Assembly: GCA_016201505.1 (NCBI GenBank)
Contig: JACQCQ010000013.1
Span: forward strand, 80,830 to 144,829
Direction of reading: 5' to 3'
Source of the DNA: Candidatus Sungiibacteriota bacterium
Lineage (GTDB): Bacteria > Patescibacteriota > Minisyncoccia > Sungbacterales > JACQCQ01
Length of the DNA: 64,000 nt
Position 1 is the stretch's first letter. Each line of letters starts with the position of its first letter. Positions 1 through 64,000 of the stretch are shown here, piece by piece. Under the pieces are notes generated by a model. That model saw only the letters and a list, made by a program, of their open reading frames with translations. It was not told the DNA's origin and ran no database searches. A program made the position numbers and the translations under genes.

Positions 1-367
1 TGTTGACGCGGCGCATGATGAGCGGCGTTACGACTTCTTCTTCGCTCTGGCCCAAGGCGTATTCTTTTTCCGTGCGGCTTCTTAATTTAAATAAAATATC
101 AATCGAGTCCCAGCCGCCGGTCGTCTGCCAAATAGATTTAGGATGCAGCAGCGGCATCAAAATCTCTTCTCCGCCGATGGTGTTCATTTCCTGGCGGACA
201 ATCGTCTCAATCTTCCGCAGTACGCGAAGGCCAAGCGGCAAATAGGAATAGACACCAGCCATCAATTTTTCAACATACCCGGCACGCGTAAGCAGCCGGG
301 CATTGATGGCCACTTCATCTTTGGGCGCCTCGCGGGTGGTACGCGCAAACAGTTGAGACAGTCTCAT
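1..367 (-). CDS. proS: Prolyl-tRNA synthetase, N-terminal fragment. The start codon is rc of 365-367 and the gene runs off the left edge. It is not in the ORF track because there is no stop inside the window.
   Basis: Manual minus-strand translation gives MRLSQLFARTTREAPKDEVAINARLLTRAGYVEKLMAGVYSYLPLGLRVLRKIETIVRQEMN, which matches the conserved ProRS N-terminus (class II aaRS motif region). Confidence 0.8.
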   Translation of the reverse strand, partial: MRLSQLFARTTREAPKDEVAINARLLTRAGYVEKLMAGVYSYLPLGLRVLRKIETIVRQEMNTIGGEEILMPLLHPKSIWQTTGGWDSIDILFKLRSRTEKEYALGQSEEEVVTPLIMRRVN

Positions 368-409
368 CAAAATCAGTTTAATACGAAAAAGAGAACCCCT
401 CCAGCGTGT

Positions 410-451
410 ATAAAAAACAACGCCCCGATTCGCGCATGCGCGAATCGGGGG
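410..451 (-). terminator. Rho-independent terminator downstream of the 514..1152 minus-strand gene.
   Basis: Perfect hairpin CCCCGATTCGCGCATGCGCGAATCGGGG (423-450) preceded on the plus strand by an A-run, which is a U-run on the minus strand. Confidence 0.6.
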
Positions 452-513
452 CCAAGGGTTAAAGGATCAACGTGATAGAGTGACCCGCGGAGGGTCTGCC
501 TGCCGCAGGCAGG

Positions 514-1152
514 TCAAGCCGCCACAAGGAAAGAGGAATTGCGGGAGAACACCCGGTCGCCCTCATACCACCTGATCGGATCCGCGACAACGCGCGCAAA
601 CAGGTGCCACTCGCAGGCATTCCGGAACACGAACACTGCACGGAGGATGCCTTTGGCATCCTTGACATAGAAGATGTTGGCGCGGCCGTCGGTGAGGAGC
701 GGACCCGGCTCGCCCTGTGACTGATGCGTGATCAGCCAGTTGATCTGGGCGAGGGTCGTCTCCTCGTGCTCCGCACCGAGCTCCTGCCGGATCTCGCGGT
801 CGAGGGCGTTCCTTGTGAGGGACGCGTAGGCGAGAGTCACCTCGGCCTGCGGCTCCTCTTCACCCGCGAGGAACCACTCCCTGAAGTTCCCCCAGAGATG
901 CACTCCGTCATGGACGAGGCACGAAGCGATGAACTTCTCGGGGAGGGCAGGGATGGTGAGGGTGTTGATGGGGGCGAGGAGTTGGGGCTTTGCCGGCTGC
1001 GGCGTCTCGGCCTTCACCCAGCAGGTCTCCTGCCGCAGAAACTTCTTCAGCTCCGCTTCCCATCGTTCGCCATCTGCACCCAAGAGATTCTTCTCCAACT
1101 GATGGCGCAGTCCGAGGTTAGCCCGGAGCGCGCGTCTGAGCATAGGGTTCAT
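514..1152 (-). CDS. Hypothetical protein (212 aa) in a high-GC (~60%) island; no family recognised.
   Basis: Long clean ORF with its own terminator. Composition is strongly atypical versus the AT-rich neighbourhood. Confidence 0.5.
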   Translation of the reverse strand: MNPMLRRALRANLGLRHQLEKNLLGADGERWEAELKKFLRQETCWVKAETPQPAKPQLLAPINTLTIPALPEKFIASCLVHDGVHLWGNFREWFLAGEEEPQAEVTLAYASLTRNALDREIRQELGAEHEETTLAQINWLITHQSQGEPGPLLTDGRANIFYVKDAKGILRAVFVFRNACEWHLFARVVADPIRWYEGDRVFSRNSSFLVAA

Positions 1153-1381
1153 GGTCAGACTCCCTTCCTTTAAGTTTTAGCGCCTCATCTTCGCTGGGCG
1201 CCACTTGAATAGTACTATAATACCTAAAATAAGATGTGTCAATAATCGCGTCGCCTGGGGAGACTACTGGTGTGTTATTTCTATCGCTTTATAGAGATTC
1301 TATCTCCAGGCCTTTAAATGGCGAACTAAACCACGAAACAATCGCCCTTCCATTTACTGATACTTACATTACACATTACAA

Positions 1382-1419
1382 ACTAGTACATTTTATCCGA
1401 TCGGATAAAATGTACTAGT
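1382..1419. promoter_or_regulatory. 38-bp perfect palindrome ACTAGTACATTTTATCCGA|TCGGATAAAATGTACTAGT (operator type 1, copy a). It abuts the stop codon of the regulator gene.
   Basis: Perfect 19+19 inverted repeat. Related copies occur at 1978-2015 and 17034-17071. Confidence 0.6.
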
Positions 1420-1976
1420 TATCTATGAATACCAAACTTATACAATAAATACTTTTCTGAAGTAACTGAATCAGCCACAATATAATGCACGTATTTTCCG
1501 ATTTGGAAGGATTCTGCAATAAAATCTATCTCATCTTTACATTCATATGGCCAAACCCAAAGACTTTTTTGCAGCTGTACGCAGCCAAGATCAATCAGTT
1601 TATGGCGCAACGCATCCCTGCCTCTTCTCAATTGTTCAGGAATATCAAACGCAATCATCCTCCATTTGCCATCCCACATCGGAAAGGTGGGCAATACGAT
1701 CGATTCAAGGTTGTAAATGAGAGCTTTCCTTTTACCTTCTTCGGTCAGGGTAATCCTTGTTTTTCCGCCGATCTCTTTATATTCAATATATTTCTTGCGT
1801 CGTAAATAGTTAATCGTCCAAATAAATTTTTCTCGTTCCTGCTTTTGTTTTATTTCTTTACGGAGCGCAGAGAGCAATTTGCTTGAAAAATTTTTGTTCC
1901 CCAAAGCAAGATAGAAAGCTCCCGCATTCAATAAAAGTTTTAGGAGCTGGCTCGTATACCCATGGTGATTCCTCAT
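1419..1976 (-). CDS. Small transcriptional regulator with an N-terminal winged-helix and a C-terminal Cas2/PaaX_C-like domain (PaaX-family-like). The true start is probably the internal Met of ORF 1419..2267.
   Basis: The C-terminus MIAFDIPEQLRRGRDALRHKLIDLGCVQLQKSLWV resembles the Cas2/PaaX C-domain pattern (I/V)xFD(I/V)...RR..L...L...G.R.Q.S(V/L)(F/W). A wH-like segment KKYIEYKEIGGKTRITLTEEGKRKAL is also present. The longer ORF would overlap gap and read through the palindrome. Confidence 0.55.
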   Translation of the reverse strand: MRNHHGYTSQLLKLLLNAGAFYLALGNKNFSSKLLSALRKEIKQKQEREKFIWTINYLRRKKYIEYKEIGGKTRITLTEEGKRKALIYNLESIVLPTFPMWDGKWRMIAFDIPEQLRRGRDALRHKLIDLGCVQLQKSLWVWPYECKDEIDFIAESFQIGKYVHYIVADSVTSEKYLLYKFGIHR

Positions 1977-1977
1977 A

Positions 1978-2015
1978 ACTAGTATTTTATTCCCGATCGG
2001 ATAAAAAATACTAGT
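1978..2015. promoter_or_regulatory. Operator type 1, copy b (imperfect palindrome ACTAGTATTTTATTCCCGA|TCGGATAAAAAATACTAGT), 2 nt upstream of the regulator start codon.
   Basis: Same half-site core as 1382-1419. It overlaps the expected promoter/RBS region of the regulator, suggesting autoregulation. Confidence 0.55.
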
Positions 2016-2068
2016 TCTGCTTGGATGCTCGTATACTCCGATGCCTATGAGCCGATCATAAGCCTCGA

Positions 2069-3073
2069 CTACATCTTGCCTACCCTCCGCACGTGCTCGA
2101 CGAGGGTCGAGGTGTAACCGTACTCGTTGTCGTACCAGGAAAAAACTTTCACTAGATCGCCGTCGATCACCTGCGTCAGCGTTAGATCCACAATCGCGCC
2201 GTATGGCTCGCCGATGATGTCGGTGGAAACAACTGGATCCTCTGTAACTTTTAAAACTTTTTCCCATCTTGTGTCGCCCGCCGCTTTTTTAAAAATAGAG
2301 TTTACTTCCTCGACAGTGGTAGGTCGTCCAACCAGCGCTGTTATATCCGAGATTGACCCAGAAATAACGGGAACGCGGAAGGCCATGGCGCCGAATTTTC
2401 CGAGAAGGTCGGGGATGGATTGAATCACGGCTTCCGCCGCCCCGGTGGTTGAAGGCACGATGTTCGCCGCCGCGGCCCGACCGCGGCGCATGTCTTTTGT
2501 ATCCGGCCCGTCAACTAATTTCTGGGTTGCCGTATAGCCGTGCACCGTCGACATGCCGGCTTTTTTAATGCCGAGCGTCTCTTTTAGAATTTGCATCACG
2601 GGTGCCGTGGCATTCGTCGTGCAAGAGGCATTCGCCGAAATCTTTTTAATCGATCCAGCAAATAGAGTGTCGTTGACGCCAACCAGTGCCGTCGTGACTT
2701 CACCGGTTGCGGGGGCGGTGATCACCACCCGGCGCGCGCCAGCACTCAAATGCGCCTCGGCTTTAGCCGAGTCCGTATAGAATCCGGTGGACTCAAGCAC
2801 GACATCAATGCCGTATGACTTCCAGGGCAGTTTTAGCGCCTCTTTTTCGGCCAGAACCTTAACCTCCCTCCCATCAACTACCAGAAATCCTTCTTTTGCT
2901 TTTACTACTTTATCGTAACGGCCGTAGACGCTGTCGTATTTCAATAGATAGGCCAGCGTCTTGGTGTCGGTCAAATCATTAATCGCCACCATATCGAACT
3001 CCGGATCGCCAAAGGTGCGCCTGAAAAAATTACGCCCGATTCTTCCGAAACCATTGATGGCAATTTTTATCAT
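2069..3073 (-). CDS. gap: Glyceraldehyde-3-phosphate dehydrogenase.
   Basis: MIKIAINGFGRIGR Rossmann N-terminus; active-site ASCTTNA motif; full-length GAPDH similarity. Confidence 0.9.
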   Translation of the reverse strand: MIKIAINGFGRIGRNFFRRTFGDPEFDMVAINDLTDTKTLAYLLKYDSVYGRYDKVVKAKEGFLVVDGREVKVLAEKEALKLPWKSYGIDVVLESTGFYTDSAKAEAHLSAGARRVVITAPATGEVTTALVGVNDTLFAGSIKKISANASCTTNATAPVMQILKETLGIKKAGMSTVHGYTATQKLVDGPDTKDMRRGRAAAANIVPSTTGAAEAVIQSIPDLLGKFGAMAFRVPVISGSISDITALVGRPTTVEEVNSIFKKAAGDTRWEKVLKVTEDPVVSTDIIGEPYGAIVDLTLTQVIDGDLVKVFSWYDNEYGYTSTLVEHVRRVGKM

Positions 3074-3126
3074 AGCCCAACTTTTAACGCTCACGTCTCT
3101 ATACTAAAGAATTTTCTGAAACAGAG

Positions 3127-3333
3127 TTATGAGGCTTTAAACCCCAAGGTGCCGATCTCCTCGATAATTTTTTCTTTGGTAATTTTAGCGGGATCAAATT
3201 CAAACGTCCCCTGCTTTTTGTCGTAATCAACAAATGCCGACCCGACTCCATCGAGCTGGGAGGTCAGCATCTGGATACCCGTGGCACAGGCCCCGCAGTG
3301 CATGCCTTCAATGTTCATATCGATTTTTTCCAT
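3127..3333 (-). CDS. copZ: Copper chaperone with heavy-metal-associated (HMA) domain.
   Basis: GMHCGACA metal-binding motif; 68-aa HMA fold protein adjacent to copA. Confidence 0.85.
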   Translation of the reverse strand: MEKIDMNIEGMHCGACATGIQMLTSQLDGVGSAFVDYDKKQGTFEFDPAKITKEKIIEEIGTLGFKAS

Positions 3334-3387
3334 AATTTTTTAGCCAGTTTTAATTTTTGATTCTTGGCCGCCTTTGGGCGAGCCTCG

Positions 3388-5925
3388 TTATTTGAGCGGG
3401 CCGCCTTTGGACTTTAGCTCGGCTGCTTCTTTTAACTTCTCGCGCTCCATCGGCGGAAGGTAGCGGCGCAGAAACAGTGAATTCGTCACCACCGAGACCG
3501 AGGAGAATGCCATGGCAAACCCGGCAATCTCGGGGCGAAGCGAAGACTGCGAGAGATTCAGAAACGCCGACCCGGCCTTGCCCATCTTTGAGGCGAGGCG
3601 AACCACCCAGGGCGCGGCAGCGCCTCCGATGCGCGTCTGGGTGACAAACAGATGCAGGCCCCCAGCCACCGGAATGGCCACCACATTATATATGAACGCC
3701 CAGAAGAGATTCTGCCAGACCTTGTGGATGGTTTTACCCGAGAGCTGAATGGAAGTGACGACGTCGCGCAGATCATCTTTTACCAGCACCACCTGCCCGG
3801 TCTGCACCGCCACATCCGTGCCCGATCCGACGGCAATGCCGATATCGGCCTGCGCCAGTGCCGGCGAGTCGTTGATCCCGTCACCCACCATGGCGACCGT
3901 CTTGCCCTCGGCCTGCAATTTTTTGATGACCGCGGCTTTGTCTTGCGGCAGAACCTGGGCCATCGCGCGATCAATGCCAATCTCTTTGGCAATGGCCTCG
4001 GCCGTTCGCGGATTGTCGCCCGTAATCATTACAATTTCTTTGCCCATTTTTTTTAGGGCGAGAATCGCCTCTTTGGCGTGAGGCTTTAGGGTATCGGCCA
4101 TGGCAATAATCGCCTGAGCCTTCCCATCAACCGCCAGAAAGACGACGGTCTTGGCTTCGTTTTCGAGTTTTTCGGCCTCGGCGCGATGGGCTTCAATCGC
4201 CACATTCAACTGCTGCATATACGCCGAGTTGCCCAGCCTGACCTTCTTGCCCAAGACCGTGCCTTCAACGCCGAAGCCCGAAAGGGCTTTAAAATCTTTG
4301 ACCTCGGGCACCGCGCCTTTTTCTTTTTGCTTTTCAATGACCGCGCGCGACAAAGGATGCTCGGAGCCGGTTTCAACTCCGGCGGCCAGCGCCAAGGCCG
4401 CTTCGGCATCAGCACCGTTTATGGCCAGGAAGTTTGTGACGACGGGTTTTCCAATCGTCAGCGTTCCAGTTTTATCAAAGGCAATCAAGCTAATTTTATA
4501 AGCTTTTTCAAGCGCCTCGCCGCCCTTTAAGATAATGCCAAAGCGCGCCGCGCGGCCGATGCCGACAATGAGAGCCGTCGGCGTGGCGAGGCCCATGGCG
4601 CAGGGACAGGAGATGACCAGGACCGCAATGGCTTTAATCAGGGCCGCGCGAAACTGGCCGGGCACGAGAATAAAATACCAGGCAGAAAAGGTGACGACGG
4701 CAAGGACCACGACGGCCGGCACAAAATATTCTGAAATTTTATCGACTAAATCCTGAATCGGGGCGCGCGTGGCCTGGGCTTCTTCCACCATCTGAATAAT
4801 TTGGTAGAGCAGTGTTTCTTTGCCCACTTTGGTGGCTTTAAACTTAAAGAGGCCCTCCTGATTGATGGTGGCTCCGATCACCTCATCACCCGCGCCCTTG
4901 CCCACCGGAAATGATTCGCCGGTCACGACCTTCTCATCGATGTGGGTTTTCCCCTCGACGATGACGCCGTCAACCGGAATCTTCTCGCCGGGGCGCACCA
5001 CCACAACCTCGCCTTTTTGAATTTGATCGATCGGCACGGTTACTTCTTGGCCCGCGCGTATCACATGCGCTTCTTTGGCCTCCAATTTCAAAAGCTCCTT
5101 GATCGCGGCCGAGGCCCGGCCTCGGGCGACCGCTTCAAAGTGCCTGCCTAAGATGATAAAGAAGAGTAAGGCGGCGGATGATTCCCAGAAAGGATGGTCA
5201 ATGCCAAAAAACAGAAACCCGAACATCGAATAAAAATAAGCCGCCGAAGTGCCCAGCACGACCAGAACATCCATATTAGCCGAGCCGACGCGCACTGCCG
5301 TGATGGCATTTCTGTAGAATGGCCAGGCGATGACAAATTGGATGGGTGTTGCCAAGATCCAATAAATATAATTTAAATCAATGCGGAACGGCGGATGAGC
5401 GACATCCATAAAAATCGAGGCGATCAACTTCAGGGGTTGGGCTACAAACCAGAGCAAAAATTCAGCACTGTAGGCGCCGAAGCTCAAAACTTGCGAAATC
5501 ATCGAGGCGGCAGCCCCGGGTGATGCGTAGAGAGGCTGGGCCTGATTCAAAAAGTCGAACAGCTCATGCACATGCGGCAGATTAAACATGTGAATCAGCA
5601 TGTAGTAGACGATAATCGGGCCGGCCAAGAGAGCCGTGGCTTTGACGCGTCTCCTCGACTCCTCGATCTTGCGCGCTTCTACGGCCTCTTCTTCTTCAAC
5701 CGAGGCGCTCACTTCGTCGGGGCGTATGATGTCGTAGCCCAATTTGTGGACCAGCTCGTCGAGCCGCTCTAATTTGACTTTTGATTCATCGTATTCGATG
5801 GCTGTTTTTTCAGCGCCGTAGTTAGTTTTGACCGAAACCACGCCCAGCTCTTTTGCAACCAGCTTGTCAATTAAAATCGCGCATGAGGCGCAGTGCATTC
5901 CTTTGACTTTCAAAACTGTTTTCAT
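3388..5925 (-). CDS. copA: Copper-translocating P1B-type ATPase.
   Basis: N-terminal HMA (GMHCASCA); CPC transmembrane motif (SCPCAMGLATP); DKTGTLT phosphorylation site; GDGINDSPAL hinge. Confidence 0.95.
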   Translation of the reverse strand: MKTVLKVKGMHCASCAILIDKLVAKELGVVSVKTNYGAEKTAIEYDESKVKLERLDELVHKLGYDIIRPDEVSASVEEEEAVEARKIEESRRRVKATALLAGPIIVYYMLIHMFNLPHVHELFDFLNQAQPLYASPGAAASMISQVLSFGAYSAEFLLWFVAQPLKLIASIFMDVAHPPFRIDLNYIYWILATPIQFVIAWPFYRNAITAVRVGSANMDVLVVLGTSAAYFYSMFGFLFFGIDHPFWESSAALLFFIILGRHFEAVARGRASAAIKELLKLEAKEAHVIRAGQEVTVPIDQIQKGEVVVVRPGEKIPVDGVIVEGKTHIDEKVVTGESFPVGKGAGDEVIGATINQEGLFKFKATKVGKETLLYQIIQMVEEAQATRAPIQDLVDKISEYFVPAVVVLAVVTFSAWYFILVPGQFRAALIKAIAVLVISCPCAMGLATPTALIVGIGRAARFGIILKGGEALEKAYKISLIAFDKTGTLTIGKPVVTNFLAINGADAEAALALAAGVETGSEHPLSRAVIEKQKEKGAVPEVKDFKALSGFGVEGTVLGKKVRLGNSAYMQQLNVAIEAHRAEAEKLENEAKTVVFLAVDGKAQAIIAMADTLKPHAKEAILALKKMGKEIVMITGDNPRTAEAIAKEIGIDRAMAQVLPQDKAAVIKKLQAEGKTVAMVGDGINDSPALAQADIGIAVGSGTDVAVQTGQVVLVKDDLRDVVTSIQLSGKTIHKVWQNLFWAFIYNVVAIPVAGGLHLFVTQTRIGGAAAPWVVRLASKMGKAGSAFLNLSQSSLRPEIAGFAMAFSSVSVVTNSLFLRRYLPPMEREKLKEAAELKSKGGPLK

Positions 5926-5934
5926 ATGAGTGCG

Positions 5935-6363
5935 TTAACTTGAAGCTGGGACCACGTGTATGACCCCGACCATGTCAAAATGCGTCCGTTTTTTACCGTC
6001 GACAACTCCTTCGCCGCAGGGTACGGAGCAGTAAAAAGAAAAGTCGCCTTCTTGGGTCACCGTAAATTCAATCGTGATGGTTGAATTGGCCGGCATTCTT
6101 TGAGAGACGCCGTAGGCGTCAATCGCCAGGCCGTGATCATAATCGTCTTCGTTTACGACTGTGGCCACGATTTTGTCGCCGCGAATAACCGTGATTTGGT
6201 CGGGGAGAAAGCGCCACTGATTCTTTTTGGCGACAATCGTGACGGCTTTTACATTTCCGGTAATGACCGGGGCTTGACCTCTGGGCAAGATGAAATACCG
6301 ATAACCCATGCCGGCGACAAGTATCACGAGGCCGACAATGATTAAAATGAGATATTTATTCAT
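5935..6363 (-). CDS. Membrane-anchored cupredoxin-domain protein with CuA-like ligands.
   Basis: N-terminal TM helix; C-terminal FYCSVPCGEGVVDGKKRTHFDM (Cys-x3-Cys-Gly...His-x2-Met) resembling CuA/cupredoxin copper-site spacing. Confidence 0.6.
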   Translation of the reverse strand: MNKYLILIIVGLVILVAGMGYRYFILPRGQAPVITGNVKAVTIVAKKNQWRFLPDQITVIRGDKIVATVVNEDDYDHGLAIDAYGVSQRMPANSTITIEFTVTQEGDFSFYCSVPCGEGVVDGKKRTHFDMVGVIHVVPASS

Positions 6364-8509
6364 GAACTTTATCGGGTTTAATGCGCTTCGGCTCAAGATA
6401 GCGCTTGACCGCCCGCGCGAGCGCCACGATTAAGATAAGCGAGCCAATTAAATTCAGCCACCAGGGCGAAATCGGCAGTGTCGGCTTGTCGACCACCCTG
6501 ACCCAAAAGACAGCGGCGAGGGCCTCATCGGGCGGCAAATGAATGCCGGTCGGCCTAAACTGGGCAAAGACGCGATAAAGGCCCGACTCGGGAAAGGTTG
6601 CGGTAAAGTTGACGGTGTGGCCATAGCTGTCGGGGTGGGTGTGCACAAACTGCGACCAGTCATCTTTGATCATGGTCAAATGCATGGGGACTGTGAGGTA
6701 GTTTTCCAGCTCGACATCGGCCCCGGCAACCGTATGGACCTCGATTTGGAGGGTCGTGCTAATATTTTTGACGAAGGGATCAATACCGAGCATACCAACC
6801 TGATAGGTGCGACCGTCGGAATCGGCAACGAGAACCGTGCGCGAAAGATTTACATTTTTTTCATCAGTTGGTCCCGCCCCCCTGACCTCGATGACCGGCT
6901 CGCCAAAGACATGATCCACGCCGTCCTGTTGAATTTCAGACCAGATTTTATAGCGCCCGGGTTTTAGGAATGTATGTGTGATGGTCATGAGGCCGGTCGT
7001 GGTAGCCGCAGCAGCGGGGTGAATATGAAAGAATTCCGCCATGTCGGAACGCACGCCAATGACATGCATCAGCTTGCCATGGTTGTATTCCAGCTGCGAA
7101 ATAGGGATCGGCGAATTGGCCGGCTTTTGCGAGACGAAGAAACCAAGTTCTGCAGGTTCCCCGACACGTAGAGACGATGTGGCCTCGCAGGCGGCGCAGC
7201 CCGTACCTGCCAGTACTTTCATAATCGAGACCGGGCCGTCGGTTGTGGCCAAGGCATCGTGATAGGCTGTCGGGTTATGCGTGTGGCCGCTTCCGTTTGA
7301 GGTCATGGCGCCTGTATGCGTATCGGTCATCGATTCTTCATGCGTATGCGTCATGGCCTGATTTAAAAAGCGCTGCGGCAGGACGTTGATAAAAAGAACG
7401 GCGAGAAGCAGAGACAGAGTGATGAGAAACCAAAGCCGCAACGGCCGAACCCGGGTCTCAATTTTTTGTTCCTCGGGAGGAAGTTTCTCGGCCTGGGCTT
7501 TTTTCTTTTGGTAGTACCAAAAAAATGGCCAGACCCAAAGGAGTACCAAAGCCCAGTTTCCCAGCCAGAGCGGCTGGCCGAAAAGACCCGTTCCTGTCGG
7601 TATGCCGTGCGTGTGCGGGATGCCGCCTAAGTTGAATTGTTTGATCAAAAAGCCGAGAAAGCCCTCCTCCTGCGTAATACTCTCCAGGAGTGTGTGCTGG
7701 CCGGAGAAGACCCACCAGTCATGTGTAAACAAGCCGAGTATTAAAATAAAAGCGGCCACAAGGACCATCATCCAGCCGGTGGCTTTTTCGATTTTCTCTT
7801 TCCGCGAAACGAGCCAGGAGAGAGCGTTTGTGCCTAAGATGGCCAGCACCGCGAGAATTAAAAGCGGAATGACGCGGCCGATGGCATGGGTCAAAAATAA
7901 GGTCCAGCCGTAAAAGACATTGCCCGAAACCGCAATGCGGCCCAAGATCAGCGGGGTAGCCGGATGCGGGCAACCGACGCCGACGTTCCCCAAAAACAGT
8001 CCGAGAAGAAAGGCTTTGATGAAATCCTGCTGTTTTTGGATAAAGGCCGGCGCCGCACCACGGTAGGTTGGCATGTGAAAGTTAATCAGTCCAATCTCGC
8101 CCAGGGCAAAAAGATAGGCGAAGATGCCGGCGCCAAAGTACAGCCAATTTTTTACCAACTCAAGCGGAGCGCCCAAAGAGCCGATGGCCACCTTGCCGAG
8201 AAAGGCCGCGGCGATGCCGTACACCGAGAGCATCAAGGAAACTCCGAGACCAAAGGCGAGCGCAACCCCCAAACCTTTGAGCGGTCCCTTGCCCATGGAT
8301 AGCGGGACAATCACGAAGGCGAGCGGCAGGGTGCAGGGGAGCACAATCATGGTGAGCCCCATCACAAAACTGAAAATATACCAGCCGAGCCCGACGGAGT
8401 TTTGTCCCGCGCCGGCTACAATCACATACCCAACGCCAAAGAGGGCGAGAGCAATGAGACCAACCAGTACAGCGACGAGAATGAATTTAGCGCTCTCTCT
8501 GATGGCCAT
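6356..8509 (-). CDS. Fusion protein: CcdA/DsbD-type thiol-disulfide transporter TM domain plus a periplasmic His/Met-rich CxxC metal-binding domain plus a C-terminal TM anchor.
   Basis: CcdA-like motifs LPCTLPLAF and GVGCPHPATPLILG in TM helices. Downstream are MTHTHEESMTDTHTGAMTSNGSGHTHN and GTGCAACEATSS (CxxC) plus many His residues. The gene sits in the copper cluster. Confidence 0.7.
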   Translation of the reverse strand: MAIRESAKFILVAVLVGLIALALFGVGYVIVAGAGQNSVGLGWYIFSFVMGLTMIVLPCTLPLAFVIVPLSMGKGPLKGLGVALAFGLGVSLMLSVYGIAAAFLGKVAIGSLGAPLELVKNWLYFGAGIFAYLFALGEIGLINFHMPTYRGAAPAFIQKQQDFIKAFLLGLFLGNVGVGCPHPATPLILGRIAVSGNVFYGWTLFLTHAIGRVIPLLILAVLAILGTNALSWLVSRKEKIEKATGWMMVLVAAFILILGLFTHDWWVFSGQHTLLESITQEEGFLGFLIKQFNLGGIPHTHGIPTGTGLFGQPLWLGNWALVLLWVWPFFWYYQKKKAQAEKLPPEEQKIETRVRPLRLWFLITLSLLLAVLFINVLPQRFLNQAMTHTHEESMTDTHTGAMTSNGSGHTHNPTAYHDALATTDGPVSIMKVLAGTGCAACEATSSLRVGEPAELGFFVSQKPANSPIPISQLEYNHGKLMHVIGVRSDMAEFFHIHPAAAATTTGLMTITHTFLKPGRYKIWSEIQQDGVDHVFGEPVIEVRGAGPTDEKNVNLSRTVLVADSDGRTYQVGMLGIDPFVKNISTTLQIEVHTVAGADVELENYLTVPMHLTMIKDDWSQFVHTHPDSYGHTVNFTATFPESGLYRVFAQFRPTGIHLPPDEALAAVFWVRVVDKPTLPISPWWLNLIGSLILIVALARAVKRYLEPKRIKPDKVHE

Positions 8510-8510
8510 A

Positions 8511-8888
8511 TTATTGTCGTGACGATAACACAACTAAACTCACTGCAGCGCCCAAAAGGCCGATGTCGCGAAAGGTGATAAGATCAACACCGAAGAGCAG
8601 CAAAATCCCCGCCATCTCAAGCGCTGACAAGGTCGCCACCATCGTGACCCAGCGCCGCGGCAGAAAAGGAATAATTAAGACGAGAGCAAAGAGTAACTCC
8701 CCGACTCCCTGAATTTTAACAAATGACGCTGTAGTCAGTAGCGGGGCGACGGCCGACTTCAGCCAAAAGGGAATAAAGTTCGTCCAGCTTTTGGGATGTA
8801 CGAAAAGATCGAATCCGGAATAGACATACATCGCACCGAGACTCAAGCGCAGAACCCATTCCGGATTTATTTTTTTTAAAAGTGCCAT
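8511..8888 (-). CDS. DoxX-family membrane protein.
   Basis: Four hydrophobic helices; DoxX-like pattern (YVYSGFDLF...IPFWL...ELLFALVLIIP). Confidence 0.6.
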   Translation of the reverse strand: MALLKKINPEWVLRLSLGAMYVYSGFDLFVHPKSWTNFIPFWLKSAVAPLLTTASFVKIQGVGELLFALVLIIPFLPRRWVTMVATLSALEMAGILLLFGVDLITFRDIGLLGAAVSLVVLSSRQ

Positions 8889-8901
8889 TGGGTTACAAAA
8901 A

Positions 8902-9168
8902 TTATTCGCCCGAGAGTTCTTTAAGTCTTGCGAGAAACTTCGTCTTATCAAATCCGCCTGTCGCCCAGAGCTCGCCGTTCAACAAAATGCCGGGCGAAGC
9001 AAAAATCATGTGTTTTTGGGCGAGCGCCTGCCCTTCGGGTGTGATCACCGACGTGTTTTTGTAGGTCACAGCCGGCCAGTCCTTTTCAATGGAATGCCAA
9101 AACGCCTCAAAGGCCTGGCAATGTGAACAACCGGGCGAAGAAAGCTCTTCTAGAGCAATGTGCTGCAT
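8902..9168 (-). CDS. Thioredoxin-fold protein with a CxxC active site.
   Basis: SSPGCSHCQAF motif; about 90 aa thioredoxin-like length. Confidence 0.6.
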   Translation of the reverse strand: MQHIALEELSSPGCSHCQAFEAFWHSIEKDWPAVTYKNTSVITPEGQALAQKHMIFASPGILLNGELWATGGFDKTKFLARLKELSGE

Positions 9169-9374
9169 GCGATAGACTTCACTACTCACAAGTATACCAC
9201 CCAAAATTGACCCAAAAGCTCGGTCTGTGGACTAACTTTTGGGCTAACGTCAAAATCGGCCCTTATGGGCTCGCCGGCAGAACTTATTTTTGCCGTCATG
9301 ACTGGGCTGAAACGGCAAACTTCGCAGATAAAAGAAAAACGTCCGCCTAGGAACGTTCTTTCTGCATCAACGCA

Positions 9375-10325
9375 TCACTTCTCCACTTCAGCCGCCGGGC
9401 TCCGGCGCTGCATCCCCAAGATATAGTTATAGGCCGAAAGCGCCGCCTTGACCGCATCGCCCACCGAGATGTTATTTTGTTTGTAAATTTCGTCGGTGAC
9501 GTCACCAGCGGCATAAATCCCGAGCTTCGAAGTTGTACCAGTTTTATGATCAATCAGAACTTCCCCAAACGGATTCATCTCGACTAGGCCTTTTGCAATG
9601 TCTGAATTTGGCACCGCGCCAATTTCGACAAAGACCCCTTCCACTGCGAGCTCTTTTTCCTCACCGGTTTTGGCGTCTTTATACTTCAACCCCCTGACAA
9701 AATCGGCGCCCAAAACCTCTTGCGTTAAAGCATCATAAATAATTTCAACTTTGGAATTTGCCCGCACCTCATCTTGCGTGACCGGGTCTCCTTTCAGACT
9801 GTCGGAGCGCACCAAGAGATAAATTTTTGAGGCATAGGGCGTCAGATCCACGACCGCCTCAAGTCCCGCGTTCCCGCCGCCAACCACCGCCACCTTCTTT
9901 TCTGGAAAAAGCGGCGCATCGCAGGTGGCGCAAAAAACTACGCCCTTGCCTTCAAATTTGGCCTCGCCGGGAACACCGAGTCTTCTCCTGCGGCTGCCGG
10001 AGGCGAGGATAATTGTCTTGGTCTCAAAAGACTTCCCCCCATCGGTTTCCACCAGAAATCCGCCAGCAATTTCTGAAATTTTATTGGCGAGTTCGCCTGA
10101 AACAACTTCGAGTCCCTTTTGCGCCCGAATATGCCGCTCCAGTTTTTGGGTTAAATCAAAGCCGGTGAGCAATTCATCCCCAATCCAATTTTCGATCGAA
10201 GCCGACACCGCCGACTGCCCGCCAAACTCTTTAGCAATCAAAACGGACTTTAATTTTTTTCGCGCGACATAGACTGCAGCCCCTGCCGCTGCTGGTCCGC
10301 CGCCGATGATTACCACGTCATACAT
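9375..10325 (-). CDS. trxB: Thioredoxin reductase.
   Basis: VVIIGGGPAA FAD motif; redox-active CATCDA motif; second NAD(P)-binding motif VAVVGGGNAG. Confidence 0.9.
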   Translation of the reverse strand: MYDVVIIGGGPAAAGAAVYVARKKLKSVLIAKEFGGQSAVSASIENWIGDELLTGFDLTQKLERHIRAQKGLEVVSGELANKISEIAGGFLVETDGGKSFETKTIILASGSRRRRLGVPGEAKFEGKGVVFCATCDAPLFPEKKVAVVGGGNAGLEAVVDLTPYASKIYLLVRSDSLKGDPVTQDEVRANSKVEIIYDALTQEVLGADFVRGLKYKDAKTGEEKELAVEGVFVEIGAVPNSDIAKGLVEMNPFGEVLIDHKTGTTSKLGIYAAGDVTDEIYKQNNISVGDAVKAALSAYNYILGMQRRSPAAEVEK

Positions 10326-10418
10326 GAGCTGGAATTACGAATCATGAATTAAGAATAGAGGAAATACGATTGGGAGCCAAACTTCTTAATTCTCAACTCT
10401 TACTTCTTAATTCTAGTC

Positions 10419-10679
10419 CTATTTGCCCGTCGCCCAGCCTTTCAGGTCCTCGTAGTCGGCCTCGCCGCATAGAAAAGCTTTTGTTTCGGTATTAACAAAA
10501 AACGGCACGCCGCCGCAAAGCCCCTTATCAAGTTCCGCCAGTTTTTGGCCATTTTCCTCGTTCTGCCAAACTTCAAGAGACTCAATTTCTATACCTTCCT
10601 GCTTCAGCCGGTCTATTAAAGGCCTCATTCGCTCGCAGTGCGGGCAACCATTGCCGTAAAACTCTATCAACATAACCAC
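10419..10679 (-). CDS. Small thioredoxin/glutaredoxin-like redox protein (CPHC).
   Basis: YGNGCPHCE active-site motif; 86 aa. Confidence 0.7.
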   Translation of the reverse strand: MVMLIEFYGNGCPHCERMRPLIDRLKQEGIEIESLEVWQNEENGQKLAELDKGLCGGVPFFVNTETKAFLCGEADYEDLKGWATGK

Positions 10680-10755
10680 ACGACATTACAAAATAAGCCA
10701 CGAGTACCTGCAAATATTGGTATATTTTGGTGTGCCGTTTTGTACAGATCCGTGG

Positions 10756-10998
10756 TTACTTGATACCCAAAGCTTCCGCAATGCGCGGCTTATCAAAGCC
10801 GATAATGATCTTGCCGCCAATATCAATCACCGGCACCCCAATCTGCCTAGATTTGGCAATCATTTCCTCACGGGCTTTCGTGTCGGAGGCCACATTGACC
10901 TCTTCATACTTTACATCGTTCTCGGCAAAAAAGGATTTGGCCATCTTGCAATACACGCAGACTGGTGTCGTATAAATTTTTACGGATGGTGTTGGCAT
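10756..10998 (-). CDS. Glutaredoxin-like protein (NrdH/Grx family).
   Basis: KIYTTPVCVYCKMAK CxxC motif and a glutaredoxin-like C-terminal GVP...IGG pattern; 80 aa. Confidence 0.8.
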   Translation of the reverse strand: MPTPSVKIYTTPVCVYCKMAKSFFAENDVKYEEVNVASDTKAREEMIAKSRQIGVPVIDIGGKIIIGFDKPRIAEALGIK

Positions 10999-11047
10999 AC
11001 AATGTTCTTATTGTTATTTTATCACAGACGTCAATACTAGCCCTGCG

Positions 11048-11782
11048 TTACTTTGCCGCTTCAAGAGCCGCCTCAATCGCGGCTTTAAATTGTGCGTAGG
11101 GCTGGGCGCCGGAAATCCCGATGCCGTTTACAAAAGTGAAGGGCGTACCGTTCACGCCCAGCCGCGTACCCGCCCCGACTTCTTTGGCGATCGCCTCGGC
11201 GTACTTGCCCGAATCGAGACAATCATTGAATTTGGCCTGATCAAGCCCGATGTTTTTTGCCCACAGCTTCAGATTGGCAATTGAAAGATCGGGCTGGTTT
11301 TGAAAAATCGCATCGTGCATTTGCCAGAACTTGTTCTCTTCTTTGGCGCATTGGCCGGCTTCTGCGGCTTTTTCGGCCATGGGATGAATACTGGAAAGGG
11401 GAAAATCACGATAGACGAATTTCACTTTACCCGTGCGCACATAATCGCGGACCAAGCCCGGCTCGACCGACTGGAAAAATTGTTCGCAAAACGGACACTG
11501 GAAATCTGAAAACTCAACGACCGCGACTTTGGCGTTCGGATCACCAAGTATGGGATCGTCACTGGCGTAATAGGCCGCGGTGTCGGGAGAAGTATTTTTT
11601 GTGTCGCGCTTCAATGACGGAGCGCCGTTTGAATAAAGCACCGCGAGCGCAATGATAACGCCTGCCGCAATAATCGATCCGGGTATCAAATAATTCGTTT
11701 GGCCATCGGGGGCTTTTATTTCTTCGTCCATAGGCGGAAAAAATGAAGCTCGCGGCGTAGCCGCGAACATCTTGCATTTCAT
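11048..11782 (-). CDS. DsbA-family thiol:disulfide oxidoreductase, membrane-anchored. The start is uncertain.
   Basis: FSDFQCPFCEQF thioredoxin-like CxxC motif; N-terminal TM helix; DsbA-like length. Confidence 0.7.
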   Translation of the reverse strand: MKCKMFAATPRASFFPPMDEEIKAPDGQTNYLIPGSIIAAGVIIALAVLYSNGAPSLKRDTKNTSPDTAAYYASDDPILGDPNAKVAVVEFSDFQCPFCEQFFQSVEPGLVRDYVRTGKVKFVYRDFPLSSIHPMAEKAAEAGQCAKEENKFWQMHDAIFQNQPDLSIANLKLWAKNIGLDQAKFNDCLDSGKYAEAIAKEVGAGTRLGVNGTPFTFVNGIGISGAQPYAQFKAAIEAALEAAK

Positions 11783-12064
11783 CCTGATGAACTCATGCAA
11801 GATACAGCGCCTGCCGGCAGGCAGGGAATCCCCGCCTGCCATCTGCCTGTCACACGAGCTTAGGAAAGTGTGAGGATATAGAGTGTTCTGGCGATATATG
11901 GCGGAGTCTTATGACACAGGCACTGGCGGGCAGGCGCCAAAGCATCCGCATCTCGACTCAGCGGGCGATCATCGCTGTTTTTGAGTAAATATTTAAATGC
12001 GCTAAAAGCCTCCTGGCGGCGGCGGAGCTTCCCCATCATACGGGAAGTTCTAGTCGCTGGCAAA

Positions 12065-13294
12065 TTATATCTGGTCGAGAGGCACCTCGGGATTAGAAAG
12101 CAGCGCGAGACTCTGGCTCATATTTCTATGCTCCAAAATCCAGCGCGAAATGAGAGACTGGCTTTTGGCCGAGTTTATAAAAAAAGCACCTTTTATGATC
12201 CCCTGGCCAAGATACATTTCTTGATAGGCCAGAGGTTTTTTTGTCTCCCGGATAACGCGCTGATAGGACGCGTTCGAACTCCCCACCACGCTGATATGTA
12301 AACCTAAATTCGTGATCGAATACGAGGAAATATTGAGAAAGGCCTTTTTTCCACCCGCCATATTGGCCCCCGCGGCTTTCCCCTGAAGGAAAGCGTTATT
12401 CCAGTTGCCGACGGTATGCACTTCGCCTAAGGCGAGATCCTGAAATTCCGCCGCGTCTCCGGCAGCATAAACATCAAAAGCTCCTGTTTCCAAGAATTCA
12501 TCAGTAATGACGCCGTAGGTTCCGAGTGTAATGCCGGAGCCGGTTAAAAAATGAATGTTTCTTTCTACGCCAATCCCGACGCACAAGGCATCACACAGAA
12601 TTTTTTTCCCGTTCCGCGTCAAAACGCCGGCGATGGCTCCATCTTTTGACGCGATCGAATTAATCGTGTCGCCCAGATGCAGTTCGAACTCATGATCCTC
12701 AAAGTTTTTTTCGAGTATCGCACTGCCCGCCGGGCCAGAAAACTTCGAAAAAAAATGTTCTTCCGGCGCAACTAAAATCGTTTTAATCCCGCGCAGCGAC
12801 AGAGTCTCGAGAAACTCGAGCGCGATAAATCCGCCGCCGAGCACGACTGCCTGCTTGATATTCGGCAAGGCTTGGTAAAAAAGATCAGCATCGTCAACCG
12901 TTTGCAGTCTAAAAATATTTGAAACCCCAGCTCCACCGGGAAAAGGCAGCGGAAAAACTTTGCCGCCGGTCGAAATCAGTAACTTGCGGTATCGGACAAC
13001 GGCCCCGCTTTGTAGCACGACGTCATGCCGCTCGGGACGAACCTGAATCGCCTCCTCGCCCGCAAACACGTGGATATTTTTTTTGTCAAAATCTTTAATC
13101 GTCCGCATGAAAACCTGACCCCGTTTGATCCTCTGTTTTAAATACGAGGGGAGCAGAACGCGCGAATAGAGCATATGCGGCTCGTTCGTAATTACCGCGA
13201 TAGATCCCGAGGCATCTTTTTCGCGGATTGTTTCAGCCGCGGTAATGCCGGCAATGCCCCCACCGATAATCAGATAATCAACTGTTTGATCCAT
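12065..13294 (-). CDS. FAD-dependent pyridine nucleotide-disulfide oxidoreductase family protein.
   Basis: YLIIGGGIAG FAD dinucleotide motif, second Rossmann VVLGGGFIALEF, and C-terminal AAGD motif (YAAGDAAEF). Confidence 0.8.
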   Translation of the reverse strand: MDQTVDYLIIGGGIAGITAAETIREKDASGSIAVITNEPHMLYSRVLLPSYLKQRIKRGQVFMRTIKDFDKKNIHVFAGEEAIQVRPERHDVVLQSGAVVRYRKLLISTGGKVFPLPFPGGAGVSNIFRLQTVDDADLFYQALPNIKQAVVLGGGFIALEFLETLSLRGIKTILVAPEEHFFSKFSGPAGSAILEKNFEDHEFELHLGDTINSIASKDGAIAGVLTRNGKKILCDALCVGIGVERNIHFLTGSGITLGTYGVITDEFLETGAFDVYAAGDAAEFQDLALGEVHTVGNWNNAFLQGKAAGANMAGGKKAFLNISSYSITNLGLHISVVGSSNASYQRVIRETKKPLAYQEMYLGQGIIKGAFFINSAKSQSLISRWILEHRNMSQSLALLSNPEVPLDQI

Positions 13295-13346
13295 TGAGTT
13301 AAGTCTAAAGGACAAATGCCAAATGCCAAATTACGACTCATAAAAG

Positions 13347-13379
13347 AAAAAGCCCGAAGGGCTTTTTCTTTTATGAGTT
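13347..13379 (-). terminator. Rho-independent terminator downstream of the 13378..13692 ORF.
   Basis: AAAAGAAAAAGCCCGAAGGGCTTTTTCTTTTAT hairpin with a U-run on the minus strand. Confidence 0.6.
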
Positions 13380-13692
13380 AGAACTCTCTTCGTCCTCCTC
13401 CGCCGAAGTTTCGGCGGGGCGGTCTGTCGCCTCGAACTTCCTTGAAGCAATCGAAGCAATAGACCGGGCGGCCGGCTGTCGGCTGAAAGGGTACCGTCGT
13501 ATCCTTGCCGCATTTTGAACATGTTGCGGCAAACTTCGGTCGGTCAGCTCCAAAGCCGCCTCCCCCCTGGCGCGGCTGGTAGCCGCCACCATCCTGTTGC
13601 ATATTATCGTCCACGTTGATGCGATCCCAAAATTTGTATTCTTTTGGAGATCTCCACTTAATTTCGAACCCACTCTTTGGGAGCCGTATCAA
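13378..13692 (-). CDS. Small zinc-ribbon protein with Gly/Arg-rich (RGG-like) segments.
   Basis: CSKCGKDTTVPFQPTAGRPVYCFDCF (CxxC-x17-CxxC) plus GGGYQPRQGGGGFG and GGGGRREF. High GC. Dedicated terminator. Confidence 0.4.
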   Translation of the reverse strand: MIRLPKSGFEIKWRSPKEYKFWDRINVDDNMQQDGGGYQPRQGGGGFGADRPKFAATCSKCGKDTTVPFQPTAGRPVYCFDCFKEVRGDRPPRRNFGGGGRREF

Positions 13693-13792
13693 CGTGTTCG
13701 CCTACTAATTTACTAGACTACCCTCGTGATCGATTCTCTTATCTGAGCGTAAAAAGAGCATAGCACCGATACATCAAAAGTCAATAAACAAA

Positions 13793-13825
13793 AACGCGGC
13801 CCCGAGGGGGGCCGCTTAACTCTCT
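13793..13825 (-). terminator. Rho-independent terminator downstream of the P-loop kinase gene.
   Basis: GCGGCCCCGAGGGGGGCCGC hairpin flanked by an A-run on the plus strand. Confidence 0.6.
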
Positions 13826-14501
13826 AACGGCGAAGTTTCAAGAGAACGCGGTCAACCGCTCCCTTCCAGCGCCTGGCATCAGTCGTGTCGATCTCTATAA
13901 CTCGGACCGGGAGTTTTTTCAGGACCCACTGCCCGCCGGTCTGGTTCACCCACCGATAGTGCCGCGGCGTTCGGCGCCACATTTCGCGAAGCTTCACTGC
14001 TGCGCCTTTCGTCTGGCCCGTTCCCCGCCATTTCGATGTCGCGCCGCCAAAGAAGTCGCTTGCATGACTTCGGTAAGTCGCCGCTATCGTGCGGCCAACC
14101 ATGACATCAAAATCGCAATGCGTTCGGACATACACGAGACGAATGCGGTGCGCCTTCGCTAAACGTTTGATTCTCGCCCGCTTTTTCGCGTCGCTGAAGT
14201 CCGAGTCGAGAACGACGCTTCCGCTGCTCTCGATTACACGAAGTGCCGCATCCTCCGCGATACGGCGAGCATTTTCGTAACGCTCGCCCTGCTTGCGGAG
14301 CTCGACGCGAATGTTATCGCCAGCGATGACGACAGCACCGATGCGTGCTGCCGCGTAACGAGCAACGGAACTCTTGCCTGATCCGACCAACCCGATCATC
14401 GCGAGAATCACCGGGCGCTTCGTCCGTCGCTTTGGCACATCAAGACCGCGCATGAATGTTTTTTCGGCGCGTCGCTCTTTTCGGGTAAGGGTTGTTTTCA
14501 T
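13824..14501 (-). CDS. P-loop NTPase / predicted kinase (AAA_33 or zeta-toxin-like fold) in a high-GC island.
   Basis: Walker A MIGLVGSGKSS and a Walker-B-like hhhhD segment (VVLDSD). GC is about 60%, unlike the neighbours. Confidence 0.55.
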   Translation of the reverse strand: MKTTLTRKERRAEKTFMRGLDVPKRRTKRPVILAMIGLVGSGKSSVARYAAARIGAVVIAGDNIRVELRKQGERYENARRIAEDAALRVIESSGSVVLDSDFSDAKKRARIKRLAKAHRIRLVYVRTHCDFDVMVGRTIAATYRSHASDFFGGATSKWRGTGQTKGAAVKLREMWRRTPRHYRWVNQTGGQWVLKKLPVRVIEIDTTDARRWKGAVDRVLLKLRR

Positions 14502-14565
14502 ATGTCCTCCAGTCTGCTAGATTCAGTTCCGTCATATACCGCGGGGACTTTCCTGTCAATATTAT

Positions 14566-15633
14566 TCACAGGAAATAATGACGCACATCATGGAAACTGA
14601 TAAATAAAACCAAAATAAGAATCAAGATGATGCCTGCGGTGTGCGCCAGTTGCTCATGCCGCATATGGACCGGGCGGCCGCGAATCTTTTCCGTAAGCAA
14701 GAATAAAATCCTGCCCCCATCCAGTCCGGGAAACGGGATGACGTTTAGTACCGCAAGACTAACGGAGAGCGCGGCCACAAATTGAATAAAATAAACAAAC
14801 CCGAGCTTGGCAAATTGATTGGTTAAGACGAAAACGCCGATTGGGCCCGAAACACTTTCGGGAATGCGCCCCTCGATGACACCGGACTTAAAAATAGAAC
14901 CAAAGGCTTCAAGCGTTGCGCGAAGCGCATACCAAAGACTTTTCGCCCCATACCAGGGGGCTTTATACCAGGCAACTTTATATATCCCGACGTCAGCCAG
15001 CGCGATACCGAGCGGCCCCTCTCCCGCCGGAGGATTTTTTCGTGCTTCAACATCAACGACCTGCGTGTCCGATCCGTTTTGGATGGTAATATGCAACGTT
15101 TCGCCTTTATGCCGGTTTACAAAAAAAACCAGATCATCGGCACTCTTCGGCACCAAACTTTCATTGGTGGCAACTAGTTTCTCGACGATGCTCCCGAAAC
15201 TAATTTTGGCCTTCGCGGCTGGACCATCTGAAGCGACATCGGTGATCGTTACCTTTTGATTGACCGTATCACTATCTCCGACAGATGGAACACCGATGCC
15301 AAAGCCAATCGAAAATAAAACCCAGGCCAAAACCAGGTTCATGAAAACGCCGGCCAAAATAATAACCACCCGATGCCAAATGGGATGCGAGGCAAAGCTT
15401 TTTTTATTATCCGCCCCTTCGCCTGATTCACCGAATAATCTAACAAACCCGCCGAGTGGAACGAGATTTAAGGAATAGATTGTCTCGCCCACTTTTTTAG
15501 CCAAAATCCGCGGCGGAAATCCAAAGCCAAACTCGTCAACGCGAATGCCGAAACTCCGCGCCGCAAAAAAATGTCCCCACTCGTGAACAAGGACAATGAC
15601 TACAAGAACAGCGATAAAGATAATGACGGACAT
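14566..15633 (-). CDS. rseP: Site-2 protease, M50 zinc metalloprotease.
   Basis: HEWGHF (HExxH) in the first TM helix; PDZ-like middle region; multi-TM architecture. Confidence 0.85.
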   Translation of the reverse strand: MSVIIFIAVLVVIVLVHEWGHFFAARSFGIRVDEFGFGFPPRILAKKVGETIYSLNLVPLGGFVRLFGESGEGADNKKSFASHPIWHRVVIILAGVFMNLVLAWVLFSIGFGIGVPSVGDSDTVNQKVTITDVASDGPAAKAKISFGSIVEKLVATNESLVPKSADDLVFFVNRHKGETLHITIQNGSDTQVVDVEARKNPPAGEGPLGIALADVGIYKVAWYKAPWYGAKSLWYALRATLEAFGSIFKSGVIEGRIPESVSGPIGVFVLTNQFAKLGFVYFIQFVAALSVSLAVLNVIPFPGLDGGRILFLLTEKIRGRPVHMRHEQLAHTAGIILILILVLFISFHDVRHYFL

Positions 15634-15686
15634 ACAATCAAAGTACATTATTCTAACTTATCAAACCATAGCGTTGCATCATCGAT

Positions 15687-15718
15687 AAAAGTTCGATAGA
15701 CTAGTCTATCGAACTTTT
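15687..15718. promoter_or_regulatory. Operator type 2, copy a: AAAAGTTCGATAGACT|AGTCTATCGAACTTTT, 32-bp perfect palindrome between the TrpR-like gene stop and the rseP start.
   Basis: Perfect inverted repeat sharing the core GTTCGATAGACTAGTCTATCGAAC with copies at 16149, 20417, 29422 and 35243. Confidence 0.6.
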
Positions 15719-15804
15719 TCACATTGCGGCTAACGAGCGCTTCCATCTTTTAAAACTTGCGGGCGAGCCTTTTACGGGTAGATCGAGCAACGCGATTACT
15801 TTCT

Positions 15805-16143
15805 CTAATGTTCCCATGAAACCTTTGAATTTTTCTGATTTTTGTGGATCAGAATAATTTTTGCATAGCCTCCCGCCGAACGTACTAGCTCCCTTTCGAC
15901 TGAATACACGGTGCTCTTACTTATTTTAAGAATTCTACAAATCGCAATCACATCAAATCCTTGTTCGATGAAAAACGCAACCATAAAACGTTTTGCGAGC
16001 ATCACTTTCTCGCTCCGCGTGAAGAATTCAGAAAGAAACAACGAGGCGTCGACTTCTCGAAGCTTCCCTAAGGCTCTAAACAGCGAGGAGATTATTTCCT
16101 GTTCGAATTCTTTTGAAATTTTATTCTGTGATACTCTCGGCAT
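15805..16143 (-). CDS. TrpR-related YerC/YecD-family small DNA-binding protein.
   Basis: 112 aa. The segment EKVMLAKRFMVAFFIEQGFDVIAICRILKISKSTVYSVERELVRSAGGY matches the YerC/YecD Trp-repressor-like HTH pattern. Confidence 0.75.
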   Translation of the reverse strand: MPRVSQNKISKEFEQEIISSLFRALGKLREVDASLFLSEFFTRSEKVMLAKRFMVAFFIEQGFDVIAICRILKISKSTVYSVERELVRSAGGYAKIILIHKNQKNSKVSWEH

Positions 16144-16148
16144 AGTAT

Positions 16149-16180
16149 ATTAGTTCGATAGACTAGTCTATCGAACTAAT
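16149..16180. promoter_or_regulatory. Operator type 2, copy b: ATTAGTTCGATAGACT|AGTCTATCGAACTAAT, 32-bp perfect palindrome 5 nt upstream of the TrpR-like start codon and overlapping the tlyA stop.
   Basis: Perfect palindrome with the same 24-bp core as 15687-15718. Confidence 0.6.
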
Positions 16181-16904
16181 TGACAGTGTAGCGAAAATGA
16201 ACGAGGTACTCAACATTACCCTTTGCGCCCCGAATTGGTGATTCGGCGGATCCAGCTACTTCCCAGCCCTGAAGTTTCGCCCAGTTTAAAAATTTATGAA
16301 GCGCAGTTTTTCGAATTTCCGCATCGGTTACAATGCCGTGATGAATCTCGCGTAAGTCTACTTCATATTGCGGTTTAAAAAGAAATACCCCTTCGGCGGT
16401 ACTCGCTAAAAACTTTTTTACCGATAGCAGAATATATCTAAGCGAGGTAAACGAAACATCACAGGTGACAAATTCTATTGGTTCCGGCAATGAGACAAGA
16501 TAAAGCAAATTCGTCTCTTCCATCACGACGATGCGCGGATCCTCGCGCAATTTTAAGGCCAGCTTCCCGCGCGCCGTATCAATAGCATAAACTTTTTTGG
16601 CGCCATGATTTAATAAGACTTCCGTAAATCCGCCAATGGCCGCGCCAATATCGGCGCAAACTTTTCCTTCGACGTTAAGGTCAAACTTTTCAAATGCGCC
16701 TTCTAATTTATAGCCGCCGCGGCCGACGTATTTTCTCGGCTCGCGCACTTTTAAAATCGCCTCTTGCAGATAAAGCTCTGCCGGCGAAACGGCTTTCCGG
16801 CCTCCGACAAAAATATCGCCTTCGGTTACGCGAATAAAAGCTTCGGCTTTACCTTTCACAATCCCCCGCTCGATCAAAATTTCGTCCAGTCGCTTCTTTT
16901 TCAT
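16176..16904 (-). CDS. tlyA: TlyA-family rRNA 2'-O-methyltransferase (hemolysin A-like).
   Basis: S4-like N-terminus, YVGRGGYKLEGAFEKF, SAM-binding CADIGAAIGGFTEVLL and VYAIDTARG motifs. Confidence 0.85.
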   Translation of the reverse strand: MKKKRLDEILIERGIVKGKAEAFIRVTEGDIFVGGRKAVSPAELYLQEAILKVREPRKYVGRGGYKLEGAFEKFDLNVEGKVCADIGAAIGGFTEVLLNHGAKKVYAIDTARGKLALKLREDPRIVVMEETNLLYLVSLPEPIEFVTCDVSFTSLRYILLSVKKFLASTAEGVFLFKPQYEVDLREIHHGIVTDAEIRKTALHKFLNWAKLQGWEVAGSAESPIRGAKGNVEYLVHFRYTVN

Positions 16905-17033
16905 TTTTCTATCCTACTACAGACAAACTAGAAACGCCGCACGGAGTACACCCCGTGCGGCGTCTTCGCTTTCGCTCTTCGAGCTAAGCTACTAAAGCTT
17001 TAGTTAATGGCTGGATTTTCAATTCCTATACCA

Positions 17034-17071
17034 CTAGTACCTTTTATCCGATCGGATAAAAGGTACTAGCT
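17034..17071. promoter_or_regulatory. Operator type 1, copy c: ACTAGTACCTTTTATCCGA|TCGGATAAAAGGTACTAGC, in the frr-tlyA intergenic region.
   Basis: Near-perfect 38-bp palindrome with the same core TTTTATCCGATCGGATAAAA as copies at 1382 and 1978. Confidence 0.55.
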
Positions 17072-17283
17072 ACTGCTTAAAATTAAGTTTATACAAAATA
17101 CTGCAGGCGGTACAAACAAACAGCGCCTGAGGCCAGCCTCGGGATCTAGATCGCCCTTCTCAAGCTTGCATCCGGGGAGTTCCCACTTCCCCTGCAAAGA
17201 GCCCGAGGCGCGACGGCCAACCAGCACTTTTCCATCACGTTCGAGAATCAGCGCTGTTACTGTAGTTTGAGCCGTGATGCCCC

Positions 17284-17841
17284 CTAAACGGTCATGATCT
17301 CTCTTTCTTTGTGGGCGCCTGTATCTTCAATTTTTTTATTCATTTCGTCAATCAGTTTTTGGATTTCGCTTTTGCCGCGGAAATGGTCGTCTTTCGAAAT
17401 CGTTTTATCTTTTTCGGCACGATCCAATTCCTTCATTGACTCTTCGCGAACGCGTCGAACAGAAATTTTGGCCTCTTCAATTTTTTGATTCAGCAATTTA
17501 ATCAATTCGCGCCGCCGCTCTTCAGTTAATGCGGGGAGTGTCAGCCGAATACCATTTGAGTCGGCAATCGGATTCATACCGAGATTCGATTGCTGGATGG
17601 CTTTTTGAATCGGCTCCATGGCGCCCTTATCCCACGGGGCAATCATGATTTGGCGCGGCTCGGGGACACTGATGGCGGCAATCGCCCGCAATGGCTGTTT
17701 TGCGCCGTAATATTCAACTTCTAAATTTTCAACCAAGGCCGGCGTCGCCCGCCCGGTGCGCAGCGATAAAATCTCACCGCGAAAATGAATTAATGATTCT
17801 TCTAACTTCGGTTTTAATCCGTCGAGAGTTTGGGCAATCAT
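17284..17841 (-). CDS. frr: Ribosome recycling factor.
   Basis: Full-length RRF similarity (VENLEVEYYGAKQPL, IRLTLPALTEERRREL, ISKDD). Confidence 0.9.
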   Translation of the reverse strand: MIAQTLDGLKPKLEESLIHFRGEILSLRTGRATPALVENLEVEYYGAKQPLRAIAAISVPEPRQIMIAPWDKGAMEPIQKAIQQSNLGMNPIADSNGIRLTLPALTEERRRELIKLLNQKIEEAKISVRRVREESMKELDRAEKDKTISKDDHFRGKSEIQKLIDEMNKKIEDTGAHKEREIMTV

Positions 17842-17868
17842 ACTTGGGCAATCATACAGTGATTATAG

Positions 17869-18942
17869 CTATTTACCGACGACCGCAAAAATTATATTTG
17901 GATTATCGGGCTTGATGCGGAGTGCGGCAATCGATGCGGTTACATTCATCGGCATAGCGCGCCAATTCTCACCGAAGTCTTCCGAGACATAGATTGAATT
18001 GCCGGCGGCGGCATAAATCTCGCGTGAATTTTTGGTATTCACGGCTACTGACTGAATCGAAAGTCCTTTGGGTGGAATGATGAGCGGGACTTCTTTCCAT
18101 GTAGTTCCCGAATCGACTGAGCGCAAAAGTCCGAACTCGGAGGAGATATAGATAGTCGAAGGATTATTCTGATCAAGCCGGATATCGGTGATACTCGCGG
18201 CATTGGAGAAACTGGCATATCCCGGCGTCAATCGGGTCCAAGAAGCGCCCTCATCCTCCGTCCGATAGAGCTCACCGTGAGGCGTTAAAACAAATAATTC
18301 TGACCCGCGAGCTGGGTTTTGGATTAGGCTAATCAGGCCATCAGGAAACCATTTATCAACTTTCCAGGTTTTTCCGGCATCAGACGATGTCAAAAACCCG
18401 CCCTCACCGGTCGCGATATGCACCCGGCTTTCATTCTCGGGATTGATCGCGGCGCCAAAAACGCCGTACTTTAGAATCGGCACGAAATAAACCAGATCAA
18501 AGGTAATGCCGCCATCGACACTTTTTAAGACCTCGCCTTTGTTGTTTTGATAGACCGAAAGATAGATCAGCTTTTCATCTTTAGCACTTGTCGCGATTGA
18601 ATAGACCTCGGCGCTTTTGCTTACATTCTCTTTGGCATCAATTACGCGCGCCCAGGTTGCGCCGGCATTTTTTGAAACCCATAGGCTGCCGCCTTTCGTA
18701 CCCAAATATATAATGTTTGGATTCTTCCGATTAAACTCGAAACTCAAAATATGCGCAGGCAGTGCGATGCCGATTTCAGAACTTCGCACAGACAACGCCC
18801 ACGAGGATCCGCCGTCAGTGGATTTAAAAATGCCGGTCGTTGCCGACGTGGGATTTTTATTCGTCCCAATAAAAAACGGCAGAATGATTCCGAAAATCAA
18901 AACGAGCATCGCCAAAATTACCAGTAGATAACTAAACTTCAT
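17869..18942 (-). CDS. BNR/Asp-box repeat beta-propeller protein, membrane-anchored (Ycf48/sialidase-like fold).
   Basis: Seven S-x-D-x-G-x-(T/S)-W/F repeats (STDGGSSW, SKNAGATW, SVDGGITF, SSDAGKTW, TEDEGASW, SVDSGTTW, SEDFGENW). N-terminal TM helix. Confidence 0.75.
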   Translation of the reverse strand: MKFSYLLVILAMLVLIFGIILPFFIGTNKNPTSATTGIFKSTDGGSSWALSVRSSEIGIALPAHILSFEFNRKNPNIIYLGTKGGSLWVSKNAGATWARVIDAKENVSKSAEVYSIATSAKDEKLIYLSVYQNNKGEVLKSVDGGITFDLVYFVPILKYGVFGAAINPENESRVHIATGEGGFLTSSDAGKTWKVDKWFPDGLISLIQNPARGSELFVLTPHGELYRTEDEGASWTRLTPGYASFSNAASITDIRLDQNNPSTIYISSEFGLLRSVDSGTTWKEVPLIIPPKGLSIQSVAVNTKNSREIYAAAGNSIYVSEDFGENWRAMPMNVTASIAALRIKPDNPNIIFAVVGK

Positions 18943-19856
18943 GCGTGTAGGTTCATGACTATGATATCAGTTGCGAGGCGCGCATTCACGTTGGTGGTTT
19001 CCAGTGTCTCCAGCGCCCGCAAAGCTTTTGAAATATTTTTAGACTTGGATGCGTTCCCCGTTATCATGAACGATTCCCCAAGACGAAACAGATGCTCCAA
19101 AAGAATTTCGCGATCTGCGGCAGCTTGATAGTTGCCGGCGGTGGCCAGTGCCTCTGAAACCGTTGATTGGGAGATGCGCCACGCATCGCGATAGATTCCC
19201 TGCTCGTGTTTTTTTTGCGCGTCATCTAGGGTCATGGAAATCAAAACGCCCGGCAGGCCGCGAGATACTTGAATGAGCTCGGCAGTCGCGCCAGGTATTC
19301 TTTTTAATTCACCCGCGGCGGGGCAAGAAAATCGCATTGGGACAAGCCGCGAAAGAATAGTCGGCATGACATACTCCGGCTTTGACGAAATGAAAATAAA
19401 AAGCGTTTTTTCATTTGGCTCTTCTAATGTTTTTAAAAATGAATTTGCCGCATCGGGTGATAAGAGCTCCGCTGCCTCGACAATGACGATCTGCCAATCT
19501 TTTGAGGCAAGAGCGATGCGACGCCTTATGGCTTCAACTTCTTCGATGCTGATTTTGCTGCGGCGCTTCATCTCATCTTCGGCAATTGGCAGAAAGGGTG
19601 AGGCGAGCGAAAGCACTATCAAATTCGGATGCGTTTCCGACTTCATTCTTTGGCAGGCCTGACAAACACCGCAGCCGCCGATTTTCTTTGACTGGTTTTC
19701 GCAAAGCAGCATCGCCGCACAGCCTTTGGCAACGGTTAATTTACCGACGTCTTTTGGCCCATAAAAAAAGTAGCCGTGAGCCAGTCTCGAGTTTCGGCAG
19801 GCTTTCGTCAAATACTGAATCTCTTTTGCGTGCCCCAAAATCATCTCCTTATTCAT
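18939..19856 (-). CDS. holB: DNA polymerase III delta-prime subunit. The ORF is open up to 20192, but the conserved HolB N-terminus starts at the internal Met.
   Basis: MNKEMILGHAKEIQYL..HGYFFYGPKDVGK (degenerate Walker A typical of delta-prime), Cys cluster CGVCQACQ, and SRLV motif (ILSRLVP). Confidence 0.75.
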   Translation of the reverse strand: MNKEMILGHAKEIQYLTKACRNSRLAHGYFFYGPKDVGKLTVAKGCAAMLLCENQSKKIGGCGVCQACQRMKSETHPNLIVLSLASPFLPIAEDEMKRRSKISIEEVEAIRRRIALASKDWQIVIVEAAELLSPDAANSFLKTLEEPNEKTLFIFISSKPEYVMPTILSRLVPMRFSCPAAGELKRIPGATAELIQVSRGLPGVLISMTLDDAQKKHEQGIYRDAWRISQSTVSEALATAGNYQAAADREILLEHLFRLGESFMITGNASKSKNISKALRALETLETTNVNARLATDIIVMNLHA

Positions 19857-20215
19857 GCCACATAATTCGGAATTAATACATAACCAGGCGATTTTTTCGC
19901 TTTTGTGGATAAGATCGCCGAGGTCAGCACGAAAAATAGAATATACTATATATAGGATTACGTTCGAGATGAATTCATGTTCTTTCGGGCTGGAGTGTCC
20001 GGTCCATCCGTTGAAGAAAGAAGTCTTTCTTTGCACCAATTCATTTCTGTAGACGGCTAGCTCTTTTGTCAATTCATTCGTCCCTTTCCCTGTTGGAGAT
20101 TTTATTCTCCCTCTCGGGCGGGATCCTCGAAGGAGGATCCGACTATTCAGCGCTTCTCGCGGTGACCTCTCTTTTTTACGCGATTGAGGCAAAACATCTG
20201 AATGTGTTGGGCCTC

Positions 20216-20320
20216 CTTTTTCTTTGGCGCGAAAAGCTCCACGGCCGCATCAGGCGCGGCCGTGGCATCTCGCTTTTTCGCTTTGGGCGAAACTCTTGTG
20301 AGATCGGCGGAATCGCACCT
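20216..20320. ncRNA. Candidate structured RNA / conserved element, copy 1 of 2 (the other at 47398-47490), upstream of holB.
   Basis: Stems: CCACGGCCGC/GCGGCCGTGG, TTCGC/GCGAA, ATCTCGC/GTGAGAT. The same three stems with altered loops recur at 47398-47490. Confidence 0.35.
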
Positions 20321-20416
20321 GGCATATAATCTTTGACATGGCAGAGAATATACCAGCTGTTTCCGCATTCATCCACAGGCTTACGCCCACGGCTTTCTGT
20401 GATGGTAGGTAAACAC

Positions 20417-20448
20417 TATAAGTACGATAGACTAGTCTATCGTACTTA
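20417..20448. promoter_or_regulatory. Operator type 2, copy c: ATAAGTACGATAGACT|AGTCTATCGTACTTAT, with a symmetric T-to-A variant in both half-sites. It lies upstream of holB.
   Basis: 32-bp perfect palindrome; the half-site change is mirrored, preserving dyad symmetry. Confidence 0.55.
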
Positions 20449-20545
20449 TGCGTATGCAATCTAAGGTTCACAAAACACCCGACATCTGCCAACTGGCGGA
20501 TGTCGGGTCGATCTTTGCATTACTACACCTACGTACTCTCACCGT

Positions 20546-21100
20546 TTATGACGCGTCTTGCCGCAATGTTGCGAGTTGGATTTTTAACGCTTCGAGATTA
20601 GATTCGAGAATGGCAGTCCTCGGACTTTCATCGGCATTTATAATCATCTCGGAGAGAACGCCCTGCGTGATTGGTCCAAATGCTCCCCAACCGGTGGAAA
20701 GCGTATCGCCTTCGCAGACAATTTGCTCATCGCATTGAAATTGTTGTAAGGCCGCTTCTGTCCGCGGACCAAAAAATCCCGTGTCATTGCCGGACGAAAG
20801 ATAGCCGTACTGAATGAGATCTTTTTGTAATCTGGCAACATCTGTATGCGGCTCATCGATGGATGAGCTTCGAGGAAATTCGAGTGGCATGGTTGGCGCT
20901 TGGACGGTTAATTGTGGTTGGGCAGAGGTATAAGACGCAACACTAACAGATGCAAGGGAAGTCTTAAGCGAGAACTCACCGATCCCAATCATGGAGAGCG
21001 AGAAGACAAATAACATAAGCAGCAACACTTCCGACAGTGGGCTTAAACTTGGTTCAATTTTCTTTTTCTTTCGATGTTTCTTTAAGGTTTTCTTTTTCAT
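20546..21100 (-). CDS. Membrane-anchored protein with a putative peptidoglycan-binding domain (PG_binding_1-like).
   Basis: Lys-rich N-terminus plus TM helix. The segment LQKDLIQYGYLSSGNDTGFFGPRTEAALQQFQ matches the PG-binding repeat pattern. Confidence 0.6.
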   Translation of the reverse strand: MKKKTLKKHRKKKKIEPSLSPLSEVLLLMLFVFSLSMIGIGEFSLKTSLASVSVASYTSAQPQLTVQAPTMPLEFPRSSSIDEPHTDVARLQKDLIQYGYLSSGNDTGFFGPRTEAALQQFQCDEQIVCEGDTLSTGWGAFGPITQGVLSEMIINADESPRTAILESNLEALKIQLATLRQDAS

Positions 21101-21295
21101 AAAAAACAAAACACCCGCAAAAGGGGCGTCCCGCTTCCCATGTATCGAAGAGATGATCTCCTCACAATTTATAATACCCGATCACTTTTTATGATACAAG
21201 CGAGCTATCCACAATAGGCTACGAGATGAAGAATGGAGGCCAGCGACCAAAAAGATAGATAAAAATTGTATCAAGCCTGGGGCTGTACATCCAGT

Positions 21296-21335
21296 ATACA
21301 AAAAAGCGCGGCCCCCGCGGGGGCCGCTTTCTGCC
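21296..21335 (-). terminator. Rho-independent terminator downstream of the IMP cyclohydrolase-domain gene.
   Basis: GCGGCCCCCGCGGGGGCCGC hairpin flanked by A/T runs. Confidence 0.6.
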
Positions 21336-21337
21336 CA

Positions 21338-21946
21338 TCACTGACCGAACATCTCAAAATTGAAGTTTATCAAAATCAGATCATAGGCGGCAGTGCGCCG
21401 CAGAGCTTCAGTTGCAAGCTCCCGGATCTCATCTGTTCTCTCGCCTCGCCGGTAGGTCTTGGCGAGTTCGATGGCGCGGTCATACTGGTTTGGATGAGAA
21501 ACGGCGATACGCCGTCTTTTCGCCGCAGACCGCAGCATCGTCGGCCCGCCGATATCGGTCATGTCTATGACCTCGTCCTCGGTCACCCCATTACGATTCA
21601 TAACATCGTCGAGCGGCTTCAAACCGACCGAGACGAGATCGAAAAACGGCAGATCTAGACGCGCGAGGTCTGCCATGTGTTCAGGATTGTTCGCCTCCGC
21701 CAAGATGCCCGCGTGGATTTCTTTCGTCAGTGTGACTACTTGGCCGCCGAAGGTTGGAAACTCACCGAGGAAGAGCGCGCCGACATCAACTGATGGGACA
21801 TGGTAACTCTTGAAAAACTGATGCGTCCCCGGGGTGGCGTAAATGTTCCAGCCCATCTCCTCAAGCCTTTTGGCAAAACGGCCAAGCTCGGATGTTTTAT
21901 CAAAGCTGGAAATGAGCGCGTTATATAACCGCGAGCCCATGTACAT
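21338..21946 (-). CDS. Stand-alone IMP cyclohydrolase-like domain (PurH N-terminal MGS-like domain) without the AICAR transformylase domain.
   Basis: ALISSFDK, DIGGPTMLRSAAK, and TAAYD motifs align with the PurH N-terminal IMPCH domain. The protein ends after about 200 aa. Confidence 0.7.
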   Translation of the reverse strand: MYMGSRLYNALISSFDKTSELGRFAKRLEEMGWNIYATPGTHQFFKSYHVPSVDVGALFLGEFPTFGGQVVTLTKEIHAGILAEANNPEHMADLARLDLPFFDLVSVGLKPLDDVMNRNGVTEDEVIDMTDIGGPTMLRSAAKRRRIAVSHPNQYDRAIELAKTYRRGERTDEIRELATEALRRTAAYDLILINFNFEMFGQ

Positions 21947-22033
21947 GCGCGGCCTCCTTTTGCTTAGATGAGAACTGATTCTATTTTATCGCGCTTGAAG
22001 AAAAAAGCTACCTAAATATCCTATACTTACTGC

Positions 22034-22942
22034 ATGCGAAAAGAGACTGGCATGACTATTTTTCTCGTTCTTATTTTTCTCGTGGCTCTCTTCACCTATC
22101 AGAAACGAAATCTGACTTTTTTGCGCCTCACGCCCTCGCCCAATAAAGTGATGGTCATTAAAAATATTCGATATATTGACGACGGGCTGGAAAAGCATCG
22201 GCTGGATTTGTATCTGCCGAAAAATAAAAAGGATTTCTCGATTGTGCAATTTGTGCACGGCGGCTATTGGACTTCAGGCGACAAAGATTATTACGCCGCC
22301 ATCACCGGCTTATACGGAAGCACCGGCCGGGCTCTGGCGGCTAAAGGCATTGGTGTCGTCATCCAGAATTATCGACTGGCACCCGACGTACAAATTGACG
22401 GAGAAATTGACGATGTTGTTTCGGCCATCAAGTGGACACAAAACCACATTGCTGAATACGGCGGTGATCCAACGCATCACTTTTTAATGGGCCACTCTGC
22501 CGGCGGTCATTTAATTACGATTCTTGGGCTTGATCCGGAATATTTTGCCCGAGCCGGGATTAGAAGCGGCACCATCCGCGGCTACATTTCGCTTTCGGGC
22601 ATTGTTGACCTAAATGACATGGCGGCGAAAAATGATGAGCAATTTAAGGAGTCCATAATCTATAGAGTTTTTGGGCGCGATCCAGAAACGCTTATGCACT
22701 ACTCCCCGACTTCATACATTCAAAAATCGATGCCGCCGTTTTTAATCATGATCGGCGAACATGATTTTGATTATTTAATCCCCGAAACAAACGCTGCGAT
22801 TCAAAAAATGAAAGACGTTGGCGCCTCGCCCAAATTTAAAGTCATTGCCGGCAACACGCATATGGACATGGTGCTAAAGTTTGGGAGCCGTGAGGATAAT
22901 ATGACGCAACCGGTCGTTGATTTTATACATCAGTCTCAATGA
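22034..22942 (+). CDS. Alpha/beta-hydrolase fold esterase/lipase. The alternative start is at 22052.
   Basis: FVHGGYWTSGDKD oxyanion region, nucleophile elbow GHSAGGHL, and an N-terminal TM/signal helix. Confidence 0.8.
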   Translation: MRKETGMTIFLVLIFLVALFTYQKRNLTFLRLTPSPNKVMVIKNIRYIDDGLEKHRLDLYLPKNKKDFSIVQFVHGGYWTSGDKDYYAAITGLYGSTGRALAAKGIGVVIQNYRLAPDVQIDGEIDDVVSAIKWTQNHIAEYGGDPTHHFLMGHSAGGHLITILGLDPEYFARAGIRSGTIRGYISLSGIVDLNDMAAKNDEQFKESIIYRVFGRDPETLMHYSPTSYIQKSMPPFLIMIGEHDFDYLIPETNAAIQKMKDVGASPKFKVIAGNTHMDMVLKFGSREDNMTQPVVDFIHQSQ

Positions 22943-22944
22943 AG

Positions 22945-22985
22945 AAAACAAAAATCCCCGCCAGCGGCGGGGATTTTTGCAATTC
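22945..22985. terminator. Bidirectional rho-independent terminator between convergent genes.
   Basis: AAAATCCCCGCCAGCGGCGGGGATTTTT hairpin with flanking A and T runs. Confidence 0.65.
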
Positions 22986-22992
22986 CGGAAAT

Positions 22993-23211
22993 CTACATCC
23001 CGCCTCCCGGGTTGCACAATCGGCAGTCTTTCTTGTGAATGGCAAACTCGTAAATCGCCGAGAGTCCCACAAGAATATAAATGAGACGCGGCAAGAGCGC
23101 ATCCATCCCGCCGAGCCAACGACTGATCTCCCATCCAAACACGCCTTCAAGCAGCCAATTGAGGCCGCCGACGATGAGCAGGATGAAGGTGATCATGTGT
23201 AGTCCTTTCAT
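22993..23211 (-). CDS. DUF378-family small membrane protein.
   Basis: MKGLHMITFILLIVGGLNWLLEGVFGWEI...LIYILVGLSAIY, a typical two-helix DUF378 pattern. Confidence 0.55.
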   Translation of the reverse strand: MKGLHMITFILLIVGGLNWLLEGVFGWEISRWLGGMDALLPRLIYILVGLSAIYEFAIHKKDCRLCNPGGGM

Positions 23212-23337
23212 AGTGGTCTTTCTAATAGGTTCTGACCTTTGATTTATTGTAGCACACAAAAAAACCGCCGACTCGACTTCGCGAGGGGCGCAGATCGTCC
23301 TGCCGCCGGGCGGTTTTCGTTTTGACGCTTAAAAAAA

Positions 23338-24558
23338 TTAGAATGCGGAAGTTCCAAGCGGCGTGCCAAGGCCGGTTGGCCCGTCGTAGCCGGTAAGAGC
23401 GGTGCAAAGATAAGTGCCTGCGCAGCTGCCATTGGAGCCGGAGGTAATGTCGTGCATATTCGCTGAATTGCCGAGTGCATACGGCAGCGAGGCGGGAGAA
23501 GAGGAACCAACCGTTCCCTGAAGCCCATAGACGGCGGCAATCAGCGGACTCGACAAACTTGTCCCGCCGACCTTAAACCAGCCTGACTTGCCCTGATACC
23601 GAACACTGTCATACACCGCTGCTCCCGTGTTGGGGTCTGCCACTGCCGAGACATCGGCAATGGCCCGATGAGTACACGACGCATCGCTTTGCCAGGTTGG
23701 TTTTGATTCATACTGACTGCACCCCGACCCACTGCCTGACCAGGCAGTCTCGCTGTTATAGGAGTTATCTGAATTTAAGAATAACGTCGTCCCGCCAACG
23801 GCGACAACGTATTGAGAGGCGGCCGGATACTCCACGCCGTAGCCTGCGTCTCCCGAACTGAAGGTGAATACAATTCCAGAATGATTGAAGTGCGCGTCGT
23901 AGCCAGTCTCACCAGAAAATTCCGCCGAGCCGTATGAATTCGAGACTTCGTTGGCGCCGAGCGTTACCGCGCGATCCACCGCGGCCATTAAATTGGCATA
24001 TGAATTTGAGCTGGCTTCGACAAGCAGGATGCCGCAGTTTTGGCACATAGCGTGAGCTACTTCAACGTCGAGCGAAATCTCAAGCGCCCAACCGGAATTG
24101 ACCGAAGGATAATTAAATGTCTGACCAAATTGATTTACTTTTTGAAAGCAGGGGGAAGCCGAGGCGGCAATTGGTCCGGCACACTGAGGCAACACCGGAA
24201 TGGCGTAGGTTTTACTGTAGGTGGCGAGATCCGAATAAATATTCGGGTCATCATACGCGTCCACGATGGCAATAATATTTTTTGTAGCAGAAGTTGTGGG
24301 AACACTATAGGCCACGTGAAATTGGGTCGGTCCAAATCCGTTTGGCAACGATGTCGTTTTCGGCGTCGATCGATCAGATTCGGTGATCACGCGCACATGA
24401 CAGCGGACATCGCCATCCCTCGGATGACAGACTGCGATGTGCGGCTCATGAAGAAGCTTACTGTCATCTCTTTCATTATCAGTTTTGGCGACCGCCACCG
24501 CCGCCACAAGCAACGTAGCCGCAATGACACTAAAAAAGACTTTATCGGGATAGTTCAT
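23338..24558 (-). CDS. Secreted S53 (sedolisin-type) serine-carboxyl peptidase (S8/S53 superfamily).
   Basis: Signal/TM N-terminus. Sedolisin triad context: E-x-S-L-D-V-E (EISLDVE), SSGDAG, and GGTSLSSP. Confidence 0.75.
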   Translation of the reverse strand: MNYPDKVFFSVIAATLLVAAVAVAKTDNERDDSKLLHEPHIAVCHPRDGDVRCHVRVITESDRSTPKTTSLPNGFGPTQFHVAYSVPTTSATKNIIAIVDAYDDPNIYSDLATYSKTYAIPVLPQCAGPIAASASPCFQKVNQFGQTFNYPSVNSGWALEISLDVEVAHAMCQNCGILLVEASSNSYANLMAAVDRAVTLGANEVSNSYGSAEFSGETGYDAHFNHSGIVFTFSSGDAGYGVEYPAASQYVVAVGGTTLFLNSDNSYNSETAWSGSGSGCSQYESKPTWQSDASCTHRAIADVSAVADPNTGAAVYDSVRYQGKSGWFKVGGTSLSSPLIAAVYGLQGTVGSSSPASLPYALGNSANMHDITSGSNGSCAGTYLCTALTGYDGPTGLGTPLGTSAF

Positions 24559-24699
24559 AACCTCGTAGGCATCATACCAGACCTTGTGTCATATTTCAAA
24601 CACCGACCTCTGCAAAACTAAGACCATTCTGCCGTCGGGCGGTTTTCGTTTTATGAAAACCATGGGGGAGAAATTATGATACTCCGAGCTGTACTCATT

Positions 24700-24752
24700 T
24701 CCTGCGATCGCAGGAAATGAGTACAGCGAATCAAAAGCCGCGCGATGCGCGG
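24700..24752. terminator. Tandem hairpins: a 20+20-bp perfect palindrome followed by a GC hairpin with a T-run.
   Basis: GCTGTACTCATTTCCTGCGA|TCGCAGGAAATGAGTACAGC followed by AAAAGCCGCGCGATGCGCGGCTTTT. Confidence 0.5.
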
Positions 24753-25075
24753 CTTTTGTGTTGCTCAAAAAATTTCCCGCCTTCTCCGCCAGCTGGCAGA
24801 TACGGAAGGGCGCAGCAACTGTTTTATCCCTGAATGAATTCCAACTGTTCCGACTTTGGTCTTCCGAAGCTCCGTGAGGAGCGCAGGAGACCGCGCTGTA
24901 ATGTCCCCATTACAACGACTAGTCTCGGTGTATCGTGTTTCAGCCGTCCGAAGCTCTTGCGAGCGTAGGAGACTTCCGAGACCAAACACGTCTTTGGCTC
25001 GCCGTAGCTCCGTGAGGAGCGTAGACGGCTTTCATTCTCCAGGATGAGATAAGGAGGCGAGGCGCTTGCAGTACT

Positions 25076-26412
25076 TCTAAACGCACCTCGCATAAGGATC
25101 AGGCTTTCGCCTGCTAGATTTCGATCTCGGGCAATCTCCACGCCGCAGGCAAGGTGCACCTCGCCAAAAGCACGTCTCCGCTGCAGCGGAGCAAGACGAC
25201 CCGAGCTCTGTTATCCCGAACATCGGTACGATTTTTTTTTGCGATGCAGATACCGAGGTAGCGGAGGAAGCAGACGCCCAGTAGAGGATCGGGCGAAGGC
25301 ACTACCTACTAGCTAACCCGATCATACGTGATGTCCACCCCCGCGCTTCTCATCACCTTGTCCAGTGATACTCCGCAAGCGCCACGGGATTTCCTGCATC
25401 GCAAACTGAATTTCTATTTTTCCTTATCTCATCCTGGAGTTTTCGCCGCGCCAAAATTTTTATAAATAAAAACTTAGGCGGGCGTCCGACCTTCTAGGAT
25501 CACTGTTCAATCAGTTTGCTAGTTTTCTAGTTGACTAGTTAACTAGTAGGTCGCTAAGCGACCGGAACTGATGAACTGACAGATTCCTAAAAAGAATATG
25601 TTCCATCGACAGCTTCCGCTACCGATGCCTTGTTCATGTTCTCCCTATGTCGCCATAAGGCATGGACTATATCATCACCCTTTGTTGCAATGTCTTGATT
25701 TTTCTCGGATGCCAACTTCCGATAATCTTCAAGAAGTTTTCTTGAGATTTTTTCGAAATAAACATTCGGAAATAATCTGGATCTATGTGGAAACTTGGAT
25801 TATGGATTTTCCCCGATTGGATTCCAAAACTTATCAGCATTTGTTTAAGTTTCTCCAGTTTGATGCGATCATTCTGCACCAGTTGAATGTAAAACCTTGC
25901 GGATGGACTTCTTGGAATTCCTCCCTCGGCATCAAAGAATCCTCTTAAATACGCTATTTTTTCCTCAGCTGAATTTAACCGCTTAGGATCGAATTTTGTA
26001 TCTAAGAATTTTGCTCTTGTTTCCAATACATACACTTTACGATTTCTGCCTTCGCGATATATCCAGGAGGTATTATCCGTTAGCGCTAGGCAAGATTTTA
26101 GTACTGATAACCAATCAGTACCTAGCTGCGCAAACCGGTGTCTTTGGTTATACCGATTGAAGGTGCCATCGTGAAGCGCACCGAGTAAGTATGCTCGGCA
26201 TTCTGCAACAGAAGGGGCTTGGCGTGTAGTCTCTGAGGCGCCTCCGACGTTACGTCGGAGTTGCCTGCTGATTGTCTGCGCTTTTCGCATTATCACTTCT
26301 AGAACTATTTTAGCTCTATAAGTAGCAAAAAGATACTCAGGTTTTCCAGCATATAGCCAAGTTTTTATGTGAGAATTACTCCTCACAAGTCGCAACGGAC
26401 GCAGTCTGCGCC
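25076..26412 (-). mobile_element. About 1.3-kb intron-like insertion near the 16S 3' end (E. coli position about 1506-1520) encoding a LAGLIDADG homing endonuclease.
   Basis: 16S exon sequence (positions about 1400-1505) occupies 26396-26497 and the terminal about 22 nt occupy 25051-25072. The intervening 1.3 kb has no 16S similarity and carries the LAGLIDADG ORF. Confidence 0.6.
25667..26395 (-). CDS. Double-motif LAGLIDADG homing endonuclease (intron-encoded). The track ORF begins with a TTG; the start is uncertain.
   Basis: Two LAGLIDADG-like motifs: LLGALHDGTF and YLRGFFDAEGGI. Length 242 aa. Confidence 0.8.
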   Translation of the reverse strand: MRLVRSNSHIKTWLYAGKPEYLFATYRAKIVLEVIMRKAQTISRQLRRNVGGASETTRQAPSVAECRAYLLGALHDGTFNRYNQRHRFAQLGTDWLSVLKSCLALTDNTSWIYREGRNRKVYVLETRAKFLDTKFDPKRLNSAEEKIAYLRGFFDAEGGIPRSPSARFYIQLVQNDRIKLEKLKQMLISFGIQSGKIHNPSFHIDPDYFRMFISKKSQENFLKIIGSWHPRKIKTLQQRVMI

Positions 26413-26497
26413 TACGACTTCGTCTTTGTCACCGATCCTACCGTGGGCCACCATAAGTGGACTTCGGGTATTACCAGCTCCCCTGACGTGACGGGCG

Positions 26498-27232
26498 GTA
26501 TTAAGATCACTTCTGTGTCTTACACCACTGGGCGAACGGTTTTCCCGTACCCTAGCGGTTTCTTATATCGCTTTCGCGATATAGATTCGTCCCTTCCCGA
26601 GCACATATTTTTGGAGTCTATTGACGAAATTTATCAATAGGTATATAAATTGTATACGAGGAGGTGAAGGATTATGTTGGGTATCGCGGTTCCACCGATC
26701 CCTGCAAACGCGGGTGTCAGTAGCGATCCGGAAGGACTGCTCGCGCTCCTTCTTCTGATGTTCGTCGTTGTTCCGTCAATCATCGTCATTTTCGGCGGCG
26801 CGATCATGGCGAACGTCGAAGACTGAGATCAGCGGACGGCTTTCACCCCCCACAGCGGCCTCCAGGAGGTCGCTTTCAATTTCTCCAAAAATATGTGCTC
26901 GGTACTATGGATTCTGCTGACTTCTCAATAAGCATCAAGATAAAATTGCTTTTATCCTTTACCTTTCGGACTTAATAAGATCTCCTTCGGTCACCGAATA
27001 TACCATTCTCTCACATCTCGATACTCCGTATATAGCGTAAAATTTGTGCAGATGACTTCTCCATGTACTCGAAGGATCGTCGATCTACGCTACCTATTAG
27101 CGAGTATTCAAGCTATAAGACATATACTTTCGCCCTTCATCCTGAGGATCACTCCTCGAAGGACTGCGATTTCATTTCGCGACTTCTGCAAATCGTGGTG
27201 GGATTTAAACCCACTGGCATACTCGGCTGCAA
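26498..27232 (-). other. About 735-nt insertion in 16S at the conserved 1400 region, between GACGGGCGGT and TGTACAAG.
   Basis: Universal 1392 primer-site sequence is split: ...GACGGGCGGT at 26485-26494 and ...GTACAAAGCTCGAGAACGTATTCACC at 27235-27262. Confidence 0.6.
26674..26826 (+). CDS. Candidate 50-aa hydrophobic peptide with a strong Shine-Dalgarno, encoded inside the 16S insertion (antisense to the rRNA).
   Basis: AGGAGGTG is 5 nt upstream of the ATG. Translation MLGIAVPPIPANAGVSSDPEGLLALLLLMFVVVPSIIVIFGGAIMANVED has one predicted TM helix. Confidence 0.3.
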   Translation: MLGIAVPPIPANAGVSSDPEGLLALLLLMFVVVPSIIVIFGGAIMANVED

Positions 27233-27708
27233 AGCACCCGAGTACAAAGCTCGAGAACGTATTCACCGCGGCATAGCTGATCCGCGATTACTAGCGATTC
27301 CATCTTCAAGGAGTCGAGTTGCAGACTCCTATCTGAACTGGGGCGCACTTTGATGGGATTAGCTCCGCCTTGCGGCTTGGCAACCCATTGTATGCGCCAT
27401 TGTAGCACGTGTGTAGCCCAGGGTATCAGAGGGCCATGCTGACCTCGCGTCATCCCCTCCTTCCTCTCCCGAAAAGGAAGCAGTCTCTCCTGACACATAT
27501 AACAGAAGACAAGGGTTGCGTTCGTTAACCCACTTAAGGGAACAGTTCAAACCACGAACTGACGAGGGCCATGCAGCACCTGTGATTGCCGTCTTGTGAA
27601 CACACCGCGGTTTCTCGCGGTTTTTGCAATCATTTCAAACCCTGGTGAGGTTCCTCGGTTGTCATCGAATTGAACCACATGCTCCACCGCTTGTGCGAGC
27701 TCCCGTCT

Positions 27709-27740
<32 letters not shown>

Positions 27741-27838
27741 TCCCAGGCGGCAGATTTAACGCGTTAGCTGCGCCACTCCGAGGGTCGATACTCGAAATAG
27801 CTAATCTGCATCGTTTAGGGCGTGGACTACTGGGGTAT

Positions 27839-28920
27839 CTACAATTTTGTTGCGACAAAATTGGAATTTCTAAATCCGAATTTCTAATTTCTAAACAAAT
27901 CCGAAATCTCAAATTTCCAAATTGCGGACGAGACATTTCTGCTCGTCTCTCCGTATCGCTACGGAGATCGGACTGTATCATGACGGAAAGTATTACTGGC
28001 GCGGGTTTCGCTTTCGCTCACCCGCGCCGGGACTTCCGCCCTCGGCGTGCAGTCTCTGAGGGTTACGAAAGAGAGATCGGCGCTGTTTCTACATGCCGAT
28101 GGCCGAAACCGGGCCCGTCGAGGCTATCTCCGTAGCTTTCCTTGACGATGCGCTCGACGCGTACCACATTACCCATATCTTGAGCGATGGCGCGAGCTAC
28201 ATTGTCACCTTGAGCTTCGAACTCTACGACTGCCCAATATTTCATAGCTTCTCCTTTTCGTCCTTCCCTGCTGGTTGTCCGTTGACCGATCCGCGTTTAG
28301 CGGATACAGGTCGCACCGGATGCTTTTTTACCACTACTTTACATCGAACTTGCTGACTTCCTTCCGCATTCCTTCAAGGACCCTGCGAATCTCCGGCGAA
28401 TTGCCGTACTTCGCGAGGTACTTGTCGATCAGCTCGAGAAACCCGTTCTGCATGGCCTCGCGGGCCATTTGAGTGAACAAGCTCATTGTTTTTTTCCTTT
28501 CTGTGGTAGCACCGGATACACCGGATGTTCCAGCATATAGCTCCGCCGTCGCCTCACGGCTATGGCGGATCCCAACTTCACCATCATATTTTTCAATGGT
28601 GCGTCGGGACAAGTTTTCCAGGCAGTAGAAATTCGACTCGCTTCACAGCTGGCCGCAGAGAGGCCGGTCGAATTTCTACTGCCTGGTTTTTCCTTTTGAC
28701 GCGTTACTTCGCGTCCTAAGGGGACCATGCTCACGGTACCCCTACCGCCTCACTCTCGTTCGCTGTATCAACAGCGCCCTCAAGCGAGTCACATGTATGC
28801 ACAGAGAAATTTTTTCGAAACTCAAGGGAGGGATCCCGTCGTCGGAACGACAAATCCCTATGGGGAGAGTTGTAACATGCTCCTCCCTTGGTGATGAAAA
28901 AATTTCTCTGTGCAAAACAT
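27839..28920 (-). other. About 1.1-kb insertion in 16S after the 785-805 site. It contains small ORFs (28063..28245 and 28334..28612, minus strand) and a hairpin repeat element.
   Basis: 16S blocks on either side are contiguous in normal 16S (GGACTACTGGGGTATCTA at 27820-27838 and CCCATTCGCTCCCCACGCTTTCG at about 28925). The intervening sequence has no rRNA similarity. Confidence 0.55.
28613..28686. repeat. Hairpin element with 21-bp perfect terminal inverted repeats CCAGGCAGTAGAAATTCGAC...GTCGAATTTCTACTGCCTGG (family member 1).
   Basis: Perfect inverted repeat with a 28-nt interior. The terminal repeats match the element at 29205-29332. Confidence 0.6.
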
Positions 28921-29204
28921 GCGCGAGCGCTTTCGATCCCATTCGCTCCCCACGCTTTCGTCTGTGAACGTCAGGACAAGGCCAGCAACATGCCTTCGCC
29001 TTTGGTATTCCCTATGATATCAACGGATTTCACCCCTACACCATAAGTTCTAGTTGCCTCTCCTTGCCTCTAGTCGTGCCGTTTCGAATGCGGCCTACGA
29101 GTTAAGCCCGTAGATTTAACACCCGACTAACACGACCGTCTGGAGACCCTTTACGCCCAATAAATCCGGATAACGCTTGAAGCCTTCGTATTACCGCGGC
29201 TGCT

Positions 29205-29332
29205 GGCCAGGTAGTAGAAGTTCGACTGCGCGCGAGCGCAAATTATTTTCGAACATTTAATTTTCAGAGCCATGACAGATAGTGCTCCCAACTACAGAAA
29301 TCTTCATTTCATAGTCGAACTTTCACTACCTG
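29205..29332. repeat. 128-bp hairpin intervening element inserted in the 16S 530-loop region. Terminal repeats CCAGGTAGTAGAAGTTCGACTG / CAGTCGAACTTTCACTACCTGG. Family member 2 (IVS/MITE-like).
   Basis: The insertion splits the universally conserved GCTGCTGGCAC (519 site) into GCTGCTGGC | element | CTGGCAC, with a CTGGC direct repeat. The 22-bp terminal inverted repeats are near-identical to those of the 28613 element. Confidence 0.65.
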
Positions 29333-29344
29333 GCTGGCACGAAA

Positions 29345-29995
29345 TTCTACCGCCAATTTGGACTATATCATCACCCCGATGTTCATCGGGGGTCCCGCGT
29401 GTAGTCTCTGAGGGCTCTCTGCTATAAGTTCGATAGACTAGTCTATCGAACTTATAGAAACAGGTTGCCTGCTGATTGTTTCGTTGCGCGTCTTTGCAGT
29501 TTGCAAAACATTTCCGCGGACACAACGAAGTGTTCCAGTCCCGCAAGCCTCCCCACCGCAATACACTGATGTATTGTAGTGGCATGACTCACAGGATTCC
29601 CGAATCCATCTTTTCTTACGGCCAATAGGGCCGCGGGATTGCGATTTGTAACTACTCCGCCTTCGCTAAAAGCTTCGGCGGACAAGTCGTTACACTCGCA
29701 GACAAATCGGGAACATATAGCGAGATTTTCTTATGACGTATTACTACGCCAACTTCGCACCAAGTTTTTCTAACTTCACGAAGTTTGCAGCTTCTTATTC
29801 ATCTGGTACGGTCAGTCGTGCCTCGCTCTAGCGAACCACTCTCAATTTTAAATTTCCAATTTCTAATTTTCAATGAATGTCCTAATGTCTCAATTTCCAA
29901 AGGTTTGGGGTATTGAATCATTAAGAATTGACTGAAAATTGCAAAATTGATCATTGCAAATTGTGTGCCTCACAAAAGTGAGACACGACTTCTTC
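29345..29995 (-). other. About 540 extra nt in the 16S region between E. coli positions about 400 and 515. It contains the operator type 2 palindrome and sequence blocks shared with the LAGLIDADG intron.
   Basis: Blocks GCGTGTAGTCTCTGAGGG (29396-29413) and GTTGCCTGCTGATTGT (29464-29479) also occur at 26222-26238 and 26261-26276 within the LAGLIDADG ORF region. Conserved 16S resumes near 29995 (CTTTACAGACCGAAGTCCTTCTTCCTGCACGCGGCG). Confidence 0.5.
29422..29457. promoter_or_regulatory. Operator type 2, copy d: CTATAAGTTCGATAGACT|AGTCTATCGAACTTATAG, 36-bp perfect palindrome, located inside the 16S insertion.
   Basis: Identical 36/36 to the copy at 35243-35278. Confidence 0.55.
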
Positions 29996-30237
29996 CCAGA
30001 TAAAAGCAGTTTACAGACCGAAGTCCTTCTTCCTGCACGCGGCGTCGCTCGATCAGGCTTTCGCCCATTGTCGAATATTCTCGACTGCAGCCACCCGTAG
30101 GTGTATGAACCGTATCTCAGTTTCATCGTTGGGGATCACGCTCTCACGCCCCCTACCCGTCATAGCCAAGGTGCGCCATTACCACACCTTCTAGCTGATA
30201 GGACCAAGGCTCCTCCCCGAGCGCTCTTGCGAGCTTT

Positions 30238-30296
30238 ACCCCGCCTAAATTTTTGAGCTTTTTCATACTTTCAAAAAGCTCAAAAATTTAGGCGGG
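30238..30296. repeat. 25-bp perfect-stem hairpin expansion in the 16S V1-V2 region.
   Basis: CCCCGCCTAAATTTTTGAGCTTTTT-catactttc-AAAAAGCTCAAAAATTTAGGCGGGG. Confidence 0.5.
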
Positions 30297-30624
30297 GACC
30301 ATTGAGTATTAGCCAATCTTTCGGCTGGTTATTCTCATCTCGGGGGTAGATTCCAAGGTATTACTGAACTCGTTCGCCGCTAACTGGCAAATTGCGCGTA
30401 GCTAATGGAAAATAGTATTGCTACTATAAGCCATCCGCCAATTGCTATAAGCCAATTCGCACGACTTGCATGCCCTATCCACGCCGCCAGCGTTCATCCT
30501 GGACCAGGATCAAATCCTCTAATAGATCAGTTAGTTTTTCAGTTTACTAGTTGCCTAGTTCACATATTGCTAACTGCCGAGAACAAGAGGAAGAAAGAAA
30601 CGAATTTTTAGAAAACTCGCGAAA

Positions 30625-30675
30625 AAATAAAAAAAATTTAGGACCAGTCCCGCAGCTTCACAGCTGCGGGACTGG
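30625..30675 (-). terminator. Rho-independent terminator on the minus strand.
   Basis: 16-bp perfect stem GACCAGTCCCGCAGCT-tcac-AGCTGCGGGACTGGTC preceded on the plus strand by an A-run (a U-run on the minus strand). Confidence 0.55.
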
Positions 30676-30978
30676 TCTGCGGCGGATGAGATGCCGGGAG
30701 CAGCACCCTTGGCCACACACGCCTCCAGCCACGAAGCACTCCGGAATGCTCCGCACTAGATTTGGAGAGTTTCTCATTTTGGCATCGGCGACGAATCTCA
30801 CAGGATCTTCGCCGAACGCCGTACCAACGCCAGCAAAATCGGGCCTTCCAACACTGGCGTCTTTCGCCCTAGGTCCACCCCCATCGGGCGTTGGACGGCT
30901 CGCGCGTAGGCGAGGAGCCCTATTCGATTTTAATGTCTCGCGACACTCCCTTTTGGCCGCCGCACCATCAAAGATCTT

Positions 30979-31386
30979 CTACGGACGGCCTGTCCAGCCG
31001 TCATCGAATGAACCGATTCGATGCGTCGCAGGATCTGCCGGCGTTCCGGCGAGTAGCGAGAACTGCGTACCGAGATCGTCAGCCTTGAAACCGTGATCAA
31101 GCAGGAACTGACGCGTCCGCGCGATACGCTCGATGATAGGGTCTATGGCGCTTGAGCCTCTCTTCCGCCAGAGCTTATCCAGCGCCCAGAGAAGATCACG
31201 GGCCTTTCCCTTCTGATGCAGAATTTTCAAAGCTCCCGGTTCCCCCGCAATTTCGTAGAGAATCTCATCCTCGATAGATTCAAGCGCCCGAAGCTGATGG
31301 CGCCAGATGCGAAGCAACGAGCTTGCGGGAGGCACAATGTACCCCTCGCTTGTAAGCGTACCAAGGATTTTACTCGGCATTGTCAC
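30979..31386 (-). CDS. Hypothetical protein (135 aa) in a high-GC island. The frame stays open for about 100 more codons after an in-frame TAG.
   Basis: ORF with protein-like composition. After the TAG at 30979-30981 the same frame stays open to the terminator at about 30665. Confidence 0.35.
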   Translation of the reverse strand: MTMPSKILGTLTSEGYIVPPASSLLRIWRHQLRALESIEDEILYEIAGEPGALKILHQKGKARDLLWALDKLWRKRGSSAIDPIIERIARTRQFLLDHGFKADDLGTQFSLLAGTPADPATHRIGSFDDGWTGRP

Positions 31387-31776
31387 GACTCCTTTCCTTT
31401 TCCTTCTTCCTCTTGTTCTCTAATTCACTCATTAAGTTTTACTTAGCGAGTATAGTTCTAAAATCGAGCTCCGCAGTAATTATGAGAATCGGAATCCCGC
31501 ATCAATCTCGGCGCGACTTTCATTCGTTCGTGAGTCGAATGCTCGGAGATCGCCTCCGGCTGACTTTATAGAATAAGAAAGTTTGTCGTAAAGATTGGTG
31601 CGGGATTCTCGATTTTGTCCTCAAAAATTATCGCTTCACTCAATTTTTGAACAAAATCGGAACAGTTGGAATTTTTCCAGGCCTTTCAGTTTCTAGTTAC
31701 GCTCGCATTGCGAGCTACAGTTTTCTAGTTATAACTAGCCAACTAATAAACTAGCGAACTAAAAGGTTACTAATTT

Positions 31777-31806
31777 ATCCCGTTAGAAACTTTTTCTAAT
31801 CGGGAT
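31777..31806. repeat. Short hairpin ATCCCGTTAGAAACTTTTTCTAATCGGGAT, a minimal member of the CCCGTTAGA inverted-repeat family.
   Basis: Inverted repeat CCCGTTAGAA / TTCTAA(T)CGGG. Confidence 0.5.
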
Positions 31807-31830
31807 TGTGCTACACCCATTATTTTTATT

Positions 31831-31858
31831 CACTCCAATACTTTAAAGTATTGGAGTG
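31831..31858. promoter_or_regulatory. Operator type 3, solo copy: CACTCCAATACTTT|AAAGTATTGGAGTG, 28-bp perfect palindrome.
   Basis: Identical to the palindrome at 36548-36575 flanking the second TrpR-like gene. Confidence 0.55.
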
Positions 31859-31876
31859 CTTCAATAATGGTGTATT

Positions 31877-31905
31877 TGTCCCGTTAGAAACTTTTCCTAA
31901 CGGGA
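31877..31905. repeat. Short hairpin GTCCCGTTAGAAACTTTTCCTAACGGGAT (CCCGTTAGA family).
   Basis: Inverted repeat CCCGTTAG / CTAACGGG with a 10-nt loop. Confidence 0.5.
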
Positions 31906-32175
31906 TCTATTCAATTATTAAAATACTGTCCAAGCAGACACCACGAATTTATACAAACTGTTTTCGGCAAACACGCACAAACATTTCGTATCCTTTCGTT
32001 AACAATCTTGTAACGATTCGTGGTTTATTCTTACAAAACAGAACCACGCAAATTCCCATAAAGAAACTTGCGCGGTTCTGCCTGCATTGTGTCCCCCAAT
32101 TGACTCGAGGGTTTTGACTTGTTCCCGGCCCCAACGATTCCGATAGACCGAGTATTTTGATAGGCGAAACAGCTA

Positions 32176-32242
32176 CATCCCGTTTAGAAGTAAGAAACTG
32201 ATGTTTCTGCTACTTTCAGAGAAAGAGGACTTCTAACGGGAT
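32176..32242. mobile_element. MITE-like element (67 bp) with ATCCCGTTTAGAAG / CTTCTAACGGGAT terminal inverted repeats.
   Basis: Terminal inverted repeats share the CCCGTTAGA core with the elements at 32309, 35068, 58294 and 59674. Confidence 0.5.
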
Positions 32243-32308
32243 ACATTTAACCTATCTGACAACCAAGTTAAGGTAAGTAAAAGTATAAGCCTCTATAAGA
32301 AATTGTCA

Positions 32309-32473
32309 ATCCCGTTAGAAGCCGCGACTACGAAAGATAGAACTAAAATGATTATTTTTATTGAATCTAGACTAATCTGACACAAACACGTTTGATCGCG
32401 ATCCTACCTGCGCTCCGTCGGCCATAGCCTTTGGCGACGTGCGACCGGCAGGCAGGTCTGCTTCTAACGGGAT
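32309..32473. mobile_element. MITE-like element (165 bp). Its left terminal repeat ATCCCGTTAGAAGCCGCGA and right terminal repeat TCTGCTTCTAACGGGAT match the two ends of the 59674-59780 element in reverse orientation.
   Basis: 14-17-bp terminal inverted repeats. The internal GTTTGATCGCGATC block is shared with the 59674 element. It lies just downstream of the ROK kinase stop codon. Confidence 0.6.
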
Positions 32474-32498
32474 CAAGTATTTCCTCCAGCCGCATCGC

Positions 32499-33236
32499 TC
32501 AGCGAAACAGCAACGCCGCCCCGATGGCTTGAGCCGCATCCCCTAAAGCGCCAAATGCAATTTGAGGCACGATATCGCCTAATCGATCGGCTACTTTTTT
32601 CTGCAGGACTTCTAAATCATATTTTCCCGCCGCAATCGGCCCGCCGCCGATGACGACAGCTTGGGGATGAAATTTATGAATGGCTTCAGAAATTACCCCC
32701 GCATATGCGTTGGACGCATCACCGGCAATCGCAAATTCTTGACGGGCTAATTCTTCCCACTCAATGGCGCCTTTCTTCCAATGTCCGATTTCACCCGCTC
32801 GTCCATCATCGCCGACATAAAACGTTCCGTTCTTCCAAACAGCGCCCCCAATGCCAGTCCCGACGACAACACCGACCGCGTCTTTAAATCCGCGGGCCGC
32901 ACCCCAGGCCATCTCGGCGGAGAGAAAACAGCGCGCGTCATTATCGGCCCGGATCTCGCCTGAAAAATCAGGCAGCAGATCGGCCGCGGATTGGTGATTT
33001 AAAAATGAAATATTCGGTGCCTCTTCGATGATCAATCCGCCCTCTGGTACAAACCCGGCGAGGCTTAATCCGATCTTAGTTCCTTCAAAGTCTTTCGCGA
33101 TATCGGATAAGGATTTTTTTAATTCAGCTAAGCTTTTTGGAGTCTGGATTTTTTTAGCTTGAAAGTTTTGGCTAAGAAACCCTCGAAGCACGACACTTCG
33201 AATCCAGGTTGCGCCGATATCAATCCCCAAATACAT
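32499..33236 (-). CDS. ROK-family sugar kinase (glucokinase-like).
   Basis: MYLGIDIGATWIRSVVL N-terminal actin-fold phosphate-1 motif; GVVVGTGIGGAV; ROK signature region DGRAGEIGHW. Confidence 0.85.
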   Translation of the reverse strand: MYLGIDIGATWIRSVVLRGFLSQNFQAKKIQTPKSLAELKKSLSDIAKDFEGTKIGLSLAGFVPEGGLIIEEAPNISFLNHQSAADLLPDFSGEIRADNDARCFLSAEMAWGAARGFKDAVGVVVGTGIGGAVWKNGTFYVGDDGRAGEIGHWKKGAIEWEELARQEFAIAGDASNAYAGVISEAIHKFHPQAVVIGGGPIAAGKYDLEVLQKKVADRLGDIVPQIAFGALGDAAQAIGAALLFR

Positions 33237-33239
33237 GAA

Positions 33240-35069
33240 CTATAGCGCGCTCTGGTTAAATAATTCACCCGCCATATTCCAATATTCTGGTCTGGCATGT
33301 TTTGTTTTCATGTAATACCACCATTCTGCCCCCCAAAGATAATATTCATCAAATCCGGCGGCTTGGGCATAGCTGATAACTTCTTGGAAGTATGCGGGGG
33401 TGAAATTGTTAATTTGCGTTTTGATCGGAGTCTCCGGAATGGATAAATGCTGCCAGGGTTCGGCTTGTAATTCAATCACGAGATAGCGCTCATCGGGTTT
33501 GCCGGTAAAATATTTCACGAATTTTTCTTTCAGCAAAAAAGCGCCGGGACCAATGGGATATTCCGTCACACCAAAAAACGGACCCAAAATGCGCGAATAG
33601 ACTTTGCGGTACATCGTCGTGCCAAAAACATCGCCGCGCGAAGCCGCGCGAATCCAATCCCCCGTCTCGCCCGCGTCCGATATTAAAATTTGGTGCGCTG
33701 GATCAATTGATCGCACTAAGGCTATTTCGTTATCAAGAAATCCGCCGGGCCGCGAAGGGCAGGTGCCAAAGGGCAGAAATGGTTCATTTTCCACTTGCCA
33801 GAGATAGAGACTCGGACTGGCTACGTAATGTCGGACAACCTCGGCGATAAAGGGTTGCAGCTTGGCTTCTTTCTCCCCTGTCGAAAGATTCTCTACCCAG
33901 CCAGGAAGATGGCACTCCGGCCAACGCGGCAGCTTCATGCCGACCGCCAAAATTACCGGCAGGTTTCTTTTTTCGGCCTCATGCATAAGGATATCCAGCC
34001 GCGAGAAATCGAATTTATTTTCCTTTGGCTCGATCTCGTCCCAATAGGCCACAAGCCGCAGGCGTTTCGGTTGGAGTTCATCGAGTATGGCAATGTACGA
34101 CGAACGCCAATCCAGCCCGAGTTGGTCGGTAAAGGCGGTCGAGAACGTAAGTCCCCAGACAATCGGCCGGTCGGGATTCTTTTTTAATGTACCAGAATAA
34201 GCGGAAAGTCCGAACACTAAAAGCCCCGAGAAAATGAAAGCTATTGCCAGAATTTTCCCCCATAACACCCTGCCGCGAAATTTCTCATGCAGCAGCAATG
34301 CGCCAAAAATAAAAATAATGACATACTGAAAGCCCTGGACAGACTCAACCAGCGCCGGATGCGCCAGAAAAACGGCAAACGAAAATAAGAACGAGCCAAT
34401 TCCCGCGACGAGACGATTGGCCAGATAATATGCGCTTTCAGTTTTGATTTCCGCCCCTTTTTCGCTTTGCAGCTTCTGGCGAAACTGCGGAATCAGAAAA
34501 GCCAAAAGCGCAAGCAACACGCCGCCGATTTTTACCCAGACAAATCCGGCGATAAACGTGCTGTGAAGGTAGACGTATTTGGTGAGCACTTGTGAAAAAC
34601 CGAGCAGAAGTGCGCTGAATGTGGTCAGGAGGATCATGCGAACCCTCATTCCGCGCTCTTCGATAAAAAAGAGGACTAGGCCCCCGAAGACTAAAAACCA
34701 AAAGCCAAATGATTCGCCCTGCCCGACCGGAATATGCAGCAGATACGAAGAAAACAGAAGTGCCGAGAGGGCTGAAAATCCGGCAATGATGGGCAGGCTA
34801 ATGGAGGCCTCGCTGTGATGCAAGGCGAAATAAAGCAAGAGGAGACCCAGACAGAATAATGCCCCCGCGGCAAGCGCTGTACCTATCAAACTAATCGGAA
34901 TAACGACATTCCCAAAAGGAATTAAAACAAGCGCAAAAAGTCCCAAGAGGCCCAACCAGAAGGCATACGACCAAGGATTAAAAACCCCGCGTTTTAAAAT
35001 CACGCGATCAAAAACTGCTGCCAGACCAAGTAGGAATTGAGATAAAAGTGCGACAAAGAGCCAGTTCAT
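33240..35069 (-). CDS. Membrane-anchored glycoside hydrolase: N-terminal about 9-10 TM helix domain fused to a C-terminal clan GH-A TIM-barrel hydrolase domain.
   Basis: Multiple hydrophobic helices across the first 300 aa. The C-terminal domain has the WQVENEP motif (the NEP acid/base of clan GH-A) and GH5/GH42-like context. Confidence 0.75.
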   Translation of the reverse strand: MNWLFVALLSQFLLGLAAVFDRVILKRGVFNPWSYAFWLGLLGLFALVLIPFGNVVIPISLIGTALAAGALFCLGLLLLYFALHHSEASISLPIIAGFSALSALLFSSYLLHIPVGQGESFGFWFLVFGGLVLFFIEERGMRVRMILLTTFSALLLGFSQVLTKYVYLHSTFIAGFVWVKIGGVLLALLAFLIPQFRQKLQSEKGAEIKTESAYYLANRLVAGIGSFLFSFAVFLAHPALVESVQGFQYVIIFIFGALLLHEKFRGRVLWGKILAIAFIFSGLLVFGLSAYSGTLKKNPDRPIVWGLTFSTAFTDQLGLDWRSSYIAILDELQPKRLRLVAYWDEIEPKENKFDFSRLDILMHEAEKRNLPVILAVGMKLPRWPECHLPGWVENLSTGEKEAKLQPFIAEVVRHYVASPSLYLWQVENEPFLPFGTCPSRPGGFLDNEIALVRSIDPAHQILISDAGETGDWIRAASRGDVFGTTMYRKVYSRILGPFFGVTEYPIGPGAFLLKEKFVKYFTGKPDERYLVIELQAEPWQHLSIPETPIKTQINNFTPAYFQEVISYAQAAGFDEYYLWGAEWWYYMKTKHARPEYWNMAGELFNQSAL

Positions 35070-35172
35070 CCCGTTAGAGAATTAATCAGTAACTCTAGCG
35101 CAAGTTTAATGTCTATATGTGCTACAAGTCTCATTTTCGGAATACAGTTTCTCGCTAATTCTCTAACGGGAT
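35068..35172. mobile_element. MITE-like element (105 bp) with 17-bp terminal inverted repeats ATCCCGTTAGAGAATTA. Its left end overlaps the start codon of the upstream membrane GH gene.
   Basis: Perfect 17-bp terminal inverted repeats. The element begins with the AT of the gene's ATG (rc of 35067-35069). Confidence 0.6.
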
Positions 35173-35242
35173 AGACTATTTACCTCAATTGTATCCCGCG
35201 AACGGGTTAAGCTGAAATTGGGCAAAGGGGAATGGCCAAAAG

Positions 35243-35278
35243 CTATAAGTTCGATAGACTAGTCTATCGAACTTATAG
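35243..35278. promoter_or_regulatory. Operator type 2, copy e (36-bp perfect palindrome) upstream of the membrane GH gene.
   Basis: CTATAAGTTCGATAGACTAGTCTATCGAACTTATAG, identical to 29422-29457. Confidence 0.55.
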
Positions 35279-35325
35279 AAAGCTGAAAGATTATAATGAG
35301 AATATTCCGCTCTCGAAGTTTTATT

Positions 35326-36537
35326 CTAATCCCCCAACGGGATTGTATTCGTTGCGATGATTTTTTTGTACTCAAGGGCCGATGGTCGAATTTTGCGCTC
35401 TTGGGTTTTGTAGTTTACCTCCACCAGGCCAAACCGCGGACTAAATCCGGAGTCCCATTCAAAATTATCGATGAGAGACCAGTGTAAATAGCCAAAGCAG
35501 TTCACTCCCTTTGTTAAAGCTCTTGCGACGCTTTTCACATTATCTTGAATGTAGGCCGGCCGGTAATTATCTTTGGCGTCAGCCAGTCCGTTTTCAGTGA
35601 CGATAATCGACGCATTAAATCTTCGATGTAAGCCCATCAGTGCATGATACAGACTCCCGTCAAAAATTTCCCAACCCATATCTGAAACTTTTTTGTTTTT
35701 ATTTCTGCCAAAGCCGTAATGAATGCGATTATGAAAATAATGATTTAAGCCAATAAAATCAAAATGCCCTCGCGTGTGATTTAAAACATGATAGTTCCAG
35801 ATGCGGTCAGCCGCCCATTTCAAAATATAGTTCACCGGCCCGCCCGCGGATTCAAAGTAGACAATATTAACTGCCAGCCCGACTTTGGCATCGGGGCGCA
35901 CACCCTTTACCGCCTGATAGGCTTTCCGATGAGCAGTAATCAAGCGCGCGATAGCTTTATAAAATAAAAAAATATTCTTCTTTTGCGGCCCCCACTTGCC
36001 CCTTAAATAGGAGTTTAAGGCATAGATCTCCGGTTCATTGATAGTGATCCAATGGCGGACATCGCCACCGAAAGCCTCGGCCATTTTTTTTACGTAGCGT
36101 TCAAAGTACATCGGGAATTGGCTTGATTGAATCCCGCCCTGATTGCGAAGCCAAATTGGTAACGTAAAGTGCCACAGGGTGAGAAACGGCTCAATGCCGC
36201 GCTCGCGAAGCGCTTTAATTACCTCGCGATAATGTTCAATGGCAGCCTGATCGAATTTTCCTTTTTTCGGCTCAATGTATGACCACTCAAGCGAAAACCG
36301 GTGCGCATTGTGGCCTAAATCTTTGGCGATATCAAAATCCTCGCGGAATCGATTATAGTGATCAGAGGCGCGGCCTGAAATATAATCTTCGGGATTTAAA
36401 CCTTCGGTCTTTAACTCTAGAACGCGCTTGGGAGACTCTTCCCACTCCGTCCAATCATTATGATTTGCGCCTTCTACCTGATGCGCCGAGGTTGCAGCCC
36501 CCCAGAAAAATCCGCTCGGAAATTTAAATGTCTCCAT
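35326..36537 (-). CDS. bgl: GH1 family beta-glucosidase.
   Basis: N-terminal FPSGFFWGAATSAHQVEG GH1 signature; catalytic acid TINEP (WITINEPEI); nucleophile motif TENG (IIVTENGLAD). Confidence 0.95.
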   Translation of the reverse strand: METFKFPSGFFWGAATSAHQVEGANHNDWTEWEESPKRVLELKTEGLNPEDYISGRASDHYNRFREDFDIAKDLGHNAHRFSLEWSYIEPKKGKFDQAAIEHYREVIKALRERGIEPFLTLWHFTLPIWLRNQGGIQSSQFPMYFERYVKKMAEAFGGDVRHWITINEPEIYALNSYLRGKWGPQKKNIFLFYKAIARLITAHRKAYQAVKGVRPDAKVGLAVNIVYFESAGGPVNYILKWAADRIWNYHVLNHTRGHFDFIGLNHYFHNRIHYGFGRNKNKKVSDMGWEIFDGSLYHALMGLHRRFNASIIVTENGLADAKDNYRPAYIQDNVKSVARALTKGVNCFGYLHWSLIDNFEWDSGFSPRFGLVEVNYKTQERKIRPSALEYKKIIATNTIPLGD

Positions 36538-36547
36538 GTTATCAACT

Positions 36548-36575
36548 CACTCCAATACTTTAAAGTATTGGAGTG
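36548..36575. promoter_or_regulatory. Operator type 3, copy a: CACTCCAATACTTTAAAGTATTGGAGTG. It abuts the stop of the TrpR-like gene and lies 10 nt upstream of the GH1 start.
   Basis: 28-bp perfect palindrome. Confidence 0.6.
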
Positions 36576-36986
36576 CTATACTTTCACCATGTTCCATCGA
36601 CCCCTTGGATCTGATTTTCTCGGTAAGCTCATAAAGAGTTTTTCAATAGTTTCAAACGTATTCTTGAAATTTTTGCTCCTCTCAAGATTTTTTATAAACA
36701 TCCTGAATCCCCTTCCATCGCGCTGAAGTTTTTCACTAATCGTGCCTATGGTAGTTTGGCTAACTTTTAAAATTCGTTCTATCTGCTGATAGGAGTAATC
36801 CTCTTCGAGCAAAAGCGCTATTAAGATTCTTTTTCCGAGCATTGCTTTTTCAGTAGTAGTCAATAAATCATCAAAGAACAATTTCAACGAGCCTCTATCC
36901 CGCAAAATTAAGGTGGCTTCGACGATTCTGCTTGACAGATCATCTATATGGCCTGGCGTTAATTTATAACGTGATAGATGCGGCAT
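36576..36986 (-). CDS. TrpR-related YerC/YecD-family small DNA-binding protein (second paralogue).
   Basis: 136 aa. FFDDLLTTTEKAMLGKRILIALLLEEDYSYQQIERILKVSQTTIGTISEKL closely follows the YerC/YecD consensus (FFDDL.T..E...L..R...A..L.EG.SY..I.......S..TIS). Confidence 0.75.
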   Translation of the reverse strand: MPHLSRYKLTPGHIDDLSSRIVEATLILRDRGSLKLFFDDLLTTTEKAMLGKRILIALLLEEDYSYQQIERILKVSQTTIGTISEKLQRDGRGFRMFIKNLERSKNFKNTFETIEKLFMSLPRKSDPRGRWNMVKV

Positions 36987-36992
36987 GGCTGT

Positions 36993-37020
36993 ACTCTAAT
37001 ACTTTAAAGTATTGGAGTAA
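36993..37020. promoter_or_regulatory. Operator type 3, copy b: TACTCTAATACTTTAAAGTATTGGAGTA (1 mismatch), 6 nt upstream of the TrpR-like start codon.
   Basis: Near-perfect palindrome with the same core as 36548-36575. Confidence 0.55.
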
Positions 37021-37032
37021 AGTTTTTGGTGG

Positions 37033-37731
37033 TTATGGTGAATGCTTTTCGCGCCAGTCGGCGATTTTTTTATGATTTCCGGAAAGCAGAATCTTGGGAA
37101 CGGCGTATTTCTTACCTTTATATTCTAATACCTCCGGGCGCGTATAGTGCGGATATTCGAGCCCCTGCTTAAGAGATGCGGCCTTTTCTTTTTTAAGCAA
37201 AAGATTCCAATGCGATTCCTCTTTTAACGAATCAAGCCGAATGACTCCAGGGACCAAGCGCGCAATAGCCGAAATGATAACCATTGCTGCCGCATCACCA
37301 TCCGTTAACACATACGGCCCGATCGAAATTTCTTCGGCATGCAAAATTTTCAATACCCGTTCGTCGATACCTTCATATCGGCCGCTGATGAGCACGAGCC
37401 GCTGATATTTTTTTGCCCAGCCATGAGCCATTTTTTGGTTAAATGGCTTGCCTTTGGCCGAGAGCACAATGATCTTTGTACGCACTTCGGCGGGTTTGTC
37501 TTTTGACCTTACGTGCTCGATGACACGTATAATCGGCTCGGCCATCAGCACCATCCCCGCTCCTCCGCCGTATGGCCTGTCGTCAACTTGCCGATACGTT
37601 CCTTTGGCCCAATTTCTTACATTATGAATCTGGACGGAAATGAGGCCGCGTTCCTTGGCACGGCCCAAAACCGACGTATCAAAATACGACTCAAGTGCTT
37701 GCGGCGTTACCGATAGGATATCAAATCGCAT
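37033..37731 (-). CDS. trmD: tRNA (guanine37-N1)-methyltransferase.
   Basis: SPOUT knot region with GRYEGIDER and PYGGGAGMV. Full-length TrmD similarity. Confidence 0.9.
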   Translation of the reverse strand: MRFDILSVTPQALESYFDTSVLGRAKERGLISVQIHNVRNWAKGTYRQVDDRPYGGGAGMVLMAEPIIRVIEHVRSKDKPAEVRTKIIVLSAKGKPFNQKMAHGWAKKYQRLVLISGRYEGIDERVLKILHAEEISIGPYVLTDGDAAAMVIISAIARLVPGVIRLDSLKEESHWNLLLKKEKAASLKQGLEYPHYTRPEVLEYKGKKYAVPKILLSGNHKKIADWREKHSP

Positions 37732-37824
37732 TAAGCTGTATTCCAGCATATTTATTTTTATTTCTCAAATGTGAGCCAAAATCAAAATCCGTGCTGTGGC
37801 GCGGATTTTGATTTTGGTGTTTTG

Positions 37825-38181
37825 TTATATATTCCCGAGTTCATCGACGAGCTGGTCGAGATCCCGATTCTTTTCGTTTCGCACTTCGGGGCGTTCGGAT
37901 ACTCTATCGTCGCGCCTGACATAGGTTGACCCTTCCGGCTCGGCAATCTTCAAGTTAACCCTGGCATTATTTTTAATGCCGACGACTCGAAGCAGCGTTC
38001 GGATGGCCTTCGCAGTTGATCCATTGCGGCCGATCAGTTTTCCCATATCCGATTGCGAAACATGCAGTGTTAAGAGCACCCCCATTTCATCAACCTTGCG
38101 TTCAACTTTAACGGTAGACGGATCATCCACCAAGGCCTTCACCACATGTTCGAGAAACGCCTGATCTGAATTTTGATCCAT
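37825..38181 (-). CDS. KH-domain RNA-binding protein (KhpA/YlqC-like).
   Basis: GKLIGRNGSTAKAIRTLL KH GXXG loop region; position between rpsP and trmD as in the rpsP-ylqC-rimM-trmD cluster. Confidence 0.75.
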   Translation of the reverse strand: MDQNSDQAFLEHVVKALVDDPSTVKVERKVDEMGVLLTLHVSQSDMGKLIGRNGSTAKAIRTLLRVVGIKNNARVNLKIAEPEGSTYVRRDDRVSERPEVRNEKNRDLDQLVDELGNI

Positions 38182-38271
38182 AGCAGTACTATCAATCTTT
38201 CCGTAGCTTTCGACCTCGCGGCTACTCTAATTTGTAAGCAAACTATAAAACGAAATTATAAAAAATTCAAA

Positions 38272-38562
38272 TTATGCGGCTGCAGTAGCTGTAGCTTTTA
38301 TCTTCATTTTAATCGGGCGCGGCTGGGCCTCAATGATCTTATGTTTGATCAACAAATTGTGCGCCGTATCAGAAACTTGAGCGCCTTTTAAAAGCCAATA
38401 GTGGATACGTTCGCTTTTTAAAACAGTCTGCTTCGTCTTGGGATGATAGGAACCCAAAAGCTCCAGGTATTTTCCCCGGGCGGCATTTTGATGTTCGGTG
38501 ACCACGAGCCGAAAGGCTGGGTCATTTTTTCGGCCGACGCGCTGGAAACGGATAACTAACAT
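38272..38562 (-). CDS. rpsP: 30S ribosomal protein S16.
   Basis: MLVIRFQRVGRKNDPAFRLVV...GSYHP, a typical S16 N-terminus. Confidence 0.9.
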   Translation of the reverse strand: MLVIRFQRVGRKNDPAFRLVVTEHQNAARGKYLELLGSYHPKTKQTVLKSERIHYWLLKGAQVSDTAHNLLIKHKIIEAQPRPIKMKIKATATAAA

Positions 38563-38835
38563 GGACCCAAATTTCTAATATCTAATTCCTAATTTCTAAT
38601 ACCTAAAACTAACTCTACGAGAGTAACGAAAACGAGCCCACAAGTCAAACTACGCCTCCCGCATGGAATTGAAAGTCATACATTACCTATAACATCCTAT
38701 AGTACGTTATAGGTATGGAGAGCTGAAGCCATTGCATTTTTGGCACTTTGGAAATCTGGAAGAATCGATAAAATGAAAGCCGCGGGTTCCGCCGCGGCGC
38801 GTAGAGACATTGGATCAATCTTCTCTTCGCGTGAG

Positions 38836-39141
38836 TTAATCCCTCCGGTGGGATCGTTTGGCAACTATGAACGCGAGATCGCGCATGTGCTTATTAATCA
38901 CCGCCTGATTCAAATGAAAATCAGTGAACTCGGTGCGAAGCGCTTTCTGGAATGCAACCTTTCGATCTTCGAGGAGCTTTTGCGTTTTCCTCCAGCCACG
39001 TGATCGCGCTTTGGCGAATTGCTTGAGCTCTTCATCACAAAGTCGAATTTCTTCATAATAGACGACCCGCTGGTTCAAAACCTGAAGCTGGCAGACGACG
39101 AGATTCAGCAGTTGCATCGAACTCGAGACAGCTTTATTCAT
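38836..39141 (-). CDS. Hypothetical small protein (101 aa). It could be non-coding, and an overlapping plus-strand ORF also exists.
   Basis: ORF only. It sits where ftsY/ffh would normally lie between smc and rpsP. Confidence 0.25.
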   Translation of the reverse strand: MNKAVSSSMQLLNLVVCQLQVLNQRVVYYEEIRLCDEELKQFAKARSRGWRKTQKLLEDRKVAFQKALRTEFTDFHLNQAVINKHMRDLAFIVAKRSHRRD

Positions 39142-39194
39142 CAGTGCCCTCCCTATGTGTAGGAGCGTAAAACGCTGATGGCTGGATTGTCAAA

Positions 39195-41387
39195 TTACCG
39201 ACTTACGTACTGCTCGCCTTCCTCAAATTTAATCGAGACCAGTTTTGAGATGCCATCATCCCCCATGGTGACGCCGTACAAAATTCCGGCGCGCAGCATC
39301 GTCTCGCGGTTATGGGTGATAATAATTAATTGCGTCTTTTTAGAAAGTTCAACCAGCGTATCGGCATATTTTTGCGAGTTGGCTTCATCCAGCGCCGCAT
39401 CCGTTTCATCAAGCACCAAAAAGGGCGGCGGGTTCACCAGGACCATCGCAAATAAGAGCGCAATCGAGGCTAGCGCCCGCTCCCCGCCCGATAACATGGA
39501 AAGCGATCTAATGCGTTTTCGCGGGATATCGACGTCAATATCAATGCCGTATTCAATTTCTTCGGGTTCTTCTAAGCCGTCTTTTTCATCTTCATCACTC
39601 TTCCGACGGCCTAATTTTTCATAGGTTAATTTGGCGTGTCCCCCGCCAAAGATTATTTTAAAATACTGATCAAAGCCCTCATTGATTTTTTTAAATCCGC
39701 GATCAAAGTCATCGGCAATTTGTTTTTCTAAAGTCTCGATTAATTCTTGCAGTGAAGCGCTGGCGGCTTTTAAATCTTCCAGCTCCTTGGTTAAAAACTG
39801 GTAGCGCGATTCCGTGTCGGTGTACTCTTTAACCACCGAGGCGTCGATCCCGCCAATTTCTTCCAGCTTTCCCCGCAGCCGCTCAATTTTTTTAAATAAA
39901 TCTTGCGCGTCAGGATAGTGCGCCAGGTCATTGGCATCTACTTCACGCACCTTGGCTTCAGGCAGATTGACCAGAGCTAACTCTTTTTTAAGGGTCTCGC
40001 GGCGAGAATGTATATTCTCGCGAAGATAATTAGTCCGCTCGAGCTTCGATCGGATCTTGCCTCTTAATTCTTCGGCTTCGCGCAATTCACGCTCCAGTTT
40101 TCGCAAATCGGCCTCTGTGGCTCGCGAGACTGATTCGCGGACGCGCACTGCCTCGCGTTTCTTTGAAAGGTCAGCCGCGGCTTTTTGCAGTTCGGCTTCA
40201 AGCCTTTTTGCCTCCTCTTCCAGGATCTTGAGATCCTTTTGCCATGCCGCGTCCGGCGTAAGTTCCACACTGCCCCGGTCAATATCGCTGATTAAGGACT
40301 CAAGTTCGAAAACGGCGCTCTCAATTTTATGAGCCAACTCTGCGGGATTCCCCAGGCTCTCTTTTAATAACGAAAGGAGTTTGGTAATTTTTTCTTTGAT
40401 GTAGGCAGGGTCGGCAATGCGCACAGAGGGTTTTGCAAGCCTGTCTTTTTCGGCGAGGGCTCGTCCTTCGGCCCTGCCAAATTCGCGTTCCAAATTTTGG
40501 CGCGTCGTCTCCAAAGCCGCGAGTGAATTCTCGAGGCTGGTTACATCATCGGGATTCAGGGCCTCTGCCTCACGCGCTTCAATGGTTGACTTCAGGTGAC
40601 GGACCTTGGCTTCGGCTGATGCCAGTTCTTTTTCAAAAGGAGCGGCGTCTTTGGCAATTTCTTTTTCTTCACGCTCGATCTCAACTAAAATTCGGCAAAA
40701 ATAAATCCGTTCCAATTTTTCCAGATCGGCCTCGAGAGTTTCGCGAGCTTCGGCTTTTTCCGCCTGATGTTTTAAAAATTTAAGATGCGGCGCAATTTCG
40801 CGAACCAGAGCTTCAACTTGGTTCATATTCTCCTGCGTTAAGGCAAATTTCCGTTCGGATTCAATTTTTTTTATCTGATAAACCTTAAGTCCCAAAGCCT
40901 CCTCTAAAATCTCTTTCCGATCACGCGAAGAAGAGAGGAGCCAGCGGTCAACCTCGCCCTGTCCGATGATATTGTGCTTTTGATCTCCAAGCCCCATGCG
41001 CGCTATCAAGCCCACGATGTCTTTCAGGCGCACGATGGAATTATTCAGCGAGTACTCATTTGAGCCGTCGCGGAAAATCTTCCGCTCGACGATGACTTCC
41101 GGAAAATCAAGCGGAATTTTCCCGTCATGATTCTCAAAATACAAAGCCACCGAGGCCTTACCCATTCTCGGGACTTTCGGCGAGCCATTAAAAATCAAGT
41201 CCTCCCCGCGCCTGCCGCGGAGACTCTTCATGGATTGCTCGCCCAAGACCCAGCGGATGGCCTCGGCGATGTTTGATTTGCCCGAGCCGTTCGGCCCGAC
41301 AATGGCGCTGATCTCGACTGGGAATTCCAAAACCGTGTTTTTAGCAAACGATTTGAATCCAGAGATTGAAAGCTTAGAAAGGCGCAT
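39195..41387 (-). CDS. smc: SMC-family ABC-type ATPase, short form (about 730 aa) with coiled coil but no recognisable hinge domain.
   Basis: N-terminal Walker A GPNGSGKSN. The C-terminus has the ABC signature LSGGERALASIALLFA and Walker B LVLDETDAALD. A long Glu/Lys/Ala/Leu-rich coiled-coil middle. Confidence 0.75.
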   Translation of the reverse strand: MRLSKLSISGFKSFAKNTVLEFPVEISAIVGPNGSGKSNIAEAIRWVLGEQSMKSLRGRRGEDLIFNGSPKVPRMGKASVALYFENHDGKIPLDFPEVIVERKIFRDGSNEYSLNNSIVRLKDIVGLIARMGLGDQKHNIIGQGEVDRWLLSSSRDRKEILEEALGLKVYQIKKIESERKFALTQENMNQVEALVREIAPHLKFLKHQAEKAEARETLEADLEKLERIYFCRILVEIEREEKEIAKDAAPFEKELASAEAKVRHLKSTIEAREAEALNPDDVTSLENSLAALETTRQNLEREFGRAEGRALAEKDRLAKPSVRIADPAYIKEKITKLLSLLKESLGNPAELAHKIESAVFELESLISDIDRGSVELTPDAAWQKDLKILEEEAKRLEAELQKAAADLSKKREAVRVRESVSRATEADLRKLERELREAEELRGKIRSKLERTNYLRENIHSRRETLKKELALVNLPEAKVREVDANDLAHYPDAQDLFKKIERLRGKLEEIGGIDASVVKEYTDTESRYQFLTKELEDLKAASASLQELIETLEKQIADDFDRGFKKINEGFDQYFKIIFGGGHAKLTYEKLGRRKSDEDEKDGLEEPEEIEYGIDIDVDIPRKRIRSLSMLSGGERALASIALLFAMVLVNPPPFLVLDETDAALDEANSQKYADTLVELSKKTQLIIITHNRETMLRAGILYGVTMGDDGISKLVSIKFEEGEQYVSR

Positions 41388-41527
41388 ACTATTTAGAATA
41401 TCACGGTTCATTTGGGCGGACGAGATTTTTAGGTTATACGAAAAGGTTGATATACTGACATAATCTATGGTAAAACTCCGTCATCTTTAGCAAAGAAGCT
41501 CATCACTTGAGTACACGCAAAGGCCAT

Positions 41528-42286
41528 ATGCCATCAAACAAACCGCGAATTCTGCGCGGGCGAAAAGAAAACGGAGCGGCTCGAGCAATGGACTCTATCC
41601 CTTTACCCGTGCCTGCGTCTTTCGGAATTCTCAAGACTCGCGTCCCCGCAGTCGGAGGGGGGAAGTTTTTGGCTATCTCGGCAACAAATTTTATGCTGGC
41701 CTTCATGCTCCTCTATCTTGCGGGACTTATGCCCGATGGGGCAAAAGAGATTGCCGGAGCCATTACCCACCCGTTCATATTACAATCCCGGGCGGAAACG
41801 ACTCCCCTATCTGAAACAGAATCTCCCGCAGTCGGCGAGGATTCCAACTGGCGCATCGAAATACAAAAAATTAATGTTGACGCGCCGATTCTTCTGCCTG
41901 ATACGAGGGCGCCCGTCATCTTAAATGAAGATCTGACCCAAGGCGTCGTGCATTATCCGGGGTCGGCCATGCCGGGCGAAATTGGGAACGTATTTTTATT
42001 TGGTCACTCAACGGGACTCGCCTTCGTTCACAACAAGAACTACGAAATCTTTAACGACGTAAAAAAACTGGGGGCAGATGATGTCATAAAACTGGAGAAC
42101 AGCGGGCGCGTATACTTGTACCTTGTCAAGTCAGTCGAAAATAAAAAGGCGGGCGCCGCCGAAATTCAATTGACGTCAGATAAAAAACTGCTTACGCTTT
42201 CTACCTGTAACATTTTCGGCGGCGAGGAGGCGCGTTACATCGTAGAGGCGGAATTTTTAAGGAGCTATCCGGTGGTAGTCGATTAG
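41528..42286 (+). CDS. Sortase (transpeptidase) family protein.
   Basis: N-terminal TM helix. His in FLFGHSTG. Catalytic TLSTC motif (the TLxTC sortase signature). Confidence 0.8.
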   Translation: MPSNKPRILRGRKENGAARAMDSIPLPVPASFGILKTRVPAVGGGKFLAISATNFMLAFMLLYLAGLMPDGAKEIAGAITHPFILQSRAETTPLSETESPAVGEDSNWRIEIQKINVDAPILLPDTRAPVILNEDLTQGVVHYPGSAMPGEIGNVFLFGHSTGLAFVHNKNYEIFNDVKKLGADDVIKLENSGRVYLYLVKSVENKKAGAAEIQLTSDKKLLTLSTCNIFGGEEARYIVEAEFLRSYPVVVD

Positions 42287-42347
42287 TTTTCTAGTTTATC
42301 AGTTTGCTAGTTCAAACTAGCCGACTAGACAACTAGCGAACTGAACG
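42287..42347. repeat. ctagtt/aactag-rich repeat block (family also at 25508, 30527, 31683).
   Basis: AGTTTTCTAGTTTATCAGTTTGCTAGTTCAAACTAGCCGACTAGACAACTAGCGAACTGAAC shares AGTTTTCTAGTT...AACTAGCC.ACTA..AACTAGCGAACT with 31720-31765. Confidence 0.5.
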
Positions 42348-42446
42348 TGCCGCCGGATACTTCCTCGAAAAGTTCGGGGAAAAGATCGTTCACACACCAA
42401 CGAGAAGAAAACCCAAAAACGCCCTAACCGGGAAAGGCGGAGAATC

Positions 42447-43727
42447 GTGAGAAAAATCCTGATCGCGCTTAGTGTGGTCCTCGCCATGGTCTTTTTTGTC
42501 CCCGGCCAGTCGTTCGCCAGGTTCATCTGGGCCAACCCCGGTGAGAGTCCGTTCACGCCGGCAAACACGCAAGGCATCGAAACGCACATCCGCCAGATGT
42601 CCTCCCTTCCGAAAGAGGTACAGGATGATCTGATCCGACAGGTGCAAGACGCACTCGTCGCCAAGGCGGCGCTAAAGCAGCTGATCGACGCGGAGCCAAG
42701 CCTGACCACAGAAGAGAAGTCGACTGCGTGGGAACAATACGCAAACGCGCCGGCCCCGTTCTTCAATGTCGAGGAGCTGGAAAAGCGGAGTCTTCCCCAG
42801 CCCGTACTCAAAAAAGCTCGGGCCTTGGTCAAGATTCCTACCGTCGCCTTCCTAAAGCCCGGCCAAGAGTTCGACTACATGGCTTCGGGCAAGGACCGAA
42901 TCGTCCGCGACGTGGTCTACACGCCGGCTCCCGGCATGCAGGCCAGCGTGCCCGCAATCCATCGACAAGGCAGCGAGCTGAAGGCCTATATCTTCGAGGC
43001 GAGCAAAGACGGCATGGGTTATGTCATCGTCATGCCGACCATCTGCAACAACTTGGCGATGTATCGCCATCAGCTGAATCTCGCCCAACCCGCTCCTACG
43101 CCGCGAGCCACGCCTGATGGGACGCCTACTGCGACGCTCCAGCCGCTTGGCCCCGAGTGGAAAATCTTCCACATCCGGGAGTGGAGGCCAGGACCCACGG
43201 CCAATAAGCTCGTGGGACACGATGGCTACCAGAGCCGCGATCTCGGCTTCGAGCTGACCGAGCATCACAGTCGCGGCGCGAAAACCGAGGCTTTGGCTGA
43301 ACACCTGGCCTGCGGCTATTTCACCTTCAAGATATTCGGCGTCCGCGCGACCGCCATCGGCCAGCCGTTTGTCCAAAACGGCAAGATCCAGGATACGATC
43401 GGCCAAAAGTACGTCGTCCGCCACTACGACGATAATCTCGTCGATCTCGCAATCGAAACGCCGGTCTGCCAAGGCGAGGGCGACATCGCCTTCAAGCGCA
43501 TCGAAGATCCATCCGCGGCGTGGGTCCTGCCGCACAGCGTCGTCTATGTCGAAGGCGCAAAAGAGCGCCACTACCAATATCCTCGCACGCAGGCTCTCAA
43601 AACCTGCTCGGGGCTGGGCAACGACTGGAAGATCTGCGGCAGGAACGTAGTCGCCGAGATTGGCGAATTCGCTCAAGAGTTCGCTGATCTGACGGTGACG
43701 CGATTCAACTTCCGTATCGGTCAGTGA
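42447..43727 (+). CDS. Secreted hypothetical protein (signal peptide) in a high-GC (~60%) island.
   Basis: N-terminal MRKILIALSVVLAMVFFVPGQSFA signal peptide. Long ORF with strongly atypical GC. Terminator immediately downstream. Confidence 0.6.
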   Translation: MRKILIALSVVLAMVFFVPGQSFARFIWANPGESPFTPANTQGIETHIRQMSSLPKEVQDDLIRQVQDALVAKAALKQLIDAEPSLTTEEKSTAWEQYANAPAPFFNVEELEKRSLPQPVLKKARALVKIPTVAFLKPGQEFDYMASGKDRIVRDVVYTPAPGMQASVPAIHRQGSELKAYIFEASKDGMGYVIVMPTICNNLAMYRHQLNLAQPAPTPRATPDGTPTATLQPLGPEWKIFHIREWRPGPTANKLVGHDGYQSRDLGFELTEHHSRGAKTEALAEHLACGYFTFKIFGVRATAIGQPFVQNGKIQDTIGQKYVVRHYDDNLVDLAIETPVCQGEGDIAFKRIEDPSAAWVLPHSVVYVEGAKERHYQYPRTQALKTCSGLGNDWKICGRNVVAEIGEFAQEFADLTVTRFNFRIGQ

Positions 43728-43765
43728 CGAGATGAGGCGGCGCGGAACTCCGCGCCGCCTCATCA
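43728..43765 (+). terminator. Rho-independent terminator.
   Basis: GATGAGGCGGCGCG-gaactc-CGCGCCGCCTCATC, a perfect 14-bp stem. Confidence 0.6.
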
Positions 43766-43775
43766 GAAAATTTTT

Positions 43776-44477
43776 ATGTCAACTGCCAACAAAAAATTTA
43801 TTTTGGAAAATTCTTTTACGGGGAGATTTCTCTTTCTCTTGACTTTGTTATGCATATTTAGTTTTTCACTTATTTTAATAAACCGAGAATTCAACGCCCA
43901 TATTTCCTTCATCCATTCAGCCTTAGCGGACGCTGGCGGAGAGGGTTCCGGTGACGCGGGCGGAGAGGGATCGGGAGATGCCGGGGGAGAAGGCGCGGGT
44001 GATGCGGGAGGAGAGAGCATCGGAGGAGTTAGTGTTGCCCCGGGTCAGCCTAGCGGCAATCCGCCGGGCGATCAGCCGGGCACGCCGCCCTCAAGTCCGC
44101 CGACCGCACCAATCAGTCCGCCGCCGCCTGCACCACCGTCCCCTCCATCACCTCCATCACCTCCATCACCTCCAACTCCACCTTCACCGCCAGGCTCTCC
44201 GGGCTCACCGCCTTCAAGTCCCCCGGGCGGCGGGGGAAGTTTTTCTCCGGGAATTTGTCTTGATCCGGGCGGCTTAAATTACGGCGGCTCGCTGCCCTGC
44301 ACGTATCCCAGCGGCAATATCTCGTTAAGAAAAGAAATTTCGCCGACTGCATTTATTTATTTATCGCAAGTGCCTTATACCGGCATTGGCGACAATACCG
44401 AAACTATTGGTTTCTTTCTCTCACTTCTTGGTCTTAGTCTCGCCGGAACATATTTAATGACGAATCGAAAAACCTAA
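43776..44477 (+). CDS. Pro-rich repetitive surface protein with a C-terminal cell-wall-sorting-signal-like tail (candidate sortase substrate).
   Basis: N-terminal TM/signal. DAGGEGSG x4 repeats. PSPPSPPSPP tract. C-terminal VPYTG, then the hydrophobic IGFFLSLLGLSLAGTYLM, then the basic tail NRKT. Confidence 0.55.
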   Translation: MSTANKKFILENSFTGRFLFLLTLLCIFSFSLILINREFNAHISFIHSALADAGGEGSGDAGGEGSGDAGGEGAGDAGGESIGGVSVAPGQPSGNPPGDQPGTPPSSPPTAPISPPPPAPPSPPSPPSPPSPPTPPSPPGSPGSPPSSPPGGGGSFSPGICLDPGGLNYGGSLPCTYPSGNISLRKEISPTAFIYLSQVPYTGIGDNTETIGFFLSLLGLSLAGTYLMTNRKT

Positions 44478-44483
44478 CACGGT

Positions 44484-45470
44484 ATGGCCCAACTTCAGGC
44501 ACTATTACGTCCCTTGCTCGCAATTGCGGTCCTCTTCATCATCCTGATTTTAATCGTCGGGCTGATTGGCAAGATGTTTTCCGGCATTCATTTTGGTTCG
44601 CTGCTTTCTGCCATATCAATTTCGCGCGAGAAAATTAGCGTGGCCGCCGCTCCGGCTGTCGTTGCCTCCGGCGAGAAAACCGCCATCTCTTGGAACCATG
44701 AGCATAAAAGCGCTAACGGATTATATGAGCTTGTCTATCCCTGCCGAGAGAATCTAATAATAAAAACTGAATCAGGCGAGACAATCTCCTGCAACTCAAG
44801 TTATCCCCTGGGCTCATCAAACTCGATTATCATTATTCCCACTCTCGAAGGCAGCGATACGGCCAACATTCCCGTCTCTATCAGCTTTACGCCAAACGGC
44901 GCGGATCGCGTCGCTCTTTCCGGTTCAGTCCAATTGACCATTAACCCAGCATCGGGTGCATCGACCAGCAAAGCCAGCACGTCAACTAAAGGGTCAAGTG
45001 AGAGCACAAAACCCGGTAATAAAAAAATGAATACCTACCCCATACCTGGAGGCCAATCAACGCCGCCTTTGGCGAATCAGAACGGCTATCCTGATTTGGC
45101 TATCGAGCTTATCGCTGCGGGCTCACTTGCGACAACCAGCGGGACCGAGACGCTGATACCAAAATCTACGCTTCTCCCAGGCGAGCAGGCGGGAGTTCGG
45201 TTTATTATAAAAAATATCGGCAGCGGACCATCCGGCCCCTGGATTTTTAACGCCAATCTCCCAATCAATTCGAGCGGCAGTTTCTTTATCTCGGATTCAC
45301 AAGCTTCGCTAAACCCCGGCGAGAGTGTCGTGTTTACCATGGGCTTTAATAACCTGAAAAATTCCGGCGCTAACGTCGCAACCTTCACCGTTGATCCAAA
45401 CGCCTATATCTCGCGTGACCTCAATCGAGCCAATAACTCGTTCTCGGTCACCATCAATCGAGGATACTAA
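44484..45470 (+). CDS. Membrane-anchored surface protein with a C-terminal CARDB-like domain.
   Basis: N-terminal TM helix. Ser/Thr-rich linker. C-terminal PDLAIELIAAG...VRFIIKNIGSG...ESVVFTMGFN...ATFTVDPN pattern typical of CARDB beta-sandwich domains. Confidence 0.55.
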   Translation: MAQLQALLRPLLAIAVLFIILILIVGLIGKMFSGIHFGSLLSAISISREKISVAAAPAVVASGEKTAISWNHEHKSANGLYELVYPCRENLIIKTESGETISCNSSYPLGSSNSIIIIPTLEGSDTANIPVSISFTPNGADRVALSGSVQLTINPASGASTSKASTSTKGSSESTKPGNKKMNTYPIPGGQSTPPLANQNGYPDLAIELIAAGSLATTSGTETLIPKSTLLPGEQAGVRFIIKNIGSGPSGPWIFNANLPINSSGSFFISDSQASLNPGESVVFTMGFNNLKNSGANVATFTVDPNAYISRDLNRANNSFSVTINRGY

Positions 45471-45505
45471 AACTTGAATTAAGAATTAGGAATAAAGAAT
45501 TAGAC

Positions 45506-45541
45506 GAAAACCAAAAATCGGCCGCGGCCGATTTTTGGTTT
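45506..45541. terminator. Bidirectional terminator between the convergent CARDB gene and rnc.
   Basis: CCAAAAATCGGCCGCGGCCGATTTTTGG hairpin with flanking A/T runs. Confidence 0.65.
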
Positions 45542-46253
45542 AGCCCCAACTCTTAACTTGCAGACCCAAACGCGCGGCTTCTTCTTGGGCAATTTGTTTA
45601 GATGGCCCCTCGCCTTCGGCTACCAATTCCCTCCCCAAATAAATGCCGACCACAAAATGCTTGTCGTGATCCGGCCCCCATTCTCGAATGACTTCATAGG
45701 TTGGCGTGATCCCGACGCGCTCTTGTGCTTCTTCTTGAAACAATGATTTGGGATCTTGATACAGCCGTTTTTCCAAAACCATCTCGAGTTTCGGCATCAC
45801 GCTACCCATAATAAATTTTTTGGCCATGGCGTATCCCTGGTCTAAGTAAATGGCACCGGTTAAGGCCTCGAAGGTATTGGCCAAAATGTACTGCCTGGCG
45901 CGGCCGACGTCTTTGGCTTCGCCTCGCGAAAGCAAAAGAAATTCATTAAAACTTATACCCAGCGCCACATCTGAAAGCATTTTTGAATTAACCAGTGCCG
46001 CACGGAGGGTGGTTAACTCCCCCTCGGGCCTGGCCGGGAACATGGCATATAACTCCTCGGTTACGACAAGCTCCAGCACCGCATCTCCCAAAAACTCGAG
46101 CCGCTCATTGTGGCCCATGCCGAGATTGGGATTTTCGTTTAAATAGGAACGATGCAAAAATGCCTGACGCAACAGGTCCTTGTTTTGGAACGTTACATTG
46201 ATTTTTTCCTCCAACTTTCTAAAATCGGACATGTCCTCGGAAGCACGAATCAA
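45540..46253 (-). CDS. rnc: Ribonuclease III.
   Basis: RNase III signature ERLEFLGDAVL plus a dsRBD C-terminus. Confidence 0.9.
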   Translation of the reverse strand: MIRASEDMSDFRKLEEKINVTFQNKDLLRQAFLHRSYLNENPNLGMGHNERLEFLGDAVLELVVTEELYAMFPARPEGELTTLRAALVNSKMLSDVALGISFNEFLLLSRGEAKDVGRARQYILANTFEALTGAIYLDQGYAMAKKFIMGSVMPKLEMVLEKRLYQDPKSLFQEEAQERVGITPTYEVIREWGPDHDKHFVVGIYLGRELVAEGEGPSKQIAQEEAARLGLQVKSWG

Positions 46254-46344
46254 GAATCACGCTCGCCTGATTCCTAATTCCTGCCTGCTCCGTACCGAAC
46301 TGGTTCTGGTGCGGGGATTTTTAATTCTGCTGTTAATGGTTGGC

Positions 46345-46836
46345 TTATTTCTTGTCACTGGTCTCCTGTTTTTCTGCCTCTTTTTTCTCATGCCGCGATG
46401 GATGTTCCTTGCCCGGTTCACCGATTTCGCGATAGACCGTTCCTAAAACGCCGTTCACGAACCGAAATGATGAGTCGCTGCCGAATGATTTTGCCAGTTC
46501 AATCGCCTCATTGATCGCGACCTTCGGCGGTACTTCTTCTCGATTACCGAACAACAATTCATAGAGCCCCAACCGCAATAAATTTCGGTCAATCGTCGCG
46601 ATCATCTCAATCGGCCACTCGGGAGCGGCGCGTTCGATGATGGTATCAATCTGCGGCAGGTGGTCTTTTACGCCGTTGACCAGCCGCCAGATGAAATCCG
46701 TTTCTTCGAGTCCCGGCCCGAACTCCTCGATGTTCCGCTTCGTAATCACATCCAAATCCTCGGGGTTCTTCCCACGAAAGTCCCATTCGAATATGGATTG
46801 CATGGCAATACTTCTTGAAAGGTGCCGATTAGCCAT
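46345..46836 (-). CDS. nusB: Transcription antitermination factor NusB.
   Basis: AMQSIFEWDFR, IDRNLLRLGLYELLF, AINEAIELAKSFG, FVNGVLG: the conserved NusB helices. Confidence 0.85.
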   Translation of the reverse strand: MANRHLSRSIAMQSIFEWDFRGKNPEDLDVITKRNIEEFGPGLEETDFIWRLVNGVKDHLPQIDTIIERAAPEWPIEMIATIDRNLLRLGLYELLFGNREEVPPKVAINEAIELAKSFGSDSSFRFVNGVLGTVYREIGEPGKEHPSRHEKKEAEKQETSDKK

Positions 46837-46847
46837 AAAGGTACAAA

Positions 46848-46975
46848 TCCGAAATCCTAAATTCGAAATCCTAAACAAATTCTAATCCTCAAAAAACAAA
46901 ATTTCAAACGTTTCGAATTTTGAACTTTATAATTTGTCCCGAATTTAGGGTTTCGTATTTAGAGTTTGCTTAGCG
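46848..46975. repeat. AT-rich intergenic hairpin element (family shared with 56452, 58906, 59433) between nusB and rpmF.
   Basis: AAATCCGAAATCCTAAATTCGAAATCCTAAACAAATTC...GAATTTAGGGTTTCGTATTTAGAGTTTG, with inverted-repeat arms built from the CGAAAT / ATTTCG and CTAAA / TTTAG units. Confidence 0.5.
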
Positions 46976-47254
46976 ATGCGAGAGCTCCTCGGCGTTCAAT
47001 GTTTTGCTCTGTGCGGAGCTTTCCTTCTCGTGTTGCTGTAACTCTTTTTCTTTCTTTCTGCGTTCTTTCTTGTCGAGTCTCGCCAAGACATCAATCACCT
47101 GCTTGCCTTTGTAATAGCCGCAATTGGCGCAAATCGTGTGCGGATAGACTTCCGTCTGGCAGTGCGAGCATTTTGCGAGCGCGCGAAGCTTCAAGGCGTG
47201 ATGCGATCTCACGCGGTTCCTCTTGCCTCTCGTATGCCGCATTCGGATGACCAT
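46970..47254 (-). CDS. rpmF: 50S ribosomal protein L32 with a C-terminal Lys/Glu-rich extension.
   Basis: MRHTRGKRNRVRSHHAL and zinc-ribbon CSHCQ...CANCGYYKGK. Confidence 0.85.
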   Translation of the reverse strand: MVIRMRHTRGKRNRVRSHHALKLRALAKCSHCQTEVYPHTICANCGYYKGKQVIDVLARLDKKERRKKEKELQQHEKESSAQSKTLNAEELSHR

Positions 47255-47397
47255 TACAGTAGACTACTGTCTACTGTCCACCGACTACAGCCGGAGCGGT
47301 AGTCAGTAGTCTGTAGTCAGTATGCTTTTAATACCGAGATAGGATAACAAAATACGACTATTTTGACAACACTCACGACATGTTTTAAGGAAGAAGC

Positions 47398-47490
47398 GAC
47401 AACTATGAAGCTCCACGGCCGTGAGGCCGTGACATCTCGCAATTCGCCTTCAGGCGAACTCTTGCGAGATCGGCGGAATCCGCCAAAGCA
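47398..47490. ncRNA. Candidate structured RNA / conserved element, copy 2 of 2 (the other at 20216-20320), upstream of rpmF.
   Basis: Shares AAGCTCCACGGCCG..GCCGTG.CATCTCGC..TTCGCC....GGCGAACTCTTG.GAGATCGGCGGAATC with 20216-20320. Three stems are preserved with different loops and one G-U-compatible change on the plus strand. Confidence 0.35.
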
Positions 47491-47629
47491 TCCATTCCTT
47501 AACTCGGCTTAGGGTTATCCGTTGTAATCGCATTCAACCTCAGGCTAACGCCCGATGTCTTCTGCGACGGCGGATAAAAATACGGGGGAACGTCGCCGTT
47601 CCCCCACTCACCACGGATGCGGACTTCCG

Positions 47630-47872
47630 CTAATTGCGCCGATACCGGCGATCCCATTCTGCCTTCAACTTCCTCTCGGCCGAAAGATCCAGGATCACCG
47701 ACCGAAGCTCGGGAATCAGGACGACCTTCTGCTCGGCCTTTGGGGCCTTCGGCCCATCAGCCGACTTCGCAACATCATCGGGCTTCGATTTTTGCGGCGA
47801 GAAGTCGAAGTGCCGGAACTTCAGATCGCGTCCTAACTCCTCCAGACCGAAGGACCCCCGGAGTTCGTCCAT
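47630..47872 (-). CDS. Hypothetical small protein (80 aa) in a high-GC stretch with several overlapping ORFs in other frames. It may be spurious.
   Basis: ORF only. Charged, protein-like composition. Confidence 0.2.
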   Translation of the reverse strand: MDELRGSFGLEELGRDLKFRHFDFSPQKSKPDDVAKSADGPKAPKAEQKVVLIPELRSVILDLSAERKLKAEWDRRYRRN

Positions 47873-48059
47873 GGCATCCTCCTATGGCTTCGGATACCTT
47901 TATCATAACGGGTCTTTTATAAAAACCAAATAAAAAAACCTAAACGCGGTACAATCAGAAAGGCTCAAGCGACGGCGGCTTTGACTGAACATCCTACCTG
48001 TTTCGATAAAATAAAAAGCTCTGTAAGAGCTACCCGAGAAAGCCCCACTCTCCAGACAT

Positions 48060-48145
48060 CGAAAGTGATTTCTTATCGTCGGGCTGGCGGTGGGATCATT
48101 GCCGTTTGAAGGGTATTCAAAATAAAGGTGCGCTAAGAAATCACT
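48060..48145 (-). ncRNA. Conserved about 85-nt element immediately downstream of the mreB stop (copy 1 of 2; the other at 55048-55125 downstream of rpsI).
   Basis: Core TCGGGCTGGCGGTGGGATCATT..CG...GAAGGG.AT..AAA.TAAAGG.GCG conserved. It is enclosed by a different but self-complementary outer stem in each copy (GTGATTTCTTA/TAAGAAATCAC here, GGAAATTTTTCTTC/GAAGAAAAATTTCC in copy 2). Confidence 0.35.
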
Positions 48146-48156
48146 TCCAATGTGCG

Positions 48157-49167
48157 CTACCTCTTCGACATAATCGAGCGCTTGTAGATATCAAGATGCT
48201 CAAGCGCAATCCCCGTACCTTTGGCAACACAGAGCAACGCATCTTCGGCCAAGTGCGCCGGAATGCCGATTTCGCGCTCGATTAACACGTCTAAATTGCG
48301 AAGCAGCGAACCCCCGCCGGTCATCACAATACCGCGATCCATAATATCGGCTGATAATTCGGGAGGCGTCTCATGAAGGACCGTCTTGATGGCCCGCAAA
48401 ATCTCTGCCAGAGCCTCTTCTAAGGCTTGGGTGATGGCCGAAGATGAAATTTTAATCGTCCGCGGGAGGCCCGAGAGCAAATCGCGGCCTTTTACTTCCA
48501 TTGCCTCATCTTCAGTGATCTCAACCGCGCTGCCAATGGCAATTTTAACTTCCTCGGCGGTGCGATCCCCAATCGCTAAATTGAAATTTCGTTTAATATA
48601 TTCGGCGATGGCCTGATCTAATTTATTGCCCGCAACTTTAACTGATGTCGAAGCCACAATCCCGCCCAGCGAAATCACCGCGACATCAGTCGTCCCGCCG
48701 CCAATATCGATGACCATGTGGCCAGCGGCTTCATTAATGGGGATACCGGCTCCAATAGCGGCCAGCACCGGTTCTTTTACGACATAGGCGGCTTTGGCAC
48801 CCGCATGCACGGTAGCTTCAATCACGGCGCGCCGTTCAGTTGACGTGACACCGGCAGGAACTGAGACCATGACTTCGGGCCGTATAAAGCGAAACCAATT
48901 GCCGGCATTTGAAATAAAATATTTGAGCATGGCTTCGGTGACGCGATAGTCAGCAATGACGCCGTCCCGCAAAGGACGATAGGCCATGATGCTCTCTGGG
49001 GTTCGGCCGATCATGTCCCGTGCTGCATTGCCAACTGCGAGTATCCGGTTATCATCCACAGAAACTGCAACCACCGATGGCTCATTAATAATGACACCAC
49101 GCCCAGGCACAAAAACGAGCGTATTGGCGGTGCCTAAATCTATGCCGATTTTTTGCGAGAAAAACAT
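48157..49167 (-). CDS. mreB: Rod-shape-determining actin homologue MreB.
   Basis: IGIDLGTANTLV, DIGGGTTDVAVIS, and full-length MreB similarity. Confidence 0.9.
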   Translation of the reverse strand: MFFSQKIGIDLGTANTLVFVPGRGVIINEPSVVAVSVDDNRILAVGNAARDMIGRTPESIMAYRPLRDGVIADYRVTEAMLKYFISNAGNWFRFIRPEVMVSVPAGVTSTERRAVIEATVHAGAKAAYVVKEPVLAAIGAGIPINEAAGHMVIDIGGGTTDVAVISLGGIVASTSVKVAGNKLDQAIAEYIKRNFNLAIGDRTAEEVKIAIGSAVEITEDEAMEVKGRDLLSGLPRTIKISSSAITQALEEALAEILRAIKTVLHETPPELSADIMDRGIVMTGGGSLLRNLDVLIEREIGIPAHLAEDALLCVAKGTGIALEHLDIYKRSIMSKR

Positions 49168-49259
49168 GAGCGTTCCCATTTTACGCGCATTTAAAAGGCC
49201 GAGGCAAGGGGCTATCGAAACGCGCGCGCCTTGCGATATTAGACTGCAGTTTTAGACGC

Positions 49260-50735
49260 TTGGCAATTGTACGGCTTTTAGCTAGAGTTCTCGATATGAG
49301 GAAAACAACCCGTCGAGCCGTTTTTTATTTGTTTAGCGGGCTTTTTTTGATCACAACACCTTTGATCGTATTCTATGCCTTCGGTTATTCATTTGATTTC
49401 CAAAACGGTGTCGTGGTGCCTACCGGTGGCGTATTTGTGAAAGCCAACGTTGGCGCGATTCGCGTTTTGGCGAATGGAAAGCTCATGAAAGAAACAAATT
49501 TTTTAACTAAGGGCGCATTGATATCCGGCCTCTCGTCGGGCCATGTCGAAGTAGAGGTAGCGAAAGACGGATACATTCCTTGGAGAAAACCAGTCGGTAT
49601 CGAAGAGCAAGTTATTCAAGAATACCGCTCGATTCTTCTTGTACCCGAGGCCTTGCCGGCTGATCTCGTATACGGTACTACGAGCCAGGCGTCTTCAAGA
49701 CAGACTGTTTCTCTCGAGCTTTTGCCCGATCCAACGGGGAATTTCATTTTTTGGGCCGCAAAAAAAAGAAACTTAACCCGGCTACGCGTGATCAGTCGCG
49801 ATGGGGTTGAAACGCGGGCTCAAATCTCCCTGGAACCAGGCGAATCGTATCTTTCTGCCTCTTGGAATCCCAGCGGTAACGTAGTACTCGTTTCAACCAA
49901 CCGGCGTGGGCATACGATCTGGCGCGCTTTATCGGCTAATTCAAAATCCGTCCTACCGGTGTTTGATGAAAAAACTATTTTGCGTACGAGCACCTCAACC
50001 AGATCGGAAACCATCTCTGAAGCCTCGCTTAGCTTGATCACCTGGTCGCCGGCTGATATTGATGAATTTCTTGTGCTGGCAAACGGCGCGATTTACCGCT
50101 GGAATTTAAGCTCCGGGCTAGTCAAAAAAATTATTTCGAGTGCCAGATCGTTTGCCCGATTTAATGGAAATATCCTCTATTCAACTCAAAGCGGATTTAT
50201 TGCCACTGCCGATCTATCCGGCGAACATATAGAATCGCTGGATCATCCGGGTCTTTACGTTGCAAAAAGTCCGCTCCGCTATTTTCAAAATAAAGACGGC
50301 GTTTTGGCTTTGATCGACTCTGCCGGGGGACTTTATCTAGAAAACCCGAGCACAAGAAAATTCTCCCCCCTGACAACCGAGATCCATGAAGCTGAATTTT
50401 CCTCCAACACCGCCGAACTTGGCTACACCCAATCCGGCACATTCTCAACCATTGCTCTCGCTGATGAGACAACCCAGCCGTTCCGCAGAATGTACACCAA
50501 GTCGGCCATATTCACGACTGACGAAATTCTCCATTTTATATGGCTCGGCAATCCAGCAGCTCATATTGTCTATACGACCGCGCGGGGCGTATTTCTGGCG
50601 GAAACCGATCCGCGTCCGGGCGCAAATATCGTGCCGCTCCGCCGCGGAGACTACCAGATTGTCGAATCTCCCAACGACCCAAACAGTTTTTATTTCTCGG
50701 ACGGAGAAATTATTGAACGACTGACGATACGATAA
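49260..50735 (+). CDS. Membrane-anchored hypothetical protein with a PEGA-like domain and a beta-propeller-like C-terminal region.
   Basis: N-terminal TM helix. SGHVEVEVAKDGYIPWRKPV PEGA-like motif. Repetitive beta-rich C-terminus. Confidence 0.5.
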   Translation: MAIVRLLARVLDMRKTTRRAVFYLFSGLFLITTPLIVFYAFGYSFDFQNGVVVPTGGVFVKANVGAIRVLANGKLMKETNFLTKGALISGLSSGHVEVEVAKDGYIPWRKPVGIEEQVIQEYRSILLVPEALPADLVYGTTSQASSRQTVSLELLPDPTGNFIFWAAKKRNLTRLRVISRDGVETRAQISLEPGESYLSASWNPSGNVVLVSTNRRGHTIWRALSANSKSVLPVFDEKTILRTSTSTRSETISEASLSLITWSPADIDEFLVLANGAIYRWNLSSGLVKKIISSARSFARFNGNILYSTQSGFIATADLSGEHIESLDHPGLYVAKSPLRYFQNKDGVLALIDSAGGLYLENPSTRKFSPLTTEIHEAEFSSNTAELGYTQSGTFSTIALADETTQPFRRMYTKSAIFTTDEILHFIWLGNPAAHIVYTTARGVFLAETDPRPGANIVPLRRGDYQIVESPNDPNSFYFSDGEIIERLTIR

Positions 50736-50763
50736 GGTCATCCGATAACATGAAAAGTCCTAA

Positions 50764-50808
50764 AAAACATTCTCAAGTTCTTAAGAACTTGAGAATGTTT
50801 TTTAGGTT
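50764..50808. terminator. Bidirectional rho-independent terminator: 30-bp perfect palindrome flanked by A6 and T6.
   Basis: AAAAAACATTCTCAAGTTCTTAAGAACTTGAGAATGTTTTTT between convergent genes. Confidence 0.7.
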
Positions 50809-50822
50809 TCGTCTCCAGATGA

Positions 50823-51776
50823 CTACGGAAAGAATCTGCGATAGGGAGCCGAAATGATAGAACCGAATGTGGCGAGAAAGACCACCGCGACAACGAGCCA
50901 GCCGATAAAAGGAATAATTTTAAGAATTTGATAGAGCAGGACACCGATGACGATGGTTTGCCAGGAGATGTGACTCTCGCCTTTTTTATACCACAAAGAG
51001 ACATACCGGCCGAGTAAAATCGCCGCCACCGCCGATGAGACCACGATAGTTACGATATAAAGCAGAAGCCCGATCACGCCAATTGGTATGCCGATAATGG
51101 TGACAAAGGCAACGACAACCAGAATTGGAATACCAATCAAGCCAAGAAGTCCGCGAAGAATTTCTTTGCCAAAATTCGTCTCGGCCGCATGCACCACCTG
51201 CGATACCCAGGGGCCAAAGAAGTACCAAACAAGAAAGGCTAAAACAATGCCCATCAACGTTTTCATCACCCACCAAAAGCCAATAACGCCGAGGAGTCCC
51301 CCCGCGTGATTCTCGCCCGGTTTACGCGTATATTGTTTTACTGTTCCATGAACGACGCCCTGATTTTGAATATCACCGCCCGCCAGCAATAAATCCCCGC
51401 CGATGACAGCCCCCGGCAAAATTTTTACTCTCCCACCGGCCGCCAAAACATCGCCTTTCACTTGGCCCGCAATCGTCACCTCACCGCCCGCCACCCGCAG
51501 GCTATCGCCGACATTGCCCGAAATATTAATCGTCCCGCCGGCCAGCATGGCGCTTTTAGCGACATTCCCATTTACATTTACATTCCCGCCGGCCGCCGTC
51601 AGATCGCCGTTTATGTTGCCTTCAATGTTCAATGTCCCGCCGGCAATATAGAGATTGCTGTTGACTGATGCGCCTTTAGGCAGTAAATACTGATCGCCCG
51701 AATAAAATTCAGCGGCGAGCGAGACAAGCGGCACCAAAAGACCGAGGGCCGAAATGAGAATTAAGAGTTTTTTCAT
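50823..51776 (-). CDS. Bactofilin-like beta-helix repeat domain fused to a C-terminal multi-TM domain, adjacent to mreB.
   Basis: Signal/TM N-terminus. Repeats AGGTLNIEGNINGDLTAAGGNVNVNGNVAKSAMLAGGTINISGNVGDSLRVAGGEVTIAGQVKGDVLAAGGRVKI match the bactofilin (DUF583) pattern. Then about 5 TM helices. Confidence 0.55.
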   Translation of the reverse strand: MKKLLILISALGLLVPLVSLAAEFYSGDQYLLPKGASVNSNLYIAGGTLNIEGNINGDLTAAGGNVNVNGNVAKSAMLAGGTINISGNVGDSLRVAGGEVTIAGQVKGDVLAAGGRVKILPGAVIGGDLLLAGGDIQNQGVVHGTVKQYTRKPGENHAGGLLGVIGFWWVMKTLMGIVLAFLVWYFFGPWVSQVVHAAETNFGKEILRGLLGLIGIPILVVVAFVTIIGIPIGVIGLLLYIVTIVVSSAVAAILLGRYVSLWYKKGESHISWQTIVIGVLLYQILKIIPFIGWLVVAVVFLATFGSIISAPYRRFFP

Positions 51777-51850
51777 ATCAATTTCAACATACCATTTCTT
51801 TACCTTTCGTCCCACTTTGGGTGATAAATAATCCTGGTTTGATTTGCCGA

Positions 51851-52699
51851 TCAAAAACTACGCGCGGGCTGCTGGATTTGGGATTCTGCCCTAAACGCCC
51901 GATGAGCGCTTACCGAAGAATTTATTTGTTCGGGTCTCGCCTGCTTGATAATGACAGCCTGTCCTGTCGGGAGCCGAATGACTGGTTCATGATACCTGCG
52001 GCTGAACTCTTCAACGGCTTTATAGGCCCCGGGCCAGGACATAAATCCATAATCATCACAGACCATTACTCCGCCCGCTACGAGGCGAGGGTAGAAGTAT
52101 GCGAAAGCCGCCAGGGTGGGTTGGTAGAGATCCAAATCGACATGCACAAACAGATACTGCCTCTCGGGGACGTGCGCAAAGCTATCCGGTATCCAACCTT
52201 TATGGTACTCAATAAAATCGAAATCCTTCAGACTTTCTCGGACATCCTCTAGCGAATAGGCCATGCGGCCGCCGTCACTGCCGATTTTACTTGCGGGTAA
52301 TGATTTTTCGATGTCAAACTCGCTCGTAACATCTTCTTTCGTTCTAGCAGAGAGTCCTTGGAAGGAGTCGAACGCGTATATCTTATGCCTCCCGCCTTTT
52401 AGCACCGAACATAATTGAAATAGGGTAGTACCTCTGGCAATTCCCGCCTCCACAAAGTTCTGTTCCGGGTAGTTATGAAACCTCTGGCTGACATACGATG
52501 CGAGTTGAATCAAAGTATAGTTACGCACTTTGCTGGGGAAAAAATCTCCCTTATGAGTGGCTTTCAACGAATCTTGATATATCTCGTGGAACTTCTGGTC
52601 GTTTAACCAAAGATACCGCGGCTGATTGTTGAGACTCTGGGCGAGACGCATGACTTCATAGCCAAAATAGTTCGCAATTCGCCTGATTATTTTTCTCAT
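51851..52699 (-). CDS. TylF/MycF-family class I SAM-dependent O-methyltransferase.
   Basis: VEAGIARGTTL, IYAFDSFQGL, HVDLDLYQPT, GGVMVCDDYG: the macrocin-O-methyltransferase family pattern. Confidence 0.7.
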   Translation of the reverse strand: MRKIIRRIANYFGYEVMRLAQSLNNQPRYLWLNDQKFHEIYQDSLKATHKGDFFPSKVRNYTLIQLASYVSQRFHNYPEQNFVEAGIARGTTLFQLCSVLKGGRHKIYAFDSFQGLSARTKEDVTSEFDIEKSLPASKIGSDGGRMAYSLEDVRESLKDFDFIEYHKGWIPDSFAHVPERQYLFVHVDLDLYQPTLAAFAYFYPRLVAGGVMVCDDYGFMSWPGAYKAVEEFSRRYHEPVIRLPTGQAVIIKQARPEQINSSVSAHRAFRAESQIQQPARSF

Positions 52700-52726
52700 A
52701 ATGTTTTAAGACCATTATGAGCTGGC

Positions 52727-54067
52727 TCAGTTATTATCAAAATTTGACGCGGGGAAGTTCTCTCCATGATCCATCTCATCTTGAGACTGGGCCGAAGATC
52801 CCCCGCTCGATGTATTAAGCTGCTCGGCGGGAGACGTCAGTGGAACGAGACCCGTTGCCTGAACGCAGGCTATGATTTTCCCCTTCATGTCGGCTGTTGG
52901 TTGGAACGCGCCCTTGGCGTATTGATTGACAGCATCCGCGCCAAAAAGCTTAGAGATGCAGGCGAGTGGATTAAAATCAATTTTTTGCGGCATCATGCCA
53001 TGAGAACTCTCAGACCCTCCATACATATTTTTATTCTTTTCGGCCGATACTTTTTGAAAACAATCGCCGACTTTATGCCCCAGCTCGGAGTCTTTCATAA
53101 CCTGACCTGTTTCTACTTCACCCAGTTCATCCGGGGAGAGCGAATCCTTAAGGCAAGCCATTACATCGGACGGCAATTGAAACTTGGAAGAACCGCCTCG
53201 GCCCATGGGGCTCTCATGCATCATGTTGTGTTGTTCTTTTGAAAAATTCGCGCAGGTCGCCTTGTTTTCCGGCTGACTGCAAAATTGATGACATGACTCT
53301 GGCGAGTCGCATCCCCCCGGCCCCTTCATGTCTTCACTCCTAAAGTTCTTCTCCTCTTCATCCGTGATGAGTCCGGCTTTTTTGGCAAACTGGATGCATT
53401 CATCTTGATGCGCGGGGTCCTGGCAGTATGGCATGCACTCCTCTTTTGACTTGCAGCCGCCTGGAGTTTCGCCCGTCTTTATCAATTCAATAAACTTCTT
53501 GGCGCGCTGAATCTCGCTTGCATCCATTAAGCCATTCTGTTCGGCAAATGAGAGACACGCGTCCGCATGTGCCGGATCGTTGCAATACGCGCGGCAGGCG
53601 GTCTCCCCCCGGCAGCCGCCCGGCCCAATTCTTTGCGCGTCGAGTTTTGATTTGAACTTTTCAATTTTCTGAATTTCGTCCTGGCCGATTAGATTGTGCG
53701 CTTTCGCAAACGCCAAACACTCATCGCGATGTCCGGCATCAGAACAATATGCCCCGCAGGCTGATTTTGAAGTGCACCCGCCAGGTCCGCCATTTTTTAT
53801 CGCTTCCTCGATCTTCGACTGATTATCGGTTCTTCTGGGTGCGAGTCCATGAGACTCGGCATAACTTTGGCAGGCTTCGGCATTAGCCGCGACGTCGCAA
53901 AACGCTTTGCATTCGGCCATCGAGCCGCAATTGCCCAATTCGGCAATCGGAAACTTTATATCAAACGGATTAGCCGATAAGGCAAAATGCGAAAACAAAA
54001 CAGCTCCGATAATGATGAGGCATGTAAGCAGCGCCGGATGGCGGAAAGAAGTCATATTACTTTCCAA
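52727..54067 (-). CDS. Secreted Cys-rich tandem-repeat protein: five about 45-aa repeats, each GPGGC-x5-C-x3-C-x6-C with His/Asp-rich spacing.
   Basis: Signal peptide. The five repeats are:
- [34 protein letters not shown]
- [33 protein letters not shown]
- [32 protein letters not shown]
- [27 protein letters not shown]
- plus an N-terminal copy. Confidence 0.6.
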
Positions 54068-54317
54068 AGGGATTCTTATATGAATCTTGGAATGGATTCA
54101 CTGTTTTTTCATAGGGATTGGTCGCCGGAACTTTGTTGCCGATTGAGGAGGAGGCGCGAATGTTTATTCTGATGTTCTCGTTGGGAGTTGCTCTCGCAGC
54201 CGGCCCTTGATTAAAGATGCTCTCCTTCCAGTCCGGCCCCAAAGTTTTATATATGAAAAAAGCGGCAGCCAAAATGACGATAACGGTGATTAGGGCAATC
54301 ATGTATTTCATAGACAC
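54057..54317 (-). CDS. Small membrane-anchored protein (86 aa), probably co-transcribed with the Cys-rich protein.
   Basis: N-terminal TM helix [18 protein letters not shown]. 11-nt overlap with the downstream gene start. Confidence 0.4.
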
Positions 54318-54438
54318 TCTCTATTATAGATCCTGCAAAAAAGCCGTAAATACGCCTTTATAAACAATCACTTTTTAGACGTCTCAAATTTTTATTCTAA
54401 CTTTCTTAAGAACTTGAGAATGTTATTTTTACGCTGGT

Positions 54439-54897
54439 CTAAATTTTCTGCCAGCCGATGACGGGATGAAGTTCCCACCAGTTATGAAAGGTATCAAACC
54501 GGACAATGCCCCAGATTTTGATGCGATCGCCGGCTGTGGGTAGCGGCAAGTTTTTAATTTCAGGAATAAATTCAGTAACAAGCAACGACTCGTCCGGTGC
54601 CTTGATTACGACATGAAAGTCTCCGTCGGGTTGCGGGGCGATGATATTGACGACGCCCTCGACTGTAACTTTTGTCTTCTTGCTGCCGTGCGTAATGAAG
54701 GTGGCAAGATCAGTATCGTAATAGAGCAGGTCATCATCCTCCGTTTCACCTTGCTGGACAGAATAAGAAAGGGTTCGTTCTACAATTTTGGGAATTAAAG
54801 CCCGTGGATTTAATGTTTGGGATCGAATATAAAAACCAAACCCGATGCCCGCGCCCAAGACAACCAGAAACTTTACCGCCCAAAGCCATCGCGTCAT
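54439..54897 (-). CDS. Membrane-anchored hypothetical protein (152 aa).
   Basis: N-terminal TM helix, then a soluble beta-rich domain. Flanked by degenerate copies of the 50771 terminator palindrome. Confidence 0.5.
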   Translation of the reverse strand: MTRWLWAVKFLVVLGAGIGFGFYIRSQTLNPRALIPKIVERTLSYSVQQGETEDDDLLYYDTDLATFITHGSKKTKVTVEGVVNIIAPQPDGDFHVVIKAPDESLLVTEFIPEIKNLPLPTAGDRIKIWGIVRFDTFHNWWELHPVIGWQKI

Positions 54898-54989
54898 AAA
54901 CTTAGTTTAACCGTTCTCTGTTGACTATAGAAGGCTGACTGGGGAAACAGAATCAGTTCCGACAACATTCTCAAGTTCTTACTCTACCC

Positions 54990-55020
54990 CAGAAAAAACC
55001 GCCCGCGGGCGGTTTTTTTC
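54990..55020. terminator. Bidirectional terminator downstream of rpsI.
   Basis: AAAAAACCGCCCGCGGGCGGTTTTTTT. Confidence 0.65.
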
Positions 55021-55047
55021 TGCCTCATGCAAAGCGGGGAAATTTTT

Positions 55048-55125
55048 CTTCATCGGGCTGGCGGTGGGATCATTTACGCCCGAAGGGCTATCGAAATAAA
55101 GGCGCGAAGAAAAATTTCCTGCGAG
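55048..55125 (-). ncRNA. Conserved 3'-flank element, copy 2 of 2 (see 48060-48145), immediately downstream of the rpsI stop.
   Basis: Same conserved core as 48060-48145 with a covarying outer stem. Confidence 0.35.
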
Positions 55126-55692
55126 CTATCGTTTTTGCCACTGCGGGGCGCGACGGGCTTTTTTAAGTCCAAACTTTTTGCGCTCTACTTCTCGTGCATC
55201 GCGGGTTAGGAAGCCTGCCCGTTTTAGTCTTTTTCTAAATTCTGGATTGAATACTGTGAGTGCTCTCGAAATGCCAAGCCGAATGGCTTCGGCTTGGGAG
55301 TGAATGCCGCCACCATTAACTTTGGCCGAAACGCGAAAGCGGCCTTCAGAGCGCATCTTTTTCATCGGGTCATCAACCAGCCGCTGGAGTTCCATGGTGG
55401 GAAAATATTCCTTATAGGGCCGCTGGTTTACGACCGTCACTAAATCGCCCTTGGTATATAAACGCACGCGGGCGACCGCCGTTTTTCTGCGGCCGACAGC
55501 TTCAAAATAGCGATCGGTTTTGGGAATAACAAATTGAAAATCGGCCTCCGATTCTTTTTCGGGCTCCCCTACCATAGCCATTTTTGGACTATGGATGGCG
55601 ACTTCCTGCTTCTTGACTTTGGCGCGAGTCGTCGGCGCTTTCTCCTTTTTTGGTTTTTCCTCTCCGCCTTTGGCGGATTTCTTCGTCGGCAT
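55126..55692 (-). CDS. rpsI: 30S ribosomal protein S9 with an N-terminal Lys-rich extension.
   Basis: GRRKTAVARV, GGG, RLGISRAL, AGFLTRDAREVERKKFGLKKARRAPQWQKR: the S9 C-terminal signature. Confidence 0.9.
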   Translation of the reverse strand: MPTKKSAKGGEEKPKKEKAPTTRAKVKKQEVAIHSPKMAMVGEPEKESEADFQFVIPKTDRYFEAVGRRKTAVARVRLYTKGDLVTVVNQRPYKEYFPTMELQRLVDDPMKKMRSEGRFRVSAKVNGGGIHSQAEAIRLGISRALTVFNPEFRKRLKRAGFLTRDAREVERKKFGLKKARRAPQWQKR

Positions 55693-55716
55693 AGCCTAAT
55701 TCTTAATTCATTATTC

Positions 55717-56073
55717 CTAATTCTCGCTTCCTCGATGCATCACTAAATGCCTGATCCGAATCGCGCGGAGTTTGTTTTTCGGCAGCATGCCCATCACGGC
55801 ATGCTCCAAAACTTTCCGCGAGTCTTTAGCAAATAAATCTTTATAAACAGTTTCTTTCAGTCCTCCATGAAAGCCGGAATGATGACGATAGAGTTTTTGA
55901 TCCGCCTTCTTTCCGGTGACGCGAAGCTTATCGGTATTGGTGACTACAACTTTGGTCTCACCGGGTTTCGCATAATCAAATGCGGCGCCGCTTTTGCCCA
56001 TTAAGTGTTTGGCAACTAGAACGGCCAGCCGTCCGACAACCTTATTTGCTGCATCTAATTTCACCTCCTTCAT
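55717..56073 (-). CDS. rplM: 50S ribosomal protein L13.
   Basis: VVGRLAV.VAK.L; YYRHSGF.GG L13 core (LYRHHSGFHGGL). Confidence 0.9.
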   Translation of the reverse strand: MKEVKLDAANKVVGRLAVLVAKHLMGKSGAAFDYAKPGETKVVVTNTDKLRVTGKKADQKLYRHHSGFHGGLKETVYKDLFAKDSRKVLEHAVMGMLPKNKLRAIRIRHLVMHRGSEN

Positions 56074-56103
56074 AATTCCTCATTCATTATTCCTAATTCA
56101 CGG

Positions 56104-56451
56104 CTACACAAACTCAATAATGGCGAGTCTGGCCGCATCTGACTTGCGAACACCTAATTTCATAATCCGGGTGTATCCTCCATTTCGATCCTTATAATTC
56201 GGCGCGATTTTTTCAATCAAGATTCCCGCAATTTTCGGCGAAGTCGCGGAAATAATTTGCCGGCGTTTGGCGAGTGTCCCGGCTTTGGCTTTTGTCACCA
56301 ATTTTTCTACCGCTGGACGCAGTTCTTTGGCACGGGCTTCGGTCGTCTGGATGCGGCGGCGCAACACCAAAGCCGAGACGAGTGATTTCATAAACGCCTT
56401 TCTTTGATCCGTCTTGCGGCCGAATATTCTGCCCCTGCGTCTGTGCTGCAT
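56104..56451 (-). CDS. rplQ: 50S ribosomal protein L17.
   Basis: MQHRRRGRIFGRKTDQRKAFMKSL and TTEARAKELRP, a typical L17. Confidence 0.9.
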   Translation of the reverse strand: MQHRRRGRIFGRKTDQRKAFMKSLVSALVLRRRIQTTEARAKELRPAVEKLVTKAKAGTLAKRRQIISATSPKIAGILIEKIAPNYKDRNGGYTRIMKLGVRKSDAARLAIIEFV

Positions 56452-56581
56452 ACAAGCTAAATTCTAAATTCGAAACTCGAAATACGAAACAAATTCTAAA
56501 TTCAAAAGATTGAAATTCAAGACGTGCTTCATAATTTTGAATTTGGTCATTTGAATTTGTTTAGGATTTAGGATTTCGTGC
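56452..56581. repeat. AT-rich about 130-bp intergenic hairpin element between rpoA and rplQ. It is near-identical over about 117 nt to 58906-59042.
   Basis: ACAAGCTAAATTCTAAATTCGAAACTCGAAATACGAAACAAATTCTAAATTCAAAAGATTGAAATTCAAGACGTGCTTCATAATTTTGAATTTGGTCATTTGAATTTGTTTAGGATTTAGGATTTCGTGCTTAGGATTT, with long imperfect inverted-repeat arms. Confidence 0.6.
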
Positions 56582-57535
56582 TTAGGATTTTAGGCTTAAG
56601 CCTAATTTCGCAAGCATCGCTCTAATTTCTTCAATACCCTTGTCGCCAATGCCCTCGAATTCCCGAAGTTTTTCTTCAGTCTTTTTGGCCAGCGCGCCGG
56701 CAGTCTTAATACCAGCCTCCGCCAGCGCATTTAACGTTCGGCTCGAGAAATCCATATCGACTATTTTCAGCTTGGCCAGATCTTGAGTCCCGTCTTCGGC
56801 GGTTTCAGCTATAGATTCTGCCGTATGGGCGCGTGAGCCCATTTCCGGGCGCGTCTCGTAGTTTGCCAGAAGCGACTTAAATTGGTCAACTAGGATGCTG
56901 GTCGCGCCCGCCAAAGCTTCCTGGGGGGTAAGGCTGCCATCGGTTTCGATATGTAAGCGGAGGCGGTTATAGTCGGTTTGGTCTCCCACGCGCATGTTCT
57001 CCACTTCATAATTTACATGCCGCACGGGAGAAAATGCCGCATCCAGAGCAATCGTTCCAATTTCGACTTTATCTTTAGAACGCTGTTCAACCGGCTGATA
57101 GCCGAGACCGCGCGAGACTTCAAGCTCCATTTCGAGCGTGGCTTTTTTGTCGGTAATCGTGGCGATATGCAGATCGGGCGAGACGATTTCCAATTGCGAA
57201 GGGCATTTTAAGTCTTTGGCTTTTACCTCCTTCTCGCCTTTAACCGAAAGTGAGGCGGCATACGGCCCGTCGCCGTGAATCTTAAAGCGCAGCCGCTTTA
57301 AATTGAGAATAATTTCGACGATGTCTTCTAAAACGCCGTCAATCGAAGTAAATTCATGTCCGACACCTTTAATTTTGACGGAGGTGACTGCCGCTCCTTC
57401 CAGTGAAGAAAGCATAACGCGGCGCAGGCTGTTCCCGATGGTGAGACCGTATCCCGGATAAAGATTCTCGATCTCATAGGTGCCGCGGTTTCCTTCTTCT
57501 TGAATGACGCGCGCCTCGCTGGGTGATGGAATCAT
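56582..57535 (-). CDS. rpoA: DNA-directed RNA polymerase alpha subunit.
   Basis: Full-length RpoA similarity: N-terminal dimerisation domain and C-terminal alpha-CTD (RTLNALAEAGIKT). Confidence 0.95.
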   Translation of the reverse strand: MIPSPSEARVIQEEGNRGTYEIENLYPGYGLTIGNSLRRVMLSSLEGAAVTSVKIKGVGHEFTSIDGVLEDIVEIILNLKRLRFKIHGDGPYAASLSVKGEKEVKAKDLKCPSQLEIVSPDLHIATITDKKATLEMELEVSRGLGYQPVEQRSKDKVEIGTIALDAAFSPVRHVNYEVENMRVGDQTDYNRLRLHIETDGSLTPQEALAGATSILVDQFKSLLANYETRPEMGSRAHTAESIAETAEDGTQDLAKLKIVDMDFSSRTLNALAEAGIKTAGALAKKTEEKLREFEGIGDKGIEEIRAMLAKLGLSLKS

Positions 57536-57607
57536 ACTCTGGCTGGTACACTTCGCGGATAAACGTTCTGTGGCAGTTCACCCAACTCTTGCACCAGCTT
57601 GGACTCA

Positions 57608-58228
57608 TTATTTTGAATAAAACTCAACGACAAGTCTTAAATTCCTGCCGACACCTTCTTCTTTCGGCAGATCGTTTACAGTCGCCGCACACGCTTCGGG
57701 GTCGAGACTGATCCAAGCCGGCGGATTATATTTTTTGAGGGCATTGGCCAGTCCTTCAAAGCCTTGGCCTGCAAGTGACTGCGGGCGAATGGAAATAACA
57801 TCTCCCTTGCGTACGCGGTATGAAGGAATATTGACGCGGCGGCCATTGACCAGCACATGCCCATGCGAGACAATGTGCCGCGCGATACCGCGCGAGACGG
57901 TAAACCCCGCACGATAAACCACGTTATCAAGACGTCGCTCTAAAATCTGCATCAAGACCTCGCCGGTTTTTCCTGCCTTCTGCTGGGCCTCGGTAAAAAC
58001 TTTTTCGAGAGCCGTGTCCGTCAGCCCATAGGTGTATCTCATTTTTTGTTTTTCCATCAATTGTGTGCCGAATTCGGAGACGTTTCGTTTCGGCCGCTTG
58101 CCGTGCATGCCGGGCCGTGTGCCGCGGCGAAGAGAGGCGCATTTGGGCCCCATACAGCGTTCCCCTTTCATAAACATCTTCTCGCCATAGCGGCGACAGA
58201 CTTTACATTTTGCTTGGATGCGTGACAT
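57608..58228 (-). CDS. rpsD: 30S ribosomal protein S4.
   Basis: MSRIQAKCKVCRRYGEKMFMKGERC zinc-ribbon N-terminus. S4 domain with YRAGF and R-x-x-A-R-Q (IARHIVSHGHVLVNG). Confidence 0.95.
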   Translation of the reverse strand: MSRIQAKCKVCRRYGEKMFMKGERCMGPKCASLRRGTRPGMHGKRPKRNVSEFGTQLMEKQKMRYTYGLTDTALEKVFTEAQQKAGKTGEVLMQILERRLDNVVYRAGFTVSRGIARHIVSHGHVLVNGRRVNIPSYRVRKGDVISIRPQSLAGQGFEGLANALKKYNPPAWISLDPEACAATVNDLPKEEGVGRNLRLVVEFYSK

Positions 58229-58293
58229 GCCTATTTTGTCGAAATTATTGAGTGAGTGAAGCGAACGAAAAGAATTTCGTTACAAAACTGAGC

Positions 58294-58392
58294 ACCCCGT
58301 TAGATACTATGCGAACAGACATAGCGCTTACTTTAGAATTTGGGTTGCAATCGGGGTTTTTGGTCTTTTTCATACTCATTATCTAACGGGGT
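58294..58392. mobile_element. MITE-like element (99 bp) with ACCCCGTTAGATA / TATCTAACGGGGT terminal inverted repeats, between rpsK and rpsD.
   Basis: 13-bp terminal inverted repeats with the CCCGTTAGA core. Confidence 0.5.
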
Positions 58393-58449
58393 AAAGGTTT
58401 TGTTATAAAAATTGATTTCGCTTGGCTCATGAATTTTTAACAAAGCCCT

Positions 58450-58905
58450 TTAAACTCTCCTCACTTTTTTCGGCCGAACGCCATTATGCGGTACCGGTGT
58501 AATATCTTTAATCATCATGATATTGAGCCCGTGATTGGCGAGAGCCCTCACCGCCGAATCTCTACCCGAGCCAATACCTTTCACCAGTACAGCGACATCT
58601 TCCAGTCCGGTTTTTTTTACTTTCTCTACCACGGTTTCGGCGACCCGAGCCGCGGCAAAGGGGGTGGCTTTTTTGGCCCCCTTAAACCCCAGCGCGCCAG
58701 CCGAAGACCAGGCCATAACGTTTCCCTTGTCGTCACTGATCGAAATCATAGTGTTATTGTAGGTGGCTTGGACATGCGCCACACCCCGGACAACGTGTCG
58801 CCCCGAAGCCCCCGCCTCTTTCATCTTGGAAACTTTAGACTCGAGCTCCTCACGCTCTTTTAAAGCCTCCTCGGCGCCTTGTTTTGCTACGCGTTTTTTT
58901 CCCAT
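58450..58905 (-). CDS. rpsK: 30S ribosomal protein S11.
   Basis: GVAHVQATYNNTMISISDDKGNVMAWSSAG..GFKG.KK.TPFAA: the S11 core. Confidence 0.9.
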   Translation of the reverse strand: MGKKRVAKQGAEEALKEREELESKVSKMKEAGASGRHVVRGVAHVQATYNNTMISISDDKGNVMAWSSAGALGFKGAKKATPFAAARVAETVVEKVKKTGLEDVAVLVKGIGSGRDSAVRALANHGLNIMMIKDITPVPHNGVRPKKVRRV

Positions 58906-59042
58906 ACAAGCTAAATTCTAAATTCGAAACTCGAAATACGAAACAAATTCTAAATTCAAAAGATTGAAATTCAAGACGTGCTTCATAATTTTGAATTTGG
59001 TCATTTGAATTTGTTTAGAGTTTAGGATTTCGTGCTTAGGAT
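58906..59042. repeat. AT-rich intergenic hairpin element between rpsM and rpsK (near-identical copy of 56452-56581).
   Basis: About 117/118 identical to the rpoA-rplQ spacer element. Confidence 0.6.
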
Positions 59043-59432
59043 TTATGTCGGTGAGGCCGCTGATTTTCTGCCGGAGCCCATCGTCTTTCGCACATTGCCG
59101 CGGCGCGTTCGTGAATTCGTTTTTGTCCGCTGGCCGTTGACTGGCAGGCCGCGCATATGGCGCAGGCCGCGATAGGTTGAGATGTCTTTAAGTCTTTTAA
59201 TGTTCATCATAATCTCGCGGCGCAAATCTCCTTCAATTTTGTAACTCTTTTCAATTGCGTCTCGCAGCCGCCCGATTTCATCTTGCGTGAGGCTATCACT
59301 CTTTTTACTCGGGCTCACATTGGCAACTTTTAAAACCTGCTTGGCGTTTGTGGCACCAATGCCATAAATATATCTCAAAGCGACATCAACTCTTTTTTTA
59401 TCTGGAATGGCAATACCCGCAATGCGAACCAT
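59043..59432 (-). CDS. rpsM: 30S ribosomal protein S13.
   Basis: MVRIAGIAIPDKKRVDVALRYIYGIG...YRGLRHMRGLPVNGQRT: the S13 signature. Confidence 0.9.
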   Translation of the reverse strand: MVRIAGIAIPDKKRVDVALRYIYGIGATNAKQVLKVANVSPSKKSDSLTQDEIGRLRDAIEKSYKIEGDLRREIMMNIKRLKDISTYRGLRHMRGLPVNGQRTKTNSRTRRGNVRKTMGSGRKSAASPT

Positions 59433-59561
59433 AGTAAATCAAATTCTAAATCCGAATTTCTAAATCCGAAACAAATACCAATACACCAAATCCAAAATTT
59501 GGAACTTTAGAATTTAGAATTTGTTTAGAGTTTAGGATTTCGTGCTTAGGATTTTTCATGT
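59433..59561. repeat. AT-rich intergenic hairpin element between rpmJ and rpsM. Its 3' half matches the 56452/58906 elements.
   Basis: ...GAATTTAGAATTTGTTTAGAGTTTAGGATTTCGTGCTTAGGATTT is shared with the other copies. The 5' arm is built from AAATCCGAAA / CTAAATCCGAA units. Confidence 0.5.
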
Positions 59562-59675
59562 TTAGCCTTGCCGCTGCTTATGCTTTGGATTCTTGCATAC
59601 AACAAATACTCGACCGTTCCGTCGAGTTGTCTTGCAATGACTGCAGATCTTTTTAACCGATGCGCGAACTTTCAT
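59562..59675 (-). CDS. rpmJ: 50S ribosomal protein L36. It is not in the ORF track because it is under 60 aa.
   Basis: Manual translation [37 protein letters not shown] matches the L36 consensus ([11 protein letters not shown]...RR.GR..V.C.NP.HKQRQG). Confidence 0.85.
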
Positions 59676-59780
59676 CCCGTTAGAAGCAGATCGCGATCAA
59701 ACGCGTTGTCTGCAAAAATAAATGTAATTAAATTGCTCTTTGTAACCCCGCTATTTCGCGATCGCGGCTTCTAACGGGAT
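59674..59780. mobile_element. MITE-like element (107 bp). Its terminal repeats ATCCCGTTAGAAGCAGA...CGCGGCTTCTAACGGGAT match those of the 32309 element in reverse orientation. Its left end overlaps the rpmJ start codon.
   Basis: Both ends carry the CCCGTTAGAAG core and match the 32309-32473 ends in reverse orientation. An internal GATCGCGATCAAACGCG block is shared with 32309-32473. The element begins with the AT of the rpmJ ATG. Confidence 0.6.
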
Positions 59781-59786
59781 TAATCC

Positions 59787-60002
59787 CTACTTCATGCGCA
59801 GTACGATCCTGCCTTTCGTTAAATCATAGGGCGACATTTCAATCCGCACGCGATCCCCGGGCAGAACCCGAATGTGATGCACGCGCATTTTCCCGCCCAA
59901 ATGGGCCAGGATCTCTTGCCCATTGTCGAGGAGAACCCTAAACAGGGTAGAGGGCAACGCTTCAGTTACTTCGCCTTCATGGATGATTTTGTCACCTGCC
60001 AT
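59787..60002 (-). CDS. infA: Translation initiation factor IF-1.
   Basis: S1-like OB fold: [31 protein letters not shown]...[22 protein letters not shown]. Confidence 0.9.
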
Positions 60003-60078
60003 TGTATTTTTTCGCCTACGGCGAAAGGAGTAGTGATATGGTATCAGAGGGGGCCTTTCGCGTCAACCCTATTTTAAG

Positions 60079-61599
60079 CTAAGATCCGGCTGCAAACGGC
60101 TCAATCGTTAGATTGATTTTGGCTGGGTCATCGGGGGCATTTTTAAGCCAAAAAGGGAAGAATTTAAGCTTATAGGCCTTAAGCCCGGGTACCGTCTGGA
60201 GCGCACTTTCAATCGCCCCAGGCGAACTGCCTTCAATTTTTTGCAAAATAGCATCTCGGTCGAGTCGACCGCCAAGTACGACGGCATTGGAAAGCGTATA
60301 GGTCAGTTGGTGTCTCGCAATATCGAGATTAACCCCGGTTCTCGCGAGCGCGCTGCCAGGCTCCACAAAAACTTTAGGACTTGAGGTCGAAAATAAGGCC
60401 GCGACCAGTTCCTCTTCATCCTGATTTCGAAATGCCATGGCGTTCACCTTACCCGTGGCTGTCACCGCAAACTGATCACCGGCCGTTCCGGCCTTAGGCG
60501 AAGAAACATTGGTGATGGCAATTTCGCGGGCCCCGTCAATAATGGTAAACCCGTCAGGGATCTTTAGTTTCAATTGATCCCGAAGATAATTAAACAAATC
60601 CGCCGTTACGCCTTGGCTGGCATTTTTGATATCTATCTCGGTGATCACATTCGATTCACCGGATACGCCACCGGAAAATCCATTCGCGGCAGTTGCCGTA
60701 ATGGTTTGATATTTCGGCGTCCCTTTAAACCCGACAATCTTGAGTAGGACGGGGCCAGAGTTATAGAGGGGTCCAACATCCGCGGCGGAAACTGTTGCCT
60801 GAATGGTACTAGGCGACAGTTTGCCCGCCTGCGATTTTGCTCCGGGGACCGTCACACCTTTATCGAGGCGATAGATTTTTCCTTCTGGAGTTTGAAATCG
60901 GGTCTCTATAATTAAAACTTGCGGGTCAGTACCAAAGGCGTTGGTAATGAGAATCGTGCCTTTGGCTTTTTGATTGGTTCTGGCGTGTCCAGATGATTTA
61001 GCCGTAACTTGACGGCTTTCGGTGAAGGTAATCATCTCGCCGGGAATAATGCCCCGCGCCGGATCGATGGCGTTGGCATCCGAACTGACTTTCAGCGGCG
61101 TGGGGGGCAGATTAAAGGTGTCGGTCGTGGGGGTGAGCGAGATACTCACGCGAGCAAATGTCGTTGAGAGTAAAATGATAAGAGCCAGCACCGCTCCTAA
61201 AAAACCGCCGACCATAAGCCAGCTCCGCCGGTGGCGTCTTCGACCCGGCTCCCAGGTTCTAACTTCAAATTTGTCTTTGGGGGCTAGCATCTTTCTCGAA
61301 TCTGCTTGGGGTACTTCTTCTTTCAGCGTCACTTCTTCCGCCCGCGGGCGGAAAAAATCGGCAATAGCCTGATCCGTGTCAGCCGGCAGTTTGGGAGCTG
61401 GGATGGGCTCGGCCCTTTTTTTCGGTTTTGGCGGCGAGTCAGGCGTTTTTGGCTCGTCTCTAAATGTAATCTCTGTTACCGGTTCATTAGTTGGCTCAAT
61501 TTTTTTTAAAACAATGGGCTCGGCCCTTTTTTTCCCGACTCGAATGTCATTCAGGCCACGTCGCGACAGGGCTTTATTTTTATCAGGTAATCCAGTCAT
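60079..61599 (-). CDS. Membrane-anchored hypothetical protein: a Pro/Lys-rich cytoplasmic N-terminus, a single TM helix and a large extracytoplasmic domain.
   Basis: TM helix SWLMVGGFLGAVLALIILL. No recognised family. Confidence 0.45.
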   Translation of the reverse strand: MTGLPDKNKALSRRGLNDIRVGKKRAEPIVLKKIEPTNEPVTEITFRDEPKTPDSPPKPKKRAEPIPAPKLPADTDQAIADFFRPRAEEVTLKEEVPQADSRKMLAPKDKFEVRTWEPGRRRHRRSWLMVGGFLGAVLALIILLSTTFARVSISLTPTTDTFNLPPTPLKVSSDANAIDPARGIIPGEMITFTESRQVTAKSSGHARTNQKAKGTILITNAFGTDPQVLIIETRFQTPEGKIYRLDKGVTVPGAKSQAGKLSPSTIQATVSAADVGPLYNSGPVLLKIVGFKGTPKYQTITATAANGFSGGVSGESNVITEIDIKNASQGVTADLFNYLRDQLKLKIPDGFTIIDGAREIAITNVSSPKAGTAGDQFAVTATGKVNAMAFRNQDEEELVAALFSTSSPKVFVEPGSALARTGVNLDIARHQLTYTLSNAVVLGGRLDRDAILQKIEGSSPGAIESALQTVPGLKAYKLKFFPFWLKNAPDDPAKINLTIEPFAAGS

Positions 61600-61604
61600 A
61601 ACAA

Positions 61605-62759
61605 TTAGTGCATTTCTTTTTGTATGATACGAGAAACAAGTGAAAAAAGCACTGTGTCTTCAGGCGAATGAAATGGCCAACCGCTAAAATGCGCCGACAC
61701 CGTGTCTGTTGGATGAAGGATAGAAACTTCGGCCTCGCTGCCGGCGGCAAAGGCTGCGTGCCAGTCGGGGTCTTGGAGGGCCGCCGACCAAACCGGGAGC
61801 GAGGCATACCTGCCTAAAACATAAAAGCGCGGAGTGACGACGACTGTTTTTGAAGCCTCAAGCAGCGCTTGTTGCCATTCGCGTTTCCAAAAATCCAACG
61901 TTCTTGCCATCGCCTCCTGAAGTTTTTTGATTGTTTCCGGCAGGAGTCTCCCCTCTTGCCATTGAGACAGAAGTACTGCGACGCTTTTTTCCGGCAGGCG
62001 AAAATACTTTCCAACAATACGCCTCAAATCCGCGCCGCCGAATTGAAACACGCGCTCGAACGCAAGCACGCCGCCCTGATAGAAGAGCAGGCCGGAGGCA
62101 TATTCACCGATATCAAAAACTACTCCCGAGGCATCAATACCCAGCTCAAAATGAACAGACTCATGAATGGATGAAATTCGCGGATAGAGGAAAATCGGCA
62201 GATGCGGGTACCTGATTTTAAAATGATCGAGTTCCTCCTCGAGCATACGCGGCCAGGCGGAGAGAGTAATTGAGAATGCGAGTTCTTTCCCGCGGGCAGC
62301 GACATTGTGCAGAAGTCGGTATCCATCAAGGCTGATGTGATCAAGCTCCGGAGGAAAATGAGCGAAGGGCTCAGATTCATCTTGGTATGAACGGGCGGCA
62401 GCGCGTTTGGCGCTTTTCCAGTAGAGTGCCAACTCCTCGGGTGTGATAGAAGCTGCGGGATTCGCCCGCGTCATCTTAAACTCATACATGTCCGCCTGCG
62501 CGGCGCTGTAGGGCAGTGAAATATGAATTTCCCGTACCTCTTTTAAGATCAAAGAAATTCTTCTCAAAAAAGCCTCGAGCGCCCGCAATGATTCTTGGAA
62601 AAGGCGCACATCGTCAACTTCTGGTCTTAGATCAAACTGCTCATGCAAAATGAGTTCAGCCGTTTTTTCATGCTTAGATAAGCAAAAAGCGACAAGTAAA
62701 ACCCGCGGCGGATCAATGTCGCAGCCAATAAAAACAAGCTGTTTGGCTTTTCGAAACAT
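61605..62759 (-). CDS. Divergent actin-fold ATPase (FtsA/PilM-like). The start is uncertain.
   Basis: FIGCDIDPPRV (phosphate-1-like), VVFDIGEYASGLLF (phosphate-2-like, degenerate), QFGGADLRR (FtsA GGDHFT-like). Confidence 0.35.
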   Translation of the reverse strand: MFRKAKQLVFIGCDIDPPRVLLVAFCLSKHEKTAELILHEQFDLRPEVDDVRLFQESLRALEAFLRRISLILKEVREIHISLPYSAAQADMYEFKMTRANPAASITPEELALYWKSAKRAAARSYQDESEPFAHFPPELDHISLDGYRLLHNVAARGKELAFSITLSAWPRMLEEELDHFKIRYPHLPIFLYPRISSIHESVHFELGIDASGVVFDIGEYASGLLFYQGGVLAFERVFQFGGADLRRIVGKYFRLPEKSVAVLLSQWQEGRLLPETIKKLQEAMARTLDFWKREWQQALLEASKTVVVTPRFYVLGRYASLPVWSAALQDPDWHAAFAAGSEAEVSILHPTDTVSAHFSGWPFHSPEDTVLFSLVSRIIQKEMH

Positions 62760-62879
62760 GTACGTTCCCGGGGCTCTTGTTGGCTTAACGATACACCGCC
62801 ACACCTGAAATTTATATCTTGGAAAAGCCGAAAATTTATATTCTCCTATTCGCGCGAATTAGAGAAGATACCGGCGGGA

Positions 62880-63554
62880 TCAGGTGTTTCGGTAAACCAT
62901 CCAGATATCGATATCGCCTCCCGACGGGACCTTGTATTCGCGCTTGGCGGCGCGAACGATGGCGCGGGCCACATCCTCCGGCGGCCGGCCGTGAAATTCC
63001 GTCATGGGGGTTTTTGTTGTATCCGGATTTACTGAAACGATATAAAGGCTTGGATATTCTTCGGCGATCGATTGGGTAAATCCTCTGACGCCGAATTTTG
63101 TCGCCGAGTAGACTGACTCCATTTGCATACCTTGCTTGCCTAACCCGCTCGAGATATTAATGATGCTTTCGCGAATTAGAGGCAAGAGCTCTTTGGTCAG
63201 TTTAATCAGCTCCAGAAGATTCGTTTTCATTTGCAGTTCAATTTCGTCAAACGATTGGTCCTCAAGTTTTTTCCTAACGTTTACGCCGGCGTTATTAACC
63301 AAAACATCCGCGCCGCCAGCTTTTTTTATTGCCTCCGCAAAATTTTTGAGGCTTTCATCGCTTGTGATATCCAGGTGGAAAAATCGCACGTCCGATGCGC
63401 CAAGTTCTTTGACTTCATCAGCAACTTTTTCAGCTTCGTTCTTATGTTTGTTGTAGGTGAGTAAAAGCCTGTTACCCTCTTTTGCAAACTCAAGTGCCGT
63501 CGCCCGCCCAATGCCCGAAGAAGCGCCTGTAATAACTACTATTTTATTCTTCAT
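62880..63554 (-). CDS. Short-chain dehydrogenase/reductase (SDR) family oxidoreductase.
   Basis: TGASSGIG cofactor motif, NNAG, and catalytic YSATK. Confidence 0.85.
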   Translation of the reverse strand: MKNKIVVITGASSGIGRATALEFAKEGNRLLLTYNKHKNEAEKVADEVKELGASDVRFFHLDITSDESLKNFAEAIKKAGGADVLVNNAGVNVRKKLEDQSFDEIELQMKTNLLELIKLTKELLPLIRESIINISSGLGKQGMQMESVYSATKFGVRGFTQSIAEEYPSLYIVSVNPDTTKTPMTEFHGRPPEDVARAIVRAAKREYKVPSGGDIDIWMVYRNT

Positions 63555-63557
63555 AAT

Positions 63558-64000
63558 TTATCTTTCATTTCTGATATGCTCCAACACGTCAGTCCAAGAA
63601 TATACGCGGGTGATGTGAGAAGGAATTGGGTCTTGATTCCAGGGAGTATTAAAGAGCCATACTTTCCTCCCAGTATCCGCAACTTCCAGCGCATGAGCCA
63701 CTGAGTCATCGATAAATATTTCTACCCCCAACTCATTACAAACTCCAGCTTTGGTTCTTTTGATACCATCGCCGTGAAATTGATTTGTAAAATATACTCC
63801 ACTAAATAAACCCGAATAATATTTCTCAAGCCATGAAGTTGTACGTTCCGCAAGATAGCTTGGCTTAGAGGTTATGACCACAAGCAAGTAATTTTTACTT
63901 AGTTCTCTAACGGCCTCCGTGGCCCCTTCCACCGGCTGAGCATTGTAGTGTACATCGGAGTTATAAAATTCTAAGATGCGCCTTATGGCATCATCTCTTG
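63558..64000 (-). CDS. HAD-superfamily hydrolase (5'(3')-deoxyribonucleotidase-like). Partial: the frame stays open past the window end, and the GTG called in the track is probably internal.
   Basis: HAD motif II (LLVVITSKPS) and motif III/IV (IFIDDSVAHALEVADTGRKVWLFNTPWN). Upstream in-frame translation continues to 64000 without a stop. Confidence 0.55.
   Translation of the reverse strand, partial: RDDAIRRILEFYNSDVHYNAQPVEGATEAVRELSKNYLLVVITSKPSYLAERTTSWLEKYYSGLFSGVYFTNQFHGDGIKRTKAGVCNELGVEIFIDDSVAHALEVADTGRKVWLFNTPWNQDPIPSHITRVYSWTDVLEHIRNER

Follow-up and report, generated by a model that had tools for sequence, protein, structure and literature searches.

Does the stretch from 41528 to 45470 of a 64,000-nt piece of Candidatus Sungiibacteriota DNA (the window) encode one coherent surface system, and is the GC-rich gene inside it a foreign insertion? 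Four ORFs were confirmed there on the + strand, encoding a sortase, a 426-aa secreted protein (here X), a Pro-rich protein with a PYTG motif and a CARDB-like protein (Table 1); proteins of the window are 100% identical to those of a Candidatus Sungbacteria MAG (CPR, Parcubacteria). The original prediction described a cell-surface cluster whose GC island suggested horizontal acquisition of X. We consider it probable, though with some reservation, that the region is one conserved, Parcubacteria-specific sortase surface-display cassette and that the GC island belongs to the X family as such, the two statements being taken jointly.

Table 1. Features of the cassette and its surroundings (positions in the window).
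Feature	Position	Strand	Remarks
Sortase, membrane-anchored	41528..42286	+	Pfam PF04203
Sortase catalytic His	42005-42007	+	invariant in family alignment A4
Sortase Cys of TLSTC	42206-42208	+	invariant in family alignment A4
Sortase Arg	42233-42235	+	invariant in family alignment A4
Intergenic leader of X	42287..42446	+	CTAG cluster, conserved motif, RBS
X, 426-aa secreted protein	42447..43727	+	signal-like N-terminus, GC3-rich
Inverted repeat I5, perfect 16-bp, GC-rich	43731..43764	+	directly 3' of X stop
PYTG protein (putative sortase substrate), 233 aa	43776..44477	+	sequence read, motif conservation, sortase linkage
PYTG protein, signal/anchor h-region	43824-43877	+	
PYTG protein, mature start	43929	+	predicted signal peptidase site after Ala51
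PYTG protein, acidic Gly repeats	43929-44000	+	3 x 24-nt repeats (DAGGEGSG)
PYTG protein, Pro-rich stalk	~44037-44225	+	
PYTG protein, Cys loop C161-C175	44256-44300	+	
PYTG protein, motif YLSQVPYTG	44358-44384	+	
PYTG protein, TM	44409-44459	+	
PYTG protein, tail TNRKT	44460-44474	+	
CARDB-like protein, 328 aa	44484..45470	+	N-terminally anchored, borderline CARDB
CARDB-like protein, N-terminal TM helix	~44511-44576	+	
CARDB-like protein, beta domain 1	~44655-44945	+	then Ser/Thr-rich linker
CARDB-like protein, divergent C-terminal CARDB-like domain	45156-45446	+	
Inverted repeat I1	45495..45554	.	30-nt arms, 80% complementary

Results

The cassette is conserved in Parcubacteria

The cassette is present in about 80 species-level Parcubacteria genomes as well as in metagenomes, and the predicted coherent cell-surface cluster is thereby borne out. 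Each locus carries one sortase. In the 80 species-level loci found through this enzyme, its most constant partner is the CARDB-like protein, whose HMM match adjoins the sortase in most, and a PYTG protein with a transmembrane (TM) segment lies downstream in most. Likewise, a scan anchored on the motif found a sortase upstream, on the same strand, in 32/32 informative loci, i.e. those with at least 1.2 kb of sequence upstream of the PYTG ORF. X lies between sortase and substrate in a large sub-lineage of cassettes. The SMC...RNase III/NusB/L32 frame of the window recurs in loci L001, L002, L004, L007 and L008; repeat I1, which separates the cassette from the convergent RNase III gene, is bidirectional and terminator-like.

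The sortase matches Pfam PF04203 with 76.7 bits (cut-off 26.6), and the TLSTC motif noted for it is present. Translation could also begin at TTG 41507 or at ATG 41588, which NCBI chose (232 aa); the start originally chosen, 41528, is supported by an N-terminal P(R/K)(I/L)LRG conserved among homologues. Counted from the 41507 start, the TM helix spans approximately residues 50-72. Among solved chains, 4d70 (E 1.3e-13) and 2ln7 come nearest. Against the NCBIfam sortase class models the protein falls far below all cut-offs (at most 47 bits vs 140-166): class E is the best match at 47 bits, yet under its cut-off of 160, and the enzyme is not of class C (35.6 bits, cut-off 160).

The Pro-rich protein carries a family-wide PYTG motif

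The window PYTG protein is rich in Gly/Asp and Pro; Pro makes up 26% of its mature part, Gly 22% and Ser 16%, and its C-terminus reads ...FIYLSQVPYTG-IGDNTETI-GFFLSLLGLSLAGTYLM-TNRKT, confirming the repetitive Pro-rich protein with VPYTG, a hydrophobic stretch and NRKT that had been proposed. In the family the motif, borne by a single protein encoded next to the sortase, a cysteine transpeptidase, extends to (Y/S)L(S/T)Q(I/V)PYTG, immediately before the TM helix. Each of 115 distinct motif regions has P, T and G, and 114 have Y, statistics that are partly circular, as the regular expressions and scan pattern fixed some positions. Unlike in classical LPXTG signals, conservation reaches well upstream of the pentapeptide (hydrophobic-x-L-S-Q).

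The canonical sorting-signal layout claimed for this protein is seen in the window copy and is not general in the family. In 95 of the 115 distinct members (~83%) more than 80 aa (median 256 aa) follow TG; motif and TM are internal there and precede a conserved cytoplasmic domain (..GDR..VF..R....G.....F......LDDAYR.R..G). Twelve of the 115, the window copy among them, end in a TM and a short basic tail, a form that arose repeatedly, with the motif kept and the cytoplasmic domain gone. None of the standard LPXTG-anchor HMMs recognizes the window tail (best, NF033073: E 0.2, 11.7 bits, cut-off 48), an outcome that the original prediction had counted in advance against its reading. Some relatives' ectodomains contain SpaA_2 or PKD domains, as wall-anchored proteins typically do, and within the 64-kb window the only sorting-signal-like C-terminus is that of the PYTG protein. 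This protein is very probably the substrate of the adjacent sortase. We know of no characterized sortase substrate with an internal motif and a large cytoplasmic region.

For the CARDB-like protein the N-terminal TM anchor was correctly predicted, and its CARDB assignment is borderline: the match (21.8 bits, E 2.3e-4) lies just under the Pfam cut-off of 22.7, and 7/8 family members match CARDB, with a best E of 2e-6. Its AF2 model, which is poor (pLDDT 48.5), is all-beta after one TM helix.

X is the compositional extreme of the window

X begins with the signal-like sequence MRKILIALSVVLAMVFFVPGQSFA, followed by RF, and residues 1-24 are its signal peptide. Behind this, a Pro/Thr linker (~211-229) joins an N-terminal helical/beta domain to a C-terminal beta domain, and the protein has conserved cysteines; the AF2 model has a pLDDT of 75.5, and structure searches detected no fold relative. 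The predicted island of ~60% GC is real, since at 0.594-0.595, vs 0.493 for the window, X is the most GC-rich 1281-nt stretch of the 64 kb (0.595 is reached by 0.1% of such stretches). Its codon usage deviates as well. GC3 averages 0.539 (sd 0.076) over 45 ORFs and reaches 0.744 in X, whose synonymous codons depart from those used elsewhere in the window with a chi-square of 174 (df 41, p 2.5e-18), which per codon amounts to 0.41, vs at most 0.31 for every other window gene. The shift is mainly from T3 to C3 in two-fold pyrimidine-ending codons (fractions in X vs comparison: TTC 0.86 vs 0.28, ATC 0.88 vs 0.36, CAC 0.73 vs 0.35), and G-ending Lys and Glu codons are likewise raised.

The leader of X contains five CTAG clustered at 42291-42336 and a motif, GGATACTTCCTCGAAA, at 42355-42370 that is common to L001, L002, L009 and L053; a GGAG ribosome-binding site precedes the GTG start. 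Downstream, repeat I5 is probably a terminator or 3' stabilizer: the 90 nt 3' of the stop have a predicted dG of -37 kcal/mol, and an equivalent hairpin follows 21/21 distinct X-family genes. No mobile-element gene or direct-repeat boundary was found beside X at the locus.

High GC3 is a trait of the X family

A word-indexed search with X returned only X itself, and an exhaustive search of 1.84 billion representatives returned 13 distant relatives and no more. The three that could be placed all lie in a Parcubacteria cassette of this type. The family, recognizable by W28, QSRD and YP..G.L.TC...CG, is fast-evolving and Parcubacteria-only, and its genes directly follow the sortase in all relatives examined (35 distinct loci of diverged Parcubacteria).

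GC3 of X exceeds the locus median by 0.185 (positive in 16/18, p 2.5e-4) and that of divergent X branches by 0.152 (15/15, p 6e-5), so that combined it lies above the median in 31/33 loci tested. The corresponding values for control genes are +0.005 for the sortase, -0.010 for the CARDB-like protein (70 distinct copies with usable background) and, slightly lower, -0.043 for the PYTG protein. In 27/35 cases X has the highest GC3 of all genes in its locus, and its GC3 of ~0.72 follows that of the host only weakly (slope 0.31, r 0.34). Family-wide GC3 richness in a fixed slot shows that the GC island is a gene-family trait rather than a one-off foreign insertion.

X has nonetheless a history at odds with its flanks. 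Between L001 and L002, normalized scores are 0.79 for the sortase and 0.82 for the CARDB-like protein vs 0.05 for X; X of L001 is nearer to those of L009 and L010, and between these two X is more similar (0.59) than the sortase (0.46). In blastn, L001 and L002 align at ~74% identity, except precisely where mature X and the PYTG ectodomain lie. Similarities of X and sortase are still correlated (Mantel r 0.51, p 2e-4), indicating that much of the history of X is vertical. The disagreement of X trees with flanking genes suggests allele replacement or exchange among Parcubacteria. Horizontal acquisition thus survives from the original prediction as exchange of X within Parcubacteria and falls as a single event. 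The high GC3 most likely results from high recombination, with putative GC-biased gene conversion, or from a common pool of mobile alleles; recent import from outside Parcubacteria is not its source. Recombining genes have higher GC3 in 11/14 bacterial groups (PMC4450053).

Alternative readings

That X is a recently acquired foreign gene in a native sortase cluster, its GC island the mark of one transfer, would agree with its place as compositional maximum of the window (GC, and codon deviation of 0.41 vs at most 0.31), its own leader and strong 3' hairpin, and its incongruent phylogeny. This reading is contradicted because position is conserved and composition family-wide (35 loci; GC3-rich in 31/33); the placed relatives (3/3, from 13 in 1.84 billion) sit in Parcubacteria cassettes, no mobile-element gene or direct-repeat boundary adjoins X, and we regard it as quite improbable. 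Translational selection on an extremely abundant, S-layer-like coat protein, under which composition would say nothing of transfer or recombination, could account for the predominance of T3 to C3 changes in two-fold pyrimidine-ending codons, the terminator-like hairpin after every X-family gene, the conserved leader, and a protein that, like coat proteins, is secreted and evolves fast. We think it unlikely: ribosomal protein genes of these loci have no GC3 excess (L32 +0.014, n=20; S16 -0.022, n=5), S16 and L32 of the window are far less biased than X, and the rise of G-ending Lys and Glu codons is better fitted by general GC pressure.

Turning to the motif, PYTG may belong to a bitopic receptor or signalling protein as its conserved juxtamembrane element, with the sortase acting elsewhere or merely binding it. 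The 80-370 aa past the TM in ~83% of members, with their conserved cytoplasmic domain, the failure of LPXTG HMMs and the conservation far upstream of the pentapeptide speak for such a role. We nevertheless find it doubtful, as the linkage of sortase and PYTG holds in both directions (32/32 upstream, most loci downstream), the invariant P-x-T-G on the outer side directly before the TM is the geometry that a sortase needs, the short-tailed members (12/115, of repeated origin) keep the motif after the cytoplasmic domain is gone, and the 64-kb window offers no other candidate substrate. Very improbable, in our judgement, is a Gram-positive-type, sortase-polymerized pilus with the PYTG protein as shaft pilin and a tip or base formed by X or the CARDB-like protein. 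Repeated SpaA_2 prealbumin-like domains in some ectodomains and a cluster layout like that of pilus islands recall one, but the pilin motif YPK[NDGS] occurs in 0/101 ectodomains, alignments of X and of the CARDB-like protein show no invariant Lys, the single sortase stays below the class C cut-off (35.6 vs 160 bits), and the window ectodomain, a disordered stalk, lacks a pilin fold.

Discussion

A conserved sortase display cassette shares features with several known systems. As in dedicated (non-housekeeping) sortases with one or few adjacent substrates, such as those of classes D and E, its enzyme belongs to the sortase fold family and has the TLxTC Cys, His and Arg, an N-terminal membrane anchor and a presumed substrate encoded beside it, with Pro, Thr and Gly at motif positions 2, 4 and 5; its best profile matches are classes E and D. 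It differs in falling far below every NCBIfam class cut-off, in the extended motif (Y/S)LSQ(I/V)PYTG with an invariant aromatic residue at the variable position, in the large cytoplasmic domain past the TM of most substrates, and in its constant partners, the CARDB-like protein and the X family, and Parcubacteria-restricted range. Proteobacterial class GN ('marine') cassettes (TIGR03784) comprise one sortase, one target and accessory proteins. The Parcubacteria cassette resembles them in one-to-one pairing within a conserved multi-gene unit that has non-substrate accessories; the TIGR03784 match is, however, marginal (E 0.018, 14.7 bits vs 158), and motif, accessory proteins and phylum all differ. 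With SpaA-type pili it shares a sortase beside secreted or anchored beta-rich proteins, and SpaA_2 in some relatives' ectodomains, but it lacks a pilin motif or conserved Lys and has a single, non-class-C sortase.

In streptococci, the membrane remnant ('C-peptide') left by sortase cleavage of LPXTG adhesins signals (PMC11502775). This precedent, that a fragment C-terminal to the cut can function, bears on the long-tailed PYTG majority; such remnants are ~30 aa, whereas PYTG relatives carry conserved cytoplasmic domains of 100-370 aa and the window copy none. In S-layer cassette switching of Clostridioides difficile, surface-protein alleles are exchanged by recombination. The present locus likewise combines a conserved frame, a hypervariable surface segment and a phylogeny at odds with the flanks; unlike for S-layer proteins, lattice formation by X is without support. 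Its raised GC3 is shared with the recombining genes of PMC4450053, but the excess (+0.15 to +0.19) is far above the genome-wide gBGC effects described.

We propose that X, the PYTG protein and the CARDB-like protein would all be exported by Sec, and that the sortase would cut between T and G of PYTG on the outward side of the membrane and attach the ectodomain to the cell wall or to some other nucleophile of the envelope. The 147-aa window ectodomain would form an acidic, disordered stalk that is rich in Pro and has a single small disulfide loop, while a short TM and NRKT remnant would stay in the membrane. X, having no anchor of its own, may associate with the displayed stalk, the CARDB-like protein or both, as an outward-facing, rapidly varying component whose alleles would be replaced through recombination among Parcubacteria. 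The cassette would thus work as a dedicated module for sortase display in which the outer component varies, and for which host attachment is a plausible, putative role.

A conserved sortase cassette in Parcubacteria

Four genes lie head to tail in the window and encode a sortase, a secreted protein (X), a Pro-rich putative sortase substrate (the PYTG protein) and a CARDB-like protein. Housekeeping genes, convergent or divergent, frame this cassette; next to the short SMC and RNase III genes at its flanks, the frame includes the NusB and L32 genes. The original prediction had read these four genes from the sequence, and all four are present. The cassette proteins are 100% identical to entries from a Candidatus Sungbacteria MAG (CPR/Parcubacteria), and the same gene set occurs in syntenic loci reached via sortase homologues.

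When one genome per species was scanned with the sortase profile, 80 loci emerged, every one of them in Patescibacteria/Parcubacteria MAGs (Sungii-, Lipton-, Kaiser-, Taylor-, Wolfe-, Nomura- and Paceibacteria). On these loci, local HMMs derived from the family alignments place a protein with motif and TM helix downstream of the sortase in most cases. Most loci also have a CARDB-like gene next to that of the sortase, frequently in divergent orientation. As a reverse test, metagenomes were scanned with the motif [YS]LSQ[VIL]PYTG alone as anchor, giving 80 loci. A sortase lies upstream on the same strand in 32/32 of those with at least 1.2 kb upstream of the motif-bearing ORF, and in loci without a sortase match the ORF always starts less than 250 nt from a contig end. 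No second sorting-signal-like C-terminus occurs among the other proteins of the 64-kb window. As read from gene order, the cassette is a pairing of one sortase with one putative substrate that is strict in genomic terms. Together the results show that a constant CARDB-like partner and a secreted, variable, GC3-rich partner accompany the sortase/PYTG pair. Conservation across Parcubacteria and the pairing itself support the earlier view of these genes as a cell-surface cluster.

Loci fetched for comparison carry L numbers. In L005/L006 and L009/L013 the surroundings differ, with a gene for a conserved 164-aa polytopic membrane protein ahead of the sortase and one for a TraG/TrwB-like ATPase after the CARDB-like gene. 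In L004 (7524-8429 and 8455-9762) sortase and X are separated by an extra TonB_C-like gene; the public gene calls missed X and gave two spurious high-GC ORFs, and the X HMM recovers a 435-aa ORF. The short SMC-like protein of the window has 738 aa, with N- and C-terminal head halves matching SMC_N over residues 11-722. Its relatives in L002, L003, L004 and L007 are similarly short (726-729 aa), so the coiled coil is shorter than SMC proteins usually have. Elsewhere in the window, an insertion divides the Rfam match of the 16S rRNA gene in two. A group I intron match contains a LAGLIDADG endonuclease ORF, and a weak match to a group II intron domain was also found. No LSU rRNA match is listed, and the whole 64 kb holds no tRNA genes.

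Coordinates of the cassette and of other features of the window
Feature	Position	Strand	Remark
212-aa ORF	514-1152	-	no Pfam match
Heavy-metal P-type ATPase	3388-5925	-	HMA + E1-E2
DsbD_TM-containing protein	6356-8533	-	725 aa
16S rRNA gene and intron matches	27198-30525, 25643-26423, 26884-26960	-	Rfam matches
LAGLIDADG endonuclease ORF	25667-26395		within group I intron match
Short SMC gene	39195-41411	-	cassette flank
Sortase (gene 1)	41528-42286	+	Pfam PF04203 match, TLSTC
Sortase catalytic codons	His 42005, Cys 42206, Arg 42233	+	sequence read
CTAG cluster	42291-42336		five CTAG within 47 nt
X leader motif	42355-42370
X (gene 2)	42447-43727	+	426 aa, signal-peptide-like N-terminus
Antisense ORF	42852-43763	-	303 aa
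Inverted repeat	43731-43764		perfect, 16 bp, 3' of X stop codon
PYTG protein (gene 3)	43776-44477	+	233 aa, sequence read directly
CARDB-like protein (gene 4)	44484-45470	+	328 aa, TM helix at N-terminus, near-cut-off CARDB match
RNase III gene	45540-46253	-	cassette flank

The sortase and the CARDB-like protein

Judged by its sequence, the enzyme belongs to the sortase family and has an intact triad. It scores 76.7 bits against Pfam PF04203 (peptidase C60; cut-off 26.6) over residues 117-249, and the His of FGHS, the Cys of TLSTC and a downstream Arg are invariant in 8 relatives. No NCBIfam class-specific cut-off is reached for classes A-F or GN. The class E model scores best (47.4, cut-off 160), followed by SrtD (42.7/140), D (40.3/165) and C (35.6/160), and the lowest scores are those of F (22.7/166), B (16.5/154) and GN (14.7/158); the generic sortase model TIGR01076 gives 37.2 against 39.35. 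Sequence profiles place 4d70 (E 1.3e-13) and 2ln7 closest among solved chains. On these profiles we file the enzyme as unclassified, nearest to classes D and E. No pilus-specific class is indicated, and a sortase-dependent pilus of the Gram-positive kind was rejected on the low class C score and on the pilin motif YPK[NDGS], which is found in 0/101 ectodomains.

The CARDB-like protein begins with its only TM helix and continues through an all-beta region and a Ser/Thr linker to a C-terminal CARDB-matching region. It reaches 21.8 bits against Pfam PF07705 (gathering score 22.7, E 2.3e-4), and 7/8 relatives match CARDB at E <0.01, the best at 2.1e-6. A word-indexed homologue search returned 2 matches, and a profile search of PDB sequences with the family returned none. 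The structure model (pLDDT 48.5) is too poor for a fold check or a fold search.

Position of the sorting motif in the PYTG family

The N-terminal part of the PYTG protein contains a hydrophobic segment, an ...ALA|DAGG site and three DAGGEGSG repeats, and its middle a Pro-rich run and a C-x13-C loop. The C-terminus reads FIYLSQVPYTG-IGDNTETI-GFFLSLLGLSLAGTYLM-TNRKT, an LPXTG-type layout in which VPYTG is followed by 8 aa, a 17-aa hydrophobic stretch, TNRKT and the stop. The ectodomain is a 147-aa acidic stalk rich in Pro, Gly and Ser; in some relatives it carries SpaA_2 or PKD domains, as in wall-anchored proteins. P, T and G never vary in 115 distinct motif regions, which have Y in 114 cases; L-S-Q and two hydrophobic positions ahead of PYTG are also strongly conserved, although these figures are partly preset by the regular expressions and scan pattern, which fixed some positions. 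In L001 the PYTG gene was split in gene calling, and its Pro-rich part is covered by a spurious antisense ORF of 116 aa.

The original prediction had called this tail a canonical sorting signal. That holds for the layout of the window copy. Curated anchor models do not recognise the tail: no Pfam model, Gram_pos_anchor included, matches at E up to 10, and the best NCBIfam LPXTG model, NF033073, gives E 0.2 and 11.7 bits against a cut-off of 48. Nor does the extreme C-terminal position hold family-wide. The tail after TG has a median of 256 aa; it exceeds 80 aa in 95/115 members, measures 46-80 aa in 8 and 45 aa or fewer in 12. The long tails have in common a conserved domain, probably cytoplasmic (...GDR..VF..R....G.....F......LDDAYR.R..G..., with the further motifs DDIVKGLSRE and LDDAYR.R.DG) that has no Pfam match; examples are L002 5864-6970, L007 7476-10040, L035, L040 and many others. 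Short-tail forms of classical layout occur in the window and in L005/L006, L009, L025, L055, L057 and L075, whereas L001 and L002, the nearest syntenic relatives of the window, have a long tail. The canonical description thus fits the window copy and not the family, in most members of which the signal is internal.

X and its relatives

A word-indexed search with X found no relative beyond X itself. An exhaustive search of 1.84 billion representatives yielded 13 relatives at 21-35% identity, and the three that could be placed (P0060, P0062 and P0065) each lie directly after the sortase in a Parcubacteria cassette, a position that we call the slot. With iterated local profiles, 22 distinct X-family members are recognised in the fetched loci. 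Other slot proteins form a second set with transitive links to this family (L079 to L034, L045 to L035), and a third small group (L005/L006, L028) has the same position with no homology detected. X proteins keep a W..PG..P motif where the mature chain begins, paired cysteines, a QSRD motif and, close to the C-terminus, YP.SG.L.TC...CG. AlphaFold2, run on 13 sequences, models X with a mean pLDDT of 75.5 and 85-95 in the N-terminal half. A profile search of PDB sequences with the family gave no match, and homology gives no function for X. A 303-aa antisense ORF is wholly contained in X, which shorter ORFs, several in number, overlap as well; these are not genes but a consequence of high GC, which leaves few stop codons.

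X appears to be a separately controlled unit, as indicated by its leader and its 3' hairpin. The leader motif, (A/G)GA(T/C)ACTTCCTCGAAA, is common to the window, L001, L002, L009 and L053, has a small hairpin on its 3' side (CCTCGAA/TTCGGGG in the window) and may be a promoter or 5'-UTR element. A strong hairpin equivalent to the inverted repeat after the window X follows 21/21 distinct X-family genes. Only 6 nt separate the PYTG and CARDB-like genes, which probably share one transcript. Just past the sortase stop codon is a cluster of CTAG, a tetranucleotide that the window otherwise has 3.4-fold less often than expected (73 against about 249); related loci lack the cluster in the corresponding intergenic region.

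GC3 excess of the slot gene

Composition and codon usage confirm that the GC island over X is real. At GC 0.594 against 0.493 for the window, X is the richest 1281-nt stretch of the 64 kb. The excess lies at third codon positions (GC3 0.744; mean 0.539, sd 0.076), with GC2 unchanged. X departs strongly from the other genes in synonymous codon usage (chi-square 174, df 41, p 2.5e-18), mostly through a shift from T3 to C3, and A3 to G3 is up too. The only window ORF above X in GC3 is a 212-aa ORF (GC 0.626, GC3 0.80), a second compositional outlier; GC3 is moderately raised in the heavy-metal P-type ATPase (0.65) and in the DsbD_TM-containing protein (0.64).

The excess is shared by slot genes in other loci. 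Their GC3 is 0.72 ± 0.09 in host backgrounds of 0.39-0.78 (slope 0.31, r 0.34), and the slot gene has the top GC3 of its ~16-kb locus in 27/35 cases.

GC3 of cassette genes relative to their loci
Gene	n	Median GC3 minus locus median	Positive cases and test
X	18	+0.185	16, Wilcoxon p 2.5e-4
Divergent slot proteins	15	+0.152	15, p 6e-5
Sortase	78	+0.005
CARDB-like	70	-0.010
PYTG	50	-0.043

Probable allele replacement at the slot

Percent identity saturates near 30% for X and is uninformative, so X was compared by normalised alignment scores. L001 and L002 have nearly the same frame, the sortases scoring 0.79 and the CARDB-like proteins 0.82, yet their X proteins score 0.05; the L001 X is closer to that of L009 (0.17) and L010 (0.15). 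L009 and L010 score 0.59 for X and 0.46 for the sortase. The window X is nearest to that of L053, whereas the window sortase is nearest to those of L001 and L002. At the DNA level, L001 and L002 are ~74% identical through sortase, leader and X signal peptide; similarity vanishes over mature X and the PYTG ectodomain, then returns at the membrane and cytoplasmic part of the PYTG protein and on through the CARDB-like gene. Overall, X similarity still tracks sortase similarity (Mantel r 0.51, p 2e-4; sortase against CARDB-like 0.79), indicating that the inheritance of X is mixed.

The original prediction had taken the GC island as a sign of horizontal acquisition. The composition is indeed atypical, but X has neither mobility genes nor flanking direct repeats around it, and the gene family fills the same slot in 35 loci. 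As the GC3 excess is common to the whole family at a fixed position, a single recent import into the window genome cannot explain it, and in place of acquisition we see a compositional trait of the whole family, connected with an exchange of alleles inside Parcubacteria. Translational selection would raise GC3 through codon optimisation for expression; ribosomal protein genes of the same loci have no such excess (L32 +0.014, n=20; S16 -0.022, n=5), and this cause is not supported.

Lassalle et al. (PMC4450053) found raised GC3 in recombining genes for most of the bacterial groups that they examined, and on this ground biased gene conversion at a hot spot of recombination is a reasonable candidate cause of the GC3 of X. 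To invoke a distinct mobile pool of alleles, with a composition of its own, is to put the recombination idea in other words. Two specific devices were considered and rejected. The 3' hairpin of X might have marked an integron- or cassette-like boundary, but there is no recombinase and there are no repeat boundaries. A diversity-generating retroelement might have produced the hypervariability, but no reverse transcriptase is annotated by Pfam among the called genes of the loci inspected.

Discussion

The mechanism that we favour would have the cassette partners exported by Sec. The sortase would then cleave the PYTG protein between T and G of the motif and so move the stalk to the envelope. X would be the outermost variable component, held non-covalently, and recombination would turn over X and probably the PYTG ectodomain as well. 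A role in host contact is speculative. So is a function for the cytoplasmic domain that cleavage would leave behind in long-tail relatives, for which streptococcal C-peptide signalling (PMC11502775) is a distant precedent.

Joined together, these elements would describe an undescribed CPR surface system in which a sortase cuts a bitopic protein at an internal PYTG and X with the ectodomain forms a recombining hypervariable cassette; we regard this combined reading as unlikely to hold as a whole. If it did, display of the ectodomain would be coupled to freeing or reorganising a conserved membrane-tethered cytoplasmic domain, a form of sortase-driven outside-in signalling or maturation, and the window PYTG copy would represent a secondary loss of that domain. 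A literature search found nothing relevant on the PYTG motif or the sortase cassette; its coverage was incomplete, so undescribed status is unproven.

Surface building and host recognition in CPR/Patescibacteria are largely unknown. Work on CPR surface appendages centres on type IV pili and the recent Pam pili (Saccharimonadia, Microgenomatia), and in the Pam pilus paper sortases appear as background only. For sortases, the published record amounts to the report that this family occurs in over half of CPR genomes (PMC6744442). A specific candidate sortase-substrate pair with a new extended motif is now defined, and the peptide FIYLSQVPYTGIGD is directly assayable. Most putative PYTG substrates combine an internal signal with a cytoplasmic domain, an architecture unexpected for sortase substrates. 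Furthermore, the slot genes show a family-wide compositional anomaly, with GC3 near 0.72 in hosts of 0.39 to 0.78, tied to allele replacement. Were biased gene conversion acting on a diversifying surface locus to lie behind this, the anomaly would be a natural example of unusual clarity and a practical marker of variable surface genes in uncultured bacteria. Under the combined reading, alleles would circulate among Parcubacteria, recombination would raise their GC3, and X would be a candidate determinant of host range or host contact in these episymbionts.

Follow-up and report, generated by a model that had tools for sequence, protein, structure and literature searches.

Hairpin elements in the spacers of translation operons

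The window analysed here, a 64,000-nt stretch of the genome of a Candidatus Sungbacteria (CPR) bacterium, contains four AT-rich imperfect hairpins of about 130 nt, one in each of the spacers named in Table 1. A sequence-only reading of this DNA had placed such elements between ribosomal-protein genes, and both the Pfam matches from which the flanking gene identities were assigned and the profile matches of the elements bear this out. All full copies in the window sit in spacers of translation-related operons that are probably co-transcribed. The rnc gene, which the same reading had located in the window, lies two genes downstream of copy D, and its product, RNase III, is a candidate enzyme that may act on the transcribed hairpins.

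Table 1. Repeat elements and the RNase III gene in the window (all coordinates are window positions)
Feature	Position	Strand	Location	Match
Copy A	56452-56581	-	fills the rpoA/rplQ spacer	family profile, 89.7 bits, E = 4.6e-26
Copy B	58906-59042	-	fills the rpsM/rpsK spacer	family profile, 87.4 bits
Copy C	59433-59561	-	fills the rpmJ/rpsM spacer	family profile, 73.6 bits
Copy D	46837-46969	-	fills the rpmF/nusB spacer	family profile, 76.7 bits
Half copy (3' arm only)	27855-27949	-	3' end of a 16S rRNA gene insertion	family profile, 41.5 bits
rnc (RNase III)	45540-46253	-		Ribonucleas_3_3, 8e-37; dsrm, 3e-12

An nhmmer profile made from the window only recovers the four full elements at E = 3e-30 to 3e-35, a cross-genome family profile recovers them at E = 4e-21 to 5e-26, and a 29-nt degenerate pattern of the ATG-proximal arm finds five sites in the window against none in 100 shuffles. 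Copies A and B had been described as identical over about 117 nt. An exact run of about 116-117 nt, including the ATG of the downstream gene, does exist, within an overall identity of 140 out of 142 positions (98.6%). This near-identity spans 56449 to 56590 and covers the final two codons and TAA stop of rpoA as well as the ATG of rplQ; compared with its relatives, the RpoA C-terminus has no extension. Copy C is a mosaic: it matches copy B at about 98% in the promoter-proximal arm but diverges from it in the apex and in the second arm. The 3' arm (plus strand) that the elements were said to have in common is indeed found in copy C, at 95-98% identity to copies A and B, but copy D reaches only 73%. 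At copy D, the CTAAGCA motif of the element supplies rpmF with its TAA stop codon (46970-46972, just beyond the interval of the copy), and the 5' end of this copy thereby overlaps the end of rpmF. The half copy is detected at E = 6e-10 with the window-only profile and at 3e-11 with the family profile; it terminates an insertion of about 1.07 kb in the 16S rRNA gene, immediately before TAGATACCC.

Anatomy and folding of the family

Each element consists of two arms of about 55 nt, built from four to seven tandem heptamers (AAATYCK in one arm, its complement in the other), around a variable apex of at most about 170 nt, and the family consensus reads AAATYCGAAGCACGAAATCCGAAATYCGAAACAAATTCAAATGACCAAAATTCAAAAC-[loop]-GTTTTGAACATTTGAATTTCGGATTTGTTTCGGATTTCGATATTCGGATTTCGGATTT. 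The opposite arm, although absent from the search pattern, is still conserved, including an asymmetric GCAC opposite GATATT, a conserved 3x3 mismatch that polarises the element independently of transcription. It is conceivable that such structures originate locally, through recurrent heptamer slippage and palindrome formation, with no homology among the copies. Hairpins of other short tandem repeats with unrelated units do abound in the window and in relatives, and heptamer arrays are frequent in other bacteria (PMC4679880). However, the family has non-heptamer landmarks that occur in the same order across phyla (AAACAAAT at mid-arm, the GCAC opposite GATATT, and CAAATGACC), and the best family-profile E-values go down to 1e-36. 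For the heptamer-foldback family, these features contradict an independent local origin, which we regard as scarcely credible.

The elements had been described as long imperfect inverted repeats, and all four fold as hairpins on both strands, with minimum free energies of -22 to -34 kcal/mol and z-scores of -1.3 to -4.5. Folding of the transcribed strand, suggested earlier as a check, gives a hairpin in every case, albeit of unequal strength: copy D folds best on this strand (-33.7 kcal/mol, z = -4.5), whereas copies A and B as mRNA reach -22 and -25 kcal/mol (z = -1.3 and -2.3) and are weaker than their antisense (-33 kcal/mol). The family consensus folds at -69 kcal/mol. Across the alignment, 78.6% of cells are paired as opposed to 76.2 ± 0.3% in shuffles, and 293 cells carry double changes as opposed to 222 ± 15; when the pairing partner is slid by ±7 columns, 62-63% of cells are still paired. 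At the variable heptamer position, a switch between GC, TA and CG occurs jointly on both arms. Compensatory changes keep the stem paired, and the hairpin is maintained. The transcribed strand shows no excess of G-U wobble pairs (134 vs 150); given this and the weaker mRNA folds of copies A and B, selection for an RNA hairpin in the mRNA is at most a possibility.

Distribution across genomes and phages

A single degenerate arm pattern matched at least 120 contigs. These represent at least 14 phyla, among them Patescibacteria, Desulfobacterota, Planctomycetota, Omnitrophota, Acidobacteriota, Nitrospirota, Verrucomicrobiota, Chloroflexota, Bacteroidota, Proteobacteria, Actinomycetota, Elusimicrobia and Calditrichota. 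Several MAGs contribute several of these contigs each, and short-read contigs of the same organism have ends that fall inside the element. Of the 162 copies that the family profile identifies in the window plus 120 genome loci, 103 are full (all but four of them, 99, from elsewhere than the window) and about 40 are 3' halves; solo arms are common. Viral contigs account for 89 copies (on 49 contigs), some of which flank portal and major capsid genes. There is almost no phylogenetic signal in the family, arm identity being 0.68 within phyla and 0.66 between them, and copies A and B are 83% identical to a copy from Aminicenantes. We found no Rfam family and no paper describing the element.

Copies are preferentially placed at gene 3' ends and abut stop and start codons, in 21 sense, 21 antisense, 11 convergent and 3 divergent contexts. 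In other genomes, 150 flanking proteins match 231 Pfam families, mostly from ordinary metabolic genes, with S11 appearing twice. Confinement to highly expressed or ribosomal operons, as had been proposed, does not survive this survey, even though the alpha operon is a site again in three other genomes (L021, L065 and L034), one of them a planctomycete. The elements are copies of a dispersed repeat and not a control element specific to ribosomal genes. Nor do most of the orthologous spacers of relatives preserve them, in the comparison with related genomes that had been suggested as a check. In five Sungbacteria relatives, whose RpoA is 71-77% identical, the alpha-operon spacers measure from 4 to about 180 nt and mostly hold hairpins of other tandem short repeats, usually of 7 nt; their rpmJ/rpsM, rpsM/rpsK and rpoA/rplQ spacers contain unrelated sequence, with one exception, the only orthologous spacer with a family member.

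These findings bear on the idea that the elements represent a cis-regulatory RNA specific to ribosomal-protein operons, that is, an autogenous repressor site or an attenuator. The position upstream of rpsM is that of the alpha-operon leader in E. coli, and the Rfam model Alpha_RBS (RF00140) matches weakly at 59400-59506. However, the score of this match, 20.5 bits, is below the gathering threshold of 38, one and the same element occupies four different spacers and lies beside unrelated genes in many phyla, and it is not conserved at orthologous positions. The attenuator that had been considered for these elements also lacks its terminator: a scan of 55000-60100, with copy D outside, detected no intrinsic terminator in copies A, B and C, whose AU-rich stems are not followed by a T-run (U-tract). 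A leader or regulatory RNA for ribosomal proteins is contradicted by the distribution of the element, and we consider it highly improbable.

A more serious contender is that the elements benefit the host as operon punctuation, with selected RNase III or mRNA-stabilising sites uncoupling the stoichiometry of neighbouring cistrons, as precedented by the intercistronic sites of phage T7 and the REP sequences in malE-malF, and spreading through their usefulness in highly expressed operons. It would accommodate the residence of four out of four full window copies in translation-related operons, the recurrence in the alpha operon, the copies flanking a phage major capsid gene and the preservation of stem pairing by compensatory changes, as well as the fact that the Sungbacteria relatives keep some hairpin, of differing sequence, in most equivalent spacers. 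Yet most flanking genes are ordinary metabolic ones, the two orientations are equally frequent, no G-U excess exists on the transcribed strand and an equivalent spacer can be as short as 4 nt in a relative, which leaves operon punctuation an unlikely explanation, though not a negligible one. The recurrence in the alpha operon and the copies at a phage capsid gene may reflect some preference for, or benefit in, highly expressed operons.

It is also possible that the element acts as DNA, with the heptamer arrays offering multiple sites to a DNA-binding protein (for example a transposase like those of foldback transposons, or else a protein of the nucleoid or of replication) or with the palindrome serving as a cruciform or portable promoter. 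Conservation across phyla extends beyond pairing to the sequence itself, the asymmetric mismatch confers polarity without transcription, solo arms are frequent, and copies A and B contain TTGAAT-16 nt-TAGAAT directed at the downstream gene. However, promoter-like sites occur at chance level in the scanned region (7 found vs 5.4 expected), this motif lies outside the family consensus, no candidate protein recurs beside the copies, and residence in rRNA helices implies that the transcribed form is at least harmless. A role at the DNA level thus appears quite improbable.

Copies inside rRNA genes

Family copies also reside within rRNA genes. A Saccharibacteria 23S gene (L061) harbours four full copies, at LSU model positions ~160, ~283, ~583 and ~1898, a Paceibacterota 23S gene (L040) has two, in the helix 25 region and at helix 45 (model ~1218), and a Saccharibacteria 16S gene has one. 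In both 23S genes, family members form extended stem-loops at helix tips where intervening sequences (IVSs) are found, the tips typical of IVSs being those of helices 9, 25 and 45. Each copy embedded in rRNA lies between a pair of similar small hairpins, whose length varies from 15 to 23 nt. Excision of an IVS by RNase III is not followed by religation, so that the rRNA is left fragmented. IVSs at 23S helices 25 and 45 are known to be removed by RNase III, and excision by this enzyme has been suggested for the short ORF-less insertions that CPR 23S genes carry at known IVS sites (PMC11270868). Since family copies occupy these very tips, the earlier proposal that the elements are RNase III substrates is reasonable; a role as a dedicated regulator is not upheld.

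The likeness to IVSs (of Salmonella, Campylobacter, Coxiella and Rhizobiales, and the CPR rRNA insertions [PMC11270868]) concerns form, as both are AT-rich extended hairpins of some 100-200 nt that sit on the tips of helices 25 and 45, and also a sporadic distribution that has been attributed to horizontal transfer. The window copies, which occupy mRNA spacers instead of rRNA, are related to IVSs but do not count as IVSs. The family is moreover dispersed in intergenic DNA of many phyla and present in phages, for which we found no counterpart in reports on IVSs.

Discussion

The elements are probably best explained as a dispersed, horizontally spread foldback repeat, similar to MITEs or REPs. 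Insertions at transcribed non-coding sites would be tolerated because RNase III probably cuts the long RNA hairpin. Within genomes, copies would increase in number through duplication, transposition or gene conversion; they would pass between lineages and would persist where insertion spares the gene: in intercistronic spacers, downstream of genes, at rRNA helix tips and in phage late operons. In the window, the alpha operon and rpmF-nusB-rnc are probably transcribed together with the copies that lie in them, each transcribed copy should yield an imperfect AU-rich duplex of roughly 50 bp, and RNase III probably cuts this duplex, which would divide the polycistronic mRNA at these spacers by the same route that takes IVSs out of 23S rRNA. 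If expression is tuned at all, this would then be a by-product and not a control circuit specific to ribosomal proteins. Neither a RAYT nor another transposase is present among the 25 commonest of the 231 Pfam families from the 150 flanking proteins, no consistent direct repeat marks a target-site duplication at the boundaries of copies A and B or in within-genome pairs, and the 120 loci, each up to 8 kb long, contained no autonomous transposase-coding element with matching ends. Thus, it is the distribution of the copies that argues for mobility. Non-coding repeats are normally lineage-specific, whereas the consensus of this family is recognisable across at least 14 phyla and phages; such breadth with almost no phylogenetic signal indicates either that the repeat often crosses between phyla or that it has a binding partner of wide conservation, and strong purifying selection by such a partner, rather than transfer, could underlie the weak signal.

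Among known repeats, the REP, BIME and REPIN sequences mobilised by RAYTs are likewise multicopy extragenic palindromes, often within operons and at gene 3' ends, that form hairpin doublets and mosaics with other small hairpins and have been assigned roles in mRNA stabilisation. Their cognate RAYT, a Y1 HUH transposase, is encoded by a single-copy gene that usually has REPs on its flanks. REPs are, however, lineage-specific, 20-40 nt long and tagged with GTAG or CGTC (PMC3733652), whereas the family has heptamer arms of about 55 nt and spans at least 14 phyla. The tag is absent from the family consensus and from the 103 aligned full copies, and so is the strand bias expected for single-strand transposition of REPs, as element orientation has no link with local GC skew, our proxy for replication direction (37 vs 35). 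As in MITEs, terminal inverted repeats are present, the whole element being inverted (AAATYCG... vs ...CGRATTT).

The Correia/NEMIS elements of Neisseria and the ERIC/IRU elements of enterobacteria, which we compare by description and not by sequence, resemble the family as transcribed, palindromic, MITE-like repeats. They are imperfect palindromes of 100-160 nt that lie in transcribed spacers and may point either way, and they can alter the expression of neighbouring genes, Correia hairpins being cut by RNase III and ERIC by RNase E. Each is limited to one genus or family. No transposase is known for ERIC. Neither the defined terminal repeats of Correia elements nor their TA duplication was found in the family. 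The RNase III sites of phage T7 are irregular hairpins with internal loops, located between the cistrons of highly expressed operons, much as family copies lie between phage structural genes. However, the T7 sites are single-copy, about 60 nt long, orientation-specific and not repeats, whereas the family is a repeat for which cleavage is only predicted here.

The arms also qualify as heptamer repeats, with at least three contiguous direct 7-nt units in intergenic DNA. Heptamer arrays are common in other bacteria (PMC4679880), for example the intergenic arrays of cyanobacteria and TAACTGA in Beggiatoaceae, Cyanobacteria and Bacteroidetes (PMC4679880; bioRxiv 10.1101/2022.06.06.494920). They have in common with the family a 7-nt periodicity, an intergenic location often beside start codons and a patchy occurrence across phyla, and the unit TTTTGAA is also present in the apex-proximal arm of the family. 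Yet those are direct arrays of one unit, whereas the family consists of inverted arrays that fold back, with conserved non-repeat landmarks and a family-wide consensus.

A broader reading, which we offer tentatively and as short of probable, is that of a horizontally mobile insertion element with its own removal signal, a transcribed hairpin that the universal RNase III of the host would either excise or sever. The IVSs of rRNA, at least in CPR bacteria, would be rRNA-resident copies, and the heptamer arrays together with the asymmetric mismatch would be the recognition sites of a candidate mobilising protein, perhaps phage-borne. Removal of the hairpin by RNase III would allow essential transcribed DNA (rRNA helices, ribosomal-protein operons and phage late operons) to be colonised without death of the host. 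If this is true, dispersed intergenic palindromic repeats and rRNA IVSs, usually treated apart, become connected, and the short ORF-less rRNA insertions typical of CPR bacteria acquire a concrete, testable origin. In practical terms, short-read assemblies of core operons and rRNA genes break up at the repeat, which may be mistaken for a regulatory RNA but also offers a sequence handle to map RNA processing in unculturable organisms.

Other repeats in the window

The half copy was one of three AT-rich fragments that the sequence-only reading had taken for relatives of the elements, and it is genuine; the remaining two match at E = 6-8 and fall short of significance as family members. At 29838-29960, an AT-rich hairpin of 162 nt is inserted in the 16S gene. 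The fragment at 38575-38625 consists of the heptamer ATTAGRA, repeated six times in direct orientation, and immediately precedes a start codon. The window and the Sungbacteria relatives are generally rich in other short-tandem-repeat hairpins, mostly of heptamers, whose units are unrelated to those of the family.

Hairpin elements in the spacers of ribosomal-protein genes

Hairpin elements occupy entire spacers between ribosomal-protein genes, as the sequence-only reading had observed, and a profile built from the four full copies (A to D in the table) confirms them at E = 3e-30 to 3e-35. These copies belong to what we call the heptamer-hairpin family, a foldback repeat with two ~55-nt arms of tandem heptamers around a variable apex. 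The four-copy profile finds one extra half copy in the window (E = 6e-10), and all its remaining matches there stand at E >= 0.09; the sites at 29838-29960 and 38575-38625, which had been offered as related fragments, are not significant members in this search. A degenerate 29-nt pattern for a single arm matches the same five window sites and gave 0 matches in 100 shuffles.

Copies A and B, reported as identical over about 117 nt, match at 140/142 positions; the block they share begins at the final two codons of rpoA (AAA TCC TAA in copy A) and reaches as far as the start ATG of the gene that follows. An extension of the RpoA C-terminus by the element was rejected, because the terminal ...KLGLSLKS is native and the same in relatives; the RpoA gene overlaps the element's first heptamer by its last two codons and stop only. 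The gene upstream of copy A, and likewise that upstream of copy D, uses as its stop codon the TAA within CTAAGCA, a motif of the element; in copies A-D the last heptamer lies 8-12 nt from a start codon that has no Shine-Dalgarno sequence. Since copy C is ~98% identical to copy B in one arm and differs in the rest, arms are exchanged between copies. The 37-aa ORF at 59446-59559, within copy C, was taken as chance, since copies A, B and D contain nothing equivalent.

On folding, copies A-D form long imperfect hairpins on both strands, with a minimum free energy of -22 to -34 kcal/mol on the transcribed strand (z = -1.3 to -4.5), and copies A and B fold better in antisense than on the transcribed strand. 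Copies A and B also contain TTGAAT-16 nt-TAGAAT. A promoter reading was rejected, as promoter-like sites occur at chance level in the region and the TTGAAT-TAGAAT motif lies outside the family consensus. A scan of the alpha-operon copies A, B and C found no terminator-like sites. No Rfam family reached the gathering threshold at the elements in the window and 33 related loci, and an E-value scan of 56400-59620 returned sub-threshold matches only, miRNA-like and Alpha_RBS.

RpoA from the window matches an NCBI protein labelled Candidatus Sungbacteria at 100% identity and occurs in SRR12113409 and SRR12113410; the window is from a genome of that group (CPR/Patescibacteria), and its minus strand carries 55 of the 69 gene calls. 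A GGAGG-type Shine-Dalgarno sequence is absent at most operon start codons; a shared GAATTAGGAAT motif precedes several starts, in the upstream regions of rplM, rpsI and rnc (56074-56103, 55693-55716 and ~46254-46290).

Features of the window, with positions and, where assigned, strand
Feature	Position	Strand	Remarks
Copy A	56452-56581		whole rpoA-rplQ spacer
Copy B	58906-59042		whole rpsM-rpsK spacer
Copy C	59433-59561		whole rpmJ-rpsM spacer
Copy D	46837-46969		whole rpmF-nusB spacer
Half copy	27855-27949
infA-rpmJ-rpsM-rpsK-rpsD-rpoA-rplQ-rplM-rpsI	60002-55126	minus	Pfam
rpmF-nusB-rnc	47254-45540	minus	Pfam
16S rRNA gene	27198-30525	minus	several insertions
16S insertion, 62 nt
16S insertion, 38 nt
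16S insertion, 162 nt	~29818-29980		AT-rich hairpin
16S insertion, 577 nt	~29197-29774		3' of GUGCCAG
16S insertion, about 1.07 kb	~27851-28925		between GGGAT and TAGATACCC; small ORFs and an 18-bp inverted repeat
16S insertion, one more			after ~position 1390
Group I intron and group II D1-D4 fragment	25643-26423, 26884-26960		near 16S; Rfam
Palindrome family D3	15684-15723, 16146-16185, 20415-20454, 29421-29460, 35242-35281		core GTTCGATAGACTAGTCTATCGAAC
Three small palindrome families	1382-1445, 1978-2041, 17033-17096; 31817-31860, 36534-36577, 36978-37021; 50769-50803, 54394-54428
Heptamer-built hairpins/arrays	10326-10418, 25512-25547, 30532-30567, 31718-31763, 42287-42345, 47255-47320, 37750-37824, 38575-38625
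rpsD-rpoA spacer	57536-57607		candidate rpoA motif
74-nt motif	48068-48141, 55042-55115

A family shared across phyla

In a one-genome-per-species collection, the 29-nt pattern matches at least 120 contigs in at least 14 phyla, all of them MAGs among the matches listed. The arm left out of the search pattern is also conserved, as are two non-heptamer landmarks, AAACAAAT in mid-arm and CAAATGACC close to the apex. A conserved GCAC heptamer variant on one arm stands opposite GATATT on the other, giving the palindrome a polarity. With the family profile, 162 copies are detected across the window and 120 genome loci: 103 are full, 99 of these lying outside the window, and about 40 are solo 3' arms. 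Scores against this profile range from 74 to 90 bits for the window copies.

The consensus hairpin folds at -69 kcal/mol. Stem pairing is 78.6% versus 76.2 +/- 0.3% in column-shuffled controls, cells changed on both sides number 293 versus 222 +/- 15 in such controls, and the two arms change in concert at a variable heptamer position, from GC through TA to CG. The median identity of arms compared within phyla is 0.68, and of arms compared between phyla 0.66; an Aminicenantes copy is 83% identical to copies A and B. Among viral sequences, 49 contigs together carry 89 copies, and in two of these contigs, with portal and HK97-type capsid genes, the copies lie in spacers around those genes. The tailed-phage IMG/VR contigs L156 (5927-9162) and L140 (8760-11392) have several copies around portal/HK97-type major capsid genes.

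The family appears to be undescribed so far: literature searches, whether for sequence strings or for topics, turned up no account of it. A blastn search of PLSDB plasmids and GenBank phages with the consensus, a query that the low-complexity filter may mask, gave no match, and a 26-mer specific to copies A and B, scanned against metagenomes, revealed no further copies from the same population.

Regulator or dispersed repeat

The sequence-only reading proposed that the elements are RNase III/E sites or tuning elements confined to the spacers of highly expressed operons. Family-wide, such confinement is unsupported: the 150 flanking proteins match 231 Pfam families, and translation genes are not dominant among them, although the alpha operon recurs as a site, between rpmJ and rpsM in a Gribaldobacteria MAG, between rpsM and rpsK in another Patescibacteria MAG and between rpsK and rpsD in a planctomycete. 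By crude ORF-based gene calls, co-directional neighbours enclose 21 full copies in sense and 21 in antisense orientation, and a further 11 lie in convergent and 3 in divergent spacers. A dedicated regulatory role is not supported across the family either. Selection for one RNA strand was likewise rejected, since the test of G-U versus A-C by gene direction was negative, with no G-U enrichment on the transcribed strand (134 against 150), and a small G-T over A-C excess tracks the element's own polarity. There is no replication-strand bias, element orientation against local GC skew being 37 against 35. Stop or start codons directly adjoin many copies.

The data are better explained by a foldback MITE/REP-like dispersed repeat than by ribosomal-protein gene regulation, and such a family would persist wherever its insertion is harmless. 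Contigs assembled from short reads of the same organism as the window terminate within the element. One Desulfobacterota MAG has a ~330-nt BIME-like mosaic of the element and further small hairpins, and the element is duplicated as part of it. Solo arms are also fused to other widespread small hairpin repeats of the GTCATGCTGAGCGAAGCGAAGCATC and GTCATTCCCGCGGAAGCGGGAATCC types (compared contigs L010, at 4105-4624, L022, L044 and L027), and in a Pirellulales contig solo arms and small hairpins make up a tandem array of ~160-nt units.

We infer that the family is mobile. Pfam identified no recurrent transposase or other neighbour among the 150 flanking proteins, copy boundaries showed no consistent target-site duplications, and no autonomous parent element was found. 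A protein that mobilises or binds the element is suggested by three features: its consensus across phyla, the asymmetric mismatch conserved in it, and the presence of copies on phage contigs. The closest known kinds are rRNA intervening sequences (IVS), REP/BIME, Correia/ERIC-type repeats and intergenic heptamer arrays, from each of which the family differs in defined ways.

Copies within rRNA genes

The Saccharibacteria contig L061 has four full copies within its 23S rRNA gene, where they take the place of hairpin tips at LSU model positions ~160, ~283, ~583 (helix 25 region) and ~1898. Of two 23S copies in the Paceibacterota contig L040, one occupies the same helix 25 site in opposite orientation and the other the tip of helix 45; another Saccharibacteria contig (L008) has one copy within its 16S gene. 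The window's half copy is the end of a 16S insertion, and multiple 16S insertions are typical of CPR. Small similar hairpins of 15-23 nt stand on both sides of each rRNA-embedded copy (L061 3601-6358; L040 5849-5986 and 6686-6809), for example CCGTGC-ATA-GCACGG and CCGTG-CTGTA-CACGG. These pairs resemble a duplicated tip of the host rRNA helix, and we know of no standard transposition mechanism that explains them. A second window palindrome, D3, also occurs both in spacers and within a 16S insertion, its copy inside the 577-nt insertion being 100% identical over 40 nt to one in an ordinary spacer.

Helices 25 and 45 are classical IVS sites, where RNase III removes the insert without religation, and a 2024 survey of CPR rRNA insertions reported many short, ORF-less, unclassified insertions at helices 25/45 and proposed the same fate for them (PMC11270868). 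That copies sit in rRNA helices implies that cells either remove the transcribed hairpin or tolerate it. RNase III cleavage of the hairpins is plausible and has gained indirect support. A duplex of roughly 50 bp is a natural substrate of RNase III, which the window genome encodes (rnc). The polycistronic transcripts of the window would then likely be cleaved at the four spacers, the hairpin stub staying on the upstream mRNA and the downstream cistron, without a Shine-Dalgarno sequence, keeping a leader that is AU-rich and single-stranded. In this scheme co-transcription and cleavage are presumed, and so is any effect on expression.

Spacer turnover and other hairpin families

Five Sungbacteria contigs (L172-L176; RpoA 71-77% identical) keep the gene order, with spacers of 4 to about 180 nt, and only one of these spacers, rpoA-rplQ of L175, holds a family member (E = 3e-10). 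Most others hold hairpins of GAACTAG, TACGAAT, ACAAGTG, AAAATCA or TAGTTGA tandem units, a style of short tandem units similar to that of the window's other spacers. The differing spacer lengths and hairpin units indicate that alpha-operon spacers turn over quickly. The heptamer-hairpin family is thus one of several such families, the one with the widest distribution documented here. Unlike its neighbours, the rpsD-rpoA spacer keeps a motif, GGACTGCCACA(A/G)AACGTT, in 6/6 Sungbacteria genomes (the window and L172-L176), a candidate for a conserved leader or regulatory site of rpoA.

The window genome and these relatives appear to build spacers from heptamers as a general habit. Other window heptamer types include GAATTAA and CTAGTTN, as well as GACTACA/GACAGTA just upstream of rpmF, and in the array at 38575-38625 six direct ATTAGRA units stand directly before the ATG at 38562. 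Three small palindrome families, ACTAGTAC..CCGATCGG..GTACTAGT, CACTCCAATACTTTAAAGTATTGGAGTG and ATTCTCAAGTTCTTAAGAACTTGAGAAT, also lie in window spacers. A 74-nt motif without an Rfam match occurs twice in the window (76% identity between the copies), positioned downstream of operons, and again in the infA-rpsM spacer of L175 (3612-4089), upstream of an uncalled rpmJ; with its core CCCACCGCCAGCCCGA inside the inverted repeat ATTTCTTA...TAAGAAAT, it is a candidate small RNA or structured element.

Follow-up and report, generated by a model that had tools for sequence, protein, structure and literature searches.

A previously undescribed palindromic repeat family of Parcubacteria, probably mobile, has copies just past the mreB and rpsI stop codons

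Palindromic repeats of bacterial genomes have been described as in-frame insertions in the case of Rickettsia palindromic elements (RPEs) and in 3´-UTR positions in the case of ERIC and QMITE2 (PMC10969869). The repeat family that we report here shares several properties with RPEs: both are ~100-150-bp palindromic repeats of reduced-genome bacteria, both are dispersed between genes as well as in frame within unrelated essential genes, to which they add a conserved peptide, and neither comes with a transposase or a known mobilising mechanism (for RPEs, PMC10969869). A second parallel is offered by the ERIC/IRU elements, along with QMITE2, Correia and BOX, which are ~80-130-bp imperfect palindromes transcribed from intergenic or 3´-UTR positions, present in tens of copies per genome, with short and long variants that arise via internal insertions, rare intragenic copies and orientation-dependent effects on mRNA (PMC10969869). 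RPEs belong to another phylum, and the likeness is a functional one, with no claim of homology. Unlike them, the Parcubacteria repeat has a conserved, asymmetric and non-palindromic core within a variable stem that changes in a compensating manner, lies in most of its copies just past a stop codon, and has a long form with a ~150-nt structured domain.

Two other classes of repeat invite comparison. Classical MITEs carry conserved terminal inverted repeats and target-site duplications, whereas the stem ends of the Parcubacteria repeat vary between copies and no duplication can be defined; we know of no parent insertion sequence for it. REP/BIME sequences, which RAYT transposases mobilise, resemble it as extragenic hairpin repeats found after genes; REPs are believed to function as single-stranded DNA and to protect the mRNA upstream of them from decay. 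However, REPs measure 20-40 nt, and both their stem and their GTAG or CGTC tag are conserved; the Parcubacteria repeat has neither such a tag, as judged by position counts in the flanks, nor a conserved stem, its unit being 70-260 nt.

The window, by which we mean the whole 64-kb stretch of DNA analysed, contains two copies of the repeat, with the following features.

48008-48031 (hairpin 48017-48031), minus strand: intrinsic-terminator-like hairpin and U-run, downstream of copy 1
48056-48153, minus strand: repeat copy 1, with a 23-bp closing stem (one mismatch) and a 52-nt core; 67.9 bits
48056-48078 and 48131-48153, minus strand: arms of copy 1, enclosing the core at 48079-48130
48079-48100, minus strand: conserved 22-nt core of copy 1, in the sense direction AAUGAUCCCACCGCCAGCCCGA, mostly unpaired by prediction
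48104-48119, minus strand: small, variable inner hairpin (P2) of copy 1, UUUGAAUACCCUUCAAA
48120-48132, minus strand: 5´ core motif of copy 1, CGCACCUUUAUUU, a variant of the family consensus CGCCUYYAUUU
48157-49179, minus strand: mreB, upstream of copy 1 (PF06723, E=1e-138)
54993-55019, no strand assigned: bidirectional terminator-like hairpin downstream of copy 2 (A-run, CCGCCCGCGGGCGG, T-run)
55038-55119, minus strand: repeat copy 2, with a 15-bp closing stem and a 52-nt core; 76.5 bits
55038-55052 and 55105-55119, minus strand: arms of copy 2, enclosing the core at 55053-55104
55053-55074, minus strand: conserved 22-nt core of copy 2, the same as that of copy 1
55078-55088, minus strand: inner hairpin (P2) of copy 2, GCCC-UUCG-GGC
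55094-55104, minus strand: 5´ core motif of copy 2, CGCCUUUAUUU
55126-55692, minus strand: rpsI (ribosomal protein S9), upstream of copy 2 (PF00380)

The first-pass annotation had described two look-alike elements with a common core and with unlike, individually self-complementary closing stems, both on the minus strand between a stop codon (mreB or rpsI) and a terminator. All of this was borne out, with limits slightly wider than first drawn, a shared core that is identical over 22 nt, terminator-like hairpins in the expected places, and stem covariation that extends to 40 distinct homologues. The stem begins 3 nt past the mreB stop codon in copy 1 and 6 nt past the rpsI stop codon in copy 2. 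The 22-mer TCGGGCTGGCGGTGGGATCATT occurs exactly twice in the window, against 0.01 occurrences expected by chance. The bit scores listed above come from a covariance model of 40 homologues that include both window copies; the next-best match in the window, with filters off, reached 19.7 bits. The stems themselves are not intrinsic terminators, given that they are followed by CCGCUUUGC and CUGGAGAG, with no U-run, and that the terminator hairpins lie 20-40 nt further on; a few homologues do end in a U-run. The P2 subtype of copy 2 also is present in L084, L100, L116 and L080.

A search for additional copies, as the first-pass annotation had suggested, returned about 57 distinct copies from scans of public genomes and metagenomes, all in Patescibacteria/Parcubacteria-type DNA. 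The family is previously undescribed; it occurs across Sungbacteria, Terrybacteria and Harrisonbacteria at approximately one copy per 30-100 kb, in units of 70-260 nt (82-98 nt for the window copies). The closing stem spans 13-35 bp, with an A5:U5 tract ~5 bp from the core; its inner 11-14 bp, such as AUUUUUCUUCA or UUUUCGGAUAU, are common to the members of a lineage, and its outer part is locus-specific. The core is asymmetric and non-palindromic: its 5´ part is CGCCUYYAUUU and its 3´ part (N)GAUCCCACCGCCAGCCCGA. The middle of the unit is variable: it may be absent, a small hairpin or a ~150-nt three-way-junction domain. The single-stranded core is very highly conserved across the three groups, although most copies were recovered by an exact-match pattern, which inflates this conservation; copies recovered without the exact-core requirement have 1, 4 and 5 core changes. 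One solo copy, in L068, is truncated.

Pairing in the closing stem was assessed across the 40 distinct homologues. It holds in 92% of cells, compared to 56.5% after shuffling and at most 58% after sliding by 1-3 columns; 14 of the 16 stem pairs vary at both positions, with a covariation score of 0.816 versus 0.166 for the shuffled control. Among the mismatches, G·U and A·C are equally frequent (29 each), without the bias expected of RNA wobble, which fits neutral decay of the stem and not RNA wobble tolerance.

We then considered where the copies lie relative to genes. For ~24 of the roughly 57 homologues, an ORF on the same strand ends nearby, the element starting at -11 to +52 nt relative to its stop codon. 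There is a bias of ~2:1 toward the mRNA-sense orientation, and the stems often begin 1-11 nt past the stop codon. The upstream genes are unrelated housekeeping genes, encoding L13, S9, MreB, RuvA, an RNase J-like protein, YqeY, HPF, MgsA, SecY, KhpA and Map, as assigned by Pfam, and EF-G, as assigned by eye. Antisense copies lie between co-directional genes in L022, L153, L084 and L116 (genes judged by eye), and one reversed copy (L131, 2440-2513, minus strand, 62.7 bits) is nested in the loop of another (L131, 2398-2568, plus strand).

Three intact copies lie within genes, all in frame and antisense: one in argS (L057; DALR domain; PDB 3fnr, E=9e-59) and two in a miaB-like gene (L146 and L169). 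Each of these copies keeps the entire consensus and an unbroken stem, and translation yields "...GLAVGS...", with the peptides DFSSVGLAVGSFSKNKIEAREEKSG and DFSFIGLAVGSLSKNKIKAGKEKSG. Homologues that are 76-79% identical have no insert; the homologues without it are P0125, P0126, P0130, P0132 and P0143. The empty miaB-like site in L170 has no palindrome, indicating that the hairpin went in whole, as one unit. A model in which the element enters the loop of an existing terminator palindrome had been attractive, since perfect palindromes abound in these genomes and a number of the stems overlap with stop codons, but the same empty site led us to discard it as a general rule. A query of concatenated element peptides against proteins identified no further carriers. 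The same repeat is thus found between genes and in frame within unrelated protein-coding genes, as are RPEs.

Comparison with relatives points to turnover at the two loci. L165 and L166, in which S9 is 81-88% identical and local gene order is similar, have no copy after rpsI or mreB, and neither do L167, L003, L005 and L007; in these six related genomes, the rpsI and mreB 3´ regions contain other hairpin-enclosed elements in place of the repeat. Nor are subtypes bound to a locus: rpsI is followed by the GCCCUUCGGGC type in the window and by the GCUCGCC..GGCGAGC type in L097, and L107 has both types, 4.8 kb apart.

Given their absence from orthologous sites, subtypes that are not tied to loci, presence in both orientations, self-nesting and in-frame occurrence in essential genes, we consider, with a probability of roughly 0.6, that the two window elements belong to a palindromic repeat family that is specific to Parcubacteria (Candidate Phyla Radiation), occurs as multiple dispersed copies and, at the level of DNA, spreads or turns over in the manner of a selfish element. 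The family is probably mobile. For propagation, the C-rich strand would have to pass through a folded single-stranded intermediate, as RNA or single-stranded DNA, whose conserved loop probably is read by an enzyme. Such an intermediate and enzyme would explain the perfect, freely varying stem and near-invariant core in active lineages, together with the neutral decay of single insertions. The flanking genes examined beside the copies included no transposase, reverse transcriptase or other partner, and no target-site duplication is consistent across copies. In one lineage, the flanks read GCTC-stem...stem-T(T)CGCTT, where a duplication of 2 bp may be concealed; the stem ends are not conserved between copies, unlike in classical MITEs.

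The genomes of CPR bacteria are tiny and streamlined, and are considered poor in repetitive DNA. A hairpin repeat within argS and miaB-like genes suggests that selfish palindromic DNA shapes CPR genomes and proteins, as RPEs do in Rickettsia, and the family could serve as a marker for strain typing and assembly checks. It also is a caution for RNA-motif discovery, as strong gene-adjacent stem covariation may stem from a mobile hairpin and not from a regulatory RNA. The combination of an invariant asymmetric loop, a freely varying stem and an optional structured domain points to mobilisation that reads a folded single strand, for which we know of no enzyme.

The first-pass annotation had proposed that the elements are 3´-UTR structures that stabilise or process the transcript, and had named copies inside coding sequence as evidence that would count against this. 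The structural part stands: both window copies lie just past stop codons in the mRNA sense, so that they would be co-transcribed and fold as long 3´-UTR hairpins upstream of terminators. The coding copies in argS and the miaB-like gene, the antisense and nested copies and the absence of the element from both loci in the nearest relatives count against a dedicated function. Stabilisation or processing of transcripts is plausible as a side effect, and would then be a by-product like those described for ERIC and Correia elements, but is unlikely to be the reason for the sequence conservation.

The same evidence bears on a cis-acting 3´-UTR module, in which the stem would block 3´ exonucleases or be an RNase III substrate, the C-rich loop would bind a KH-type protein or Rho, and the remaining copies would be accidents or relics. 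The sense bias and tight spacing past stop codons, the separate terminators downstream, the C-rich, G-poor loop that is unpaired by prediction, the C(UUCG)G loops of several inner hairpins, which are typical of functional RNAs, and the covariation of the stem and long form all would fit such a module. However, members of this class should always be in sense, past a stop codon and never coding, whereas we found antisense copies within operons, nested copies, and intact antisense copies with full consensus and perfect stem in coding genes, which argues against a gene-specific 3´-UTR regulator. Moreover, close relatives lack the element at the same loci, the upstream genes share nothing, the stem has no excess of G·U over A·C, and the long forms lie after terminators or opposite to neighbouring genes. 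We therefore regard a cis-acting module as unlikely.

The long form deserves separate consideration. It is ~210 nt long and has a well-covarying three-way-junction domain of a kind typical of functional RNAs, with compensatory changes in 30 of 68 pairs among 8 sequences; in its inner stems, G·U mismatches outnumber A·C (19 versus 8), and one G·U is conserved, in keeping with folding of the sense strand. It may be the active or functional version of the element. A more far-reaching proposal is that the long form is a new class of structured noncoding RNA of Parcubacteria (closing stem, conserved bubble, P2, P3 and three-way junction) and the active 'master' copy of a mobile hairpin that moves through RNA in a retro- or ribozyme-like way, of which the short 3´-UTR, antisense and coding copies would be internally deleted progeny. 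Were this so, sense placement behind expressed genes would keep copies transcribed and able to propagate, but we hold the proposal to be distinctly improbable. The long form also recalls 6S RNA in its ~200-nt length, long closing stem, large asymmetric central bubble and further helix, and in the presence of two paralogues in one genome (L012 and L033). It differs in having no match to 6S RNA in Rfam and a distal part that is a three-way junction and not a single rod, and its bubble recurs in dozens of minimal hairpins, including the coding copies.

We also weighed trans-acting 'sibling' sRNAs, derived from 3´ UTRs or transcribed alone as the long form, with the C-rich loop as a seed that pairs with G-rich targets, for instance ribosome-binding sites. 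A multi-copy family with variable stems and ~19 nt conserved without a pairing partner inside the element would suit this, as would the -10-like hexamers seen by eye 0-6 nt upstream of several long forms, though such hexamers are frequent by chance in AT-rich spacers. When duplex energies were calculated for the 22-nt core on both strands of the 64-kb window, the only strong complementary site was the element's own antisense, the next-best sites being ordinary GC-rich stretches. As for the core as a possible mimic of the 16S rRNA 3´ end, no GGATCACCTCCTT-like 16S 3´ end was found in the window, and the 16S gene is interrupted. With coding and antisense copies also unaccounted for, we think sibling sRNAs very unlikely.

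The Rfam scan that the first-pass annotation had suggested matched no family, twister, hammerhead, pistol, hatchet, 6S and raiA included: Rfam 15 gave nothing for either window copy or for the long form at E up to 10, and nothing reached the gathering score in nine loci that comprise short and long forms. ARAGORN detected no resemblance to tRNA or tmRNA at any element in the nine loci, and literature searches on the sequence, on structured RNAs and repeats in these phyla and on 6S RNA in CPR returned nothing relevant. A small self-cleaving ribozyme or ligand-binding aptamer (P1, conserved junction and optional distal domain) would show a similar pattern of conservation, in which P1 varies and covaries, the junction nucleotides are invariant and the distal hairpin can be replaced, but is extremely doubtful given the lack of an Rfam match even with E relaxed to 10 for short stretches, C-rich conserved strands with no partner for tertiary pairing, many copies without any inner helix, incoherent genomic contexts and the coding and antisense copies. 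Equally remote is a recombination or structural DNA site that is not a mobile unit (attC-like hairpin, REP or terminator): a hairpin of variable sequence directly past stop codons, as in attC sites, and stem complementarity that is symmetric between strands would agree with it, but conservation is in the loop and not at the variable stem base, the RYYYAAC/GTTRRRY boxes of integron attC sites are absent, size and tag are not those of REPs, the window stems lack a following U-run and have separate terminators downstream, and the genes on either side belong to the ribosomal and other core housekeeping set and are not cassettes.

Two smaller observations concern single sequences. Copy 2 contains a mini-ORF, AUG AUC CCA CCG CCA GCC CGA UGA (MIPPPAR), which we set aside because its start and stop codons are not conserved elsewhere, conservation being at the nucleotide level. 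A scan of viral contigs gave one match, on the same contig as L119, which has neither closing stem nor 5´ motif and looks like a chance occurrence.

The hairpins that follow mreB and rpsI in the window, which is from a Candidatus Sungbacteria genome (Candidate Phyla Radiation), are best explained as members of a Parcubacteria family of selfish palindromic repeats, a reading to which we give a probability of roughly 0.6. The product of rpsI, ribosomal protein S9, is 100% identical to a Sungbacteria MAG protein at NCBI, and the L13 gene lies immediately upstream of it.

48056-48153, minus strand: copy 1 hairpin, directly after the mreB stop codon
48157-49179, minus strand: MreB ORF, upstream of copy 1
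55038-55119, minus strand: copy 2 hairpin, directly after the rpsI stop codon
55126-55692, minus strand: S9 (rpsI) ORF, upstream of copy 2

An identical 22-mer, AAUGAUCCCACCGCCAGCCCGA in mRNA sense, is present in both copies and occurs exactly twice in the window (chance expectation 0.01). Copy 1 is closed by the stem GGAAGUGAUUUCUUAG../..UAAGAAAUCACUUUC and copy 2 by GGAAAUUUUUCUUCG/UGAAGAAAAAUUUCC; the sense strands fold with z-scores of -5.6 and -3.2, and terminator-like hairpins are found 3´ of both copies on the same strand. The first-pass annotation had correctly described two related hairpins after these genes, with true limits slightly wider, and the Rfam scan that it proposed gave no match to the window copies with the E threshold raised as far as 10. 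Between copy 1 and its terminator, the spacer (48029-48046, minus strand) has GGGGCUUUCUCGGGUAGC, a variant of which, GGGG(A/C)UUUCU(C/U)AAGGUAGC, is found in the equivalent spacer at unrelated loci (the downstream flanks of contigs L136, L139 and L159). In one lineage, the element is flanked by ..GCTC before a 19-bp stem and by T(T)CGCTT(A)GGG after the second arm. The hairpin may be only part of the repeated unit; alternatively, the recurring flank sequence may be a target motif.

An exact-pattern scan over one genome per species returned 48 matches, 13 of them real and all from Patescibacteria (Terrybacteria, Harrisonbacteria and unnamed MAGs), the remainder being chance occurrences in GC-rich coding DNA. 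A metagenome scan added 108 further stretches, ~60 of them real, and removal of duplicates left ~57 distinct elements. On the C-rich sense strand, these follow a common plan: a 13-35 bp stem, CGCCUYYAUUU, a variable middle, (N)GAUCCCACCGCCAGCCCGA and the second stem arm. Pairing is possible between the core's first CG and the CG within CCCGA, with the A then bulged.

Core length by content of the variable middle
Middle absent: 43-47 nt
Small hairpin, often UUCG-closed: 52-63 nt
Larger inserts: 124-143 nt
Conserved ~150-nt domain (the long form): 181-228 nt

Three extra copies recovered with a covariance model and not by the exact pattern carry 1, 4 and 5 core changes, so the invariance of the core is partly an artefact of the search method. 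Neither the family sequence nor a report of such repeats in these phyla was found in the literature searched.

The covariation noted for the outer stem extends to the family. Among 40 distinct short forms (14 inner stem pairs plus the CG:CG pairs), 92% of cells were pairing, compared with 56.5% after shuffling and at most 58% when slid by 1-3 columns; changes on both sides were present in 14/16 pairs and the covariation score was 0.816 versus 0.166 for shuffled sequences, all in a set whose selection partly required a stem. The long form, aligned from eight sequences, folds into P1, a conserved bubble, P2, P3 and a three-way junction, with compensatory change in 30/68 pairs. Given these short- and long-form data, the covarying outer stem is real and general. 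The stem includes a 5-bp A:U tract whose distance from the core is fixed; its five 5´-arm positions have U in ~58-78% of sequences and are flipped to A in 8-18%. In AT-rich context, the stem is present in nearly every complete copy, the exceptions being a 5´-truncated copy (L068), a stem-less copy (L094) and copies cut by contig ends.

In an RNA helix under selection, G·U mismatches should be much better tolerated than A·C ones. The stem has 29 of each, which look like neutral decay of originally perfect inverted repeats. In the inner stems of the long form, G·U outnumbers A·C by 19 to 8 and one G·U is conserved; since several inner hairpins also are C(UUCG)G, the C-rich strand is taken to be the folded strand. 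The long form might be a structured RNA that is truly new and also the family's active parent, as its strong covariation, two divergent paralogues in a single MAG (L012 and L033) and -10-box-like hexamers seen by eye 0-6 nt upstream of several copies would suggest, though we consider this unlikely. For a selfish repeat, propagation would be limited to lineages keeping a foldable hairpin and an intact core, and covariation between copies would therefore arise without selection on each copy.

A dedicated 3´-UTR purpose, which the first-pass annotation had proposed, is not supported, and as to location the reading has partial support: the window copies lie after stop codons and before terminators. 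Coding, antisense and nested copies speak against the purpose. Genomes in which S9 is 81-88% identical have a similar local order (rpsI, a few kb, mreB, then L32/NusB/RNase III) and carry no copy after rpsI or mreB when searched with the full model and filters off; three more distant relatives (L003, L005 and L007) have other hairpin-enclosed elements or plain palindromes after these genes. Subtypes are not bound to loci, in that the inner-hairpin type at rpsI differs between the window and L097, and both types occur on one contig (L107). The genes upstream of copies are unrelated housekeeping genes, encoding L13, S9, MreB, RuvA, RNase J-like, YqeY, HPF, MgsA, SecY, KhpA and Map by Pfam, and EF-G by eye. 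About 24 copies begin at -11 to +52 nt relative to the stop codon that ends an ORF on their own strand, and orientation is biased, not fixed. Several copies occupy divergent promoter regions, the long forms are often found behind a terminator or in the orientation opposite to that of adjacent genes, and other copies are antisense between co-directional genes, identified here by eye from translations and not by domain search:

L022 and L153: antisense, between a transaldolase-like gene and a SIS-domain gene, probably gmhA
L084: antisense, between murB and hpf
L116: antisense, between RNR and a cobO-like gene

On contig L131, a complete reverse-orientation copy is nested in the loop of another. 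Together with the equal G·U and A·C counts and the coding copies, these features argue against a dedicated 3´-UTR element. The long form on L085 contains an extra perfect hairpin, CCCCCACAUAAAUACUUAUGUGGGGG, within the 5´ core motif on the 5´ strand of the bubble, with flanking CCAU duplicated, another sign that the element loop accepts insertions.

In related Sungbacteria, different ~130-nt elements, each closed by its own covarying stem, follow the rpsI stop codon at L005 10558-10690, L007 10625-10760 and L165 5207-5345. The first two share a core, ..ACCUCCUCGCUCGUCCCGAUUGCGAUCGGGACACCAUGG.CGCUCGUCGGUCGAGCG, and gave no hit in Rfam at E up to 1; the third has many CUCGCU motifs. It seems that the rpsI 3´ end is a hot spot for modules enclosed by a hairpin.

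Copies inside coding sequence, which the annotation itself had regarded as counter-evidence, were found in argS (L057) and in a miaB-like gene (L146 and L169). These copies are intact, antisense and in-frame, and the inserts they encode are 30-38 residues long. The L057 host is an arginyl-tRNA synthetase (PDB 3fnr, E=9e-59), with the catalytic domain on one side of the insert and the DALR domain on the other; the other host is a radical-SAM enzyme of the MiaB-like type. Translation of the core gives GLAVGS, and both host proteins share the peptide DFS(S/F)(V/I)GLAVGS(F/L)SKNKI.A..EKSG. Five MiaB-like homologues, 76-79% identical, are without the insert, and the empty site of L170 (…NSYSSPPVKFP…) has no palindrome; therefore, the hairpin came in whole, bringing its arms with it. 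What the copies show is a dispersed repeat that is gained and lost, nests in itself, takes either orientation and inserts into coding sequence. At the insertion site in the MiaB-like protein, at least two other unrelated inserts, ..AFIYKYINYPTANP.. and ..TGNAFFNSRCGR..RDKELKNAFPV (alignment A4 columns 197-250), occur in the homologues P0123, P0124, P0128, P0131 and P0140; this probable surface site repeatedly takes foreign sequence.

By analogy, the element appears to work most like the Rickettsia palindromic elements, which likewise combine in-frame insertions in unrelated essential genes with intergenic copies and for which a transposase is not known (PMC10969869). A second resemblance is to the ERIC-type MITE-like repeats, palindromes transcribed from intergenic DNA that occur as short and long variants. 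From classical MITEs the element differs in that an asymmetric internal core is conserved and the stem ends vary. It does not qualify as a REP element, an attC site, an intrinsic terminator or a tRNA-like element, nor as a member of any Rfam family. No transposase or reverse transcriptase was found beside the copies examined. The window copies would be part of the mreB and rpsI transcripts, folding on the 5´ side of the terminators, and may alter mRNA decay or processing, effects for which ERIC, Correia and REP elements are analogues (PMC10969869).

The window contains further repeats and a 16S rRNA gene broken up across 25643-30525 (minus strand), with introns and SSU pieces matched by Rfam:

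25643-26423, minus strand: group I intron
26884-26960, minus strand: group II intron D1-D4 piece
27198-27923 and 28823-30525, minus strand: partial SSU matches
15688-15717, 16150-16179, 20419-20448, 29425-29454 and 35246-35275: 30-bp perfect loop-less palindrome (T/A)AAGTTCGATAGACTAGTCTATCGAACTT(A/T)
1383-1418, 17034-17069 and 1978-2015: palindrome family CTAGTAC.TTTTATCCGATCGGATAAAA.GTACTAG, 2-3 copies, perfect
31831-31858 and 36548-36575: palindrome family CACTCCAATACTTTAAAGTATTGGAGTG, 2 copies, perfect

The 16S sequence departs from the conserved ..GAATACGTTCTCGAGCTTTGTAC context at about 27243, and the canonical 3´ end, GGATCACCTCCTT, was not found in the window. The 30-bp palindrome, five copies where none is expected by chance, is a repeat family separate from the hairpin element; one of the copies falls within the reported 16S rRNA region. 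A close relative (L165 3827-4183) has a gene for a bAvd / 23S rRNA-intervening-sequence protein, the accessory protein type of diversity-generating retroelements, between rplQ and rplM. The 20-bp perfect AU-rich hairpin at 50759-50806, with an A-run and a U-run between convergent genes, is a typical bidirectional terminator of this genome and the source of spurious Rfam microRNA matches.
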